From Candidatus Latescibacterota bacterium (lineage in GTDB: Bacteria; Latescibacterota; CBDEFO01), in assembly GCA_965248755.1 (NCBI GenBank), contig OZ252149.1, positions 3,936,001 to 4,000,000 of the forward strand: DNA of 64,000 nt, written 5' to 3'. A program made the translations under genes and the position numbers. Positions 1 through 64,000 of the stretch are shown in pieces (the first letter of the stretch is position 1; each line of letters starts with the position of its first letter). The notes beneath the pieces were generated by a model. It was not told the DNA's origin. It was given only the letters and a program-made list of their open reading frames with translations, and made no database searches.

Positions 1-42
1 AGAGGAGTAGGGGTGCTCCTCCGCTCTCTGAAACTTTCTTTC

Positions 43-435
43 TCAGGCTACTGCGGTTTCGACTGTGGTAGCCTTTCTTCTTTCATCTCTCCGCTCTTCG
101 AGCAACCCAGCATCAATAGCGTTGTTGCACTTAAGGCACTCAAAGAGCTGTACCGACCCTTCAGTTGTGTCGCACACTGTATAGGTCATATAGCCCCTGC
201 AGTGCTGACAGATCGTAGTCTGTGCTACATAAGCTTGATGCGTGCAGACCTGATGTCCGTCGTGGCTATAGCTCCCACCATTGTTTATCAGGGCATCTGG
301 ACAGTCGCATGTGCCGGATATGATGTCTACGTGATACTGGACATCCTCATGATTCGTCACAGTCCCGATGCCGTCCTGGATCAAGTAGATTCGATAGCCT
401 TCCTCTACCGCTGTCTGAAGATCTGCCTTTCTCAT
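43..435 (-). CDS. SWIM-type zinc finger protein with a second CxxC...CxxC zinc ribbon
   Basis: CDCPD...CTH (SWIM CxC-Xn-CxH) plus CQHC/CLKC; AAGGAGGT RBS precedes ATG at 435. Confidence 0.65.
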   Translation of the reverse strand: MRKADLQTAVEEGYRIYLIQDGIGTVTNHEDVQYHVDIISGTCDCPDALINNGGSYSHDGHQVCTHQAYVAQTTICQHCRGYMTYTVCDTTEGSVQLFECLKCNNAIDAGLLEERRDERRKATTVETAVA

Positions 436-489
436 CAGTTTCACCTCCTTTGTTGCTTAAGATCCTAATTATATTGCCTATTCTACTAC

Positions 490-594
490 CTATAATATAT
501 AATGTACTGCTTAGTATGTCAAGCATTTTATTCAGGACAATACAATTTATTTTTAGAATGCTTGACATTATGCATTATAGACTATATATTATAG
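490..594. promoter_or_regulatory. Back-to-back mirror-image sigma70 promoters
   Basis: + strand TTGACA(562-567)-N17-TATATT(585-590); - strand TTGACA(522-517)-N17-TATATT(499-494); inverted repeats ATGTCAAGCATT/AATGCTTGACAT and CTATAATATATA/TATATATTATAG. Confidence 0.75.
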
Positions 595-620
595 AGTGAA
601 ACTGGACGGAGGTTAAATTT

Positions 621-836
621 TTGATCATCTGTAAACTTAATGAGCTAATGGGAAAGCAACGAAAGAGGGTTTCCGATTTAGCAAGAGAGACGGCTTTAAA
701 TCGCAATACAATTACAAGCTTCTATAGTGATAATGCACAAGGCATTAACTATAACACCTTAGACAAGCTCTGCAAGGCATTAGAATGCACTCCTGGTGAT
801 CTCCTCGAATACATCCCTGATGAGAGTTCCCTATAA
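621..836 (+). CDS. Xre/Cro-CI family HTH transcriptional regulator
   Basis: 71 aa; DLARETALNRNTIT...TLDKLCKALECTPGDLLEY is typical of HTH_26/YozG-like proteins; GGAGG RBS. Confidence 0.85.
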   Translation: MIICKLNELMGKQRKRVSDLARETALNRNTITSFYSDNAQGINYNTLDKLCKALECTPGDLLEYIPDESSL

Positions 837-845
837 AGGCCACGT

Positions 846-1100
846 TCTTCCTTCCAACTTCTGCAACTTCGGATTCAGGCTGGAGAAGTTAAAAACCCTT
901 ACTGTGACTGACTTTCAGTAACTTCTTCTACTTCTTGTGGGAGAGATGTACCCCTGTGTGTCTGGTGCGGATTGTTGCCAACTTTTCACACCACACACCC
1001 CCTGTCTCTTTAGTTGGAGAAGTGGAAGAAGTATGTAAAAGCCAGATAGTAGCTGACAAAACCACTTTTCCACCCCTTTTCTGAAGTTGGAGAAGTTCAA
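846..1100. repeat. Short iterated AACTTC/GAAGTT motifs downstream of the replicase (candidate origin)
   Basis: CCAACTTCTGCAACTTC, GGAGAAGTT, TAACTTCTTCTACTTC, GTTGGAGAAGTGGAAGAAGT and GAAGTTGGAGAAGTT occur in both orientations. Confidence 0.4.
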
Positions 1101-1161
1101 TGATCTGTGCGCTCTATCACCACTACTGGTGCCGTCATAGCATATACCCCCAAAGCCTATC

Positions 1162-3696
1162 CTATGGATCCCGCCATAACCCATCATCGCTGCTATTCAC
1201 AAGACCACAGGAGCCCAGATAGGATTCAGCTTCAGCCTTGGTTATACCACAGGACACCGCAAGTCCTGCTGAGTCTACAAAGCCGCTCATTCCAAGTCGC
1301 TCTACGATATACACCTTAACTTCGTCTCTGTCTATCTGATCAAAGTCCAAACCAGGAGGTGCCTCTTCCTCTACTACCCCGTCTGGAGAACCATCACGAG
1401 CAGATTCCAGCTTGGGCATTTTCTCCATCCCATCCAGCCGTTTTTTGAGATCCTCTGGCGTCAGAAGCCCTTCGACCTCCGGTGCATCTGGATCCCCACT
1501 GAATTCCAACTTGTATTTGTAAGCTTTCCCCTGTCCACCTTCCTGTACCTCGATATATTCCAGTTGTATGAGCTGCCCCAACTGCTTGACCAGATCCTTA
1601 TCATTACTGAAGTCATAGTCCATCTTTTTGCCGTGCTCCTGAACGTTTTTGCGCGTGAGGCTAGCTTCCGCTATCCCTTTTATATTCACGTAATCCATAA
1701 TTACCTTCAACACTTTTCGACTCCTGTCTGATAGCTCATCCAGCGTCCGCCGCAGTACCTTTAAACCGATTTCATAGGACAGCTTATAATCCTGTAAATC
1801 AGCCACGATATACTTAATTCCATCATTTGTTTCTTTGATCTGCCTCTGTTTCTGGTGGAGGAATGCAATAACTTTGATAAACTGTACAAACCGAGCACTG
1901 TCCCTACGATTCCTTATGGTATCTGCTGGAAATTGCAATAAGTGGGCATAGGGGATACTCACTTCAATACGCTCCAACAGACGCTGGACGTTGTGATGGA
2001 GCTTCTTGACCTGTTCTCGCTTGGGACTATCGGACAGATATTCAAGAGAAGCTTTTTTCAAATTGAAACTGACTATCTCCTTTGTCTGTTTAACCGACTC
2101 ATCTAAGTACATTTCAAAAATACGTGTGGAGTTTTCATCATAGACATCCCCTGCCGTTGTGGTCACAACTGTCGCACAGTAAACATCCTTCTCATCTACA
2201 TCGGCTTTCATCTTATTTGTCTGGGGATCTTGGATCGTCACAAGTCTGGCTAATCTTCCCTCCGATTGTAGGACCCTGAGCGTTGGCATTATTTCGTCCG
2301 CACCATCAAGCTCCTGAATTAGTAAGAACTTGTGCTGGATGTCCTCTTCGTTCACATACTCCAACGCCCTTGCCGATACGCTGGATAAGATCAACTTCCC
2401 CTCCGGTGGAATGAACTCTGCAATTATATTGACCAGATAAGATTTTCCTGTAGAACTTTGCGCAAAGATGATAACGTTTATCGGAACTTCCATCAAGCGG
2501 CTGGTAGCTGCCAGATAGAGGAACTTTATGTTGATCTCTTCTCCCACAATACCTCCTGCCTCTGAGATGTCCTTTTGAATCCGCTGCAAGAGGTGTGGAT
2601 CTTTGAGATACTCCAGTGCTTGCCGCTTCTCCTCCTCCGATAGAGTAAATTGGACTTTCTTCTCTTCCCCCAAGCGCTCGAACTCCTCCATCTGTGCTTG
2701 TTTGTCCAGTTCCTCTCGAAGTTTGGTAATGTTAGCCTTGAGAGCTCTCCCAGCAGCATAGTCGAAACAATTAAACTTTTTAGTGAATTTCTGGATGTAG
2801 CCTTCCTGTTTGAGTTTGTTTAACGTTGCAAGGTCATTTAAAAGCCCGCGCTCCTCAATCTCTCCTGTAAGGTCATATAGCTCCAGATCAGGGGAAAGTT
2901 CATCGATAGCTTTATCTATGTCCACGTGATCCGGTTCGCCGGAAGATTTCTTTTCTTCTGCCTTTTCTATGCTTCTGATGACATTCCACAATTCTTTTTC
3001 ATCAAGAGGTGGATTGTTATTCTGATTCCAAACAGACATGATAGCAAGAACTTCGTCCACTGAAAGCCCCTGTCTGATAAATTTTCCAGCCAGCCTTGCG
3101 GCCGTATCGTTTCGCTGCCCTTCAGGGACACCTTCGGCGATTTCAGATAAGAGCGGTTTGCCATTATAGACTCCCGTAGATTCTTTGTACATATCTATAA
3201 TCCACTGTGGACATTCTGCTGGCCCCTGTTTATCAGGTCCGATTTGCCACTCATAAAGTCCGTTATCGTTATGTGATGGTGGTACAACAACATAGCCCCC
3301 ATTAGCTCGTAGATCTATCCCTCTCCGCTTTGCGAAATTCCTCAGTAGCCGTGCATCCTCTTCCTCCTTTGGCATGGCAAAGAAATAGTGACGCCCACCA
3401 GATCCAGTTTTACTGTATACAGTAGGCGTTCCGTCGTCCAACTCTTTAAATGTCTTCATCCCTTCTTCGCCATCGATATCGACCACTACTAAGTTTGAGA
3501 TCGTTCCCGTAACTATACCTATCTGAGCATCCGGATACTGTTCTGCCCATATTTCAATCTGTTCTCTATCTACTCCTATCCTTTGCAATTCTCTCCACTC
3601 CACACAGGGAACTTTATTCTTCCACACCGGCATAGGTGTCCAACCATATTTTAGATACCGCACCGCCGCTTCTCTGAAGTTACCTCTCGATTTCAT
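1162..3696 (-). CDS. Bifunctional DNA primase/polymerase (Prim-Pol) + PriCT-1 + P-loop helicase, mobile-element replicase
   Basis: Prim-Pol motifs VVDID, TGSGGRHYFF, GIDLRANGGYVVVPPS; PriCT GQRNDT...WNQNNNPPL; Walker A AQSSTGKS and Walker B-like LLIQE. Confidence 0.85.
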   Translation of the reverse strand: MKSRGNFREAAVRYLKYGWTPMPVWKNKVPCVEWRELQRIGVDREQIEIWAEQYPDAQIGIVTGTISNLVVVDIDGEEGMKTFKELDDGTPTVYSKTGSGGRHYFFAMPKEEEDARLLRNFAKRRGIDLRANGGYVVVPPSHNDNGLYEWQIGPDKQGPAECPQWIIDMYKESTGVYNGKPLLSEIAEGVPEGQRNDTAARLAGKFIRQGLSVDEVLAIMSVWNQNNNPPLDEKELWNVIRSIEKAEEKKSSGEPDHVDIDKAIDELSPDLELYDLTGEIEERGLLNDLATLNKLKQEGYIQKFTKKFNCFDYAAGRALKANITKLREELDKQAQMEEFERLGEEKKVQFTLSEEEKRQALEYLKDPHLLQRIQKDISEAGGIVGEEINIKFLYLAATSRLMEVPINVIIFAQSSTGKSYLVNIIAEFIPPEGKLILSSVSARALEYVNEEDIQHKFLLIQELDGADEIMPTLRVLQSEGRLARLVTIQDPQTNKMKADVDEKDVYCATVVTTTAGDVYDENSTRIFEMYLDESVKQTKEIVSFNLKKASLEYLSDSPKREQVKKLHHNVQRLLERIEVSIPYAHLLQFPADTIRNRRDSARFVQFIKVIAFLHQKQRQIKETNDGIKYIVADLQDYKLSYEIGLKVLRRTLDELSDRSRKVLKVIMDYVNIKGIAEASLTRKNVQEHGKKMDYDFSNDKDLVKQLGQLIQLEYIEVQEGGQGKAYKYKLEFSGDPDAPEVEGLLTPEDLKKRLDGMEKMPKLESARDGSPDGVVEEEAPPGLDFDQIDRDEVKVYIVERLGMSGFVDSAGLAVSCGITKAEAESYLGSCGLVNSSDDGLWRDP

Positions 3697-4009
3697 TCTC
3701 TTCCTCGCCGGGGAAAACTTCATCTTGTATTCGTTTTACTTCTTCGTGATCATCACCGGCGGATATCATAATAAGTTGACAAATGAAATAGTGTAACCAC
3801 CCGTTTAAATGATAAGCGCTCGCTGCCAACTCGTTTAAAGGCTCAGTAAGCCGCTTTACATTCATGATGTCGATAACCTGTGGCTTGTTTGCAGGTTGTA
3901 TTTTTACATGTAGAAGCCTCTTGAAATCTTCCATGGCTTCCATCATGTCGTTAAGAAGCATCCCTGGTTGACCTCCCTGCTCCACAACATCTTTTACTGT
4001 TCGATGCAC
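3680..4009 (-). CDS. Hypothetical protein, overlaps the replicase start
   Basis: 109-aa ORF with GAGGTG RBS; no recognised motif. Confidence 0.55.
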   Translation of the reverse strand: MHRTVKDVVEQGGQPGMLLNDMMEAMEDFKRLLHVKIQPANKPQVIDIMNVKRLTEPLNELAASAYHLNGWLHYFICQLIMISAGDDHEEVKRIQDEVFPGEEENEIER

Positions 4010-4278
4010 AATATCACCTCATCAAGTTGTGTGGCCATCTGACAATCTCCACTCCTTGTTTTCAAGAACTTGCAGTTGCTGAATAATAGCCCAAGAATTA
4101 GATTCTCTTCCTTAAGTGCGCTTCCATTCCCAGCTCTTGACGTCAACCTGTTCCAAAAGCTGCTGCTGAAGGCGTTGCTAGAAGATTAACACGTTGCATC
4201 TTCTTCATATCCATATTCTCCGGGGCAATTCTACTTAACTCACACGTGTCAATACGTCAAGCTCCTTTGACATGGCTC

Positions 4279-4590
4279 TCACCTTAATCCATCATCAACG
4301 CTGCCCCGGTGGAATCGTTGAAACCATTTCAGGACTTCGTCTTTATCAAAGGTTAGGTATTTGCCACATTTGAAGTGCGGAATCTGTCCTGTACGCGTGC
4401 GATCGTAGATCCAGGAGAGAGGGACCCTCAGCATTTCCGCGACCTCCTTAACCTTAAGCATCGTAGATCCGTCAGGTATTACCTTCTTGCCCTTCCATAC
4501 AGGTTGTGTATCCTGTTCCTTTCGATCTCCTCCGAATTTCTCCAACTGTCGACCATTTACCTTCCTGTCTTTCGTACCCATATTATCCAT
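4279..4590 (-). CDS. Excisionase/AlpA-like HTH (HTH_17) DNA-binding protein
   Basis: MLKVKEVAEMLRVPLSWIYDRTRTGQIPHFKCGKYLTF matches the Xis-family HTH pattern. Confidence 0.8.
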   Translation of the reverse strand: MDNMGTKDRKVNGRQLEKFGGDRKEQDTQPVWKGKKVIPDGSTMLKVKEVAEMLRVPLSWIYDRTRTGQIPHFKCGKYLTFDKDEVLKWFQRFHRGSVDDGLR

Positions 4591-4921
4591 TATGATACCT
4601 TTCAGTTAATTTCCTTCGTCTGGCAGGGTTCTGGTCGAATATAGCTATAATCGAAATTTTTAGTTTTTCTGCCATACATGGTCTCCTGTATTGTCTTTAT
4701 GTTATTTTACGTGATATTCTTCTTGACCTGTGCAAACATTTATCGTATCTTGTGTACAGGAAGAGGGGGACGCCGTACCCCAAAATTAAAGGGGCACTTT
4801 CTATCCGGCATAGAGGGATAAATACCTTCACCAGTATTTCCTTGCCTGACTGAAATGATCAGGCGTATGCTTCTTTTCTTTTCCTATTTGCGCTTATCGC
4901 CCTGCCCGGCGATGGGCGCTT

Positions 4922-5152
4922 TTACTTTGGTGTAGTTGCCTCCCGATCCTCCAAAAATATTTCCCCTACATTAACCCCAAGTCCATCCGCGATCCTCTGT
5001 TGTTCATCTTCTCTGGGCCGAATCCACCCATGCAAGATTGCTGAAAACTTCTGCTCTATAATCTTGGCTTGTTTCGCTAAACTGCGGTGAGATCGCCCGC
5101 TCCTTGCTATTTCAATTTGCAGCGCTCTATTCGTGTAGGGAGTGCTGTGCAT
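4922..5152 (-). CDS. Xre-family HTH regulator (Cro-like)
   Basis: SLAKQAKIIEQKFSAILHGWIRP...RIADGLGVNVGEIF; AGGAGG RBS. Confidence 0.75.
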   Translation of the reverse strand: MHSTPYTNRALQIEIARSGRSHRSLAKQAKIIEQKFSAILHGWIRPREDEQQRIADGLGVNVGEIFLEDREATTPK

Positions 5153-5485
5153 CTAAACCTCCTTCTAATACCAATAAAGTTTGAAGGGAACTCCGTTACA
5201 TGCAATAGTAATATAACCAATGTTGCTCATCTTCGCAAGGTCTACTTTCTAGAGCCACAACTCTTTGCGGAGATATATAGTTCCCCTTACACTTCCACGA
5301 TAGGCGAGTATACTGCACGAGGGGAACTTGGAAAGCAAACGTATTAGCAAGTTCCCCTAATTGGTGTTATTACAGGGGATATGAAATTGTGAGGGAATAT
5401 AAGTTTTTCGGAGGAGAGAACAAAGAAGCTGTGGAACTCATTGATATTACAGAGGATACAAAACTAATAGAATATATAATGTTTT

Positions 5486-6262
5486 TTAAGTATTTTTTCG
5501 GAGCCTCATTTTTTTCTTTTCCTCGTTGTCAAATTGTCTTGCATGATCCGTGTCCGGGCAAAAGTATCGGCCAGATTGCGCTGTTCGGTATGCGATAAAA
5601 TAAGGGCTCCCTTCAGGACAGTTCTTCCAGTGGCAGCGTTGGACTTTCCACAGTATGTCCCGATTATCCTCTATAAAACAGATAATATCTCGTGTTAGAT
5701 AGAAAGTTGTCGTATCCAGTTCACTGAGATCAGCGTCCAGCCTCCTGTGAAACTTGATCAGTCTGACAGTGGCTTTTTGTAATACCTCAACGGTTCCATC
5801 ACCAAAAGAAAGCGACGGTAACGTTGGGAGTATCTCTTCACTATATAGATAGTACCAGTCGTTTATATCCTTTAGAACACCCCTGTCACTTTCACTTATT
5901 ACGCCTATATTTATGCTCTCTTTCCCTATCTTGTAATACTCGTGCTCTCCTTTTGCCATCTCCAGCAATACTTCAAAGCGGTTCTTAATGCGTTTGATGC
6001 AGGCTTTCCAATTAGGAAAACTGGATTCTAAAAGGTACTCCTTATGAGCTTTAAGTTGAGGATGATCTACAATCTCCGGTAGTATCGATGGTGTAGCCAT
6101 GAGCCCATCTTTGTCAAAAGAGTCTCTGACAAAGTCCAAAAAGTTCATGACATCTTCTGCCTTGTCAAACTTCGTATTCAGGAATCTCATGAATAGGGGT
6201 ATTTTCTCTTCTTTACTATGCTTATCTGAACGTGTTTTGCTTTTCTTCATTCTCCTTGCCAT
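5486..6262 (-). CDS. Hypothetical protein with a C-terminal CGNR-like zinc finger
   Basis: RCHWKNC..YF......RYFCPDTDH followed by a basic tail; GGAGG RBS. Confidence 0.5.
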   Translation of the reverse strand: MARRMKKSKTRSDKHSKEEKIPLFMRFLNTKFDKAEDVMNFLDFVRDSFDKDGLMATPSILPEIVDHPQLKAHKEYLLESSFPNWKACIKRIKNRFEVLLEMAKGEHEYYKIGKESINIGVISESDRGVLKDINDWYYLYSEEILPTLPSLSFGDGTVEVLQKATVRLIKFHRRLDADLSELDTTTFYLTRDIICFIEDNRDILWKVQRCHWKNCPEGSPYFIAYRTAQSGRYFCPDTDHARQFDNEEKKKMRLRKNT

Positions 6263-6698
6263 CGCCTATTCCTCCGATCTCATCCCTCTTTTATCTTGCC
6301 ATGAGTTTCCTTGTCGAATATTCGTAGACTACTGATCGTCTAACTGTGATCTCCGTTTGGGTACGATTCTTTGAGTTTTTAAAGTGCCTTAGAATTGATC
6401 TGTGGGGGTGAATTTTCATCTTGAATCTCTTACCTATCCCCAAGTGGTCAGTTGGGTCAAAATAGCCCGTGCCTTATACTCCCAGAGATATTGATGCCTT
6501 TGCTGGTAGATTTCAACTACAGACTGTTCCCTGAAATGATCCGATCACGCCTGTACAGGGGGCAATATCACTGTAGAATCGATTCTTTTGACACTGATGG
6601 TATATTCCCCCTGGCTCATTTGAAGCGATTCCTGGGCTATTAGATGACGATTCGGACGCTTTGAGGTCATCTACGAGGCTTGAAAGAGGACTTCCCCT

Positions 6699-7586
6699 TT
6701 ATTTGTTGAAGGTTGACTTGATTCGGCCACAGGTGTCAGCTTCAACCGATACCCAGATGCTGGAATCAAAGGGGGCCAGGTGATAGTCGACGAAGTTGTC
6801 GGCATGATTGTCCAATCTTGTGGCCCCGCTGTTCGTCCAGAAACCGTTGTAGCCATCAACTTCGAGATCGTCATCGTCTATAACGGCAAAGCCTACTCCG
6901 ATTATCGTGCCTTCTTCATAGATATGTATTACGCTGTCATCAACACTCCTAAAATCTATATCGTCAAATCCCATGAAGTATGTCTCCACATTCAGCGTTC
7001 CTGGTCCACCTGCTTCACCTTGAAAGGTCCAGTGCAGGTCGGCATAAGGAGGCAATCCGGGCCACAAGGCTGCTCCCCAAAACCAGATCGGATGCTCTCT
7101 TTTCAGAAAATAGTGATAGTTCTGAGCCTGAGCTGAGTTGTACCTGTCCGGGTCCAGATCCAGCTTGTGCATATCTTGGTACTGGCCACCGCTGTGATCA
7201 GCATCGATGACCCACTCGAGCATCTCGTAAATGCCTTCTGATGCTTGGTAAAGAGAGACGTCGTCGTACCTATCCTCCATCGTATATATCAGGTTGGTCA
7301 CCGGACTCCATCCCACGATTATCCTTTCGGCAAGGCTAGAGGAGTCCGGATCCCCTAGGCCCCTGACAGTCTCTATCAGATCATTGTGAGTCACCCACAG
7401 CGAATCAGGGACGTTAGCCCACTCGCTAAGGTCGCCGTCTACTTCAATATTCTTGAACTCACTGGTATTGACAGGCACCTGGATAGCAACGAAGGTCTTA
7501 TCTGACCGCAGGTGAGCAGAACCCATACTGATAGCAAGAAACACGAATCCCAGCGCTATGAATACCGCAAATAGTGTTTTCAGCGT
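6699..7586 (-). CDS. Secreted sugar-binding (CBM9/DOMON-like) protein with a C-terminal T(W)GRIK tag; start codon looks degenerate
   Basis: IEVDGDLSEW motif; C-terminus SVEADTCGRIKSTF; signal-like peptide begins at ACG/CTG (7586/7583) after AAAGGA. Confidence 0.55.
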   Translation of the reverse strand, partial: TLKTLFAVFIALGFVFLAISMGSAHLRSDKTFVAIQVPVNTSEFKNIEVDGDLSEWANVPDSLWVTHNDLIETVRGLGDPDSSSLAERIIVGWSPVTNLIYTMEDRYDDVSLYQASEGIYEMLEWVIDADHSGGQYQDMHKLDLDPDRYNSAQAQNYHYFLKREHPIWFWGAALWPGLPPYADLHWTFQGEAGGPGTLNVETYFMGFDDIDFRSVDDSVIHIYEEGTIIGVGFAVIDDDDLEVDGYNGFWTNSGATRLDNHADNFVDYHLAPFDSSIWVSVEADTCGRIKSTFNK

Positions 7587-7731
7587 GATATCCTTTCGTT
7601 GTGGATGACTAACTGGATCCTACCGCATCAAGACCAGCTTTCTTGTCTGAACAAATCCATCCGCTTCCAATCGATACAGATAGACTCCGATTTATCTTCA
7701 GAGAATCGCTGGTCAATAGATGACTGTAGAA

Positions 7732-9969
7732 CTATGCTGTCCTTCCAAAATTGTCCAGAAAGATTACAAAGTCGGACAGACCGATCTCTCCGTTGCCGTC
7801 TAAATCAAATACAGGATTCCAATCCGCTGAACTGGTCGTCGCCCCGAATACATCCAGAAAAAGGACAAAATCGGAGAGTCCAACCTCACCATCGTTATCA
7901 AAATCACCGGTTAGTGAGGATGGCGAAACATATACAATAGTATCAAATCCAAGGTTCGATACACCTTCGGAGTTCTTCACTTTCAAATACACCGTCTTAG
8001 TTCCATACTCTGCACTCAATGTAAAAGAGGGACTTGTCGAATAAGTTTGCCAGCTTGCTCCGCTAAAACGTGGATCCTCACTTGCAATGTAGTGTGTTGG
8101 ATTATTCGATGAAGTATTATCGAGGGTTACTACCCGGCTTGTCGTTGTTGAAGCTTCATTGTTAATCTCAAAAGTAATCAACGTTGGTGAATTCGGAACC
8201 GATTGAATCTCTGTGGTCACCAAATATGTCGAAGTTCCTCCGTCGTAACGGGAGTATACAAATATGTAGTATATCCCGTCATGGGGTATAGTAATATCCC
8301 TAAGTGGTGAGAGTCCGATAGCTATATATTGCTGGTTAGATGAGTCCATAAGAGCCAGTTACAAGATTGACGAGGGTTCAACACTGAGCGTTACTTTCTG
8401 ACCCTCTGAAAGATTAAGTCCGTGCGTGTTATAGTACTTAACTGTATCCGCGAATTTCTTTGAATCAATTGTCAATTCCCCTGATTCTATGATGGTTGTC
8501 TGTAAGAGGTTCTCATTCCTTTGCTGTTCATCAGCACTTCGCCGATCTACGAAGAAGTTCAGTAGATAGGTCTGAATGTATAAAGAATAGGGCAATAAGA
8601 AATCCTGGAATTTCTGTTGTTTTATGCCAGATGTTATACCACCTGGTGTAAAGACTCCATGTTCGCTTGTATCCTCGTTAATTTCTCTATAAAGCGTGAA
8701 TGCCTGTTGTTCAAGGAAACGAATTCCATCTATTTCATAGAAAGCCTTTTCCTCATCTGAGAATCCAAGGCTATTCGAAACTAATACAACCTGCCCGGTA
8801 GAATCTATGTTGTGAGAAGAAAGGTTTAGAAGCACCGACACACTACTGCTGTAAGAATTAGCCACACCCAAATCATTATTTCCATCACCATTTAAATCAG
8901 CACTGAAAACTGAAGCGGGCATATTCCCAGTTCTATAGTTCAAATGAGGTGCAAACGTCCCATCACCATTATTCAACAACACAGACACAGTATTGCCTAG
9001 TTGATCAGCATATCCCCTATTAGTCACAGCCAGGTCATTATCTCCATCTCCATCTAAATCTGCACTGAAGAGCGAAAAGGGAGCAACACCAACCCCGTAG
9101 TCCACTTTAGGTGCGAACGTCCCATTGCCACTATTCAATAACACTGATATATTATAGCTAAACTGATTAGTCACAGCTAGGTCATTATCACCATCCCCAT
9201 CTAAATCATCACTCAAAACTGATGTTGGACTATCTCCCCCGGTATACTCAATTTTAGAGGCAAACGTCCCATCACCATTATTCAACAGCACGGACACACT
9301 ACTGTTGATGTATTCTTTTAAGCCAGAATGAAATGCTCCCCTATTAGCCACAGCCAGGTCATTATCTCCATCTCCATCTAAATCTGCACTGAATACTGAA
9401 GCGGGATTAATCCCAGCAGGGTAGTTGAGCTTACGTGCAAATGTCCCATTTCCATTATTTAACAACACTGTTACAGTACCGATGAAGCTGGGATACAAGC
9501 CCGCATTAGCCACAGCCAGGTCATTATCTCCATCTCCATCTAAATCTGCACTAAAAATTGATTCAGGAAGCCTCTCAACAGCATAGTCTACCTTAGTTGC
9601 AAATGTCCCATCTCCATTATTTAACAATACTGAGGCGTTAGCACTAAACACATTAGTCACAGCCAGGTCATTATCGCCATCGCTATCTAAATCCGCACTA
9701 AAAATTGATGTGGGAATATCTGCAACGCTATAGTCCACCTTAGTTGCAAATGTCCCATTTCCATTATTTAACAATACTGAAACACCACTCACATTAGTCA
9801 CAGCTATGTCGTTATCACCATCCCCATCTAAATCAGCACTGAAAACTGAAATGCCGAACAGCCAACGGGGATCAAACCCAACATAATAGTCAGTCTTGGG
9901 TCCGAAAAGATCCTGTGCATAGGCAGGCGCATTTAAGGCGACTAACAGGATCAGAGCAGTATAAAACAT
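7732..9969 (-). pseudogene. FG-GAP/VCBS beta-propeller secreted protein with a C-terminal dockerin/EF-hand-like domain; in-frame stop and IS-disrupted start
   Basis: Seven (SA)DLDGDGDNDLAV-type repeats; C-terminal GDFDNDGEVGLSDF/DLDGNGEIGLSDF; in-frame TAA at 8359-8361 joins two same-frame ORFs; native ATG lies at 11251, beyond the IS. Confidence 0.8.
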
Positions 9970-10023
9970 TTCTCGTCATACCGCTCCCCTTGACAGAGCG
10001 ACAAATATTTCGCAAATTGGGGT

Positions 10024-10353
10024 TTGAGAAGGGAGGTCAAGGTGTCGAGCCCCGAAGTGAAAGATGGTAAGCGCTGGACGGCGACCCGTAAGGGAGAGAT
10101 TGTGTTGGCTCTTTTGAGAGGAGCAGATCTATCTGAGGTGTGTCGTAAGAATGGAATTAGCCAGTCGCAGGCGTATGCTTGGCGTGATAGTTTCTTAGAA
10201 GGGGGCCAGGAGAGTCTGAAGTCTCGGCGTGGTCGCAAGGATCCGAAGGAGCGAGAGGTTAGCCGGTTGGAGCGCAAGGTAGGGCAGTTGACGCTCCAGT
10301 TGGAGATACTCGAAGAGGTAGCCCGTCTAAAAAAAACGAAGCGGTTGCCTTGA
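10024..10353 (+). CDS. IS3 transposase OrfA (HTH)
   Basis: RWTATRKGEIVLALLRG...VCRKNGISQSQAYAWRD; A8 slippery run at 10329-10336. Confidence 0.9.
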   Translation: MRREVKVSSPEVKDGKRWTATRKGEIVLALLRGADLSEVCRKNGISQSQAYAWRDSFLEGGQESLKSRRGRKDPKEREVSRLERKVGQLTLQLEILEEVARLKKTKRLP

Positions 10354-11213
10354 GTGGGCGGTTTTTGGGTCGAGGCTATTCCCGCAAGGTGGTAGCTTTG
10401 GCTTTGGGTTTGCATCGTTCGACTCTGTATAGGTTTAGGGATAGAGGTGTCAGTTCTTCTGTTAAAGAGCCTGTGATAGATGAGGAGCTTGCTTTTCGTA
10501 TTCGAGGGATACTGGACCAAGAAGAGGCATTTGGTCACAGGCGGGTTTGGGCGCATCTTCGTTTCAAGGAAGGGGAATGTGTCAACGTTAAGAAGGTTCA
10601 TAGGATAATGAAGCTTAAGGGGTGGCAGTGTAAGCTGTGGAATCGTCCCGGGAGAAAGGGGCCACAGGTTGCCCAGAAGCGTTCTGTGGTGGATAGTCCC
10701 GACAGTTTGTGGTCGAGTGACTTGACAAAGATTTACTGTGGAAAAGATGGTTGGTGTCCTCTTATTGCGGTGGTGGACAACGGAAGCCGGGAGGTTCCTG
10801 GGTATCGTTTTAGTCGAAAAGGGAGGGCACTGGAGGCCACAGATGCCCTGGATCGGGCCGTGATCTCTCGATACACTTCCAAGGAGGCTGTCCCCCAGGG
10901 TCTCACTTTGCGCTCTGACAATGGTTCCATCTTTTTGGCTCGGGCCTATTTGGCCAGTACCGAATATTGGGGAATTCGTCAGGAATACATACCAAGTGGT
11001 AAACCCGATTGGAACGGTGTTGTAGAGCGTTTTTTCAGGACCCTCAAGCAAGAGTGTGTTTGGCTTCACAAGTTTGAATCCTTTGAACAGGCTGAGAAGA
11101 TCATATCTCAGTGGATCGATAATTACAACAAGAACAGGCTTCATTCATCCCTGGGATATAAGACCCCAAAAGAGTGGAGAAAACAATTTTATCTACTACC
11201 CCAGGTTGCTTAA
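10350..11213 (+). CDS. IS3 transposase OrfB (DDE/rve), -1 frame relative to OrfA
   Basis: WSSDLT, LRSDNGS, NGVVERFFRTLKQE, YNKNRLHSSLGYKTP. Confidence 0.95.
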   Translation: MSGRFLGRGYSRKVVALALGLHRSTLYRFRDRGVSSSVKEPVIDEELAFRIRGILDQEEAFGHRRVWAHLRFKEGECVNVKKVHRIMKLKGWQCKLWNRPGRKGPQVAQKRSVVDSPDSLWSSDLTKIYCGKDGWCPLIAVVDNGSREVPGYRFSRKGRALEATDALDRAVISRYTSKEAVPQGLTLRSDNGSIFLARAYLASTEYWGIRQEYIPSGKPDWNGVVERFFRTLKQECVWLHKFESFEQAEKIISQWIDNYNKNRLHSSLGYKTPKEWRKQFYLLPQVA

Positions 11214-11556
11214 TTGGTGTCGCTTTCCTGGGAAGCAGTACATCGTCTCATTGTTAAGTCTCCCTTTCTTTAACAGCCAGAGTTGTTGTGGGGACTCCCT
11301 CGTCATGACCAGAGTAAAAATAGGATATGATCGTGACATCTTCTGTAACAGTTCTACAATCTTGGCGTTGCTACTCGTACTCATGAGTGTTGGTCAATCA
11401 GGAGGAAAGATACAAAGGTAAGATACTCATCAATTATGGTGGGAAGATACAAAATAAGACAGTGGATGTCAATAGGAATTGTGGGTCAGATCGTCAGCCA
11501 ACAACATCTGGCATCGCCGTACTAGAAAGAAATTTCACTCAGTGTTCTCAAAAAAC

Positions 11557-12036
11557 TCAGTCTGCAGATTCTTCTGAAGAGTTATCTGGATCGAACCTTC
11601 CACCTGGTCTACCTCTTCCGTTGTCTGGGATGTAGATGTGAACTCGTGACTGTTGGGTTGGCTGGATCGGCTCACCAGCTTTGTCTTTGCGATCTACTTC
11701 TAACCTATTACGACTCCATCTCTCAGGAAACGCCCGCTCTAAGAACCACGCTGCAGCTTGCCACGTGCCATCTTTCGCCGCTTTCTGTATTAGGCTAACT
11801 GCCTCCATCTCACCCTTTGACTGGGCCTTTTTTATTGCGTCCCAAAACTCTTTGTATTCACCCTTAGCAGCTTGCTCTCCATTGTCCATCCACCTATAGA
11901 AAGTTGATTCTCCAACTCCAACCGCGTGGCACGCTGTGCTGACAAAGTTGCCTTGCTCCAAGATGTCACTTAGAGCCCTTTGCAGCTTAGGTGTTAGCTT
12001 CGTCTTTCGACCTACTTTCTTTGAATTCTTATTCAT
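11557..12036 (-). CDS. Phage terminase small subunit-like HTH protein
   Basis: GRKTKLTP...ACHAVGVGESTFYRW...WQAAAWFLER...VHIYIPDNGR pattern typical of phage TerS-like proteins; GGAGG RBS. Confidence 0.65.
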   Translation of the reverse strand: MNKNSKKVGRKTKLTPKLQRALSDILEQGNFVSTACHAVGVGESTFYRWMDNGEQAAKGEYKEFWDAIKKAQSKGEMEAVSLIQKAAKDGTWQAAAWFLERAFPERWSRNRLEVDRKDKAGEPIQPTQQSRVHIYIPDNGRGRPGGRFDPDNSSEESAD

Positions 12037-12136
12037 AAGTTTTGCCTCCAACTATTCGTTTAGCTTAACCGGATATTACCTTCCCGCTGTTTGGATCATA
12101 GGTTAATTAAATTAAGTTATACTTATTAAACTAAAT

Positions 12137-12165
12137 ATACAACATAAGTTATACTTATGCACGCC
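12137..12165 (-). other. dif-like / tyrosine-recombinase site
   Basis: - strand GGCGTGCATAA-GTATAAC-TTATGTTGTAT resembles E. coli dif GGTGCGCATAA-TGTATA-TTATGTTAAAT, with a 7-bp core. Confidence 0.5.
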
Positions 12166-12198
12166 CTACTTGCATCGGTTCTATTCAGATCAGATCAG

Positions 12199-12870
12199 CC
12201 GTCTGGTCAGGAAGCAACTTTCCTCGCACCGCTTCCGGTTACAGAGCTTTGGGGCGTAGGACAAAGAACAGCCGCAGCCTTAACAGACCTCGGCATACAA
12301 ACCATCGGTGATCTTGCCCGCTTTTCCGACGAATACCTGGCCTGGCGCTTTGGAGTGCGCGGTAGGTGGTTGGTCTTCCACTCAAGGGGAATAGATGAAA
12401 GTCCGATACAAACCACCTGGCAGGTGAAATCCATAAGTAAGGCGAAGACATTTTCTCATGATGTTTCCGATAAGGATGTCTTGAAAGGGGCTCTCTACGC
12501 CTGGTCTGAGGTAGTTGGCAGGGAACTAAGGAGAAAAGGCTTAACCTGTCGTACAGTCAGATTGAAGTTACGCTGGCCGGATTTTTCGACCCTGAAGAGG
12601 CAAGCGACCATGAGAGATCCTACCGATCTGGATGAGGTGATCTATACTGAAGTGGTTCGTCTCTTTGAACGGTATTGGATTCCGGGACATCCAGTGAGGT
12701 TGTTAGGCGTAGGTGTAAGACACTTGAGTGGAGATGCGCGTTAATTGAAGCTGTGGAATGAGGAGATAGAAAAGAAAGAGCGCATGCAAAAAGCTGTCGA
12801 CTCACTACGCAAGCGATTTGGGGAGAGGGCAGTTAGGTCAGGTAGAGAAATGATGAGAGGAAACACTTGA
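12199..12870 (+). pseudogene. dinB: DNA polymerase IV C-terminal fragment (HhH + little finger), 5'-truncated, nonsense before the clamp motif
   Basis: FLAPLPVTELWGVG...KSISKAKTF...VRLLGVG; TAA at 12742-12744 sits in place of the Q of a QLKLW-like motif and the frame continues as AVDSLRKRFG. Confidence 0.8.
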
Positions 12871-12889
12871 CCCTCGGGACCGTTACGCT

Positions 12890-13008
12890 CTGCCTTACGG
12901 GCCCAGCCCAGCGCTCTCCATCTTTCACCTCGGGGCTCGACACTTTGACCTATTTTCTCAAACCCAAATTTGCGAAATACTTGTCGGTCGGTCAAGGGCA
13001 GCGGTATG
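12890..13008 (-). mobile_element. Degenerate left end of a related IS3-family element
   Basis: Reverse complement CATACCGCTGCCCTTGACCGACCGACAAGTATTTCGCAAATTTGGGTTTGAG...GTGTCGAGCCCCGAGGTGAAAGATGG is a diverged match to 9977-10090. Confidence 0.85.
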
Positions 13009-13434
13009 GTTGAGGTTACGGGGCCACTTGCATTTGTACTTTGGGCTTCTTCATCTGCCCTGGATACGGACTTTACGGTCAAGCTTTTAGACGTATATCC
13101 TCCCAATGAGGACTATCCTTCGGGGTTCGATATGAACATCTCCGACAGCATCATAAGGGCACGCTACAGGAACTGCAGAGAAAGTGCGGAATTGATGCAA
13201 CCTGGAAAGATATACAGATTCGAGATCGTGATGTATCCTACGTCCAACCTGTTCAAGAAGGGTCACAGGATAAGGGTAGATGTCTCAAGCAGCAATTTCC
13301 CGAGATTCGACGTAAATCCGAACACTGGCGGTCCGCTCGGCTGTGAGAGGAGACTTGTGATAGCTCAGAACACGGTGTATCACGACAGGGGACATACTTC
13401 GCATATCGTGCTGCCCCTCATTCCCGCTGGGTAG
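13009..13434 (+). pseudogene. C-terminal fragment of a CocE/NonD family hydrolase
   Basis: VEVTGP...SSSALDTDFTVKLLDVYP...GHRIRVDVSSSNFPRFDVNPNTG; N-terminus replaced by the IS end. Confidence 0.85.
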
Positions 13435-14029
13435 GGAATGAAGATTCCAGCTTGTTCTTCAACGCAAGTGCATCTACGCTAAGTGTATTTATAAGATACC
13501 ACGCTGGATGGTCCGCTCTCCTCATCGGAGCAGCCTCGTCTCCGGGCTCTACTTTTAGATTCACCAAGACCGGACCCTCTTCTTTTAATATCTGGGCGAT
13601 CTGCCCTTCAAATTCGCCTATCTGGCTGAACTCATAGACCTGCTCTAAACCGGCCCCTCTTGCCATCTGTGCCAGGCTGGAATTGCCTGCACCCGGTATC
13701 GGCTGGTTTCCCGTCACTTCGTAAGTCCCGTTCTCAAAGACGACCATCACGTAGTTCTTAGGGGAGAGATTGGCTACTGTCACCAATATTCCCAGACTCA
13801 TAAGCAGGCTTCCGTCTCCGTTGATGCAGATAACTCTCCTGTCGGGGCGTGCCAGGGCTATCCCCAGGGCAAAATCCGCAGCGTGACCCATTGCGCTACC
13901 CACCGAGGCGAAATCTAAATCTTGATGCGAAACGCTCGCCCAGGGTCTTGCCGTTCCCATAGTCGTTATGACTATCTCGTGGGTGCGGCATTCGGCTATT
14001 TTCCTCAGACATTCCTCTTTGTTCAACAT
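13418..14029 (-). CDS. TPP-dependent decarboxylase beta subunit (sulfopyruvate/phosphonopyruvate decarboxylase-like)
   Basis: GSAMGHA...GDGSLLMSLG...FENGTYEVTGNQP (TPP-binding GDG..N motif). Confidence 0.85.
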   Translation of the reverse strand: MLNKEECLRKIAECRTHEIVITTMGTARPWASVSHQDLDFASVGSAMGHAADFALGIALARPDRRVICINGDGSLLMSLGILVTVANLSPKNYVMVVFENGTYEVTGNQPIPGAGNSSLAQMARGAGLEQVYEFSQIGEFEGQIAQILKEEGPVLVNLKVEPGDEAAPMRRADHPAWYLINTLSVDALALKNKLESSFPTQRE

Positions 14030-14056
14030 AAGATCCACCGAATCTGTAGGGGTTGA

Positions 14057-14181
14057 GATTGCTTCGGGATAAACCCCCGATAGAATCCTTCGGGGGCGTG
14101 GGCACTGCGTGCGTTGCTGCCACCCCTTTGGGAGGGGCACGAAGTGCCATCAAACCACCAAGTGGGTGGGCGAAAGCAATC
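14057..14181. repeat. REP/MITE-like palindromic element
   Basis: Terminal IR GATTGCTTCG...CGAAAGCAATC with internal hairpins CCCCCGA..TCGGGGG and GGCAC..GTGCC. Confidence 0.6.
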
Positions 14182-14219
14182 GCTTCTTTTTATTATGTCG
14201 TTCCCGTTCTAACTTGCCG

Positions 14220-15155
14220 TCAGCGCCGACACGAGATCATGATGATCTGCTCCGGGGCCTCCCAGAAAGATTCCCAGGTCCTGCCGCGGTCCTGACTCAG
14301 GAACAGGGTCGCTTCCACAACCGCCCACGCAAGGCCTTCGGACGAAAAGGAGACGTGGAAGGTGTCGATGTTTTTCCTGGTGGATGTCGGGAATCCCTCC
14401 GTGACATGCGTCCAGGTCAACCCCGCATCTTCTGACCGGTAGAGCTGGCCCTGAACGTCTCCCCCGGGACCGTGGCTGGCAGTCGCAAGGAGACAGTCGG
14501 GATCCGTGGGATGGACGGCGATCGCCCTGCCGTAGCGTTCTCTCATCCCGTCTGCGCGGTGCAGCCACGACTGCCCTCGATCTTCGCTGAGATAGACAGC
14601 GTTGGCCGTGTTCGCATAGACGCGGCGATCTGACTCTGTACAGGTCGCCACCTGGTGGACGTCCTTGTACAGGTCTGGCGTAACAGGCTCCCACGAGTCT
14701 CCCCGGTCGGAAGAGCGCATGATGCTCCCCACATGGATATCGGCGTAGACCCAACCGTCTTTTGTACAGGCAAGGCTTCGGACCGATGCGGGTCCACCCC
14801 ACGGCGTGTACCACTCCTTGCGGCAGTCCAGCGCCTCAAACGAAGGGATGCGCTGGACTGCACCGGCTTCGCCTGAAAGCCTGTAGAGATGCGGTCCCTC
14901 TGTGCCGATCAACAGATCCAGGGGGTCTTCATGCAGAATCGCCAGCGATTCGATAGGATCTTCGATCCCGGTGGAGATGCGCTGCAATTCGTCTTTGGAA
15001 AGGAGAACGATCTCCCCGCTCGCCAGCGCTATAACCTCAGCTTGGACTCCTTCCTCAACACGCTCTATGCCCTCCCTTTCGAATCGTACCGAGGGAGAAT
15101 TCTGATTCCGGCCGCCCTCCTGAAAGTATAGAGTCGTTTCAGTCGCAATCAGCAT
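14220..15155 (-). CDS. BNR/Asp-box repeat beta-propeller protein
   Basis: Four SxDxGxS/TW Asp-boxes. Confidence 0.8.
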   Translation of the reverse strand: MLIATETTLYFQEGGRNQNSPSVRFEREGIERVEEGVQAEVIALASGEIVLLSKDELQRISTGIEDPIESLAILHEDPLDLLIGTEGPHLYRLSGEAGAVQRIPSFEALDCRKEWYTPWGGPASVRSLACTKDGWVYADIHVGSIMRSSDRGDSWEPVTPDLYKDVHQVATCTESDRRVYANTANAVYLSEDRGQSWLHRADGMRERYGRAIAVHPTDPDCLLATASHGPGGDVQGQLYRSEDAGLTWTHVTEGFPTSTRKNIDTFHVSFSSEGLAWAVVEATLFLSQDRGRTWESFWEAPEQIIMISCRR

Positions 15156-15490
15156 AGTAACTTGCTTCTGATAGTCCGAGGAAAGTCTTCCCGGAAATAA
15201 CGTCGTATTGGCATCGAACTCTCTGGCTATGAATTTGCCATATCTATTTGCTATTTGCCATTTGCTATACCTTAATCAGTAGCTCTAAGAAGATGTGTGA
15301 CATAGATCACAGTTTCAAAGAAAAAGATACAAAACTTCGCCTCAGATGTCAATCACAAAAAAACTTCTTTAATCTTGCCCCTTCCTTCTTGCAAGTACGA
15401 CCAGTACGAGGGCAGGTACACAAACTCTATTATTTTCATTTCCCTTTGCTTTTTTGAGTCTGCAAGGATTTTCGTGTAAATGGCTCTGGA

Positions 15491-16747
15491 CTACATCCCG
15501 AATACTTTACGAACCTTGGACCAACCTGCCATCAGGAAAAAGAGCAGGATAGTCATCAAGAAGGCCGATGTTAAGGGATGGTTGCGGTATCGTTCCCCAA
15601 TCCACGCCGTTCGACCATTCAGGAGCAAGAGTACGAACGCTAACATGGGAATAAAGACGGCTCCGACGATGGCATAAGACTTCTGCATCTTGGTAAACCC
15701 AACCCACAGTCCAAGCATAGGAAGGGTCGCCATACAGTACAAGTACCAGCGATAAGGGGCTGAATCAGTGCTAATAGGTCGATCTTTTGCGAATTGATCT
15801 TTCCGTATCATGGCCCAAAGATCTGTGAAGAGATAGGGGACACTCTGCCACACTCCCAACAGACTGCTGAAGATCGCTCCAAATGCACCCAGTAAAAAAG
15901 CCCATTTACCTACCCAGCCCAGCTTTTCTCCCAAGCTCATGGCTAATTGGGTCACCAAGGTGGCGCCTCTACCTTCCACCTGAATGGTGCTCCCGATCAC
16001 GACCATGGCCAACCCGAACAGGGCCGTCATCGCATACGCGATGCCCAGGTCGATACGACAGGCGCTTAAATCATCATCGCTGAAACGTCCTTCCTCACGG
16101 ATCCAATAACCGTAACATAAGATTGTTACCGTACCGCCGACACCACCTATCAAGGCGATCGTCCAGGACAATCCTGCGCCATCGAGGTCGGGAATGGTGG
16201 GCCACACCAGTCCCCTCAGGAGTTCGCTCCAACCTGGTTTCAAGAGGATGGCGGTCATGACTACGGTTACGAACATCAGACCAATACAGAGGCTCATCAC
16301 TTTTTCAAACAGGCGATATCCGCCCAGACGAACTAAGATCACGCCCAGCACACTGAGAATCATGCCGTAGACGATTTTGCCGGTGGACGGATCGTAAAAG
16401 AAGGGGAACATGGCTTGCGCTGCTACCCCACAGGCGCTCATCAGCGCTGCGGCCACCAGGAAGCTCCATATCAGCAAATAGACTAGAAAAATATATTGGG
16501 CGGGACGACCCAGGTGGCTCATGGCCCCTTCAAGCAGCGTATCACCAGTGGCCAGTTGCCAGCGGGTCAATCCTTCATTCAATACAAACTTGAAGCAGGC
16601 GCCCAAAAGAACGGCCCACAGGATCGCTACTCCTAAATTGGTTCCCACAAAGGCCGCGGTGGCCAGATCACCCGCTCCGACCCCGGTGCCCGCCACCAGG
16701 ATCCCCGGACCGATGATCGACAGTAGAGTTTTCTTTCTCTTCGACAT
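15491..16747 (-). CDS. Nramp-like divalent metal transporter
   Basis: IGPGILVAGTGVGAGDL motif; about 11 TM segments. Confidence 0.85.
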   Translation of the reverse strand: MSKRKKTLLSIIGPGILVAGTGVGAGDLATAAFVGTNLGVAILWAVLLGACFKFVLNEGLTRWQLATGDTLLEGAMSHLGRPAQYIFLVYLLIWSFLVAAALMSACGVAAQAMFPFFYDPSTGKIVYGMILSVLGVILVRLGGYRLFEKVMSLCIGLMFVTVVMTAILLKPGWSELLRGLVWPTIPDLDGAGLSWTIALIGGVGGTVTILCYGYWIREEGRFSDDDLSACRIDLGIAYAMTALFGLAMVVIGSTIQVEGRGATLVTQLAMSLGEKLGWVGKWAFLLGAFGAIFSSLLGVWQSVPYLFTDLWAMIRKDQFAKDRPISTDSAPYRWYLYCMATLPMLGLWVGFTKMQKSYAIVGAVFIPMLAFVLLLLNGRTAWIGERYRNHPLTSAFLMTILLFFLMAGWSKVRKVFGM

Positions 16748-16766
16748 AGGTAACTCCCTCCCTATT

Positions 16767-17210
16767 TTAAGTTGTTGGTTGAATCTCACGGAAAACTACT
16801 TGGCCATCTTCAACATCAGCCCGATAGAGTTCCACCAAGGTATTGGGAACAAGTGTCTTGATCTCCTCAGCAAATTCAAGAAGGTCATTTTTCTGCTTTT
16901 CCCTCAGGTCTGCCTCTTCTTCGAGTCTTGGATGCTTGTTGTGGTAGTAGGCACAATCGAAATGAGCAATGGCAATTACCCTTTCTGTTGCGTGTGCCTT
17001 AGCCAGCATCTTTATATCATCCTGGACCGCAAAGAAGTTAGTTCCGGAAATTAGAACTCTGGCTGGCCCTCCCGGTACAGTAACTTCGTCAAAAACTGTA
17101 AGCTCTAAATCTTCAGTTAGGAACTGCTGCTTTGCTTGAGAAAACCTACCATCGGAGCAGGAAATCACCAGCACCTTTGGCTTAATATGATCCCAAGGTA
17201 TTGCTTCCAT
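16767..17210 (-). CDS. Beta-class carbonic anhydrase-like protein
   Basis: CSDGR...PGG...HFDC zinc-ligand motifs. Confidence 0.7.
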   Translation of the reverse strand: MEAIPWDHIKPKVLVISCSDGRFSQAKQQFLTEDLELTVFDEVTVPGGPARVLISGTNFFAVQDDIKMLAKAHATERVIAIAHFDCAYYHNKHPRLEEEADLREKQKNDLLEFAEEIKTLVPNTLVELYRADVEDGQVVFREIQPTT

Positions 17211-17234
17211 GGCTCTTCTCCTTAAGAGGAGAGT

Positions 17235-17259
17235 GCAGGGTCTCGTAAAAAGACCCTGC
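17235..17259. terminator. Hairpin between the flotillin and carbonic anhydrase-like genes
   Basis: GCAGGGTCT...AGACCCTGC stem-loop. Confidence 0.45.
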
Positions 17260-17275
17260 CTCCCTGTTTTTAGGT

Positions 17276-19276
17276 TTACTCAGTCGCACCAGAGACTTGA
17301 AGCTTAGAAAAAGCTTGATTGAGCTGACCAAGAATCTCCGGTTTCTCCTTGATGGTTTCGATTAGAGCAGAAACACTCTTAAGATAAAAATCATCTCCAA
17401 AGGTAGCAGCCAAATATTGAGCCAGCCCAGCTTCATCCCTCGGGGATTTGAGGGCCGAAGCTACTTTCTCCTGGATCTGCTCGAGAATCCCAGGCTGTTC
17501 AGTAATCTTAGCAGCCAGAGCCTGAACAGTACTATCGTCTAGGGTTTTACCAAAGATGCCCTGGAAGATTCCAGTGAGAGTATCTTTTACACCAGAGGCA
17601 ATATCCCCGATGAGACCAAGGGCATCCGGGTCAACAGTTTTCATGAAACCATCAATTCCGGTTGAAAGAGCTCGGCCATTCATGAACATCGTCATCATTC
17701 TGCTCAGAGTAGTCGGGTCACCGAAGATGTTCATATCAGCCTCGCTAAGAGATAGCCCCATAGCATCGGCAAAAGCTTTTTGAACCTCACCACTGACCTC
17801 GATGTTTTTCAGGCCAAGCTCGAGCTGTACGGAGATTTCCTGGAACTCAGCTTTGGCTGCCAACTGTGGTTTGGTCACATCGTTGACTCGAGACTGTTCA
17901 ACTTCAACCTTCTTTCTTTCAACGTTGACTGGAACCATTTCGGTAGCAGTCTTACCTTCAGCCTCGTCTGTCAGAGCCTCCTTTTCAGCCACAGCTTTTG
18001 TCTTACGAGCCTCGGCTTCTCTTGCAGCGGCTACTCGCTCTGCTTCAGCTTGACGCTCCTTTTCGTACGCATCTTGGTCAATCTCTCGGGCTTTTGCAAT
18101 GTACCCTTTTTCAGCCGTCCGTTTTGCCTCTTCAGTGATGGCAACGGTCTGTACATTCTGAGCTTCTTTCTCGCGTTCAGTCTCAGCCGCTTTCTGCGCA
18201 GCTTCAGCTTCGGCTTTCTCTTTGTTTCTATCGGCCACAGCCTTTTGTTTCTTAATCGCAGCTTCTTGCTGGGCCTGCTCGCGCTGCTCATTAGCCACCT
18301 GGATTTGTTTTGCCTTTTCGACTCCCGAAACCTGGATGGCCTGGTCTCTTTCTACCTCACGAACGCGGGCTTGTTCTTCCTGCTCGGCAGTGAAAGTGTC
18401 CGCTTTCTGCGCAGCTTCAGCTTGGGCTTGTTGGATATCGCTGTCTTGGATAGCCTCGGCAGTGGCACGTCCAAGCTCTTGCGTGTAGACGAACTTATCC
18501 TTCTCAACGTCCTGTTGTTTGACTTCCTTGTCCGCCTTACGCGCGATGGCGTTTGTTTCCACCCGCATCTTCTGGGTGATCTCAGCGATCTTCCTCGTGC
18601 CTTCAGCGTCAAAAACGTTTGAGTCCGCCCGCATCTTATCCGGCGGGGTCTGATCCAACATTGAAACAGTGACCGTCTCCAATGTCAGACCATTATGCTT
18701 GAGGTCTTTTTCCACTATGTGCTGGACCGCGTGAGCAAACTCATCCCGCTTCTCGTTCAGATCATGAAGATCTTTGGTAGCAGCAACGGTTCTGAGTGCT
18801 GAAACCAGTTTGTCAAAAACAAGCTCTTTGACGTTTTCTGGAGTAACCGACCTCTCGCCAAGAGAAGTTGCGGCATTGACCACGTCATCTCTTTCTTTCT
18901 GAACCTTGATGTAGAATTCTGCCTCGATGTCAGCTCGGAGTTTATCTCCAGTAATAAGAGCATGGGGTCCTGTCCTTTCAACATCAAGTCTCATGGTGCT
19001 GAGGGATACTGGAATTAATTCGTGTACAGCAGGAACAACAATAGCACCGCCATCAATAATAACTTTTTGCCCGCCCATTCCTGTTCTCACGAACGCTTCG
19101 TCTGCGGCTGTTCTTTGGTAGAGACGGGTTATAATGCGAATACCCGACACCAGCACCAGCAGCAGAACTCCAAAACCAACAATGAGTATCTGGCTGATCC
19201 CCTGGACATAGTCGCTGAAAACCAGAGGCAGAGTGACAAAGGCCAGGGCAACAACTACCATTAGTGCGCCCATCAT
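17276..19276 (-). CDS. Flotillin/SPFH domain membrane protein (YqiK-like)
   Basis: N-terminal TMs, AFVRTGMGG, LVSALRTVAA, GLTLETV...LDQT, FDAEG, long Ala/Glu coiled coil. Confidence 0.9.
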   Translation of the reverse strand: MMGALMVVVALAFVTLPLVFSDYVQGISQILIVGFGVLLLVLVSGIRIITRLYQRTAADEAFVRTGMGGQKVIIDGGAIVVPAVHELIPVSLSTMRLDVERTGPHALITGDKLRADIEAEFYIKVQKERDDVVNAATSLGERSVTPENVKELVFDKLVSALRTVAATKDLHDLNEKRDEFAHAVQHIVEKDLKHNGLTLETVTVSMLDQTPPDKMRADSNVFDAEGTRKIAEITQKMRVETNAIARKADKEVKQQDVEKDKFVYTQELGRATAEAIQDSDIQQAQAEAAQKADTFTAEQEEQARVREVERDQAIQVSGVEKAKQIQVANEQREQAQQEAAIKKQKAVADRNKEKAEAEAAQKAAETEREKEAQNVQTVAITEEAKRTAEKGYIAKAREIDQDAYEKERQAEAERVAAAREAEARKTKAVAEKEALTDEAEGKTATEMVPVNVERKKVEVEQSRVNDVTKPQLAAKAEFQEISVQLELGLKNIEVSGEVQKAFADAMGLSLSEADMNIFGDPTTLSRMMTMFMNGRALSTGIDGFMKTVDPDALGLIGDIASGVKDTLTGIFQGIFGKTLDDSTVQALAAKITEQPGILEQIQEKVASALKSPRDEAGLAQYLAATFGDDFYLKSVSALIETIKEKPEILGQLNQAFSKLQVSGATE

Positions 19277-19310
19277 TTTTTCCCCTTTCTTTTCTGGTGA
19301 GTAAATTGAC

Positions 19311-20024
19311 TTACTCCTCGGTAAGTCCTTCAGTTGACGGAAGCTCGCTGTTTACAAAAAAGAAGCGCTCTTCCTGGTTGTGATACATAAGTACCACCTG
19401 GGTTCCCCGGGGAATGTTTTTCTCTTCCGGTTTTACCCGACAGGAAATAGTGTGGAGGAACCCCGAGTCATTGTGAACTTGAGCTTGACCAAAACTGTCA
19501 TCAATATCGGTAACCGCTTCGGCTATCCTGCCAGTTAACTGACTTTCGGCAACACCATACGTCTCGGTGGACGGCATTATTTTTGAAATGCCTGTGGCCA
19601 AAATACGAGTAATAAATACTGAGGCTAGAAGAGCGATAACCAACGATGGCCAGAAAAACAACGTGGCTGGAAGAATCTCGTCTAACATCCTATTGCTTGC
19701 CCAACCACTAAATCCCCAGATGAAACAGAAAGAGATCACAATGATAGAGACAGGAACTCTTCCGATTCCCAGGAAGCTTAGGCCTCTTAAGAAGGTTCCG
19801 GCCTCGCATCCGTGCTCAACACCATGTCCAAAATCATGGCCAGTGTCAGCTACGTCATGTTCGATGCCCACATCATGATCGACGTCATGATCAACATCTG
19901 TTCCATGACCATGGTGGGCCGCTCCTGTTCCAGTAGTCAGTAGCAGGATGTAGAGCAGTGCTGCGACAAAAGGTAGAACAAAAATCAAGTTCCACCAATA
20001 AAGCAGCTCTGTCATAATACTCAC
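19311..20024 (-). CDS. YqiJ/NfeD-like membrane protein with a His/Asp-rich loop
   Basis: LSFLGIGRVP motif, DVDHDVDH repeats, C-terminal OB-fold-like region; directly upstream of flotillin. Confidence 0.8.
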   Translation of the reverse strand: MSIMTELLYWWNLIFVLPFVAALLYILLLTTGTGAAHHGHGTDVDHDVDHDVGIEHDVADTGHDFGHGVEHGCEAGTFLRGLSFLGIGRVPVSIIVISFCFIWGFSGWASNRMLDEILPATLFFWPSLVIALLASVFITRILATGISKIMPSTETYGVAESQLTGRIAEAVTDIDDSFGQAQVHNDSGFLHTISCRVKPEEKNIPRGTQVVLMYHNQEERFFFVNSELPSTEGLTEE

Positions 20025-20042
20025 CCCCTTTCCTTCTGCTGA

Positions 20043-20855
20043 CTACTCATTTGAACCCTCTGAATCTTCGTCTTCAGGAGTAGTGGCCTGATGACCAAGT
20101 AACCCCCCCAAAACAGGTCGATCCAGAAATTGGATGGCCTCTTCAGTGGCATCGCTGCTTATAATCTCAAATTCAGCATCGACTTTACCATCCGTCTCAG
20201 CCAATCTCTTTCTCCACTCTTCTCCGATCTGTTGAGCCTTGAAATCTTGTAATTCGGCCGCTATCTCCCCAGCCAGTTCATCTTCTCCTTTCTGAATATT
20301 CTGGGTAGCAGCCTGAACTGATGTCTCCAAAAGAAGCTGGTCTTTGGCCTCTTCGAACTCATCAGCCGCTGTTGACTGTGTTATTTCGAGTGCCCGATGC
20401 TTCTTTTGAAGCTCTAGCACGTGCTCAAGTTGAGCCAGGGCTTTGGCTTCTGAGACTGATCTCCTGGCGGCATTGGCTTCCGTCTTAAAGCTTACCAACG
20501 CCTCTTGGGCTTCTTGATCAGCAGTCTGGGCTTGAGTAGTCATCTGCTGGATAGTTTCCTGCAAAATTACATACCGTGCCTGGGCGGCTTCCGCTTTCTT
20601 GTTGTTGTTGGCAGCCATTGCTCTTATGCCAATCGTTTCTACGGCTTTGGCTTCTGCCACGAGCTTTTTGAGCTCTTGACGTGTTTGGGCCGCCAACTTT
20701 ACCTGAGCCTCAACAACCTCCCATCTCCCTTGCAGGGCTTGAACCCTCTGGGTAGCAAGCTCTTGAATACGAGGTTTGGCTTTTGGCTTCTCTTCTGATT
20801 CTGAATCAGACAGGAAGCCATGTATGCTTCGTATTACATCCCTGAACAGACTCAT
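20043..20855 (-). CDS. PspA/IM30-like coiled-coil protein
   Basis: Amphipathic N-terminus MSLFRDVIRSIHGFLS, long coiled coil, first gene of the yqiJ/yqiK-like operon; GGAGG RBS. Confidence 0.6.
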   Translation of the reverse strand: MSLFRDVIRSIHGFLSDSESEEKPKAKPRIQELATQRVQALQGRWEVVEAQVKLAAQTRQELKKLVAEAKAVETIGIRAMAANNNKKAEAAQARYVILQETIQQMTTQAQTADQEAQEALVSFKTEANAARRSVSEAKALAQLEHVLELQKKHRALEITQSTAADEFEEAKDQLLLETSVQAATQNIQKGEDELAGEIAAELQDFKAQQIGEEWRKRLAETDGKVDAEFEIISSDATEEAIQFLDRPVLGGLLGHQATTPEDEDSEGSNE

Positions 20856-20899
20856 CTTTTTCAACCTCCTTTCATTCAACTTCACCGTTTTAGTTAGAA

Positions 20900-20942
20900 A
20901 CCGACATTCCCCATATCACATTCATTAGGGATTATATTGCGA
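20900..20942 (-). mobile_element. Isolated inverted copy of the IS1380 right end
   Basis: CCGACATTCCCCATATCACATTCATTAGGGATTATATTGCGA is the reverse complement of 25543-25584 with 2 mismatches. Confidence 0.85.
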
Positions 20943-21285
20943 CCTTTTTTTATCCCCTTTATTCCTCGCCCAAGTTCTCCGGCACATCTTCTCGACCCAG
21001 TCCATCAACCAGTTCGGGCTGTTCCCCGGGACCGGCATTTGCCAGAACGATCTTACAGCAGAGACACCAGCCAACCACCGCTGTGATATGGGATAACGAA
21101 AAGTTACGTAACTAAAAGATATCTAAGATCAAGAGGTTTGTAAATGATGAATAAGCACAAGAACATTAAAAATAGAAGCTTAGTTATTCTTAGGAGGAAT
21201 ATTCCTCAGGGTACTTTTCTGATTAAGATTAACAGCCTCATACCGCTCCCCTTGACAGAGCGACAAATATTTCGCAAATTGGGGT

Positions 21286-21615
21286 TTGAGAAGGGAGGTC
21301 AAGGTGTCGAGCCCCGAAGTGAAAGATGGTAAGCGCTGGACGGCGACCCGTAAGGGAGAGATTGTGTTGGCTCTTTTGAGAGGAGCAGATCTATCTGAGG
21401 TGTGTCGTAAGAATGGAATTAGCCAGTCGCAGGCGTATGCTTGGCGTGATAGTTTCTTAGAAGGGGGCCAGGAGAGTCTGAAGTCTCGGCGTGGTCGCAA
21501 GGATCCGAAGGAGCGAGAGGTTAGCCGGTTGGAGCGCAAGGTAGGGCAGTTGACGCTCCAGTTGGAGATACTCGAAGAGGTAGCCCGTCTAAAAAAAACG
21601 AAGCGGTTGCCTTGA
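21286..21615 (+). CDS. IS3 transposase OrfA
   Basis: Translation identical to 10024-10353. Confidence 0.9.
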   Translation: MRREVKVSSPEVKDGKRWTATRKGEIVLALLRGADLSEVCRKNGISQSQAYAWRDSFLEGGQESLKSRRGRKDPKEREVSRLERKVGQLTLQLEILEEVARLKKTKRLP

Positions 21616-22475
21616 GTGGGCGGTTTTTGGGTCGAGGCTATTCCCGCAAGGTGGTAGCTTTGGCTTTGGGTTTGCATCGTTCGACTCTGTATAGGTTTAG
21701 GGATAGAGGTGTCAGTTCTTCTGTTAAAGAGCCTGTGATAGATGAGGAGCTTGCTTTTCGTATTCGAGGGATACTGGACCAAGAAGAGGCATTTGGTCAC
21801 AGGCGGGTTTGGGCGCATCTTCGTTTCAAGGAAGGGGAATGTGTCAACGTTAAGAAGGTTCATAGGATAATGAAGCTTAAGGGGTGGCAGTGTAAGCTGT
21901 GGAATCGTCCCGGGAGAAAGGGGCCACAGGTTGCCCAGAAGCGTTCTGTGGTGGATAGTCCCGACAGTTTGTGGTCGAGTGACTTGACAAAGATTTACTG
22001 TGGAAAAGATGGTTGGTGTCCTCTTATTGCGGTGGTGGACAACGGAAGCCGGGAGGTTCCTGGGTATCGTTTTAGTCGAAAAGGGAGGGCACTGGAGGCC
22101 ACAGATGCCCTGGATCGGGCCGTGATCTCTCGATACACTTCCAAGGAGGCTGTCCCCCAGGGTCTCACTTTGCGCTCTGACAATGGTTCCATCTTTTTGG
22201 CTCGGGCCTATTTGGCCAGTACCGAATATTGGGGAATTCGTCAGGAATACATACCAAGTGGTAAACCCGATTGGAACGGTGTTGTAGAGCGTTTTTTCAG
22301 GACCCTCAAGCAAGAGTGTGTTTGGCTTCACAAGTTTGAATCCTTTGAACAGGCTGAGAAGATCATATCTCAGTGGATCGATAATTACAACAAGAACAGG
22401 CTTCATTCATCCCTGGGATATAAGACCCCAAAAGAGTGGAGAAAACAATTTTATCTACTACCCCAGGTTGCTTAA
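21612..22475 (+). CDS. IS3 transposase OrfB
   Basis: Translation identical to 10350-11213. Confidence 0.95.
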   Translation: MSGRFLGRGYSRKVVALALGLHRSTLYRFRDRGVSSSVKEPVIDEELAFRIRGILDQEEAFGHRRVWAHLRFKEGECVNVKKVHRIMKLKGWQCKLWNRPGRKGPQVAQKRSVVDSPDSLWSSDLTKIYCGKDGWCPLIAVVDNGSREVPGYRFSRKGRALEATDALDRAVISRYTSKEAVPQGLTLRSDNGSIFLARAYLASTEYWGIRQEYIPSGKPDWNGVVERFFRTLKQECVWLHKFESFEQAEKIISQWIDNYNKNRLHSSLGYKTPKEWRKQFYLLPQVA

Positions 22476-22670
22476 TTGGTGTCGCTTTCCTGGGAAGCAG
22501 TACAGCCTGAGATAGCCTTAATCCCTTAATCACCTTCCCGACCTTACTATTCCTTTAACCATTAAATAATGCTTGCAGACAAGCTTGTCATACTTTATTA
22601 TAGAGAAGCAGTAACGTCCAAAGTAGTTATAGAGGGGACCACAGGTTAAAGACAGGTTAAAGGAGTAATA

Positions 22671-23977
22671 ATGATGAATAACCAGGAATTAAAATTCCTC
22701 TATCTGAAGGTCTTAAAGGAGGAGTACAAGTCCTTAATTGTGTCTCTTAAACAAGATATCAGTCTCACAGCCGAGCCTATAGCCATTGATCTTGGCCAAA
22801 TAAAAACAGAGCTTGCTAAGGACGATGTTCCTCTCATAGCAGAGCTTCCTATCTTCTTGGCTCCAAGCATACTTAGAGAGGAGAAGGAAGAGGAAAAGTA
22901 TAAGATCATAGGGTCCATATTCAGACTCTCGCAAGATGTTGGAAAATCGGTCTCTTTTTTAAGTCGGCCGGTCCCGAGAAAAGTATTAAGCTATTGGTCT
23001 GTGCTGGGGAAGACTCTATAGGAACAGTTCTAGCTCGTCTCTACGCTAAGGCTAACAGATGGCACACTTCCTTTGACACTTCAGATGAAGTTGAAGTGCA
23101 TGAGGACTATGAGGATATTCTGGATGAAATGGTAAAGTGGCTTGAGCTGGAAAAAAACAGAAACATTCCCGTAGGTTTAGAGAAGGTCGCTTGGGTTTTG
23201 TCAGGGTCGCGTAGGGAAACGATGGTAAATCTGGCGGAAGAACAATACTCCGAGCTAAAGGTTATAAACTTGTATAGAGAGGTGATGAACTATTTGAAAA
23301 GGCAAGGTACTATGCTGACCACGGATTTGCCAGCCACTTTGCTCATTGCAAAGCAAAATGACATAGAGACTAAGGAAGATTTATTCACTAAGTTCATACA
23401 CAAAGTGGACGAATGGGCATATAGAGACCGCGAAAATCTAAAAAAGATGGGATGCGAACCGATTTATCATGAAAAGCACTATCCGGAAAGAGCCGCCGTT
23501 GTGGATTTTGTACGAAACGCTAACATTAGCTTAAGCTATTATCCATGGGGAAAACCCCTCCGATACGGAGATTTCCATCATTTCCGGCCTGTCCAGGTAT
23601 TCATAAGCCCAGATATGCTCTTCGATGAGCCTATAGATTACTTGGAGAAAAGGGCGCAGGAATTGGGCGACGAGATAGGCTGTCTAATTAGAGATGGCCA
23701 CACAGAGCGTATGGATATTGTACGTGGGTACTATGAGGATTTATTTCCCGAACTTCTTAAAAAAAATAGCTGGCTTTTTGATAGCAAGGAATCGCTATTA
23801 TGTCTAAAGAGAAATTGGAAAAGCGAGAAACTCGGACTTGATCAATTATGGGGGGATTTTGATGACATTATGAGAAAGGCAAATGAGTTAATTAGAGAGA
23901 TTGAACGATCTATTGAAGCCGCCAGGAAAGATATTTCACAAGCTTATCCTGTACCAATCCCCCATTCGCCATATTAG
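22671..23977 (+). pseudogene. Hypothetical protein, probably frameshifted near 22940-22960 and cut at its 3' end by IS1380
   Basis: AAGGAG RBS; two overlapping ORFs (116 and 327 aa) whose frames are both open across GGAAAATCGGTCTCTTTTTT; the stop lies inside the IS1380 left end. Confidence 0.5.
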
Positions 23978-25584
23978 ACCCGAAAAATGGTTGTCAAAGT
24001 CGCCAGAACATGTTATATTACAATAAATAAGACTCATAAATGGCGGATAAATATTGATCATCCAGAGGGTGAAAGAATGAAAGTAGGTTTTGATGGAGGA
24101 ATAAAGCTTGAATTTCATGGTGCAAAGGTGACATCAAACGGTGGACTTCTTGCGTATCGTGACCTTGATTACGCACTGGGATTATTTGATTCGGTATCAG
24201 CGGTTTTTACCGATAAACGCACAGGCCGTAATATCCAACATGATATATCTACTCTCCTGCGTCAATCGATATACAGCCGTCTTGCAGGATATGAAGATGT
24301 AAATGACGCCGAGCGATTATCCGTTGATCCCGTCATGCGAGCGATTACCGGAAAGAAGGACAAAGGCAGGCAAGCTGCCAGCTCCAACACGATAGGACGT
24401 TTTGAAACTGATATACTGACTCAGCATGACAATCTCAGAAACTTGTCAGATATCAATGGCAAGTGGGTTCAAAAAGCGATGAGTAAAACACAGCATCAAC
24501 GAATCATTCTGGACATGGACAGTTCGGAGAGTCCGGTACATGGCCAGCAGGAAGGATCAGCTTACAACGGTCATTTCGGATGTACCTGTTTTCATCCAGT
24601 GTTCTGCTTCAATCAGTTCGGGGATTGTGAAGGAGTCCTACTTCGCTCTGGTAATGTTCACAGTGCTGATCGTTGGAAGGAAGTTCTGGAACCGATCGTC
24701 AAGAGATACGAGAGCAAGAAGAATAGGAAATACTTTCGAGGCGATGCTGCATTCGCAAAGCCTGAGATTTATGATTATCTGGAGGGAAACGGCTATTTGT
24801 ATGCCATTCGGCTTCCCGCAAATGAGATACTCTATGAAAAGATACGATACCTGCTGACTCGGCCAGTTGGACGACCGCCGAGGAAACCGATTGTATCGTT
24901 ATATGAATTTCAATATAAAGCGGCCAGTTGGGATCAATCGAGGCGAGTGGTCGCCAAGGTTGAATGGCACCAAGGGGAGTTATTCCCAAGAGTGGGATTT
25001 ATCGTGACCAACATGAGCGCCAAGCCAGAAGGCGTGGTACACTTCTACAATGGCCGTGGCAGAGCTGAGCAGTGGATTAAGGAGGGCAAGTATGCTCTGA
25101 ACTGGACCCGACTCTCATGCAAGCGTTTCGTCTCCAATCAGGTGAGGCTCTGGCTGTTTGTTCTGGCTTACAACTTGGGCAACTTCCTGCGACGTTTTGT
25201 TCTTCCGAAGAAAATCAAACACTGGTCACTACGCAGCCTCCTCGTGAAATTTATCAAAATCGGAGCGAAGATTGTCAGACACAGCGGATATATTACGTTT
25301 CAAATGGCTGAGGTTGGGATAGACAAGAGGTTATTTGCCGAAATATTATCCCGGATTGAACGATTGCGATGTTATTCTGTTTAAACTGCCACATTTTTTT
25401 GTGAGTCGATGGAGAGGTGTCTCTAATTGGAGGATTTAAACACAAAGAAAGTGATAATTCAGAGGAAAATACTATTTTAATTGAAAAAAGTACTTGTTGA
25501 AAAATGTAAAAGTGGTAATATTAATTCAGAAACAAGAATGTATCGAAATATAATCCCTCATGAATGTGATATGGGGAATGTCGG
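23959..25584 (+). mobile_element. IS1380-family insertion sequence
   Basis: IRs CCCCCATTCGCCATAT / ATATGGGGAATGTCGG enclose a DDE transposase. Confidence 0.9.
23987..25384 (+). CDS. IS1380-family transposase (DDE_Tnp_1_4); true start probably near 24077
   Basis: LEFHGAKVTSNGGLL, GYEDVNDA, ILDMDSS, FRGDAAF, YNGRGRAEQWIKEGK. Confidence 0.92.
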   Translation: MVVKVARTCYITINKTHKWRINIDHPEGERMKVGFDGGIKLEFHGAKVTSNGGLLAYRDLDYALGLFDSVSAVFTDKRTGRNIQHDISTLLRQSIYSRLAGYEDVNDAERLSVDPVMRAITGKKDKGRQAASSNTIGRFETDILTQHDNLRNLSDINGKWVQKAMSKTQHQRIILDMDSSESPVHGQQEGSAYNGHFGCTCFHPVFCFNQFGDCEGVLLRSGNVHSADRWKEVLEPIVKRYESKKNRKYFRGDAAFAKPEIYDYLEGNGYLYAIRLPANEILYEKIRYLLTRPVGRPPRKPIVSLYEFQYKAASWDQSRRVVAKVEWHQGELFPRVGFIVTNMSAKPEGVVHFYNGRGRAEQWIKEGKYALNWTRLSCKRFVSNQVRLWLFVLAYNLGNFLRRFVLPKKIKHWSLRSLLVKFIKIGAKIVRHSGYITFQMAEVGIDKRLFAEILSRIERLRCYSV

Positions 25585-25652
25585 GTAGAATGTACATGGT
25601 AGGCCGTTACAGAGGCCTAAAATTTTCCTAACCTGGAGGGAGGCAAAAACAA

Positions 25653-27290
25653 ATGGTCCAAGATAACTCTGATATTTCTACCCAGCCCAAAGATGGGAAC
25701 GGAAGTCTCCGACGGATAGTGATTGGCATTATTATGGCTATTGTCATCGGTACTTTAGTGGGTGGTGGGCTGCCCAATCTCGCCGTGAAGTTCGAGATTC
25801 TGGGTGATATGTTTCTGAATTCGCTGATGATGATCGTTGTTCCAATGGTTATGTTCTCGATAATTGTTGGGATCACTGGCTTAGGTGATATTCGCAAGAT
25901 CGGCTCGATTGGAAGGCGTACTGTCATTTATTACATGGTGACAACAGGTATTTCAGTTCTCATTGGCATCATCTTAGTCAACATCATCAAACCGGGCGCA
26001 GGTATCTCTCCCGGTGAGGAGCATGGCGTATTTACCTATACGGTTGGTGGATTGAATAATCGCACGGTCATAGTAACAAACGGAACATGGGAAAAGACAA
26101 ACTATAGCCAGAAGTATCTTCTTGTTTTGATAGACCAAAAAGTGCAGGGGACCGTTGAGTCCTTCTCGGAAAACTCGGTGACGGTGAAACTCTGGGAACC
26201 TCAAGAATCAAGAGATGTATTCTATGTCACTGCCGAGGATGGCACACGTCTCCCATTCCGCCGAGTCGGGGGACGATTAGTTTCTGCCGAGCCAGAACTT
26301 GCGCCTTCGGGAACGGGTGTCAAGATCACCTTACCTATCGCTCAAAAAGTGCGCGGTAAAGAGGAGAAAGACATCGGTCGTACGTTGGAAGAAGTCCTCG
26401 TCGGAGACAAGAAGACAGGAAAAGAGGGGTTAATTCCACGCAATCTCTTCAATGCGATGGTGACTACAGCCATACTGCCGTTGATTTTCTTCTCACTTCT
26501 ATTAGGTGCGACACTTTCGGTCCTGGGCGAACGAGGACGTGTGGCTATTGATTTTATCTCAACACTAAACGATGCCGTGATGCGAATAGTACACTGGATT
26601 ATGATTGTGGCACCTATCGGCATCTTTGGATTGATAGCAGCACGTATTGGGAACGCAGGTGGATTCAGTGGATTTATGCCGGAACTGCTTGCCCTCGGTA
26701 AATATAGTTTCACCGTCGTATTCGGACTGTCGATTCACGCATTCATAGTGTTGCCGCTTATCCTGTTGCTTATCGGACGACAGAATCCCCTGAGATATGC
26801 CAGAGGTGTAGGCGCAGCCCTTTTGAACGCATTTTCTACAGCTTCCAGCTCTGCAACACTGCCACTGACGATGGAAGGAGTCCAGGAGGAGAATGGCATC
26901 TCAAATCGGACAGCCAGTTTTGTCCTGCCGCTCGGTGCCACCATTAACATGGATGGAACTGCCCTTTATGAGGCCGTTGCCGCCATGTTCATTGCACAAG
27001 TCTATGGAATTGAGATGAGTTCTGTGGAACAAGCTGTTATTTTTCTTACAGCAACACTTGCAGCCATCGGTGCAGCCGGGATTCCTGAAGCCGGACTCGT
27101 AACGATGGTGATTGTCTTGAAGGCTGTCGGTCTGCCGATTGAGGGTATCGGATTGATTCTAACAATTGACTGGCTGCTGGATCGCTTCAGGACTACGGTC
27201 AATGTCTGGGGTGATAGTGTCGGAGCAGGCGTTATCGAGACACTTGAAATGAACCCCCGATTTAATCGGGGCTCGGTAGAGGGAAGTTAA
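25653..27290 (+). CDS. Dicarboxylate/amino acid:cation symporter (DAACS, GltP-like) with a long extracellular insert
   Basis: AFSTASSSATLP, LPLGATINMDGTALY, AAIGAAGIPEAG, DRFRTTVNVWGD. Confidence 0.92.
   Translation: MVQDNSDISTQPKDGNGSLRRIVIGIIMAIVIGTLVGGGLPNLAVKFEILGDMFLNSLMMIVVPMVMFSIIVGITGLGDIRKIGSIGRRTVIYYMVTTGISVLIGIILVNIIKPGAGISPGEEHGVFTYTVGGLNNRTVIVTNGTWEKTNYSQKYLLVLIDQKVQGTVESFSENSVTVKLWEPQESRDVFYVTAEDGTRLPFRRVGGRLVSAEPELAPSGTGVKITLPIAQKVRGKEEKDIGRTLEEVLVGDKKTGKEGLIPRNLFNAMVTTAILPLIFFSLLLGATLSVLGERGRVAIDFISTLNDAVMRIVHWIMIVAPIGIFGLIAARIGNAGGFSGFMPELLALGKYSFTVVFGLSIHAFIVLPLILLLIGRQNPLRYARGVGAALLNAFSTASSSATLPLTMEGVQEENGISNRTASFVLPLGATINMDGTALYEAVAAMFIAQVYGIEMSSVEQAVIFLTATLAAIGAAGIPEAGLVTMVIVLKAVGLPIEGIGLILTIDWLLDRFRTTVNVWGDSVGAGVIETLEMNPRFNRGSVEGS
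27255..27271. repeat. Small palindrome CCCCGATTTAATCGGGG inside the 3' end of the symporter gene
   Basis: Near-perfect hairpin related to the elements at 14057 and 45815. Confidence 0.5.
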
Positions 27291-27621
27291 TCTAAGCTAG
27301 TAGAGAGGAGGAACTGCCTCTCCACCAAACCGCTATTGTGAGTAGGTGTGCGCACTGCGGGGAGATCCGATAGGTTCATGAATGATTCTATGAGCGATCC
27401 GGAAACGAGGGAGTTTTTTAAAAGGAATATGATGGAGTATAGAGCGGAGAAGCAGATTGGAAGATAGTTTCATAGTCATGATCGACAACAGTGTCATCTA
27501 TGATTTCCCTCGTAGTTGAATATTAATCTGATGCACGTATAGTCCATTTTTACATGTTTATTTTAGTATTGTTAGAATAGTTGACAAATACTAAATTGTT
27601 GTAAAATATATAAAGTAAGTG

Positions 27622-27650
27622 TTGACAAACATTAAAACATTCCGTATAAT
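27622..27650 (+). promoter_or_regulatory. Perfect-consensus sigma70 promoter upstream of the tandem-array operon
   Basis: TTGACA-N17-TATAAT; a second TTGACA at 27581. Confidence 0.8.
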
Positions 27651-27919
27651 AAGGCGTTCATAAGTGATGAGAATCGATCGCTTGGACAGATACGATGGAC
27701 AGAAGGGAAATTTTGGTCTGGCTGCGATAGTTCTCGCGAGCCTCTATATCACATCAAGAGTACGTGCGCATTTGTCCTCTACGTTTGAGGATTAGTAATT
27801 ACTGCAGTAGTTACTAACGTCTTCGCTGCAGTTAAGAGTTGATCCGAAAACGATTAGAACCGAAGTAGTAATTGTGTTCGAGGAGATCATGCGCTGAACA
27901 CGAAAGGAGATGATGGAGT

Positions 27920-28585
27920 ATGAAATGGGTTTTGAGTTTATTATCCCTGATCGCTTTTATGCTTCCAAGATTCGTCAACGCCTCATCTTTGCTTCCTTTG
28001 GAGCTTGAGCAAGGGATCAATGAAGTCTCTATCACTGTAGTAAACCAAGGAGAGGCCGATCTCACAGCATTAGCTATAAATGTAGACAAAAAGGCGTTAC
28101 CTCAATGGATGAGGATCTTGGAGACGTCGAAGAGGATCTCAGTTCCTAGGATGTCGAAGGGATCACAGAAGCTGATATTGAGAATCGAAGTGATAGACGC
28201 TCCCCCAAACGTGCCCTTCGAGTTGCCTCTGATTGTGAATGATGTCTCGGAGGGAAACTGGGAATTCAAGGTGAACACAAAAACCTCGCTTGGCGTCCCT
28301 ACCTCGTATGAACTTTCTCAGAACTACCCCAATCCCTTTAATCCAGAGACAACGATTCATTATGCACTGGCCCATAAGGGGCCCCTGCCCACTCTGTTGG
28401 CGATCTACAATGTTTTGGGTCAGCAAGTGAAGACATTGGTGGATGAACCTCAGACAGGCGGTTTCTATTCCGTTCAGTGGGATGGAAAAGACGATGATGG
28501 AGGAAAGGTGTCCAGCGGTATCTATTTCTATAGGCTTGTCTCTGGCGAATTTGCCAAGACCCAGAAGATGCTTTTACTGGAATAA
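27920..28585 (+). CDS. Secreted protein with an N-terminal Ig-like region and a C-terminal FlgD-Ig/T9SS-like sorting domain
   Basis: Signal peptide; LSQNYPNPFNPETTI...IYNVLGQ...WDGKD...SSGIYFYRL...KMLLLE. Confidence 0.8.
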   Translation: MKWVLSLLSLIAFMLPRFVNASSLLPLELEQGINEVSITVVNQGEADLTALAINVDKKALPQWMRILETSKRISVPRMSKGSQKLILRIEVIDAPPNVPFELPLIVNDVSEGNWEFKVNTKTSLGVPTSYELSQNYPNPFNPETTIHYALAHKGPLPTLLAIYNVLGQQVKTLVDEPQTGGFYSVQWDGKDDDGGKVSSGIYFYRLVSGEFAKTQKMLLLE

Positions 28586-28599
28586 AGGAGGTGCGAAAG

Positions 28600-29136
28600 A
28601 TGAAATCCAAGAGCGCTCGACGAAGTGTATTAGTCACCCTCTTTTTAGCGACGTTGATGGGTGTTTTGTTCCAGACGTCGCAGCAGAGTGAGGCGCAAGT
28701 AGTGGTTTCCGTCGAAGGTCCCAGAGAGATCGTTGTGACGATACAGGGACCATCCCTGGAATTTGTGGCGCAGAAGCAGTATGAAATCGCACTGAACTAC
28801 ATCAAACTTGGGGATCTGAAGCGCGCAGAAGAGCAGCTTAAAAGGGTGATCAATAGCTATCCCACTGCTGGGACAACTGTTTCGTGGGCAGAATATTGTC
28901 TTGCCTGGATGGATATTCACAAAGATAAATTTCATTCGGCCATAGACAAGCTTCAGGCCATCGTTGACAAGGACATCTCCAAAGATGACGAGGTATATGC
29001 CTATGCCTACTATCAGATAGGCAGGATTTACATTGCGTTCTTGCAGGACAAGGTCAAGGCTGATGCAGCTTTTGGGAAGGTGCTGGAACTCTATCCGGAT
29101 TCAAAACCTGCGAGGCGGAATTTCTGGCTTAAGTAG
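28600..29136 (+). CDS. Secreted TPR protein (YbgF/BamD-like), copy 1
   Basis: Signal peptide; TPR helices AQKQYEIALNY...VINSYP and AYAYYQIGRIY...VLELYPDS; AAGGAGGT RBS. Confidence 0.8.
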   Translation: MKSKSARRSVLVTLFLATLMGVLFQTSQQSEAQVVVSVEGPREIVVTIQGPSLEFVAQKQYEIALNYIKLGDLKRAEEQLKRVINSYPTAGTTVSWAEYCLAWMDIHKDKFHSAIDKLQAIVDKDISKDDEVYAYAYYQIGRIYIAFLQDKVKADAAFGKVLELYPDSKPARRNFWLK

Positions 29137-29233
29137 GGATGAGGAAAATCCAGAGGTGGCATTACACTCAACGATGATTGGAGAGCTAAGTCACAACAAG
29201 CTTTTCCAGATAACCCAAGGAGGTGTGTGCTTT

Positions 29234-30412
29234 ATGAAAAAGTCCAGATGGACAACTTGGATCTGTTTGCTGTCAATAGTCTTCGTCTTTGCCGGAGATG
29301 TGAGTGCGGCCCCACCGTACAGTATTACTCTGACTCACATCAAGTTCGACCACAACACGGCCAGCAACAGTACGGATGGCGTTACCATTAAAGAGAATGA
29401 GATTGATATTACGGCGCCTGAATGGGTGACAGGAGGTGCCAATGATCCTGTCTGCTATATAAAAGGTTCGAACAAGACGATCAAGGTACGCTTTACATGC
29501 GACGCGGATTGGGTGACCAGCGCTCAGATACTGGCGACCAAGACTGCCGGGTCTATCCTGACGAATATTGCGGAGACGACAGTCACCTTCTCGAATGGAG
29601 TGTCCAGCCCTGAATATCAGGACTTCACACTCACGAGTGTGCCTACCAATGTGAACAAATCGACAGCACTAAGGTGGCAGTGGAAGGAAAAGTATCAGGG
29701 AAATAACTATAATATCACTTCAACCGGGCCTCATGAGATCTACGTAATCCTTGCAAGCCCTCAGGCCCCACAGGCCACACCATGGGCTGAGGCCCTTTCT
29801 GTAGCCTGTGGCTATGCGGGTGGAGCGAGTACAGCCGCTCAAGCGACGGATTATTTTACATTTAACTTGCTTTTTGATGCGACGTTTGGCTACGATACTG
29901 TGAATGGAGCAGCATCATATACTACCAATGGAAAAGGGACAAACTTCTGGCTTGATGATTTCTTGACTAACTTTAATGGTAGTGGTGGGGATGTTAATTG
30001 CTATGACATGGGGAAAGCAGTCAAGACTTTTGCGAACGCATTAGGGTGTAATGCGTTGTATAAGTATGTTCGCTCCTTCGGATATGTCAATTGCATAAAA
30101 CCGACCGGCGAAGCGTGGACCAACAACCCTTTCCATGACAATTCTAGTTGGTCTGATACTCTTATTGTCGGAGAAGACGATGATTCTACAGACGGAAGGT
30201 CTAAGTTTACGAATCATTCCTTCGGGGCAATCGGAGATGATGTTTATGATGCCCTAATGTCGGTAGATAATGATGCGAATCCTGATGCCGCCCCGCACAG
30301 CGAGTACTATCTGACGGGAGTTGCTTGGAGTACCTACAAAGGCTTGGTGAAAGACGACGATCCTGCCTATACAACCTCTACTCCTGAAACTTGGAGCTTC
30401 ATCGTACAGTAG
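29234..30412 (+). CDS. Secreted protein with a transglutaminase/papain-like Cys-His-Asp domain, copy 1
   Basis: Signal peptide; VNCYDMG...ANALG, FTNHSF and VYDA in triad order. Confidence 0.6.
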   Translation: MKKSRWTTWICLLSIVFVFAGDVSAAPPYSITLTHIKFDHNTASNSTDGVTIKENEIDITAPEWVTGGANDPVCYIKGSNKTIKVRFTCDADWVTSAQILATKTAGSILTNIAETTVTFSNGVSSPEYQDFTLTSVPTNVNKSTALRWQWKEKYQGNNYNITSTGPHEIYVILASPQAPQATPWAEALSVACGYAGGASTAAQATDYFTFNLLFDATFGYDTVNGAASYTTNGKGTNFWLDDFLTNFNGSGGDVNCYDMGKAVKTFANALGCNALYKYVRSFGYVNCIKPTGEAWTNNPFHDNSSWSDTLIVGEDDDSTDGRSKFTNHSFGAIGDDVYDALMSVDNDANPDAAPHSEYYLTGVAWSTYKGLVKDDDPAYTTSTPETWSFIVQ

Positions 30413-30460
30413 TGTAGATTAGAACATCAGAACAGAAGAACTTCAACGGAGGTGAACAAA

Positions 30461-31357
30461 ATGACAAGAATCATTCTGTCACTCATACTGGTAATAGGAT
30501 TATTTGTATTGACCATACGCGATTTCGCGTTTGCACAGGAAGGGCCGACGGGTGAATCTCTAGATAAGCTAAAGGAGTTGTCCGACTTTGAAAGCTGGCC
30601 CGGGAAGACGGGTCCTGTTAGAGCTGGTGTTAGACTTTCCAAGGGTATAATTCCGATCCTGGAAGGAACTACTGACATCAGGCCAAACAGGACTCCTGGC
30701 CTATGGGGAGTAGAGAACAATCTCGTCAGGTACTGGTCCAGGTGGCAGATGGGAGAGACAATTATAACGGGACGGGAAGATTACACGGAAGATCGCGTGG
30801 AAATCTGGATTGTCGTGGCGGAGACCGCCGCAGAAGCGCACGAGTACCTTATTGAAAGGTACTTTTACACTTCACTGCCATTTGAAACACGCGTTCCGCG
30901 GCGCGATCAACCCAATGTCGCGGGAGACATCTCTTTCTTCGGAGGAAGAAAATTTATCCGCAACAACATCGTTGTTGAGATCAGTGCGAAAGGCAAGATG
31001 AAAGACAAACTGAGAGAAACTGCCGAACAAATAGACGCTCTTCTGCTGACAAGACCAACTGCAACATCCGCTGACCCCTTTAAGCCGGTGATAGAACGAT
31101 TGGAGATAGCACAGGATACTGTAGAACGGGAGAGTAAAACCAAGCTCTTCGTTGAAGCTACCGACCCCTACGGTGGCGATTTGGTATATAAATGGCGAGG
31201 AACTGACGGTGGGATCGGCAAGGATGAATCTGGCGATTACTATTACTATGCCGGAGACTTCGGTGTAAACAACCTTACTCTGAGCCTTATTGTCATAAAT
31301 GATATAGGGTTTGCTTCAAGGGCAAGCATTGGGGTCACAATAGTAGATTCTTTTTAA
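30461..31357 (+). CDS. Secreted partner protein, copy 1, truncated before the FlgD-like tail by a +2 nt insertion
   Basis: Signal peptide ending AFA; TCTTTTTAACTA versus TCTTTTACTA in intact copies. Confidence 0.75.
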   Translation: MTRIILSLILVIGLFVLTIRDFAFAQEGPTGESLDKLKELSDFESWPGKTGPVRAGVRLSKGIIPILEGTTDIRPNRTPGLWGVENNLVRYWSRWQMGETIITGREDYTEDRVEIWIVVAETAAEAHEYLIERYFYTSLPFETRVPRRDQPNVAGDISFFGGRKFIRNNIVVEISAKGKMKDKLRETAEQIDALLLTRPTATSADPFKPVIERLEIAQDTVERESKTKLFVEATDPYGGDLVYKWRGTDGGIGKDESGDYYYYAGDFGVNNLTLSLIVINDIGFASRASIGVTIVDSF

Positions 31358-31365
31358 CTACCCTC

Positions 31366-31686
31366 GTGGCCAATGAGGAAGGCACGGCTGCGGGGGCTCC
31401 TCAGGCCTTCGTTCTGGAGCAGAACTACCCCAATCCCTTCAATCCAGAGACAACGATTCATTATGCACTGGCCCATAAGGGGCCCCTGCCCACTCTGTTG
31501 GCGATCTACAATGTTTTGGGTCAGCAAGTGAAGACATTGGTGGATGAACCTCAGACAGGCGGTTTCTATTCCGTTCAGTGGGATGGAAAAGACGATGATG
31601 GAGGAAAGGTGTCCAGCGGTATCTATTTCTATAGGCTTGTCTCTGGCGAATTTGCCAAGACCCAGAAGATGCTTTTACTGGAATAA
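31366..31686 (+). CDS. Detached FlgD-Ig/T9SS-like C-terminal domain (copy 1); independent translation uncertain
   Basis: QNYPNPFNPETTI domain, out of frame with the upstream ORF. Confidence 0.45.
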   Translation: MANEEGTAAGAPQAFVLEQNYPNPFNPETTIHYALAHKGPLPTLLAIYNVLGQQVKTLVDEPQTGGFYSVQWDGKDDDGGKVSSGIYFYRLVSGEFAKTQKMLLLE

Positions 31687-31700
31687 AGGAGGTGCGAAAG

Positions 31701-32237
31701 ATGAAATCCAAGAGCGCTCGACGAAGTGTATTAGTCACCCTCTTTTTAGCGACGTTGATGGGTGTTTTGTTCCAGACGTCGCAGCAGAGTGAGGCGCAAG
31801 TAGTGGTTTCCATCGAAGGTCCCAGAGAGATCGTGGTGACGATACAGGGGCCATCCCTGGAATTTGTGGCGCAGAAGCAGTATGAAATCGCACTGAACTA
31901 CATCAAACTTGGGGATCTGAAGCGCGCAGAAGAACAGCTTAAAAGGGTGATCGATAACTATCCCACTGCTGGCACGTCTGTCTCCTGGGCAGAATATTGT
32001 CTTGCCTGGATGGATATTCATAAGGATAAATTCCGTTCGGCCATAGACAAGCTTCAGGCCATCGTTGACAAGGACATCTCCAAGGATGACGAGGTATATG
32101 CCTATGCCTACTATCAGATAGGCAGGATTTACATTGCGTTCTTGCAGGACAAGGTCAAGGCTGATGCAGCTTTTGGGAAGGTGCTGGAACTCTATCCGGA
32201 TTCAAAGCCTGCGAGGCGGAATTTCTGGCTTAAGTAG
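31701..32237 (+). CDS. Secreted TPR protein, copy 2
   Basis: As copy 1, with IDNY/TSV/KFR variants. Confidence 0.8.
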   Translation: MKSKSARRSVLVTLFLATLMGVLFQTSQQSEAQVVVSIEGPREIVVTIQGPSLEFVAQKQYEIALNYIKLGDLKRAEEQLKRVIDNYPTAGTSVSWAEYCLAWMDIHKDKFRSAIDKLQAIVDKDISKDDEVYAYAYYQIGRIYIAFLQDKVKADAAFGKVLELYPDSKPARRNFWLK

Positions 32238-32334
32238 GGATGAGGAAAATCCAGAGCTGGAATTACACTCAAGGATGATTGGAGAGCTAAGTCACAACAA
32301 GCTTTTCCAGATAACCTAAGGAGGTGTGTGCTTT

Positions 32335-33513
32335 ATGAAAAAGTCCAGATGGACAATATGGATTTGTTTGCTGTCAATAGTCTTCGTCTTTGCCGGAGAT
32401 GTGAGTGCGGCCCCACCGTACAGTATTACTCTGACTCACATCAAGTTCAACCACAACACGGGCAGCAACAGTACGGATGGCGTTACCATTAAAGAGAATG
32501 AGACTGCTATTACGGCGCCTGAATGGGTGACAGGAGGTGCTAATGATCCTGTCTGCTATATAAAAAGTTCGAACAAGACGATCAAGGTACGCTTTACATG
32601 CGACGCGGATTGGGTGACCAGCGCTCAGATACTGGCGACCAAGACTGCGGGGTCTATCCTGACGAATATTGCGGAGACGACAGTCACCTTCTCAAATGGA
32701 GTGTCCAGCCCTGAATATCAGGACTTCACACTCACGAGTGTGCCTACCAATGTGAACAAATCGACAGCACTAAGGTGGCAGTGGAAGGAAAAGTATCAGG
32801 GAAATAACTATAATATCACTTCAACCGGGCCTCATGAGATCTACGTAATCATTGCAAGCCCCCAGGAACCGCAGGCCACACCATGGGCTGAGGCCCTTTC
32901 TGTAGCCTGTGGCTATGCGGGTGGAGCGAGTACAGCCGCTCAAGCGACGGATTATTTTACATTTAACTTGCTTTTTGATGCGACGTTTGGCTACGATACT
33001 GTGAATGGAGCAGCATCATATACTACCAATGGAAAAGGGACAAACTTCTGGCTTGATGATTTCTTGACTAACTTTAATGGTAGTGGTGGGGATGTTAATT
33101 GCTATGACATGGGGAAAGCAGTCAAGACTTTTGCGAACGCATTAGGGTGTAATGCGTTGTATAAGTATGTTCGCTCCTTCGGATATGTCAATTGCATAAA
33201 ACCGACCGGCGAAGCGTGGACCAACAACCCTTTCCATGACAATTCTAGTTGGTCTGATACTCTTATTGTCGGAGAAGACGATGATTCTACAGACGGAAGG
33301 TCTAAGTTTACGAATCATTCCTTCGGGGCAATCGGAGATGATGTTTATGATGCCCTAATGTCGGTAGATAATGATGCGAATCCTGATGCCGCCCCGCACA
33401 GCGAGTACTATCTGACGGGAGTTGCTTGGAGTACCTACAAAGGCTTGGTGAAAGACGACGATCCTGCCTATACAACCTCTACTCCTGAAACTTGGAGCTT
33501 CATCGTACAGTAG
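32335..33513 (+). CDS. Secreted transglutaminase-like protein, copy 2
   Basis: As copy 1, with variant N-terminal blocks. Confidence 0.6.
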   Translation: MKKSRWTIWICLLSIVFVFAGDVSAAPPYSITLTHIKFNHNTGSNSTDGVTIKENETAITAPEWVTGGANDPVCYIKSSNKTIKVRFTCDADWVTSAQILATKTAGSILTNIAETTVTFSNGVSSPEYQDFTLTSVPTNVNKSTALRWQWKEKYQGNNYNITSTGPHEIYVIIASPQEPQATPWAEALSVACGYAGGASTAAQATDYFTFNLLFDATFGYDTVNGAASYTTNGKGTNFWLDDFLTNFNGSGGDVNCYDMGKAVKTFANALGCNALYKYVRSFGYVNCIKPTGEAWTNNPFHDNSSWSDTLIVGEDDDSTDGRSKFTNHSFGAIGDDVYDALMSVDNDANPDAAPHSEYYLTGVAWSTYKGLVKDDDPAYTTSTPETWSFIVQ

Positions 33514-33561
33514 TGTAGATTAGAACATCAGAACAGAAGAACTTCAACGGAGGTGAACAAA

Positions 33562-34785
33562 ATGACAAGAATCATTCTGTCACTCATACTGGTAACAGGA
33601 TTATTTGTATTGACCATACGCGATTTCGCGTTTGCACAGGAAGGGCCGACGGGTGAATCTCTAGATAAGCTAAAGGAGTTGTCCGACTTTGAAAGCTGGC
33701 CCGGGAAGACGGGTCCTGTTAGAGCTGGTGTTAGACTTTCCAAGGGTATAATACCGATCCTGGAAGGAACTACTGACCTCCTGCCAAACAGGACTCGTGG
33801 CCTATGGGGAGTAGAGAACAATCTCGTCATGTACTGGTCCATGTGGCAGATGGGAGAGACAATTATAACGGGACGGGAAGATTACACGGAAGATCGCGTG
33901 GAAATCTGGATTGTCGTGGCGGAGACCGCCGCAGAAGCGCACGAGTACCTTATTGAAAGGTACTTTTACACTTCACTGCCATTTGAAACCCGCGTTCCGC
34001 GGCGCGATCAACCCAATGTCGCGGGAGACATCTCTTTCTTCGGAGGAAGAAAATTTATCCGCAACAACATCGTTGTTGAGATCAGTGCGAAAGGCAAGAT
34101 GAAAGACAAACTGAGAGAAACTGCCGAACAAATAGACGCTCTTCTGCTGACAAGACCAACTGCAACATCCGCTGACCCCTTTAAGCCGGTGATAGAACGA
34201 TTGGAGCTAGCACAGGATACTGTAGAAAAGGGAAGTAGTACAAGGCTTTTCTTTGAAGCTAGAGATCCTCACGGGGGGGGCTTGGAATACATCTGGAGGA
34301 TGAACGGGGCTGGGCTTGGAAAGGATCACAATTCAGAAACTTACTACTATATTGCCAGATACGAGGTAGGTGTTAAGGAACTCACACTTATTGTCATAAA
34401 TGATATAGGGTTTGCTTCAAGGGCCAGCTTAACGGTTACAATAGTAGATTCTTTTACTACCCTCGTGGCTAATGAGGAAGGCACGGCTGCGGGGGCTCCT
34501 CAGGCCTTCGTTCTGGAGCAGAACTACCCCAATCCCTTCAATCCAGAGACAACGATTCATTATGCACTGGCCCATAAGGGGCCCCTGCCCACTCTGTTGG
34601 CGATCTACAATGTTTTGGGTCAGCAAGTGAAGACATTGGTGGATGAACCTCAGACAGGCGGTTTCTATTCCGTTCAGTGGGATGGAAAAGACGATGATGG
34701 AGGAAAGGTGTCCAGCGGTATCTATTTCTATAGGCTTGTCTCTGGCGAATTTGCCAAGACCCAGAAGATGCTTTTACTGGAATAA
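33562..34785 (+). CDS. Secreted partner protein with intact FlgD-like tail, copy 2
   Basis: Continuous ORF ending KMLLLE. Confidence 0.8.
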   Translation: MTRIILSLILVTGLFVLTIRDFAFAQEGPTGESLDKLKELSDFESWPGKTGPVRAGVRLSKGIIPILEGTTDLLPNRTRGLWGVENNLVMYWSMWQMGETIITGREDYTEDRVEIWIVVAETAAEAHEYLIERYFYTSLPFETRVPRRDQPNVAGDISFFGGRKFIRNNIVVEISAKGKMKDKLRETAEQIDALLLTRPTATSADPFKPVIERLELAQDTVEKGSSTRLFFEARDPHGGGLEYIWRMNGAGLGKDHNSETYYYIARYEVGVKELTLIVINDIGFASRASLTVTIVDSFTTLVANEEGTAAGAPQAFVLEQNYPNPFNPETTIHYALAHKGPLPTLLAIYNVLGQQVKTLVDEPQTGGFYSVQWDGKDDDGGKVSSGIYFYRLVSGEFAKTQKMLLLE

Positions 34786-34799
34786 AGGAGGTGCGAAAG

Positions 34800-35336
34800 A
34801 TGAAATCCAAGAGCGCTCGACGAAGTGTATTAGTCACCCTCTTTTTAGCGACGTTGATGGGTGTTTTGTTCCAGACGTCGCAGCAGAGTGAGGCGCAAGT
34901 AGTGGTTTCCATCGAAGGTCCCAGAGAGATCGTGGTGACGATACAGGGGCCATCCCTGGAATTTGTGGCGCAGAAGCAGTATGAAATCGCACTGAACTAC
35001 ATCAAACTTGGGGATCTGAAGCGCGCAGAAGAGCAGCTTAAAAGGGTGATCAATAGCTATCCCACTGCTGGGACAACTGTTTCGTGGGCAGAATATTGTC
35101 TTGCCTGGATGGATATTCACAAAGATAAATTTCATTCGGCCATAGACAAGCTTCAGGCCATCGTTGACAAGGACATCTCCAAAGATGACGAGGTATATGC
35201 CTATGCCTACTATCAGATAGGCAGGATTTACATTGCGTTCTTGCAGGACAAGGTCAAGGCTGATGCAGCTTTTGGGAAGGTGCTGGAACTCTATCCGGAT
35301 TCAAAACCTGCGAGGCGGAATTTCTGGCTTAAGTAG
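34800..35336 (+). CDS. Secreted TPR protein, copy 3
   Basis: Mosaic of copy 2 (VSIEG) and copy 1 (INSY, KFH) variants. Confidence 0.8.
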   Translation: MKSKSARRSVLVTLFLATLMGVLFQTSQQSEAQVVVSIEGPREIVVTIQGPSLEFVAQKQYEIALNYIKLGDLKRAEEQLKRVINSYPTAGTTVSWAEYCLAWMDIHKDKFHSAIDKLQAIVDKDISKDDEVYAYAYYQIGRIYIAFLQDKVKADAAFGKVLELYPDSKPARRNFWLK

Positions 35337-35433
35337 GGATGAGGAAAATCCAGAGGTGGCATTACACTCAACGATGATTGGAGAGCTAAGTCACAACAAG
35401 CTTTTCCAGATAACCCAAGGAGGTGTGTGCTTT

Positions 35434-36612
35434 ATGAAAAAGTCCAGATGGACAATATGGATCTGTTTGCTGTCAATAGTCTTCGTCTTTGCCGGAGATG
35501 TGAGTGCGGCCCCACCGTACAGTATTACTCTGACTCACATCAAGTTCGACCACAACACGGCCAGCAACAGTACGGATGGCGTTACCATTAAAGAGAATGA
35601 GATTGATATTACGGCGCCTGAATGGGTGACAGGAGGTGCCAATGATCCTGTCTGCTATATAAAAGGTTCGAACAAGACGATCAAGGTACGCTTTACATGC
35701 GACGCGGATTGGGTGACCAGCGCTCAGATACTGGCGACCAAGACTGCCGGGTCTATCCTGACGAATATTGCGGAGACGACAGTCACCTTCTCGAATGGAG
35801 TGTCCAGCCCTGAATATCAGGACTTCACACTCACGAGTGTGCCTACCAATGTGAACAAATCGACAGCACTAAGGTGGCAGTGGAAGGAAAAGTATCAGGG
35901 AAATAACTATAATATCACTTCAACCGGGCCTCATGAGATCTACGTAATCCTTGCAAGCCCTCAGGCCCCACAGGCCACACCATGGGCTGAGGCCCTTTCT
36001 GTAGCCTGTGGCTATGCGGGTGGAGCGAGTACAGCCGCTCAAGCGACAGATTATTTTACATTTAACTTGCTTTTTGATGCGACGTTTGGCTACGATACTG
36101 TGAATGGAGCAGCATCATATACTACCAATGGACAAGGGACAAACTTCTGGCTTGATAAATTCTTGATTGCCTTTAATGGCCCTGGTGGCGATGTTAATTG
36201 CTATGACATGGGGAAAGCAGTGAAGACCTTTGCGAACGCATTAGGGTGTAATGCGTTGTATAAGTATGTTAACCCCTTCGGATATGTCAATTGCATAAAG
36301 CCGACCGGCGAAGCGTGGACCAACAACCCTTTCCATGACAATGCTAGCTGGTCTGATACTCTTATTGTCGGAGAAGACGATGATTCTACAGACGGAAGGT
36401 CTAAGTTTACGAATCATTCCTTCGGGGCAATCGGAGATGATGTTTATGATGCCCTAATGTCGGTAGATAATGATGCGAATCCTGATGCCGCCCCGCACAG
36501 CGAGTACTATCTGACGGGAGTTGCTTGGAGTACCTACAAAGGCTTGGTGAAAGACGACGATCCTGCCCATGAAACCGGTAATCCTGTCAGTAAGAGCTTC
36601 ATCGTACAGTAG
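35434..36612 (+). CDS. Secreted transglutaminase-like protein, copy 3
   Basis: N-half like copy 1; C-half variant DKFLIAFNGP...HETGNPVSKSF. Confidence 0.6.
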   Translation: MKKSRWTIWICLLSIVFVFAGDVSAAPPYSITLTHIKFDHNTASNSTDGVTIKENEIDITAPEWVTGGANDPVCYIKGSNKTIKVRFTCDADWVTSAQILATKTAGSILTNIAETTVTFSNGVSSPEYQDFTLTSVPTNVNKSTALRWQWKEKYQGNNYNITSTGPHEIYVILASPQAPQATPWAEALSVACGYAGGASTAAQATDYFTFNLLFDATFGYDTVNGAASYTTNGQGTNFWLDKFLIAFNGPGGDVNCYDMGKAVKTFANALGCNALYKYVNPFGYVNCIKPTGEAWTNNPFHDNASWSDTLIVGEDDDSTDGRSKFTNHSFGAIGDDVYDALMSVDNDANPDAAPHSEYYLTGVAWSTYKGLVKDDDPAHETGNPVSKSFIVQ

Positions 36613-36660
36613 TGTAGATTAGAGCATCAGAACAGAAGAACTTCAACGGAGGTGAACAAA

Positions 36661-37557
36661 ATGACAAGAATCATTCTGTCACTCATACTGGTAATAGGAT
36701 TACTAGTATTGAACATACGCGATTTCGCGTTTGCACAGGAAGGGCCGACGGGTGAATCTCTAGATAAGCTAAAGGAGTTGTCCGACTTTGAAAGCTGGCC
36801 CGGGAAGACGGGTCCTGTTAGAGCTGGTGTTAGACTTTCCAAGGGTATAATTCCGATCCTGGAAGGAACTACTGACATCAGGCCAAACAGGACTCCTGGC
36901 CTATGGGGAGTAGAGAACAATCTCGTCAGGTACTGGTCCAGGTGGCAGATGGGAGAGACAATTATAACGGGACGGGAAGATTACACGGAAGATCGCGTGG
37001 AAATCTGGATTGTCGTGGCGGAGACCGCCGCAGAAGCGCACGAGTACCTTATTGAAAGGTACTTTTACACTTCACTGCCATTTGAAACACGCGTTCCGCG
37101 GCGCGATCAACCCAATGTCGCGGGAGACATCTCTTTCTTCGGAGGAAGAAAATTTATCCGCAACAACATCGTTGTTGAGATCAGTGTGAAAGGCAAGATG
37201 AAAGACAAACTGAGACAAACTGCCGAGCAACTGGACGCACTTCTGCTGACGAGACCTACTGCAGCGTCGGCCCAGCAGTTTAAGCCGGTGATAGAACGAT
37301 TGGAGCTAGCACAGGATACTGTAGAAAAGGGAAGTAGTACAAGGCTTTTCTTTGAAGCTAGAGATCCTCACGGGGGGGGCTTGGAATACATCTGGAGGAT
37401 GAACGGGGCTGGGCTTGGAAAGGATCACAATTCAGAAACTTACTACTATATTGCCAGATACGAGGTAGGTGTTAAGGAACTCACACTTATTGTCATAAAT
37501 GATATAGGGTTTGCTTCAAGGGCCAGCTTAACGGTTACAATAGTAGATTCTTTTTAA
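36661..37557 (+). CDS. Secreted partner protein, copy 3, truncated by the same +2 nt insertion
   Basis: TCTTTTTAACTA at ~37549-37560. Confidence 0.75.
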   Translation: MTRIILSLILVIGLLVLNIRDFAFAQEGPTGESLDKLKELSDFESWPGKTGPVRAGVRLSKGIIPILEGTTDIRPNRTPGLWGVENNLVRYWSRWQMGETIITGREDYTEDRVEIWIVVAETAAEAHEYLIERYFYTSLPFETRVPRRDQPNVAGDISFFGGRKFIRNNIVVEISVKGKMKDKLRQTAEQLDALLLTRPTAASAQQFKPVIERLELAQDTVEKGSSTRLFFEARDPHGGGLEYIWRMNGAGLGKDHNSETYYYIARYEVGVKELTLIVINDIGFASRASLTVTIVDSF

Positions 37558-37565
37558 CTACCCTC

Positions 37566-37886
37566 GTGGCCAATGAGGAAGGCACGGCTGCGGGGGCTCC
37601 TCAGGCCTTCGTTCTGGAGCAGAACTACCCCAATCCCTTCAATCCAGAGACAACGATTCATTATGCACTGGCCCATAAGGGGCCCCTGCCCACTCTGTTG
37701 GCGATCTACAATGTTTTGGGTCAGCAAGTGAAGACATTGGTGGATGAACCTCAGACAGGCGGTTTCTATTCCGTTCAGTGGGATGGAAAAGACGATGATG
37801 GAGGAAAGGTGTCCAGCGGTATCTATTTCTATAGGCTTGTCTCTGGCGAATTTGCCAAGACCCAGAAGATGCTTTTACTGGAATAA
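37566..37886 (+). CDS. Detached FlgD-like domain (copy 3); independent translation uncertain
   Basis: Translation identical to 31366-31686. Confidence 0.45.
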   Translation: MANEEGTAAGAPQAFVLEQNYPNPFNPETTIHYALAHKGPLPTLLAIYNVLGQQVKTLVDEPQTGGFYSVQWDGKDDDGGKVSSGIYFYRLVSGEFAKTQKMLLLE

Positions 37887-37900
37887 AGGAGGTGCGAAAG

Positions 37901-38437
37901 ATGAAATCCAAGAGCGCTCGACGAAGTGTATTAGTCACCCTCTTTTTAGCGACGTTGATGGGTGTTTTGTTCCAGACGTCGCAGCAGAGTGAGGCGCAAG
38001 TAGTGGTTTCCATCGAAGGTCCCAGAGAGATCGTGGTGACGATACAGGGGCCATCCCTGGAATTTGTGGCGCAGAAGCAGTATGAAATCGCACTGAACTA
38101 CATCAAACTTGGGGATCTGAAGCGCGCAGAAGAACAGCTTAAAAGGGTGATCGATAACTATCCCACTGCTGGCACGTCTGTCTCCTGGGCAGAATATTGT
38201 CTTGCCTGGATGGATATTCATAAGGATAAATTCCGTTCGGCCATAGACAAGCTTCAGGCCATCGTTGACAAGGACATCTCCAAGGATGACGAGGTATATG
38301 CCTATGCCTACTATCAGATAGGCAGGATTTACATTGCGTTCTTGCAGGACAAGGTCAAGGCTGATGCAGCTTTTGGGAAGGTGCTGGAACTCTATCCGGA
38401 TTCAAAGCCTGCGAGGCGGAATTTCTGGCTTAAGTAG
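37901..38437 (+). CDS. Secreted TPR protein, copy 4
   Basis: Translation identical to copy 2. Confidence 0.8.
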   Translation: MKSKSARRSVLVTLFLATLMGVLFQTSQQSEAQVVVSIEGPREIVVTIQGPSLEFVAQKQYEIALNYIKLGDLKRAEEQLKRVIDNYPTAGTSVSWAEYCLAWMDIHKDKFRSAIDKLQAIVDKDISKDDEVYAYAYYQIGRIYIAFLQDKVKADAAFGKVLELYPDSKPARRNFWLK

Positions 38438-38534
38438 GGATGAGGAAAATCCAGAGCTGGAATTACACTCAAGGATGATTGGAGAGCTAAGTCACAACAA
38501 GCTTTTCCAGATAACCTAAGGAGGTGTGTGCTTT

Positions 38535-39713
38535 ATGAAAAAGTCCAGATGGACAATATGGATTTGTTTGCTGTCAATAGTCTTCGTCTTTGCCGGAGAT
38601 GTGAGTGCGGCCCCACCGTACAGTATTACTCTGACTCACATCAAGTTCAACCACAACACGGGCAGCAACAGTACGGATGGCGTTACCATTAAAGAGAATG
38701 AGACTGCTATTACGGCGCCTGAATGGGTGACAGGAGGTGCTAATGATCCTGTCTGCTATATAAAAAGTTCGAACAAGACGATCAAGGTACGCTTTACATG
38801 CGACGCGGATTGGGTGACCAGCGCTCAGATACTGGCGACCAAGACTGCGGGGTCTATCCTGACGAATATTGCGGAGACGACAGTCACCTTCTCGAATGGA
38901 TTGTCCAGCCCTGAATATCAGGACTTCACACTCACGAGTGTGCCTACCAATGTGAACAAATCGACAGCACTAAGGTGGCAGTGGAAGGAAAAGTATCAGG
39001 GAAATAACTATAATATCACTTCAACCGGGCCTCATGAGATCTACGTAATCCTTGCAAGCCCTCAGGCCCCACAGGCCACACCATGGGCTGAGGCCCTTTC
39101 TGTAGCCTGTGGCTATGCGGGTGGAGCGAGTACAGCCGCTCAAGCGACGGATTATTTTACATTTAACTTGCTTTTTGATGCGACGTTTGGCTACGATACT
39201 GTGAATGGAGCACCATCATTTACTACCAATGGACAAGGGACAAACTTCTGGCTTGATAAATTCTTGATTGCCTTTAATGGCCCTGGTGGCGATGTTAATT
39301 GCTATGACATGGGGAAAGCAGTGAAGACCTTTGCGAACGCATTAGGGTGTAATGCGTTGTATAAGTATGTTAACCCCTTCGGATATGTCAATTGCATAAA
39401 GCCGACCGGCGAAGCGTGGACCAACAACCCTTTCCATGACAATGCTAGCTGGTCTGATACTCTTATTGTCGGAGAAGACGATGATTCTACAGACGGAAGG
39501 TCTAAGTTTACGAATCATTCCTTCGGGGCAATCGGAGATGATGTTTATGATGCCCTAATGTCGGTAGATAATGATGCGAATCCTGATGCCGCCCCGCACA
39601 GCGAGTACTATCTGACGGGAGTTGCTTGGAGTACCTACAAAGGCTTGGTGAAAGACGACGATCCTGCCCATGAAACCGGTAATCCTGTCAGTAAGAGCTT
39701 CATCGTACAGTAG
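38535..39713 (+). CDS. Secreted transglutaminase-like protein, copy 4
   Basis: N-half like copy 2, C-half like copy 3. Confidence 0.6.
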   Translation: MKKSRWTIWICLLSIVFVFAGDVSAAPPYSITLTHIKFNHNTGSNSTDGVTIKENETAITAPEWVTGGANDPVCYIKSSNKTIKVRFTCDADWVTSAQILATKTAGSILTNIAETTVTFSNGLSSPEYQDFTLTSVPTNVNKSTALRWQWKEKYQGNNYNITSTGPHEIYVILASPQAPQATPWAEALSVACGYAGGASTAAQATDYFTFNLLFDATFGYDTVNGAPSFTTNGQGTNFWLDKFLIAFNGPGGDVNCYDMGKAVKTFANALGCNALYKYVNPFGYVNCIKPTGEAWTNNPFHDNASWSDTLIVGEDDDSTDGRSKFTNHSFGAIGDDVYDALMSVDNDANPDAAPHSEYYLTGVAWSTYKGLVKDDDPAHETGNPVSKSFIVQ

Positions 39714-39761
39714 TGTAGATTAGAGCATCAGAACAGAAGAACTTCAACGGAGGTGAACAAA

Positions 39762-40979
39762 ATGACAAGAATCATTCTGTCACTCATACTGGTAATAGGA
39801 TTACTAGTATTGAACATACGCGATTTCGCGTTTGCACAGGAAGGGCCGACGGGTGAATCTCTAGATAAGCTAAAGGAGTTGTCCGACTTTGAAAGCTGGC
39901 CCGGGAAGACGGGTCCTGTTAGAGCTGGTGTTAGACTTTCCAAGGGTATAATACCGATCCTGGAAGGAACTACTGACCTCCTGCCAAACAGGACTCGTGG
40001 CCTATGGGGACAAAAGAACAATCTCGTCATGTACTGGTCCATGTGGCAGATGGGAGAGACAATTATAACGGGACGGGAAGATTACACAGAAGATCGCGTG
40101 GAAATCTGGATTGTCGTGGCGGAGACCGTCGCAGAGGCGCACGAGTACCTTATTGAAAGGTACTTTTACACTTCACTGCCATTTGAAACCCGCGTTCCGC
40201 GGCGCGATCAACCCAATGTCGCGGGAGACATCTCTTTCTTCGGAGGAAGAAAATTTATCCGCAACAACATCGTTGTTGAGATCAGTGCGAAAGGCAAGAT
40301 GAAAGACAAACTGAGAGAAACTGCCGAACAAATAGACGCTCTTCTGCTGACAAGACCAACTGCAACATCCGCTGACCCCTTTAAGCCGGTGATAGAACGA
40401 TTGGAGATAGCACAGGATACTGTAGAACGGGAGAGTAAAACCAAGCTCTTCGTTGAAGCTACCGACCCCTACGGTGGCGATTTGGTATATAAATGGCGAG
40501 GAACTGACGGTGGGATCGGCAAGGATGAATCTGGCGATTACTATTACTATGCCGGAGACTTCGGTGTAAACAACCTTACTCTGAGCCTTATTGTCATAAA
40601 TGATATAGGGTTTGCTTCAAGGGCAAGCATTGGGGTCACAATAGTAGATTCTTTTACTACCCTCGTGGCTAATGAGGAAGGCACGGCTGCGGGGGCTCCT
40701 CAGGCCTTCGCTCTGGAGCAGAACTACCCCAATCCCTTCAATGCTTCTACTGTGATTGGCTATGTGCTGCCCAGATCAGAAAATGTAAGCTTGAAGGTCT
40801 ACAGCCTCCTCGGTCAGGAGATCGCCACTCTGGTGGACGGATATCAGGAGATGGGTTCTCATCGAGTCCACTGGGACGGAATGGATAACGAAGGCCAGCA
40901 AGTTTCCTCAGGGATATATTTCTATCAGCTTCGAGCGGGAGAATTCCAAGAGACAAAGAGGATGACGCTTTTGCGATAG
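39762..40979 (+). CDS. Secreted partner protein, copy 4, with a distinct FlgD-like tail
   Basis: After QNYPNPFN it continues ASTVIGYVLP...KRMTLLR, unlike copies 1-3. Confidence 0.8.
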   Translation: MTRIILSLILVIGLLVLNIRDFAFAQEGPTGESLDKLKELSDFESWPGKTGPVRAGVRLSKGIIPILEGTTDLLPNRTRGLWGQKNNLVMYWSMWQMGETIITGREDYTEDRVEIWIVVAETVAEAHEYLIERYFYTSLPFETRVPRRDQPNVAGDISFFGGRKFIRNNIVVEISAKGKMKDKLRETAEQIDALLLTRPTATSADPFKPVIERLEIAQDTVERESKTKLFVEATDPYGGDLVYKWRGTDGGIGKDESGDYYYYAGDFGVNNLTLSLIVINDIGFASRASIGVTIVDSFTTLVANEEGTAAGAPQAFALEQNYPNPFNASTVIGYVLPRSENVSLKVYSLLGQEIATLVDGYQEMGSHRVHWDGMDNEGQQVSSGIYFYQLRAGEFQETKRMTLLR

Positions 40980-41001
40980 ATGTGTCCCTATTGGTATGAG
41001 G

Positions 41002-41040
41002 AAGACGGCTATGGCCAATTTGGTGTAGCTGTCTTTTTTT
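41002..41040 (+). terminator. Rho-independent terminator of the array operon
   Basis: Stem AAGACGGCTA/TAGCTGTCTT followed by a T run. Confidence 0.65.
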
Positions 41041-41190
41041 GCTTTTAGAAGTTTTTGTTAAACAGCAGAATAGCGCCAGCAGGGATGTGCTACTACTTGT
41101 TAGGTGCGGCTCTGCTGAACGTCATGTCCTTTTGTTCGATCAGACAGGCATGGGTTGCTCGGAGATAGTAGTTTGGCTAGTCCTAACTTC

Positions 41191-41703
41191 TTACTCAGAA
41201 TTGCCGATCATAAGCACTGCTGCAGTGTGTGATGAATTTTCCGCCTTTTCAAAGGCGTCGGGTATCGTCCAGATGTCTTCATTACGGGCGAGTGTAGAAT
41301 AAGGGATGTCCCAGGCTTTCAGGGTGGGTTCCAGGAGGGTGGCTACGCTGTCGACGTATTTTCCGCCATCGGCCATAGATTTATAACCTCTGTAGCCTAT
41401 GATCATAACGAGTGGAATTTTCATGTTCAGGACGTTTCCTCTTATTCCGTCTCCCGATTCCAAGAAACCCGTATTTTGAATAATGACTATCGGCTTTTTG
41501 CCTCCTATATAAAGACCGGAGGCTATTGAGATGGCCTCTCCCTCTCTAGTAGCCGTAATCACATCAATATCATCGTCTTTCCAGAGAAGTTCATAAATCG
41601 CCCTAGACCCGTTATCCGGCACGCCGATCATATGCGTAACGCCCTGTTTCTTGAACTCTTCCACTATCAATCGAGCGCTGATCAAGAAGAAGACCCCTTT
41701 CAT
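41191..41703 (-). CDS. TPP-dependent decarboxylase alpha subunit (sulfopyruvate decarboxylase ComD-like)
   Basis: GVPD...TREGEAISIASG...IQNTG...IGYRG. Confidence 0.85.
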   Translation of the reverse strand: MKGVFFLISARLIVEEFKKQGVTHMIGVPDNGSRAIYELLWKDDDIDVITATREGEAISIASGLYIGGKKPIVIIQNTGFLESGDGIRGNVLNMKIPLVMIIGYRGYKSMADGGKYVDSVATLLEPTLKAWDIPYSTLARNEDIWTIPDAFEKAENSSHTAAVLMIGNSE

Positions 41704-41808
41704 ATTGGTGCTCAGGACTCAAGCAAAGGCAGCTGTAAGCAGGCGAAAAATAGGCTGGGCGAACCTGCATGCCCAGCCTGCATAGGCTAAATATAGATAG
41801 TTGCCTGT

Positions 41809-42525
41809 TTAATCCCTTGCGGCTTCCTCCTCTTTTTCCATGATTAAGCCATTATACAGAAGCGCGGCTACGGCGCCCCCTACGATAGGTCCTATCCAGT
41901 AGACCAGATGATTGACACCGTCCCAGTAGCCCCCAACCAAGGCTGGCCCGAACGCCCTGGCCGGATTCATCGCAGCTCCGGTTAAGCCACCACCCGCAAG
42001 GATGTCCATAGTGAGCACAAGACCTATCCCGAATCCGCCTAGCTTGGGTGCCCGTTTGTCAACTGCCGTCCCGAAGATCGCAAAGAGAAGCAGGAAGGTC
42101 AAAAAAGCCTCAATCATACAACCTCTCTTAAAGCCGATGTCGCTTGTAAGAGTGGGCGTTCCGAGCTTCGCCATTTCCATCACAAACATATTTCCGATCA
42201 TAAGCCCCTTAAAGGTCGATCTCACCGCGATTGCGCCTAAAGCCCCGCCTATCAGCTGAGATATGATGTACATTATCGCCGTTCCAGCACTGATTTTCCG
42301 GGTTATCAGCATTGCGATGGTCACGGCTGGGTTGATGTGTCCGCCTGAGATATTCATCGTCGCCGAGACGGCAATAGACAGTGCAAGACCGTGAGCGATG
42401 GCTATCCCAAGAAGACCTACTTCTCCTTTAGTATAGACGTCCATACAGATTGCCCCGGCTCCTATGAAGATCAGAGTGAACGTCCCGACTAACTCAGCCA
42501 GATAGGATTTCAAGCTGCTGTTCAT
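41809..42525 (-). CDS. Aquaporin (MIP family)
   Basis: SGGHINPAVT and AMNPARAFGPA NPA motifs. Confidence 0.95.
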   Translation of the reverse strand: MNSSLKSYLAELVGTFTLIFIGAGAICMDVYTKGEVGLLGIAIAHGLALSIAVSATMNISGGHINPAVTIAMLITRKISAGTAIMYIISQLIGGALGAIAVRSTFKGLMIGNMFVMEMAKLGTPTLTSDIGFKRGCMIEAFLTFLLLFAIFGTAVDKRAPKLGGFGIGLVLTMDILAGGGLTGAAMNPARAFGPALVGGYWDGVNHLVYWIGPIVGGAVAALLYNGLIMEKEEEAARD

Positions 42526-42609
42526 CTTGATTTCTCTCCCTCATCAGTGTAAAGCGTGAAAGACACACAGAGGCGGTCTTCCACGCTTTACGCTATTGGC
42601 TAATAGTCT

Positions 42610-43224
42610 TTATCCCATCGCCTGTTTGTAGTTCTCAGCCACCTGGTCCCAGTTGACCACGTTCCACCAGGCGGAGATATAGTCAGGGCGCCGATTCTGG
42701 TAGTTCAGATAATAGGCGTGCTCCCATACATCCAGACCCAGAATGGGCGTGCGCCCTTCTGAGAGCGGGCTATCCTGGTTCGGAGTTGATTCGACGATCA
42801 ACGTGCCCGATCCGTCAACTGAGAGCCAGGCCCATCCGCTGCCGAAGCGAGTTGCACCTGCGGTTGATAGTTTCTCCTTGAACGAGGCGAAGGAGCCCAA
42901 AGTGCTGTTGATGGCTCCTGCCAGTTCACCGGAGGGGTCTCCGCCGCCGTCCCCGCTCATAAGGGGCCAGAACAGACTGTGGTTAGCGTGTCCTCCGCCG
43001 TTGTTTCTCACAGCCGTACGGATGCCCTCAGGGACGCTGTCGAGGGAGCTGATCAACTCCTCAATGCTCTTGCCCTGAAGGTCTGCGTTGCCCTCAAGTG
43101 CCTTGTTGAGGTTGGTCACGTAGGCGTTGTGATGTTTGCCGTGATGGATCTCCATCGTCCGAGCGTCGATGTGCGGCTCCAACGCACCGAAATCGTAAGG
43201 CAGAGCCGGTAATTCGTGTGGCAT
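42610..43224 (-). CDS. sodA: Mn/Fe superoxide dismutase
   Basis: [30 protein letters not shown]. Confidence 0.92.
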
Positions 43225-43351
43225 ATACGTCCTCCTTTATGTCATGGTTTGTATTGGTGATGGACGAACTCTATTGATATATCAGCAACTTGACTTCCTC
43301 TTATTCTTCGCCAGCATTTAGGTGTTTTAACTTCAGATTCTTCGCCAGACC

Positions 43352-43771
43352 TAACCGAAATGGGAACAGAGTCCGTAAAATTCCACGCGGCTGTCATCTA
43401 CTCTGAACGCCGTCTTCACCTGTCCCGAGCGCTCCAGCGTCATCCAGCTGAGACGGCGGGAGGTCCACATCGACTATATCACCGCAACTGACGCAGACGG
43501 CATGGTGGTGTTCGGCCATATTGCCGTCGTAGCGAGCAGTGCGATCACCCCGGTTCAGCTCCCTTACAAGGTTGTTCTCCTTGAGGGATCGCAAGTTCCC
43601 GTAAACCGTTCCAAAACTTATGTTGGGCATCTTCTCCTTTACTCGCGCATATATATCTGCCGCGCGGGGATGATCCCGGGATCTTTGTGCCTCCTCCAAT
43701 ATAAGATTTCTCTGCCTGGTCAGCCTCTGACCCTCCTTGTTCAGTTTAATTTTAAGAGTATTCTTATCAAT
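43352..43771 (-). pseudogene. Fur/PerR-family regulator, frameshifted near the C-terminus
   Basis: RLTRQRNLILE...HPRAADIY...ISFGTVY...HHHAVCVSCG; the expected VEFYGLC end is in another frame (TAFRVDDSRVEFYGLCSHFG*); no ATG at the expected start. Confidence 0.7.
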
Positions 43772-44220
43772 CGCTTAATTCGGCCCCCATTAAATGGTAC
43801 CAATGGTTGATAATATATGCCGACAGGAAAGACATGTCAAGTGATTTTTTCTTTCCATAAAGTTATAGATAAAGATTGCGAAAGGGCAAAAGAATATCTC
43901 TTTTTTTCTCAGCCTTCTATTATTCTACAGAACAATTTCCACGAGCTAAAGGTTACCTGAATGGCGGTAGGATCATACATCAGATTAAGTGTGAATTGCG
44001 GCAAGATCAAAGTCACAGACTAAAAGAGAGCCACCGTCACAGGCACTTTGCTCTTTCCTGGCTCCAGCTCATGCTTCCAGCAAAGTTCCCAAGGTGCGTC
44101 GCAAATACTTTTGTGCTTGACTGAGATGCAGCTTTTATTTATCTTTCACTCAGCCGCTCTTTTCGAGCTGCTGCAGTAAGCAGGCCTGCATTGGGAATTT
44201 TGATCACATAAGGAGGTGAA

Positions 44221-45579
44221 ATGGCAAAAGAGGCTGTGGAACTCGCTGTCAAAGAGCCACCTGTGGGATTGCTAGGAACCCTGCGCAATATCGGCCCGGG
44301 AATCGTCATATCTGGCTCGGTGATAGGCTCAGGTGAGTTGATCGTCACAACCACGATGGGAGCAAGGCACGGATTCGTATTCCTGTGGGCTGTGATCATC
44401 TGCTGCGTGATTAAATATTTCATACAGATAGAATTAGGAAGATATTGCCTGATCAACAACTGCACCACCATTCAGGCTCTGAACAAGGTCCCCGGACCCA
44501 AATTTCGCGGGACCTCATGGATTGTGCTGATCATCTTTGTCGGTATTGCGTTGACTATGGTAGCGCTGGCGGGGATCTTAGGCTCCGTTGTGGGATTATT
44601 TATGACGATATTCCCGAGAATCAGCGCGGAAGTCTGGGCAGGTATTATCTGTATCAGCATTATTGCGCTCCTTTTTCGCGGACTCTACAGCGACATAGAA
44701 AAGTTCGTCATCTCCCTTGTGGCCGGATTCTCGCTTGTCGTCATCTCCTTGCTATTTCTCATCCAGGGGACAGAGTACTCGATCTCCCTTGCCCAACTTA
44801 AGAGTGGCCTTCTATTCAAGATGCCCGAAGGTGGCGGCGTAATAGCCATAAGCCTGATGGGAGCTGTGGGGATAACGGCTATCGAACTGTTCATGTATCC
44901 CTACTGGATTTTGGAGAAGGGCTATGCAAGTTTTATCGGCGGGAAGCACCACTACGATAACGATAGGGACGGATGGATAAGGAGGAGTAAAGGCTGGATT
45001 GGCGTGATGAGAGCAGATGCTCTGATCTGCACAGGACTGGCTACAGTCATAACCTTCGCATATTATGTGATAGGTGCGGCTGTCCTGCACGGGTTAAAGG
45101 TGCTCCCAGAGGGAATGGACGTGGTGAGGGACATCTCCAGCATATTCACCGAAACCTACGGCAAATGGGCTTACTGGCTCTTTACGTTTGGAGCATTTTG
45201 CACTCTGTACTCCACCCTCACAGTCTGCACGGCAGCGGTGGGAAGGATGTGGACAGACCTGTCCGCAAGCTTGGGATTTACCGTGTGGGATGACGAAAAG
45301 GCACGATTCAAATGGATCAGATTTTTCCAGGTGTTCTTTCTCCTCCTGTGGCTGGGATTTTCCCTGGGCATCCCCCGACCTGTCATGCTCATCGTGTTCG
45401 GCGCATCAGCAAATGGCTTGAACCTTGCCGTTTTTGCCGTCGGAGTCCTTCTCATTGTCAGAAAAGTCGATAAAGTCGATAGAGAAGTGGCGATGGGCAG
45501 GTTTTCCAACTTTATGCTTACCTTCACTACCGCGATCACCTTTATCTATTTTATCTATATCATTTTGCCAGTACTGTGA
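44221..45579 (+). CDS. Nramp-like transporter
   Basis: IGPGIVISGSVIGSGEL; about 11 TMs; AAGGAGGTG RBS. Confidence 0.85.
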   Translation: MAKEAVELAVKEPPVGLLGTLRNIGPGIVISGSVIGSGELIVTTTMGARHGFVFLWAVIICCVIKYFIQIELGRYCLINNCTTIQALNKVPGPKFRGTSWIVLIIFVGIALTMVALAGILGSVVGLFMTIFPRISAEVWAGIICISIIALLFRGLYSDIEKFVISLVAGFSLVVISLLFLIQGTEYSISLAQLKSGLLFKMPEGGGVIAISLMGAVGITAIELFMYPYWILEKGYASFIGGKHHYDNDRDGWIRRSKGWIGVMRADALICTGLATVITFAYYVIGAAVLHGLKVLPEGMDVVRDISSIFTETYGKWAYWLFTFGAFCTLYSTLTVCTAAVGRMWTDLSASLGFTVWDDEKARFKWIRFFQVFFLLLWLGFSLGIPRPVMLIVFGASANGLNLAVFAVGVLLIVRKVDKVDREVAMGRFSNFMLTFTTAITFIYFIYIILPVL

Positions 45580-45780
45580 TCACCTTTATCTATTTTATTT
45601 ATCATTTCAGCCTTGTAGTGGTAAACCAATAGTAAGGCGCCTTTTCTCCCAAGAATCTCTTCGATACTCCTGGCTCAAAGTTGGATTCGACAACTACAGG
45701 CAATGTTATTATATTCAAATAGAATCAGAGATTATTAGACAGGTAGGTACTTTCTCTCATGTCACCAGAATGGTCCTGGC

Positions 45781-45907
45781 TCCGCGTCCCCTTCGGGGTC
45801 GGGGCGAGTGCCCCCTCGCGATGACAGGAGGTAAGAGTAGACAGTGTCATTACGAGCCCCCTCGATTGAATCTATCGGGGGTTAAATCGGGGGAGCGAAG
45901 CCATCTG
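45781..45907. repeat. REP/MITE-like palindromic element
   Basis: CTCGCGATGACA...TGTCATTACGAG IR; TCTATCGGGGGTT core shared (inverted) with ~14072-14084; ends in CGAAGCCATC. Confidence 0.55.
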
Positions 45908-45974
45908 ACTCGTTGTAGGGGGATGGGTGGGATTGCCCAGTATTCTGACTACTGTCTGCTCGGTCGAGAGGGAT

Positions 45975-47039
45975 ATGCTCAATAGACTTGAAAAGTACAG
46001 CAAAAATATTCTACAGAGCATCACCGAAGGGATAGTTGCGTTCGGTTCGGACAGGACAGTCCTTGCTGCTAACAGATGTTTTCTGGAGATGCTGAAAAAG
46101 ACAAAAACGGGGGTTTTAGGGCAATCCTACACAACCGTCTTTGAGGGAGTGCCTGATCTTATAAACGTTTTACATGACGCCTTCAAAAAGGCTCGATTCC
46201 CGGAAGACCGCGATATAGATTACTCCTTGCACGACGGAACTAGCAGACTCTTGAGGGTTAGTACGTCTCCCTTAAAGGACGAAGGAGACTCCGTCTTGGG
46301 GATAGTTATGATCCTCAAGGACATATCAGTTCTCAAGAGTGCTCAGCACTCGATGTTGCAGATAGAAAAGATGAACGCCTTGGGCAGGCTTGCAGTATCA
46401 ATCGCGCACGAAATCAGGAATCCCCTAAGCGCCATCGACATTCAACTACAGCTTTTGGAGGAGGACTTAGAACAAGAGGGTCCCTCGTTAAGAGAGAAGA
46501 TTTACGATCGAACGGGAATAGCCCAGGTTGAGATGAGAAGGCTGGACAATATCCTGAACAACTTCTTGCGCTTTTCCCGTCCCCCACAGTTGAAGCTTTC
46601 CTGTGTGAACCTTAACGATATTGTAGGACACGTGATAGCCTTGGTGACGCCTGAGGCGAAAGAAAGAGAGATTAAACTTGAGGCACAGCTCGACAAAGGA
46701 CTTCCCTATATAGAGGGAGACGAAGATCAACTCAGCCAGGCACTTTTGAATATAGTCATAAACTCCTTTCAGGCTATAGATGGCAAGGGTCATATATCTA
46801 TTAAAACAAAGTCCGCTTCCGGGGAGATTTTACTGGAAGTGTCCGACGACGGATGCGGGCTTCACCAGAAGGAACTTCCTAACATTTTTGAATTCTACTA
46901 CACGACAAAAGATGAAGGCACAGGATTGGGGTTGTCCATAGCCCAGAGGGCTATCCATCAGCATCAAGGTACAATCGAGGTAAAGAGCAAACCCGGGTCC
47001 GGGACAACCGTTGTGATCGCTATTCCAGTCAGGTCATAG
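45975..47039 (+). CDS. PAS-domain sensor histidine kinase (NtrB/AtoS-like)
   Basis: IAHEIRNPL H-box; N box; DDGCG; GTGLGL. Confidence 0.92.
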   Translation: MLNRLEKYSKNILQSITEGIVAFGSDRTVLAANRCFLEMLKKTKTGVLGQSYTTVFEGVPDLINVLHDAFKKARFPEDRDIDYSLHDGTSRLLRVSTSPLKDEGDSVLGIVMILKDISVLKSAQHSMLQIEKMNALGRLAVSIAHEIRNPLSAIDIQLQLLEEDLEQEGPSLREKIYDRTGIAQVEMRRLDNILNNFLRFSRPPQLKLSCVNLNDIVGHVIALVTPEAKEREIKLEAQLDKGLPYIEGDEDQLSQALLNIVINSFQAIDGKGHISIKTKSASGEILLEVSDDGCGLHQKELPNIFEFYYTTKDEGTGLGLSIAQRAIHQHQGTIEVKSKPGSGTTVVIAIPVRS

Positions 47040-47042
47040 AAG

Positions 47043-48413
47043 ATGGAATCTGGAGTGGAAATACCTAACGTTAAGATATTGGTCGCGGACGACGAGTTCA
47101 ACATATCCAGTGGACTGAAAGAGGTGCTTCAGAAGAGCGGATACCTGGTCGATGTGGCATCTGATGGAAACAGGGGCGCCGAACTGGTCGAAAAGGAGCT
47201 TTACAACCTGGCCATCGTAGACCTCAAAATGCCAGGTCCTGGAGGGCTTGAAATCTTAAGGCGCATAAGAGAAAAGAGCCCGGACACCATAGTGATAATT
47301 ATCACAGCCTATGGGACTGTCTCCACAGCCGTAGATGCTATCAAAGGAGGAGCCTATGACTACATCACCAAGCCTGTGGATATTAAGCGTTTAAGGCTTA
47401 TCGTGGATCGTGCCCTGGAGCATCAGGCCCTCATCGCGGAGAATAAGGAGTTGCGCTCGCGTCTTGAAGGTGACGATTCCCTGGGCACCATCGTCGCCAG
47501 GAGCCAGGGGATGAGGAAAGTAACCGAGATCGTAAAACAGGTCGCTTTAAGTGATGTGCCTGTCCTGCTTCAGGGTGAAACGGGGACGGGGAAGGAACTT
47601 GTAGCTCGCTCGATCCATCAAAGAAGCCAGCACCGCAAGGGACCTTTCATTGCACTGAACTGCGGAGCCGTTCCGGACAATCTCTTTGAAAGTGAGCTTT
47701 TCGGGCATACAAAAGGGGCGTTTACTGGAGCCCACGCCGACAGACCCGGCAGGTTCCATATGGCACAGGGCGGCACCCTCTTTCTGGATGAAATAACTGA
47801 AATCCCCCTTCAAAACCAGGTGGACCTGTTGAGGGTGCTTGAAGAGAAGGAGTTTCAAGCCGTGGGAGGAACGGATACTATCAAGTCCGCTGTAAGGATT
47901 ATCTCTGCGACCAACAGAGATCTTCAAAAGGCAGTGGAGGATGGATCTTTCAGAGAAGACCTCTACTACCGCCTCAACGTTGTTCCCATAGAGCTCCCTC
48001 CGCTCCGAGATAGAAAGGAGGACATACCTGTCCTTATCGAATCCTTTCTGGAGCAGTTCTGTCACATACATAGACAGAGATCCAGACGTATCTGTTCCGA
48101 TGCGATGAGAGCCCTTATCGACTACCGGTGGCCCGGAAATGTCCGTGAGCTTAAGAACACTGTCGAAAGGATAGTCGTAACGTCTTCAGAGCAGGAGATA
48201 AAGCCCGAACATCTCCCTCTTCAGATACAATCGGCACGTGAACCTTCTCGTTCCTTCACAGTGGGATTAGGCATCTCTATCCAGGAGATGGAAAAAAGAC
48301 TCATCCGCGAGACGCTCACCCACGTCAGTTCCAACCGCAAGCAGGCTGCATCTGCCCTCGGAATCAGCCTGCGCACACTCCAGTACAAACTTAAAGAGTA
48401 CAAGCTCCTTTAG
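47043..48413 (+). CDS. Sigma54-dependent response regulator (NtrC/AtoC family)
   Basis: REC domain, [22 protein letters not shown], Fis-type HTH. Confidence 0.95.
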
Positions 48414-48531
48414 ATAGCGTAATCTTCTAATTCCCTATTTCTTGGTTCTTCAAGAAAGTTCTTCGATGCTTTTTGAGACCTTTATGCTTTCAGCTATCTG
48501 ATAAAGGCTCATGCAGCTATAACTTGTCGGT

Positions 48532-49923
48532 ATGGCATCCAACCGTTCTCACAAATCATCCGCGGCATCCCAGGGCGCCTTCTGGAATCACCTTTTTGCT
48601 CCAGTTGATATCGCCTCCCTCGTTTACTTCCGTATCGCCTTTGGTGTGATCATGCTCTGGGAGGTGTATCGCTACTTCGATCATGGCTGGATCCATCGCT
48701 ACTTCATTGACCCGACCTTTTACTTCAAGTACTATGGTTTTGAATGGATACGACCGTTGCCTGGCCACGGCATGTATCTGCACTTCTTAGCCCTGGCTGC
48801 ACTCGCCATCTGTATCGCCCTTGGCCTCTGGTACCGTATCAGTGCCACTCTCTTTTTCGTAGGATTCACCTACATCTTCCTGTTAGATCAGGCGAACTAT
48901 CTAAACCATTTTTATCTGATTAGCCTGATCAGCCTGCTGCTGATCTTCGTGCCTGCGCATCTCTCTCTCTCGATCGATTCGGTTCGACGCCCAAAGATCC
49001 ATTCTAACACCGCACCGGCATGGGCGCTGTGGCTGCTTCAAGCGCAGATCGGTATCGCTTATTTCTACGGTGGTCTGGCGAAGTTGAACGATGATTGGCT
49101 ACATGGCGAGCCGATGCGGATGTGGCTGGCTGCACGCACTAGTTTTCCCATAATCGGCCCGCACTTCACCGAGGAATGGATGGTCTACCTATTCAGCTAC
49201 GGTGGTCTGCTACTCGATCTATTGATTGTCCCTTTGCTTCTATGGCAGCGAACACGCGTCTTTGGATTCGCTGCAGCTGTTGCGTTTCACCTGCTAAATG
49301 CAAAGCTCTTTAGGATAGGAATCTTCCCATGGTTCATGATTGCCGCAACAACGCTGTTCTTCTCTCCGGACTGGCCGCGTCTTGGCGGTCGGTGGTGGAC
49401 GGTCAAAAAGCATGAAGACCGTCAGCGGACTGCTACGGCCTTCCTGAGTTCTGGACAGAGCGCCACAGTCGTACTGCTGGGGATCTATCTTGCACTACAA
49501 CTCTTGGTACCGCTGCGCCACTTCCTCTATCCTGGGTATGTGGGCTGGACGGAGGAGGGACACCGCTTTGCATGGCACATGAAGCTGCGCACCAAGAAAG
49601 TTAAGGCAAGGTTCTTTGCAACCGATCCGGTGAATCATACAACCTGGAAGGTCAATCCAAAGAATTACCTGACTCGGCGGCAGCGGAAGAAGATGCCTAA
49701 ACGACCAGATATGATCCTGCAGTTCTGCCAGTACATTGCCAGTGAACTGCGCAAGGAGGGCTACGATCAGATCGAGGTTCGAGCGAGGGTCTTGGCTTCT
49801 CTGAACGGGCGCAAACACCAGTTACTAATCGATCCGACGGTTAATCTGGCTTCGAAACCGCGCACGCTGATGTCAGAACCATGGATCGTGCCCCTGATAG
49901 AACCACTACCAACGCAAGAATAG
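48532..49923 (+). CDS. HTTM-domain / vitamin K-dependent gamma-carboxylase-like membrane protein
   Basis: SLVYFRIAFG, YLNHFYL, YGGLAKLNDDWLHG, IGIFPW, WTEEGHRFAWHMKLR, SLNGR...LIDP. Confidence 0.88.
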   Translation: MASNRSHKSSAASQGAFWNHLFAPVDIASLVYFRIAFGVIMLWEVYRYFDHGWIHRYFIDPTFYFKYYGFEWIRPLPGHGMYLHFLALAALAICIALGLWYRISATLFFVGFTYIFLLDQANYLNHFYLISLISLLLIFVPAHLSLSIDSVRRPKIHSNTAPAWALWLLQAQIGIAYFYGGLAKLNDDWLHGEPMRMWLAARTSFPIIGPHFTEEWMVYLFSYGGLLLDLLIVPLLLWQRTRVFGFAAAVAFHLLNAKLFRIGIFPWFMIAATTLFFSPDWPRLGGRWWTVKKHEDRQRTATAFLSSGQSATVVLLGIYLALQLLVPLRHFLYPGYVGWTEEGHRFAWHMKLRTKKVKARFFATDPVNHTTWKVNPKNYLTRRQRKKMPKRPDMILQFCQYIASELRKEGYDQIEVRARVLASLNGRKHQLLIDPTVNLASKPRTLMSEPWIVPLIEPLPTQE

Positions 49924-50330
49924 GACCGAAAGAGCGACAGAAAGTGTGGGAGAACCATCAGTTTGGAATGAGAGCCTCGAAGACAAGGCTGAACCCGGAT
50001 GAGCCGCGAAGTATCTTTGGAGACGATTTTCAGATATTCTCAGAAAATACAAACTTTCCGAATCATAGTGGGCTGAGAGGTTTTCCTTGACACCTAACAA
50101 TGTTCTTTGTATTGTTGTATCAAATGTTCAGTGTCCACAAAGCCATCCACGTATAAGATAGTCAATATTTGTAGATCCTAAAGGCGGTTCAACCTTTTTT
50201 AAATTTTCCACAAAGCGTGATTGTAGTCACAGACAGGAAGTTTGTCCATCATTATCTTTTGTTATGATTTCTGACAACTTAGTTTATAGTTGGCGAATAT
50301 TCTTGTCTACCGAGGAGGTGTGATCAACCT

Positions 50331-51569
50331 ATGGGAAAATTTGCCCTTATTCTGGTGGCGAGCTTTACGTTTGTGTTTGCCACCGTAAAAAATGATCTTA
50401 ATAAGATCAGCGAAGACGCAGTTGACACCTTTGCGGATCACTATGAACAGGTTGCAACGCGCGTCACTGCTGCAAGCGCAGCCAACATAGCCTTAGGGGA
50501 GCTTACGAACGACGATACGTTTACAGGAGAAGGGTACAGCAACATAAGTCTAAATGGTGGCACCTTCAGTATCGGCGTCGCAGATTCGACTGTTGTGGTG
50601 AGCCTATCCTCCAACCAGAACCTGATAACAGCCACAGCAATCATAGTAGGTGATACCTCCTCCAGTTCCGTCACTGCTGATAAAAAGAGCATTGTACCTG
50701 AAATCTCGGCATCAGTTAGTGTAAATGCAAGCATTGCAGGATTTTCGGACGATGACGACGATGGAGATGATGACGACGATGGAGATGATGACGATGATGG
50801 AGACGATGACGACGATGGAGATGATGACGACGATGGAGATGATGACGATGATGGAGACGATGACGACGCAACTTCCGACTTTATCATGTCCGGAAACTCC
50901 AACATAAATGGGATTTACAGTGATGATGATGACTATGATGGAGACGGAGATGATGACGACGATGATGACGACGATGGAGATGACGATGATGACGACGATG
51001 GAGATGAGGAAAGTGTCGATTTTCCTGGGATCAATTTTGCAAGTTCTTCTGATAGTTCGGCTTTAATTCTGAAAGGCAACGCCGAGGTTAACGGTTCTCC
51101 TCCAATGGCTGTTGTCGTAAGCTTCCCCGATCTTGAAGAACTTATGGACAAAATTAAAGATCTTGAGTTTTATGACGAGTATTTAACCGACACAAGTATC
51201 AGTGGGTATAAGGAGTACGGAAGCTTGCCAAACTCTCCCGAGATCACGTATCTTGAACCGAGTGACGGCAGTGTTAGCCTGTCAGGCAATGTCGAAGGAG
51301 CGGGTCTTCTGATCGTGGATGCTGAGGAATTGGATCTGTCCGGCCAATTCAGTTGGGAGGGTGTGGTAATGATAGTCGGCGAAGATGTTGATGTCAAAAT
51401 GTCTGGAAATTCGAAAATCTCTGGAGCGTTTATGTTTGAAGCTGATTCAGCCACGATAAAGATGAGCGGCAATGCCCAGATCATGTACGACGAAGAGGCG
51501 ATTACTAATACGAAGAATAATCTTCCAAGGAAATACTACTACGCTGTAAATAGTTGGAGAGAACATTAA
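50331..51569 (+). CDS. Membrane-anchored/secreted PilX-like protein with poly-Asp repeats
   Basis: N-terminal hydrophobic segment; two Asp tracts; C-terminal repeated SGN beta-strands; GAGGAGGTG RBS. Confidence 0.7.
   Translation: MGKFALILVASFTFVFATVKNDLNKISEDAVDTFADHYEQVATRVTAASAANIALGELTNDDTFTGEGYSNISLNGGTFSIGVADSTVVVSLSSNQNLITATAIIVGDTSSSSVTADKKSIVPEISASVSVNASIAGFSDDDDDGDDDDDGDDDDDGDDDDDGDDDDDGDDDDDGDDDDATSDFIMSGNSNINGIYSDDDDYDGDGDDDDDDDDDGDDDDDDDGDEESVDFPGINFASSSDSSALILKGNAEVNGSPPMAVVVSFPDLEELMDKIKDLEFYDEYLTDTSISGYKEYGSLPNSPEITYLEPSDGSVSLSGNVEGAGLLIVDAEELDLSGQFSWEGVVMIVGEDVDVKMSGNSKISGAFMFEADSATIKMSGNAQIMYDEEAITNTKNNLPRKYYYAVNSWREH
50748..51010 (+). repeat. 18-nt (GDDDDD)n tandem repeats in two blocks
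   Basis: GGAGATGATGACGACGAT-type units at 50748-50867 and 50922-51010. Confidence 0.9.
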
Positions 51570-51851
51570 ACAGGTGTAGGGAGGCAGTATACAAGCGCTC
51601 CTTGAAAATCACAAGACGTTTTCTCTTTCCCAGAAGAGTTTAGTAAAAGTAGAATCAGCAATTCACTTTGCTTCCTGGGAAACCCAAACACTGCTCGTAA
51701 ACTTCTATTTTTTAACTTGCTTGGCGAGTCCCTTCCCTAGTGCACCTTTTGCATTAACTCCCCATCCTCACTGAGGATCCCCTTTTACACGAAATCTATT
51801 ACTATAGATAATACGCTGTATTACAATGGCTTATGCCAATGTTACTTTTAT

Positions 51852-51867
51852 TGGCATTATTTTTGCT
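51852..51867 (+). promoter_or_regulatory. Sigma54 -24/-12 promoter
   Basis: TGGCAT-TATTT-TTGCT with GG and GC 12 nt apart, ~70 nt upstream of the transglycosylase ATG. Confidence 0.7.
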
Positions 51868-51938
51868 ATCACTATAGAGGGCCGAAAGGGCAAATCTTCC
51901 CTTGAAGTCGATGTAATAAAACTCTAAAGGTCCTTTAT

Positions 51939-52733
51939 ATGAACCGCGTCGTATTTATAGCATCTCCTGTTATCGTCTATATGCTGTCGTTTGGGGATAC
52001 GACTTCCAGTCCAAATCCGTCGGAAAGCTCGATAGACATTTCTCTGATGGATGACTACACCGAATCCCCGATTTACTTGGAATCAGAGAAGCTCAATCCT
52101 CTATCAGATACCGTTGGGACAGTAGATCTGGCTATCTCACGATACGACTCCCTGATCAAGAAATATTCAGATCAGCACGGTTTCGACTGGCTGCTTATTG
52201 CCGCCTTGATCTGGGAGGAGTCCCGGTTTGATCCAAAAGCCACCAGCCGCTCCAGGGCCAAGGGGCTGATGCAGATTATGCCACAGACAGCGCAAGAGTT
52301 GAAGTTAGTCAAGATATACGATCCAGAATCCAATATCTGTGCGGGTGTTAAATACTTTAAAAGGCAGTGTGAACTCTTCCGACAGAAGGAGGGGATAGAG
52401 CTTCTACGCTTTGCTTTAGCGAGCTATCACAGTGGGTTTGGCCACGTGGTGGATGCTCAGAAGATAGCCCGGCACATCGGTCTTCCGACGGACAGTTGGG
52501 AATCTTTGAGAAAGACATTCCCTATGCTCGACAGGAAACAGAGTCAACTACATCGGCTCATCTGGGCCAAACCCAGGCCGAGACACGGGTTCTATCGGGG
52601 CGCCAGAAGGACTATCGCCTACGTAGAATCAGTTGAGCAAAAATATATGGAATATCAAAAGTTAGCTGGTCTGGATGTTCAGGATCGGGAATTGGCTGCA
52701 ATCTATCAACGCTCAACGGACGATTTGTATTAA
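51939..52733 (+). CDS. Lytic transglycosylase (SLT/MltF C-terminal-like)
   Basis: DWLLIAALIWEESRFDP, AKGLMQIMP, ALASYHSG.GHV.DA. Confidence 0.9.
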   Translation: MNRVVFIASPVIVYMLSFGDTTSSPNPSESSIDISLMDDYTESPIYLESEKLNPLSDTVGTVDLAISRYDSLIKKYSDQHGFDWLLIAALIWEESRFDPKATSRSRAKGLMQIMPQTAQELKLVKIYDPESNICAGVKYFKRQCELFRQKEGIELLRFALASYHSGFGHVVDAQKIARHIGLPTDSWESLRKTFPMLDRKQSQLHRLIWAKPRPRHGFYRGARRTIAYVESVEQKYMEYQKLAGLDVQDRELAAIYQRSTDDLY

Positions 52734-52908
52734 ACTGTTTATGTGAAAGCAAGTGCAACGCTTGCACAAATTGCAGTGATCACTATAAATTACACATCCT
52801 GCTAATTATTCTGACGTTAACTCTCTTTTTAACCGTAATATGCGCTGTAACACCGATGTTACATGCAATAGTTGCACTTATTGTTTAAGTGGGTCGGAGA
52901 ATTAGGAC

Positions 52909-53373
52909 ATGGATTTGCCGAATCATATCTTCGATACTGATCTGCTTGTTCCGAAACTGAGATCGTCTGATAAGATTGGAGCTATCAAAGAACTCGTTGA
53001 TGTGATGTATAAAGCAAATTACGTGAAGGATAGCTTGGGATTTCTGCAGTCTGTGCTCGAAAGGGAGGATATCGAAAGCACAGTAGTGGAGGAGGGTGTG
53101 GCGTTTCCGCACGCAAGAAGCAGGTGTGTCGAAAAGCTCGGTGTGGCTGTGGGGATATCCCCCAAAGGGGTGGATTTCCGTCCGGAGCAGGACGATGCAC
53201 CAGTCCATCTTATCTGCCTTTTTGCTGTTCCTCCGTCAGTTTCCGGTTCGTATCTGTCTCTGCTATCTTCGCTGTCCAAGGTCTTGGAGGATAATAGGCT
53301 AAAGCATAACCTTGCCGAATGCCATTCAGCTAATGAGATAAATGAATTGTTCTTTCAGAGGATGAACGGTTAA
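52909..53373 (+). CDS. PTS EIIA (Ntr/fructose-type) domain protein
   Basis: LEREDIEST...GVAFPHAR with the phospho-His. Confidence 0.85.
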   Translation: MDLPNHIFDTDLLVPKLRSSDKIGAIKELVDVMYKANYVKDSLGFLQSVLEREDIESTVVEEGVAFPHARSRCVEKLGVAVGISPKGVDFRPEQDDAPVHLICLFAVPPSVSGSYLSLLSSLSKVLEDNRLKHNLAECHSANEINELFFQRMNG

Positions 53374-53496
53374 TTCAGAATTATTAATATCTTTTGCAAC
53401 GGATAATCTACTTTTTCCCCAATAAGTTCATCGAACCACCTCGTGGTCTGATACTCACTTTTGAGGGTGCCCTTAGCTTAACACAGGAGGTCCATT

Positions 53497-54342
53497 TTGG
53501 GTCATATGTTAAAAGACGTCTTTGACGACAATCAGGTTTCCCTGAAGACATATTTTTCAGAGATAGTGGACTCGCAGCCTCTATCCCTGGAGGAAGAGAT
53601 GCAATTAGCTCTGCGAATAAAGAATGGAGACAAAAAAGCTAGGAACAAACTCGTAGAGGCAAATCTGCGTTTTGTAGTTGATACAGCCAAAGAATACAGA
53701 AACAGAAGCCTTCCACTTTCAGAGTTGATCAGCGCAGGGAACATGGGTTTGATGATTGCAGCTGAAAGATACGATGGAACTAAAGGATATAAGTTTATCT
53801 CCTACGCCGTATGGTGGATACGTCAGGCTATATTGCAGGCTCTTTCTCAAGATTCCAGGATGGTGCGGATCCCGCCCAACAGGATGAGTTTGCTTAGAAA
53901 CATCTCCAGGACATCCCGAGCTCTCGAGCAGGAAATGGAGGGAGATCCGGGTGTGGAGGACATAGCAAAAGAGTTGGGAATATCGGCGGATTCGGTGGAG
54001 ACAACCTTGCAAATGGGATGGGACGTAAAATCCCTGGACGAGCCGTTCTTGGACGACGATGAACACAGTCTGCACGATCTGCTGCCGGATATGGCTCAGA
54101 CGCTGCCTGACACCTCGGTGATGGAAAAATCTTCGACCGAGCAGATAGAGTTGGTGCTTTCCGAGTTGAAGGAGCGAGAGGTGCAGGTTCTGAGGTTGTA
54201 CTTTGGCCTGGATGGAAACGATCCGCTCACCTTGGAGGAGGTCGGTGAAAGGATCAATTTAACTCGCGAAAGAGTGCGCCAGATAAAGGAAACAGCCCTG
54301 CGCAAACTGCGCCATCCAAAGCGCCGCGCTATGCTCACTTGA
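53497..54342 (+). CDS. RNA polymerase sigma70 factor (RpoD/RpoS-like, lacking region 1.1)
   Basis: LVEANLRFVV, KFISYAVWWIRQ, TLEEVG...TRERVRQI. Confidence 0.92.
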   Translation: MGHMLKDVFDDNQVSLKTYFSEIVDSQPLSLEEEMQLALRIKNGDKKARNKLVEANLRFVVDTAKEYRNRSLPLSELISAGNMGLMIAAERYDGTKGYKFISYAVWWIRQAILQALSQDSRMVRIPPNRMSLLRNISRTSRALEQEMEGDPGVEDIAKELGISADSVETTLQMGWDVKSLDEPFLDDDEHSLHDLLPDMAQTLPDTSVMEKSSTEQIELVLSELKEREVQVLRLYFGLDGNDPLTLEEVGERINLTRERVRQIKETALRKLRHPKRRAMLT

Positions 54343-54567
54343 TCTGTTAGTGGCTTGCCATTTGTATTAACTCCCTTACCACGTCTCTCGACGCATTTCT
54401 GTTCAGACTTTGTCTGGAATTCTTAAGTGCTCTTGATCGGCCATTAACTGGGCGATGAGTCTGTCCACGTTTGCGGCTATCTTCTGATGCCCTTCCAATT
54501 GCAGCCTGTACTGTTTGAGCCCTTTTTTCTCTGTGATCGTATCTTCCTCTCCTCGTCTTCATGAATA

Positions 54568-54608
54568 ACTTAAAGCCGCAAGGTCAAGTCACCGTGCGGC
54601 TTTAAGTG
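54568..54608. terminator. Strong stem-loop
   Basis: ACTTAAAGCCGCA...TGCGGCTTTAAGT 13-bp perfect stem. Confidence 0.55.
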
Positions 54609-54920
54609 TGCTCTATAATCTTTATCGGTTTTTCTGAAGGGTCCCCTCTGGAATTTGCTACGGAGATGCATCCCACAGTTGGAACGTTTATTACGTTTTA
54701 ATAGGTGTTGATGTGCAGAATCTATGGTCATTTTCTTACTATTTCTCAAACATATTGAACTTGAGAGAGATGTCTCCGGTCAAAAACTTTGCAGGTCTGT
54801 TCCTCTACAGCGATCTTATAGGGAAAATCTGAAGCTTTCACGACATTGACACCTGTGTATATTTTTATTATATTTTTGCGTGTGTTAAAGGAGCTTTGGA
54901 CTTTAGAATTGGGGAAAAGG

Positions 54921-55283
54921 ATGCGGGATAAATTCATCGATATAAAGATTGTGGAGAATATGGCTCAGCTTGCTTATTTAGAGCTCAGCCAAGAAGATAA
55001 GGGGGATTTCCCCAGGGAGCTTGCGAGCGTACTGGAGAATATCCACTTTCTTATGACTGTGGATGTCACAGGGGTTGAGCCGACTTATCAGGTGCTCCCT
55101 TTAAGGTTTCTGTCCGTTTCAAGGAAGCAGGATAAGGCTACAGAATCTCTGACGGAGGATGAAAGGAAGATAATATTTGAGAATGCTCCTGATAAAAGGG
55201 ACTACTACGATGCGGACGATCGCGAGAAAGCTGAACCAACCGTGTATTTTACTATGCCAAAGCTTATGCAGGATCACGGATAG
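54921..55283 (+). CDS. gatC: Asp/Glu-tRNA amidotransferase subunit C-like (divergent)
   Basis: VENMAQLAYLEL...VDVTGVEPT...NAPD...FTMPK; directly upstream of gatA. Confidence 0.7.
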   Translation: MRDKFIDIKIVENMAQLAYLELSQEDKGDFPRELASVLENIHFLMTVDVTGVEPTYQVLPLRFLSVSRKQDKATESLTEDERKIIFENAPDKRDYYDADDREKAEPTVYFTMPKLMQDHG

Positions 55284-55289
55284 CCCGAA

Positions 55290-56807
55290 ATGGAAGATAT
55301 GAATCTTACGATACACGAACTCCACGAAAAGCTTATAAGTGGGGAAGCGTCGTCCTTAGAGCTTACGAGAGGTCTGATAGGTAAGATAAGGCGTCTTGAT
55401 CCAGAGCTGAACGGCTTTTATAACTGTGACGGAAGAAGAAGCGTTATGCTTGGCAGAGGATGCAGACAGAAGGATCAAGGCTGGAGATGATATGGATCCC
55501 CTTCTGGGTATTCCTTATGCAGTGAAGGATATAATATGCACCAAGGGCATAAGGACAACGTGTGCCTCGAAGATCTTGGAGGACTTTGTGCCCCCCTATG
55601 ACGCGACGGTCATAAAAAGGCTCAAATCTTTGGGAGCAGTGTTGCTGGGAAAGACAAATCTGGATGAGTTTGCTATGGGGTCATCAACGGAAACGTCTTT
55701 TTACGGTACGACCCATAATCCATGGGATATGTCTTTCAGTCCAGGAGGGTCGAGCGGGGGGTCTGCTGCTGCGGTGGCTTCGAATGAGTGTGTCTTTTCG
55801 CTGGGCACGGATACTGGAGGATCGATTCGGCTTCCGGCGAGCTTGTGCGGTGTGGTGGGATTGAGACCTACCTACGGGAGGGTTTCTCGCTACGGACTGG
55901 TTCATTTTTCTTCTTCGATGGACGCTATCGGGCCAATAACCAAGGATGTAGAGGACTGCGCCCTTGTTATGAATGCTATATCTGGATGGGATCGCTTAGA
56001 CGTGACATGCGCAAGATTAGATGTACCCAATTATATACAGCTTATTAAAGCTCCAAGGAAGAAACTGACCGTCGGGATCTCGGACGATTTCCTCGATTTC
56101 CAGATAGGAAACAGGATAGTAGAGGTAGATGTTAATATAAGAGAAACTTTTCTTTCTCTCGTGTAAAGACTTAGAGATTATGCTCAGTTTGAAAGTGTGA
56201 ATGTGGAGAAACATAAGCTCGAGTATCTGGGCTATACTATTCCTACATATCAGCTATTGTGTAGCTCGGAGGCAAGCTCGAATCTGGCAAGGTACGACGG
56301 GACGATTTACGGTCACAGATCATACGGAAGTTACACGGATCCTGTGGAGATGATGATTAAAACCAGAGGCGAGGGATTCGGCAAAGAGGTAAAAGGAGGA
56401 TAATGATAGGGACGTACTACTTGAGTGCAGGATTTCAGGATGAGTATTTCACCAGGGCTCAGAAGGTCAGGACTCTCATAAGGCGGGATCTGGAAAAAGT
56501 CCTGTCCCGATGTGATGTTTTAGTGGCTCCGACAACAGCACAGGAGGCGTTTAAGATAGGTTCTCTTGCTGATGACCCTGTCAAGATGCATCTTACGGAT
56601 ATATGTGTGGCTCCAGCGGGATTAGCGGGGATCCCAGCTATAACTGTGCCTTGTGGATTTTCCAACGGCCTTCCTATAGGATTGCAGATAATGGGCAGGC
56701 AATTCGATGAGGGCACAGTTATGCAGGTGGCGTATGCGATAGAGCAAGTCGTAAGGGAGAACGAAGACACAGAGAGCCACTTTGCAGAAAAGGTGGATGG
56801 TGTTTAG
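55290..56807 (+). pseudogene. gatA: Asp/Glu-tRNA amidotransferase subunit A with two frameshifts and one nonsense
   Basis: Amidase signature [29 protein letters not shown]; frameshift near 55420, in-frame TAA at 56164-56166, frameshift near 56395. Confidence 0.88.
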
Positions 56808-56848
56808 ATTTTAGTTGTGGGAAAAGTCAAAATGACCTATCTTTAAAC

Positions 56849-56877
56849 TTGACAAAGACCTAGTTTTGATTTATTAT
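56849..56877 (+). promoter_or_regulatory. Sigma70 promoter of the polysaccharide locus
   Basis: TTGACA-N17-TATTAT. Confidence 0.6.
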
Positions 56878-57093
56878 ACGCCACGTACAGGAGCAATCTT
56901 TGCTGTATGTCTTTACTGATAAAAAGTGCGGTGAAAGTAGAGATAATTAAGATTAGCAGAAATCTATTTTAATCACAATGTGACCAAGGTCACTGAACAA
57001 AAGTTTAAATAATATGATCTTTAGCCATAATCGGGTATCACTGTAAAATTCTCAGTTTGCACACGCAACTCTGAGTGCATCAGGTTAGGAACT

Positions 57094-59637
57094 ATGAATA
57101 CAAAAGAGACTGAAAGACCTCGTACACACTCGATTCGATATTTGATAGATATATTGTTCAGAAGAAAATGGGTGATCTTGCTGTGCCTTTGCGGAGTGTT
57201 GGCTCCTATAGTTTATCACAATGAGATGTCCTCGCCCGTCTATCAAGCCAAGACGACTATTGTAGTTCAAGAGTCAAGGAGTCCTATACCCAGTACGGCG
57301 GACTTATCCGAATCGATCTTTGGAAAAAAAACGTTCATAAGCAATCAGATTCAGGAGATCGAAAGCAGAACGCTTGCTGAAGAAGTCGTAAGGAATCTTC
57401 CTGAGGAAGTTAAGGAGAGCTTTCCTGTGCCCGATCCACTCCCACGTTCGTTTAACTTCGACAGGCTCTTAGCGTCACAGATCCGCAACAGCATCTCGGC
57501 TAATCAGATCAGGGAGGCGGATGTTATAATTATACAGGTGGAATCCTACGATGCCGAAGCCGGAGCTGTAATCGCCAATACAGTGACAAAGGTGCTGCAA
57601 GACAGGAGCCTGGATGTAAATCGCGAAGCAGTTACCGAGGTTAGAAAGTTAATTGGGAAACAGTTGAAAGACTATAAAGAGCTCTTAGAGGCCGCTGAGG
57701 AGGATTTAAAGTCTTTTAAAGAGGAAAACAAAGTAGTCCTTCTGGACGATGAGGCACGTGAGATCTTAAGGAGAATAACCGAGGCTGAAAGGTTGTATAA
57801 TTCTATTATATCCGAAAAGGATGGGGTTTCAGCCGGTTTAGAGATTGTGGAGAAGAGGCTATTACAGGAGAAGGATAAGATCATACCGTCGGCTACACAG
57901 GCGACGATCTTCTGGTCAAACGAACTGCAGGGGATGACTTCCTCATTGAACGAACTCAAGGAGAAACTATTCAAACTTCAGAGTTCGCGGGACAAATTGG
58001 AAATTGAGGGCTATTCTGAAGATCATCAGAAGATAAAAGAATTAGATGAAGATATAGAAAGGGCTAAAACAAAGTTGGCTCAGGAGGCGTTAAAGATAAT
58101 AGATCAGGAAAATGTTCTGGATCCACTATCCCAGATGCAAGATCTAGCTGAGAGATCTATCCAGATGAGCATAGATCTGGAGGTGTTGAAGTCGCGGGAG
58201 AAGGCGCTCAGGACGATAATTGAGGCTTACGAGATCAGTCTAAAGCTCCTGCCCGATAAGGAATTACAACTGACGCAATTGACAAGAAGTAAAGAGGTAA
58301 ATAATAGTATATACATGATGCTACGTCGTAAGTACGAGGAAGCGCGAATAAACGAAGCCGGTAAACTGGCAAATATAAGAGTGATCGATCCGGCGGAAGT
58401 CCCTTCTGGTCCTATAAGACCGAGGAAGGGACTGAATCTATTGATAGGTCTTATAGTCGGATCGATATTAGGACTTGGCCTGGCTCTATTCTTGGAGTCT
58501 TTGGATACCTCGCTCAAGACTATAGAGGATGTGGAAAACTACGTCGATCTTCCTATGATGGGATCTATTATGCTGATGAAGAATGTGGCCAACGGTAAGT
58601 CAAGAAGAAGACGCAAGGATGAACAGGATGCAGAAGTCACTAACATCGCTGAGGAGAATCTGATCACAGCTTACAATCCCAATTCGCCCTATTCAGAAGG
58701 ATATAGGACCATCAGGACGAATTTACAATTTTCGGGAGTGGACCGGCAATTAAGAACGGTTTTACTCACCAGCCCTGAGCCTCAAGATGGCAAGTCTATC
58801 ACAACGGCGAATTTGGCTATAGCGGCTGCTCAGGTAGGTCTCATGACGCTTGTTGTGGATACTGACTTGAGGCGAACCGTACTTCACCATCTCTTCAACG
58901 TGGACAGGGAGCCAGGCATCACTAATATCTTGACCAAAAGCGCCGAGATGGATGAGTCTATAAGACACACCGAAATCGAGAACTTAGATCTTCTGCCCTG
59001 CGGTGCTCTGCCGCCTAATCCTTCGGAGATATTGGCTTCGCAGAGTATGAGAGACTTTTTGGAAGAACTTAAAAGGCGCTACGACGTTGTGTTTTTTGAC
59101 TCCCCTCCAGCTATAGCTGTTACAGACGCTTCGGTTTTAGGGGCCCAGACGGATGGTGTGTCCTTAGTTCTACGGTCTGGTAAGACAAGCGCGGAAGCAG
59201 CGCTACGAGCAAAGACGCTTCTGGAGAACGGCCAGGCCAAGGTCATCGGAACGATTCTCAACGGTATAGACATAGAGCGTACTTATGGAAAATATGGCTA
59301 CTATTATTACCATTACTACTATTATTATTCGTCAGATGAGGATGGCGACGGCGAGGTCAGGAAAGGTAAAAAGAGGAGGACGCATCGCCGCCAGAGTCGT
59401 TCGATCTCGAAATTGATAGTTCCGGTCTTGGTTCTCCTCATAGCAGGCGCCATCTTGGCGAGAGAGAGCATACTGGAATTTATAGGATCCGATGTCCCTT
59501 ATCTTAATTCCCTCTTGAGGGATAAAAAGGATGATTCTGATGATGAGACAATGTCATCTGATAGAGTAGGAGGAGACCTTCCGGGTGAGTCAGAGAGCGC
59601 CCAGACTTCCGGTTTAGATCTCCCAGATGTGAAATGA
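57094..59637 (+). CDS. wzc: Polysaccharide co-polymerase / tyrosine kinase (Wzc/GumC)
   Basis: Two TMs around a coiled coil; EGYRTIRTNL, Walker A PEPQDGKS, DTDLRR, DSPP; C-terminal Tyr cluster. Confidence 0.9.
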   Translation: MNTKETERPRTHSIRYLIDILFRRKWVILLCLCGVLAPIVYHNEMSSPVYQAKTTIVVQESRSPIPSTADLSESIFGKKTFISNQIQEIESRTLAEEVVRNLPEEVKESFPVPDPLPRSFNFDRLLASQIRNSISANQIREADVIIIQVESYDAEAGAVIANTVTKVLQDRSLDVNREAVTEVRKLIGKQLKDYKELLEAAEEDLKSFKEENKVVLLDDEAREILRRITEAERLYNSIISEKDGVSAGLEIVEKRLLQEKDKIIPSATQATIFWSNELQGMTSSLNELKEKLFKLQSSRDKLEIEGYSEDHQKIKELDEDIERAKTKLAQEALKIIDQENVLDPLSQMQDLAERSIQMSIDLEVLKSREKALRTIIEAYEISLKLLPDKELQLTQLTRSKEVNNSIYMMLRRKYEEARINEAGKLANIRVIDPAEVPSGPIRPRKGLNLLIGLIVGSILGLGLALFLESLDTSLKTIEDVENYVDLPMMGSIMLMKNVANGKSRRRRKDEQDAEVTNIAEENLITAYNPNSPYSEGYRTIRTNLQFSGVDRQLRTVLLTSPEPQDGKSITTANLAIAAAQVGLMTLVVDTDLRRTVLHHLFNVDREPGITNILTKSAEMDESIRHTEIENLDLLPCGALPPNPSEILASQSMRDFLEELKRRYDVVFFDSPPAIAVTDASVLGAQTDGVSLVLRSGKTSAEAALRAKTLLENGQAKVIGTILNGIDIERTYGKYGYYYYHYYYYYSSDEDGDGEVRKGKKRRTHRRQSRSISKLIVPVLVLLIAGAILARESILEFIGSDVPYLNSLLRDKKDDSDDETMSSDRVGGDLPGESESAQTSGLDLPDVK

Positions 59638-59843
59638 TCTCCTGTTATATCAGGCATAAACCAAAGCGCTTCGCAGGTGAAAACACTCTCTCGAAATGAA
59701 CCCGATGGCTTGAATACTAAGTGACGAATGTTGGTGCTAGGTACTACGAACTTGAGTTTAAGATCTGGACGGTTAGGCGAACGTCTTTTTTTATTTGTAG
59801 GTAAGGAGTTGGCACCGATAGATTCAAGATACGTTTTGAAGGA

Positions 59844-61583
59844 ATGGTTATAGCAAAGATGAATAGTGCCCTCGTGTCTAAATATATAAAGATTACTATC
59901 TTACTACTCTTGGGCTTCCTCTTTACAAAAGCTACAGGTCAAGCTATAGTCAGTTTTTCAGAGAGTGGAGAATTAAGCTTAGGAATTATGGGGCGCGGGA
60001 TGTTAGTTCCCCTGTTTTACCTTTCCTTGCTCATTTTCTTATTAAATGTTGACCCTGCGGAGTTGCTCTCCTCATTCAAGAGATTTGACATCACTTTAGG
60101 ACATGTTCTTCTGGTGCTCCCGTTGTCCCTAGCTTTTGGGTATTTTTCCCTAGGAATAGCCACTTATGGAGCAACTTATTCCATATTGGGTATTATCGTG
60201 GTATCAGGGTTTTTGTGGTCGCTCTTTCTGCTAGTCACTCGAGATGATGTGTATGGTCTATCTCTTGCCTTTGTAACTCTCCCCTTTCTCAGCTTCTTAG
60301 AGTGGGATCTTATTCGGAATACTCCATTAGGAGGTGGAGTGTGGGGACCGATCTTTATTACACCTACTGTCGTCTATATCTGGCTTGTCTTTCTTGCTTG
60401 GGCGATGGGAAGGGCCATCCGCAGGCAGGGCATAGTTAGAACCCCCCTGGATAAGTATACAGCCCTTTGGGCCTTCTTTTTGCTCATATCTTCTCTGCTT
60501 TCGGGTAATATTTACAAGAATTTACAGGCTGTTTATTTAACTTTCCTGGGACTTTTGTTCTTTTTTGTCGTGGTGGGCACAGTCCGCACTAAAAAGGATA
60601 TAGTGTTTTTTCTTTCTGCTGTAACGGTCTGGGGGATTTTAAGAGTTCTTTTTTCCTATTATCAGTTTCTGCGTTTTACCGATTTCGATAAGGTTAAGGC
60701 CTTCAATCTTTACGACCCCAAAATGTATTATGCCATCGCGCACGTGGGTGAATTAGCTCTGATATGTCTTTTTATGATTCCCATATCTATTAGCGCGGCG
60801 CTTTTAGCTTCCAGCCGTCTTCAAAGATTGTCCTTTAGACCTATACCGGTTATTTTGAGTTTTATTCTGATCTGTACGTATGTACGATCAGGTTTGGTCG
60901 TCTTTACTTTGACCTTGCCTATGCTCTTTTTGTACAGAATTAGGAGTAGAAGATATTGGGCTGTTGGTTTGATAGCTGTGGTTCTGTCTGGGATCGGTTA
61001 TGGTCTGGTCGGCAATTGGGAGCTCTTCTCACGTTTTACGGCCTGGGACTCGATTTCAGGTTTTATCTATCAGGAAAGGATGCGTATAGACGCTTTTTCA
61101 TCAGCCCTGAAGATAATGTGGGATTATCCTTTGGGAATAGGTCTCGATATGTGGAACGACTATTTTCCTTCCTATTCTACGTTGAGCCATGATTGGGAAA
61201 TTATGTTTGTCAGTTCCGCGCATAACCTCTTCTTGCACTACGGCACAGGAGGAGGGGTCGGTGCTTTGGCGACTTTGATAGCTTTTGTGGTATTTGTTTT
61301 CAGACAGATAATTTACGTTTACCGAAGGACAGAAGACATGGTCGTACACACGGTCGCTACCGGGCTACTCTGGAGCTTTTCCTCGCTTGCTATATTAGGT
61401 TCCGTAGGGGGACTGGGCTATATCTATATTATAACACCGAGGCGCCAGATACTGATAGATATAGGACTCCTATTCTGGACGTTGATCGGTTCTATTATGG
61501 CTTTGAGAAATATACAAGCTCGCCAGGAGAGAGATGAGGGCATGAAAGATACTGATTATTATATGCGTTATGGTCGAGTGTAA
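59844..61583 (+). CDS. O-antigen ligase/polymerase (Wzy_C) family protein
   Basis: Many TMs; TYVRSG, YPLGIG, SAHNLFLH. Confidence 0.8.
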   Translation: MVIAKMNSALVSKYIKITILLLLGFLFTKATGQAIVSFSESGELSLGIMGRGMLVPLFYLSLLIFLLNVDPAELLSSFKRFDITLGHVLLVLPLSLAFGYFSLGIATYGATYSILGIIVVSGFLWSLFLLVTRDDVYGLSLAFVTLPFLSFLEWDLIRNTPLGGGVWGPIFITPTVVYIWLVFLAWAMGRAIRRQGIVRTPLDKYTALWAFFLLISSLLSGNIYKNLQAVYLTFLGLLFFFVVVGTVRTKKDIVFFLSAVTVWGILRVLFSYYQFLRFTDFDKVKAFNLYDPKMYYAIAHVGELALICLFMIPISISAALLASSRLQRLSFRPIPVILSFILICTYVRSGLVVFTLTLPMLFLYRIRSRRYWAVGLIAVVLSGIGYGLVGNWELFSRFTAWDSISGFIYQERMRIDAFSSALKIMWDYPLGIGLDMWNDYFPSYSTLSHDWEIMFVSSAHNLFLHYGTGGGVGALATLIAFVVFVFRQIIYVYRRTEDMVVHTVATGLLWSFSSLAILGSVGGLGYIYIITPRRQILIDIGLLFWTLIGSIMALRNIQARQERDEGMKDTDYYMRYGRV

Positions 61584-63207
61584 AATGGAATCTCTCCGTC
61601 ATAAGCTTATTAAAAACACTGCTCTTAATACAATTGGCCGCATGTGGGGTGTAGTGCTCAGCTTCCTTTTGATGCCGTATATTGTCTTAAAGCTGGGAAA
61701 TGAAGCTTTCGGCGTTTGGGCTGTGGTCGGAGTTATCATAAGCTATTTTATGTTGACGGACTTCGGCGTGGGATGGTCCTTCGTCAAGTATATATCTGAA
61801 TACTACGCCAAGAAGGATTATAGATCTATAAATCAAGTCGTAAATACGGGATTTGTGTTCTATACAGGGGTTGCAGTCATTATCCTCCTTTTAGCTTTAG
61901 GGCTAAATCGTTTGCTCTTAAGCCTCTTTAAGGTCTCTCCTGATCTGATGAATGATGCGACGTTTGCTCTTATAGGGTCTGCCCTGATAGTAGCGTTAGG
62001 AAGACCCTTCGGCGGCTTCGGAGCGATAATTATAGGACTGCAAAGATATGACATAAGAAACGGCCTCGATATTTTTCAGTCGCTTATCAATGCAGCCGGG
62101 ACTGTAGCAGTTTTGGAGTTAGGTTATGGGCTTAAGGGGCTTATTATCAACGGCCTTTGTCTTTCAGTTGCAAGTATAGTTTTAAGTGTGGTCTTCGCCT
62201 ACCGGCTCCTCCCTGAGCTCAGGTTCAATCCCTTCTCGTTTTGGGACCGAACAATCTTTAAAAAGCTGTTCAGTTACGGCGCTACGCTTCAGGTAAATAA
62301 CCTTTCCAATTTGATAAATATGCAGGTGGGTAAACTCCTTTTAGGATATTTTTTGAATGTATCTGTAGTCACGTTCTACGAGGTAGGTACGAGGATAGCT
62401 CATCTTGCAAGGTCGGGACCTATGTTACTTTTGGGGGCTATAATACCTATGGCATCCGAGTTAGACGCCAAGGCGGATAGAGCGACCCTTGAAAGGCTCT
62501 ATATGAGAGGGTCTAAATATATGGTAATTCCGAGCGTGCCGCTTGTCCTTTTTATCCTTATGACCGCTCCTGTGATCATATCCGCTTGGATGGGGCCGTT
62601 TGGCTATGACGGGTCAATCGACTACGGGGTCCTTGATAATTTTGAATCCCTTGTCGTGTTAGTTCAACTGATGACTATTGGATATTTCATGCACGTGCTT
62701 ACAGGGATGGGGACTAGTATATCAAGAGGCATGGGCCGGCTGAAATATGAATTGGTGGCATTGTCTCCAATTTTAATAGTGCATGTAGCTCTTAATTTAG
62801 TTTTGATCCCCAAGATGGGCTTAAAAGGAGCGGCTATCGGCGCTGCTTCGTCTTTTGCGATGTGTTCAATAGTAAATATAGTCTGGACATTTAAAAGGAT
62901 TATAGGCGGCTCCTTCCTTCAATTTTTAGAGGCGATATATCTCAAGCCCTTCTGCGCGGCGCTCTTAGCAGGGGTGTCTATTTACTGGATGGACGATCTG
63001 TTTTCCTTTTTTTCATTTCCTCCGGGAAGGGTAAAATATCTTGCGATGTTGGGAACAGAAGGTCTGATCTTCTTCGGGGTCTATTTTGCTGTGATTCTCT
63101 GGATTGGGTACATAGATGAGTATGACAGGCATCTTGTGCTGGGATATTGGAATTCTGCAAAAGCTCTGCTCAGAAAAGATCGGAGACGTACAGTGGTTGA
63201 AGGGTAA
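61570..63207 (+). CDS. Polysaccharide flippase (Wzx-like)
   Basis: LIKNTALN, LGNEAFGVWA, DFGVG, LIPKMGLKGAAIG. Confidence 0.85.
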   Translation: MVECKMESLRHKLIKNTALNTIGRMWGVVLSFLLMPYIVLKLGNEAFGVWAVVGVIISYFMLTDFGVGWSFVKYISEYYAKKDYRSINQVVNTGFVFYTGVAVIILLLALGLNRLLLSLFKVSPDLMNDATFALIGSALIVALGRPFGGFGAIIIGLQRYDIRNGLDIFQSLINAAGTVAVLELGYGLKGLIINGLCLSVASIVLSVVFAYRLLPELRFNPFSFWDRTIFKKLFSYGATLQVNNLSNLINMQVGKLLLGYFLNVSVVTFYEVGTRIAHLARSGPMLLLGAIIPMASELDAKADRATLERLYMRGSKYMVIPSVPLVLFILMTAPVIISAWMGPFGYDGSIDYGVLDNFESLVVLVQLMTIGYFMHVLTGMGTSISRGMGRLKYELVALSPILIVHVALNLVLIPKMGLKGAAIGAASSFAMCSIVNIVWTFKRIIGGSFLQFLEAIYLKPFCAALLAGVSIYWMDDLFSFFSFPPGRVKYLAMLGTEGLIFFGVYFAVILWIGYIDEYDRHLVLGYWNSAKALLRKDRRRTVVEG

Positions 63208-63285
63208 GGTATTAGATCGTGTGTTACGTGACTTCGATATTGATCCGAAGCGATAAAAACAACCCGCATAAATAGGAAAGCGGGA

Positions 63286-63954
63286 ATGTCTTTGTACAAA
63301 TCGTTAAAACGTGTGCTATTAAACCTGGAACGATGGATATATGCCGGATCACCGCAATGGTTACAGGATACATTAACTAAGCTTTAGCGAAAGGTCGATA
63401 TTAAGGCGCTGAAGCGCAGAGGTCCAGTAAAGTTACATATAGGATGTGGTGCCTGGATTAAATACGATTATATCAATATTGATAAGTATCATCCCAAGGC
63501 AGATGAAAAGATAGATGCTTGCCGTTTGGAGGGTTATAAAGATAACTCGGTGGACGAAATCTTGGCAAGCCACCTGATAGAACATCTCCCAAGGCATGAT
63601 GTTATAAGAGCCCTCAGGGAATGGTATAGGGTATTGAAGATAGGTGGCAAGTTGATAGTAAGATGCCCGAATTTTGAGTTATACGTAAGGGAGTGGTTAG
63701 AGGAAAGTCCAGATTATAGAGAAGGGCAAGGAATGATGAACATTTTTGGGCACGATTAGGAAGGCTGGTATCATACACAGGGATTCACGAAAGATATGTT
63801 AGAAAGGTGAGTCAAGGACGCGGGATTTTCAATAGTGAAAATAGAAATTACGAAGAATCCCTGGCATAAGTCCGGGCATCCCGAATATAGAGAAAATGGC
63901 GATATCTATTGTGAGGCGGTAAAAATCAGTACGTCAAGAAGCACTGAAGAATAA
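63286..63954 (+). pseudogene. SAM-dependent methyltransferase (type 11) with three in-frame stops
   Basis: KLHIGCG...YINID...SHLIEHL...EWYRVLKIGG in one frame; stops at 63385, 63757 and 63808. Confidence 0.85.
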
Positions 63955-64000
63955 GGCACCTGGTAAATAGTTTGGAGTATAGATTAGTCCATTAGCGTGA

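Follow-up and report, generated by a model that had tools for sequence, protein, structure and literature searches.

The question raised by this locus is why a bacterium of the Latescibacterota should carry a cassette of three genes four times in a row, in copies that are mosaics of alternative blocks, and why two of the four copies should end one of these genes just before an export tail. The window analyzed is a stretch of 64,000 nucleotides (contig OZ252149.1, positions 3,936,001 to 4,000,000); all coordinates refer to it and all features lie on its forward (+) strand. Self-BLAST and alignment place the four-unit tandem array at 28319..40742, with units starting at 28319, 31420, 34519 and 37620 (3101, 3099, 3101 and 3123 bp) and 96-97% identical. 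One unit consists of a TPR protein (181 aa, Pfam TPR_6; copy 1 at 28591..29136, copies 2-4 at 31692-32237, 34791-35336 and 37892-38437), a secreted transglutaminase-like enzyme and a PknH-like/Ig partner. At the head of the array lies a “lead” gene of 221 aa (27920..28585) with a signal peptide-like N-terminus, an N-domain and a T9SS type A tail that makes up the opening 270 bp of the repeat. Lead and array are the sole contents of a 13.8-kb insert. A boundary comparison showed that 40719..40742 of the terminal tail is the same as 28319-28342 of the lead tail at 23 of 24 positions, and judging from the sequence this stretch is likely the first duplication junction. A perfect sigma-70-type promoter-like site (12/12 consensus match) is situated 5' of the whole cluster, at 27622..27650; of 21 sites between 27300 and 41200 it ranks first, but as chance would give 17.5, only its perfection and position are notable. 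The lead-TPR-enzyme order was also found in four relatives (L003, L004, L006, L042). Elsewhere in the genome lead paralogues, as read by eye, head cassettes with other small secreted proteins, and the genome has many tandem arrays of paralogues.

The differences between units are strongly ordered. The 151 informative sites (81, 37 and 33 for the three splits) fall into 5 runs, while none of 10,000 permutations yielded so few, the lowest permuted value being 73. In copy-1 coordinates, copies 1 and 3 are separated from copies 2 and 4 from the TPR core to the enzyme N-domain (28833..29548, 26 sites), copies 1 and 2 from 3 and 4 from the enzyme catalytic half to the partner signal peptide (29933..30513, 33 sites), copies 1 and 3 again from 2 and 4 in the partner N-domain (30652..30889, 8 sites), and copies 1 and 4 from 2 and 3 in the partner Ig/PKD domain (31106..31336, 81 sites, pS 0.46). 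A private block of copy 3 (37187..37278, 16 sites) adjoins its swapped Ig block, and private blocks are also present in copies 2 and 4. The original prediction, made from the letters of the window, had described a near-identical four-copy array with each of these splits and private blocks and had called for a recombination test; alignment and permutations bear it out on all these points. It had also pointed out that every N/C combination occurs exactly once; the pattern is there, but any two different 2:2 splits of four items produce it by arithmetic, and as evidence it does not count. One extra block of the 1,3/2,4 type consists of 2 additional bases in copies 1 and 3 at the partner shift site, separated from the Ig block by a junction of 19 columns over which all four allele pairs occur. 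The footprint of a TA-target transposon was ruled out as a source of this 2-nt indel, the pattern being without a TA duplication.

All informative sites (151/151) are explained if an ABAB array underwent two reciprocal swaps of blocks; when both are undone all 151 become 1,3/2,4, with copies 1 and 3 then 8 sites apart. The mosaic was very probably made in this way, by ordinary homologous recombination. Recombination between the two tails flanking the cassette would have given the first duplication, of which the junction is what we observe, and this tail-to-tail type of junction was seen again in an independent tandem of the related genome G044. Diverged copies A and B would have given rise to the ABAB array, in which one reciprocal exchange would have moved the enzyme C-half between copies 2 and 3 and a second the partner Ig domain between copies 3 and 4, for example by a one-unit circle looping out and then re-entering. 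The insert contains no recombinase gene, and none of the recombinase or reverse transcriptase families looked for (shufflon, recombinase cassette, DGR) was found among the 32 window proteins scanned, so ordinary ectopic recombination is sufficient. The mosaic itself is a clean yet ordinary case of exchange inside a tandem array.

The earlier idea of a recombination array diversifying enzyme and partner is supported as far as recombination among copies goes; as a purpose-built diversifier the array is conjectural. A rival reading is that selection maintains the array for reshuffling enzyme and partner domains, like polymorphic toxin loci with their orphan C-terminal cassettes. Several features are in accordance with this: pN/pS is 0.92 in the enzyme C-half (codons 234-392) and 0.10 between the TPR alleles (Fisher p 0.003), the 1,4/2,3 block is coextensive with an entire Ig domain, relatives L041, L043 and L047 have orphan enzyme C-terminal fragments and extra partners, and G044 and G016 have tandem cassettes. 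However, pN/pS does not exceed 1 and is based on 29 differences, two swaps are enough, the insert is devoid of a recombinase and the host genome is rich in tandem paralogue arrays, which leaves selection for reshuffling as a rather doubtful explanation.

What, then, does the cassette encode? The enzyme (392 aa; copy 1 at 29234..30412, copies 2-4 at 32335-33513, 35434-36612 and 38535-39713) carries a Cys-His-Asp triad, C256, H328 and D339, which is identical in all four array copies. C256 is present in 47/47 homologues and H328 and D339 in 45/47, the remaining two being gaps. Its model (pLDDT 93.6) aligns with TG2 (residues 1-432) over 284 residues with Z 14.4, rmsd 4.8 and about 10% identity, and TG2, TG3 and FXIII were the best matches both in Foldseek and in VIA, which scored Foldseek's own list of candidate folds. 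The model thus points to the sandwich-plus-core fold of transglutaminase-2, although a shared fold shows no function. With the conserved triad, the TG2-like model and the signal peptide-like N-terminus, the secreted Cys-His-Asp enzyme with a partner that had been proposed earlier is supported. The family is outside the coverage of the Pfam Transglut_core model, which matches 0/48 of its members at E 0.1. Neither the enzyme nor the partner body could be assigned to a family by searches of Pfam, NCBIfam or PDB sequences, and the clusters obtained from the ESM Atlas are unnamed, their leads to Transglut_core (0.79) and DUF7956 (0.93) being weak. With 690 clusters at E 1e-30, the family to which the cassette enzyme belongs is large; it is unannotated, and its bacterial members have the two-domain layout of animal transglutaminases.

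The partner, whose profile is unrelated to that of the enzyme, was modeled with a PknH-like N-domain (Z 8.9) and a PKD/Ig C-domain (residues 204-298, Z ~9-10). It was said to be tailed in all copies, which is correct for two of them. Partner copy 2 (33562..34785) is fused in frame to a tail scoring 36.6 bits with TIGR04183, and copy 4 (39762..40979) continues in frame into the terminal tail, which is the original one and divergent. Partner copies 1 (30461..31357, 298 aa, ORF ending in TAA) and 3 (36661-37557) stop first, at 31355-31357 and 37555-37557, and their T9SS type A tails follow in the -1 frame at 31354..31686 (tblastn frame break at partner residue 301) and 37554-37886. TIGR04183 exceeds its cut-off of 23 in the lead (38.1 bits) and in partners 2 and 4 (range of the three 36.6-38.1 bits); the same scan found no tail in the tail-less partner or the enzyme. 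The host has translocon and shuttle as well, SprA (625 bits, cut-off 200; control positive in 0/14 control genomes) and PorV (7/15 family matches above cut-off), in keeping with the tailed proteins being T9SS type A cargo.

The partner directly follows the enzyme in 9/12 GTDB loci and 7/11 metagenome loci, and in L050 the two are fused. Partners at this position are highly variable, some of them unrelated, and those outside the phylum carry no tail. Orphan enzyme C-terminal cassettes, as in L041 and L043, are absent from the array, whose four copies are whole and keep one catalytic family. Prediction of the enzyme-partner complex scored 0.59 against 0.01 for the best control, in a band into which 18/157 solved complexes and both of the passing mismatches also fall, and gives weak, predicted support to binding. 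The chances seem to us about even that the partner is a cognate inhibitor or an escort of the tail-less enzyme: it would bind the enzyme and thereby protect the periplasm and/or carry the enzyme out. In that sense the cassette hints at tail-less T9SS cargo exported by a tailed partner. The enzyme could instead be a surface or matrix cross-linker or a deamidase, with the partner as its substrate, adhesin or scaffold. The fold match to animal transglutaminases includes the N-terminal sandwich, Ig/PKD domains are typical of surface proteins and the partner can be tailed for export. Yet a scaffold or substrate is hard to bring in line with highly variable and even unrelated partners at one position, or with orphan fragment/partner modules, which the accessible part of PMC3482391 presents as typical of conflict loci, and as fold likeness alone shows no function we consider this the less probable reading, and an unlikely one.

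In partner copy 1 a putative -1 frameshift signal (31351..31396) is composed of a T_TTT tetramer (31351-31354), the stop (31355-31357) and, 6 nt downstream of the tetramer, a hairpin of 11 bp (31361-31396, -19.3 kcal/mol); copy 3 has its own at 37551-37596. Copy 2 is 2 nt shorter at this site and retains the tetramer (34452-34455) and the hairpin (34460-34495). The signal is conserved and covarying in relatives: tetramer of the Z_ZZN type, stop, hairpin and -1 tail are found together at 8/9 junctions from 5 related genomes, with the stop 74 nt (7 junctions) or 77 nt (1) upstream of the tail motif and the tetramers T_TTT (six times), T_TTC and C_CCT, all of them among the six shifty tetramers given in the available part of PMC4066793. 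Where the two ORFs overlap, Z_ZZN stands in the zero frame in copies 1 and 3, in 8/8 split relatives and in 3/3 clear held-out splits. The last come from eight held-out tail hits, of which three are -1 with T_TTT (in one the stop comes five codons later), four are in frame and one is ambiguous. In the hairpin 97.5% of cells are paired against 40-68% in slid controls, for a structure derived from the very sequences scored, and 4/11 pairs show two-sided changes (11 cells). Hairpins of split cases range from -15.7 to -24.5 kcal/mol and those of in-frame cases are weaker, -10.8 to -14.3; none of the 65 other tails in the genome has a hairpin of -16 kcal/mol or stronger at this place. By z the host genome's hairpin is the weakest (-2.0), and the relatives being kin, the 11 split junctions are not independent. 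An RNA model of the signal had no match in any of the 3 genomes searched from other groups, outside the phylum. A frameshift rule for the whole genome does not hold: of its 105 tail hits, the two array copies are the only ones with T_TTT and a stop before a -1 tail. The recurrence of the whole signal in relatives nevertheless points to a conserved programmed -1 frameshift, which the partner gene is likely to undergo. In copies 1 and 3 most ribosomes would stop and release a tail-less partner retained in the periplasm, while a fraction would shift -1 at Z_ZZN and add the T9SS sorting tail; in copies 2 and 4 the fusion would be hard-wired.

An out-of-frame tail may also be a decaying remnant, be initiated separately as a protein of 106 aa or arise when transcription slips on the T run. 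Copies 1 and 3 do have a GTG-started ORF of 106 aa, five related junctions are in frame and the T run is 4-5 long. But the valine codon of that GTG is GTA, GTC or GTT in four relatives, within the stem; the offset is -1 in each of the 11 clear splits, at a spacing that hardly varies even behind unrelated partners; T_TTC and C_CCT suit re-pairing of tRNA and not slippage on a homopolymer; and the weaker hairpins are those of in-frame junctions. Taken together, we find these explanations improbable.

It remains to ask whether the array is real. Contig depth over it is ~3-5x that of the flanks in three runs, which fits the assembled allele dosage; the runs stand for no more than one sample, which may be the source, and contig depth is no measure of copy number. 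Per assembled copy the depth is 5.96-6.18 in run X1 (flanks 4.5-5.8), 5.14-5.28 in X2 (5.5-7.2) and 1.50-1.56 in X3 (2.0), and k-mer depth per copy is flat over 11 array contigs. The comparison of array and flanks asked for in the original prediction thus puts each copy near flank level, not far below it. Of the chimeric assembly which that prediction named as its main alternative, over-expansion is made unlikely by this flat depth and the 19-column junction; the enzyme C-half swap, flanked by identical tracts of 138-149 bp and with dosage conserved, as a phasing error would give, could be such an error. The copy-specific 31-mers present in Logan contigs fit mosaic and ABAB alike, and the 1048-bp contigs are bubble-collapsed mixtures. 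That a true ABAB array, or two 2-copy strain haplotypes, were misphased or concatenated by the assembler is the least probable explanation, for although 2:2 dosage in every block is also expected from a misphased real ABAB, four-way identical tracts of at least 31 bp cover 70% of the unit and the genome's contamination estimate is 4.76%, the depth excludes a one-copy and disfavours a two-copy locus, the 19-column junction is within any read and a linked SNP 35 columns further switches with the indel, another array of four copies in this assembly follows a single tree (83/83 informative sites; more diverged and so the easier case to assemble), and the alleles agree with states in distant homologues.

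From all these results it appears reasonably plausible that the whole locus is an operon which was amplified recently and carries a T9SS-linked cassette of enzyme and partner, with array swaps, recoding and the proposed partner function combined. The array holds both frameshift-type (copies 1, 3) and hard-fused alleles (copies 2, 4). As a tentative extension, which we think has somewhat less than an even chance, the -1 frameshift may be a switch of T9SS localisation: the tail-less partner would restrain the enzyme in the periplasm, the tailed one would be exported and may carry the tail-less enzyme, and recombination would re-sort the two kinds of allele against enzyme and partner-domain alleles, tuning the ratio of retained to exported partner for each variant. 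Our literature search, in which subscription papers were mostly outside coverage, gave no account of this cassette or of frameshift-appended T9SS tails.

Among known systems, the animal transglutaminases (TG2, TG3, factor XIII) share with the enzyme the beta-sandwich, catalytic core and Cys-His-Asp set; the array enzyme differs in lacking their C-terminal barrels and in having a signal peptide-like N-terminus. Polymorphic toxins with Tox-TGase, as described in the part of PMC3482391 available, likewise pair a secreted enzyme of papain fold with a variable partner behind it, recombine between cassettes and include orphan C-terminal fragments, which here occur in relatives together with additional partners, whereas in the array the catalytic family is constant, not swapped for other toxin families, and the copies are intact. 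The KLIKK peptidases of Tannerella forsythia are also secreted enzymes co-encoded with a partner; according to the available text of PMC9890683 these potempins are cognate inhibitors protecting the envelope and small lipoproteins encoded upstream, while the array partner is downstream, about 300 aa long, of another fold and conditionally tailed, next to an enzyme without a tail. The closest parallel to the signal is the -1 frameshift of the IS3 family, for which the accessible part of PMC4066793 gives T_TTT, T_TTC and C_CCT among six active tetramers, a strong structure about 6 nt downstream and a -1 second frame yielding a fusion protein. The array gene is instead cellular and not a transposase, its -1 frame encodes a T9SS sorting domain, its zero-frame stop mostly comes directly after the tetramer, and it is known from sequence. 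Outside mobile elements few bacterial genes have a conserved frameshift, as far as the available portion of PMC5009743 tells; there E. coli copA and the type III recoding cases spa13 and yopN-tyeA make two products of different role from one gene, and in the type III cases recoding is likewise linked to a secretion system. What sets the proposed shift apart from them is that it would provide a cargo protein with its export signal. If true, this would put recoding to a new use, and a gene annotated as “frameshifted” ahead of its T9SS tail could then be a functional one.

Four direct repeats at 28319-40742, each 3.1 kb long and 96-97% identical, were aligned over columns 1-3093, and all the sequence blocks described in the original prediction were found in this alignment. 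Of 190 variable columns, 81 divide the copies as 1,4|2,3, 37 as 1,3|2,4 and 33 as 1,2|3,4, while 39 are private to a single copy. The 151 informative sites group into five runs, a number as low being reached in none of 10,000 permutations. When two reciprocal swaps are undone, one exchanging the enzyme C-half of copies 2 and 3 and the other the Ig block (the partner's C-domain) of copies 3 and 4, all 151 sites become 1,3|2,4, in line with the suggested recombination among copies; copies 1 and 3 then differ at eight sites and copies 2 and 4 at thirty-one. That every block combination occurs exactly once, which had been taken as evidence, carries no extra weight because it follows whenever four copies are split 2|2 in two different ways. 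The lead gene (27920-28585) contains the start of the repeat in its tail, and the copy-4 tail contains the end, the boundary being a 24-nt stretch with 23 of 24 positions shared; the first duplication therefore probably arose by joining of the two tails on either side of the cassette. The same tail-to-TPR junction is present in the related genome G044, in an independent tandem (locus L052, G044:C157:41000-46736) of two diverged TPR-enzyme-partner-tail cassettes, with the -1 signal in both partners. The internal tail of this tandem has higher scores against lead-type (188-282) than against terminal-type tails (153-225). From standard recombination, a one-unit circle looping out and re-entering would produce reciprocal block swaps. 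No recombinase gene was found in the 13.8-kb insert holding lead gene and array, and ordinary recombination accounts for the mosaic.

A less likely source of the mosaic is chimeric assembly. The array stretch is contained in three public runs, which represent no more than one sample, perhaps the source itself. Depth was taken from the 20 substitution-free pieces among 24 listed of 462 (4 mismatched pieces were left out) and expressed per assembled copy, after division of contig depth by the multiplicity that the assembly predicts for the 31-mers. It was near flank depth in all three runs: 5.96-6.18 against 4.5-5.8 in X1 and 5.14-5.28 against 5.5-7.2 in X2 (three array contigs each), and 1.50-1.56 (five array contigs) against 2.0 in X3, where both Ig-domain alleles have equal depth. 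These values fit about 3-5 copies and the assembled dosage, contig depth not being equivalent to true copy number. The Ig block ends 19 columns before the frameshift indel and 35 before a linked SNP, distances covered by any read, and the presence of all four allele pairs there supports this junction indirectly. For the enzyme C-half swap, which has identical tracts of up to 138-149 bp at its borders, wrong phasing is a possible explanation. Another array of four copies in this assembly, though more diverged, conforms to one tree at 83/83 informative sites. Altogether the block mosaic is most likely real. The cassette is missing from the only same-genus genome, where 1.6 kb separates the two flanking regions (95.9% and 94.6% identical). 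The studied genome has many tandem paralogue arrays of 80-100% identity (G000:C1 1893330-1907912, 431425-434780 and 1577056-1582573, among others), and the two checked each follow essentially a single tree. In the fragmented genomes G005, G010, G016, G031, G039 and G044, most cassettes sit at contig ends or close to them, a placement expected from array collapse or breakage there.

The original prediction placed a tailed partner in every unit. This holds for copies 2 and 4; in copies 1 and 3 two additional bases create a stop just ahead of the tail, leaving it in the -1 frame. The tail exceeds the cut-off for T9SS type A, the enzyme lacks such a tail, and the genome encodes SprA and PorV; T9SS tails are described as directing cargo to the T9SS translocon (PMC10994853). 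Among nine partner-tail junctions, from five of the eight phylum genomes with enzyme homologues, eight are split, the partner reading frame closing with a stop and the tail continuing in the -1 frame, and one is in frame. In the split junctions, whose partners are highly divergent and in some cases seemingly unrelated, the stop comes first, 74 nt (seven) or 77 nt (one) from the tail motif. A Z_ZZN tetramer precedes the stop in all eight (T_TTT in six, T_TTC and C_CCT in one each), and all three are among the six tetramers for which activity in E. coli, given a stimulator on the 3' side, is reported (PMC4066793). About 6 nt past the tetramer begins an 11-bp hairpin of -16.4 to -29.2 kcal/mol (-19.3 in the array). 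With a structure derived from these same sequences, 97.5% of cells in an 11-row alignment are paired, against 40-68% in slid controls, and two-sided changes are seen at 4 of the 11 pairs. Of 65 other tails in the genome, none has a hairpin as strong as -16 kcal/mol at this offset, the median being -6.4. A covariance model gave 24 matches in 151 genomes: 13 training or own copies, three weak non-tail matches and eight new tail matches, of which three are -1 with T_TTT (one with its stop five codons later, within the hairpin), four in frame and one ambiguous. In-frame cases have weaker hairpins, with no enzyme upstream in the three whose context was retrieved. Separate initiation of the tail at a candidate GTG is unlikely because this codon is GTA, GTC or GTT in four relatives. 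Copies 2 and 4 retain tetramer and hairpin, 2 nt closer, and as their sequence reads a -1 shift would meet a stop after five codons and give a tail-less form. A conserved frameshift appears to add a secretion signal, and one array carries both alleles. The literature searched, of incomplete coverage, gave no case of a frameshift-appended T9SS tail. A frameshift that seems to append a secretion signal is a more surprising and testable result than the mosaic.

The enzyme, without a sequence match in Pfam, NCBIfam or PDB, belongs to a large family (690 clusters at E 1e-30). Structurally, its model (pLDDT 93.6) aligns with transglutaminase 2 over the sandwich and core (Z 14.4, rmsd 4.8, 284 aligned). 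C256 is present in 47/47 homologues and H328 and D339 each in 45/47; all three are the same in the four copies. Within the phylum, 8 of 168 genomes have homologues. Between alleles, the TPR gene differs mainly at silent positions (pN/pS 0.10), whereas pN/pS in the enzyme C-half is 0.92 (Fisher p 0.003, small counts), a pattern which, given those counts, may reflect relaxed or diversifying selection. Orphan enzyme C-terminal fragments and extra partner genes follow intact cassettes in L041 (6795-10717), L043 (2396-3401) and L047 (1729-3505), and the L041 fragment begins at the linker joining sandwich and catalytic domain.

The partner combines a PknH-like N-domain (Z 8.9, which is middling) with an Ig/PKD C-domain (Z 9-10), and the latter corresponds to the 1,4|2,3 block. 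The partner gene follows the enzyme in 9/12 GTDB loci (eight by tblastn, seven by profile) and 7/11 metagenome loci, and in L050 the two are fused. The predicted enzyme-partner complex scored 0.59, against 0.01 for the best of three controls; runs share at least 76% of contacts and partner pLDDT is at least 78. The score mark is reached by 116/157 solved complexes and 2/215 mismatches, passes at 0.60 or under comprising 18 solved complexes and both mismatches, so that the model hints at a complex. Partners outside the phylum lack the tail. Locus L091 (G044:C145) has five tailed genes in tandem without the enzyme, two of which are homologous to the partner and joined to the tail in frame.

Two 1267-bp elements in the window (9976-11242 and 21238-22504) are 100% identical, with an ORF of 397-408 aa without a Pfam match and many identical copies genome-wide, one window copy adjoining an FG-GAP repeat gene (8359-9969); the element is probably an active IS. 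An IS1380-type transposase (DDE_Tnp_1_4; 23987-25384), upstream of a dicarboxylate symporter, is not at the corresponding place in same-genus genome G001. A primase-polymerase gene (Prim-Pol, PriCT-1; 1162-3723, minus strand) suggests a mobile element at the window's left end. At 42101, within an aquaporin-like gene, one base is missing from one X1 contig but not from X2, possibly an error. The genome has five lead-gene paralogues (36-41% identity; G000:C1 2910418, 3036789, 997248, 1260502 and 992389). Downstream of four of them lies a long protein (611-675 aa, all of one family), and after it come variable small genes that look secreted, one being NlpC/P60-like by eye. This arrangement suggests a second cassette family with the tailed lead at its head.

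Around the observed array, blocks, junctions, folds, gene order, T9SS tail, host machinery and conserved signal, a mechanism can be proposed. A promoter-like site at 27622 would drive a single operon, and signal peptides, read by eye, would take all products to the periplasm. Frameshifting would give two partner forms, retained and exported, and the partner may bind the enzyme as inhibitor or escort. Among the closest parallels are the frameshifts of IS3-type elements, which resemble the array's putative frameshift, recoding in copA and type III secretion (PMC5009743), polymorphic toxin loci (PMC3482391) and the KLIKK/potempin pairs (PMC9890683).
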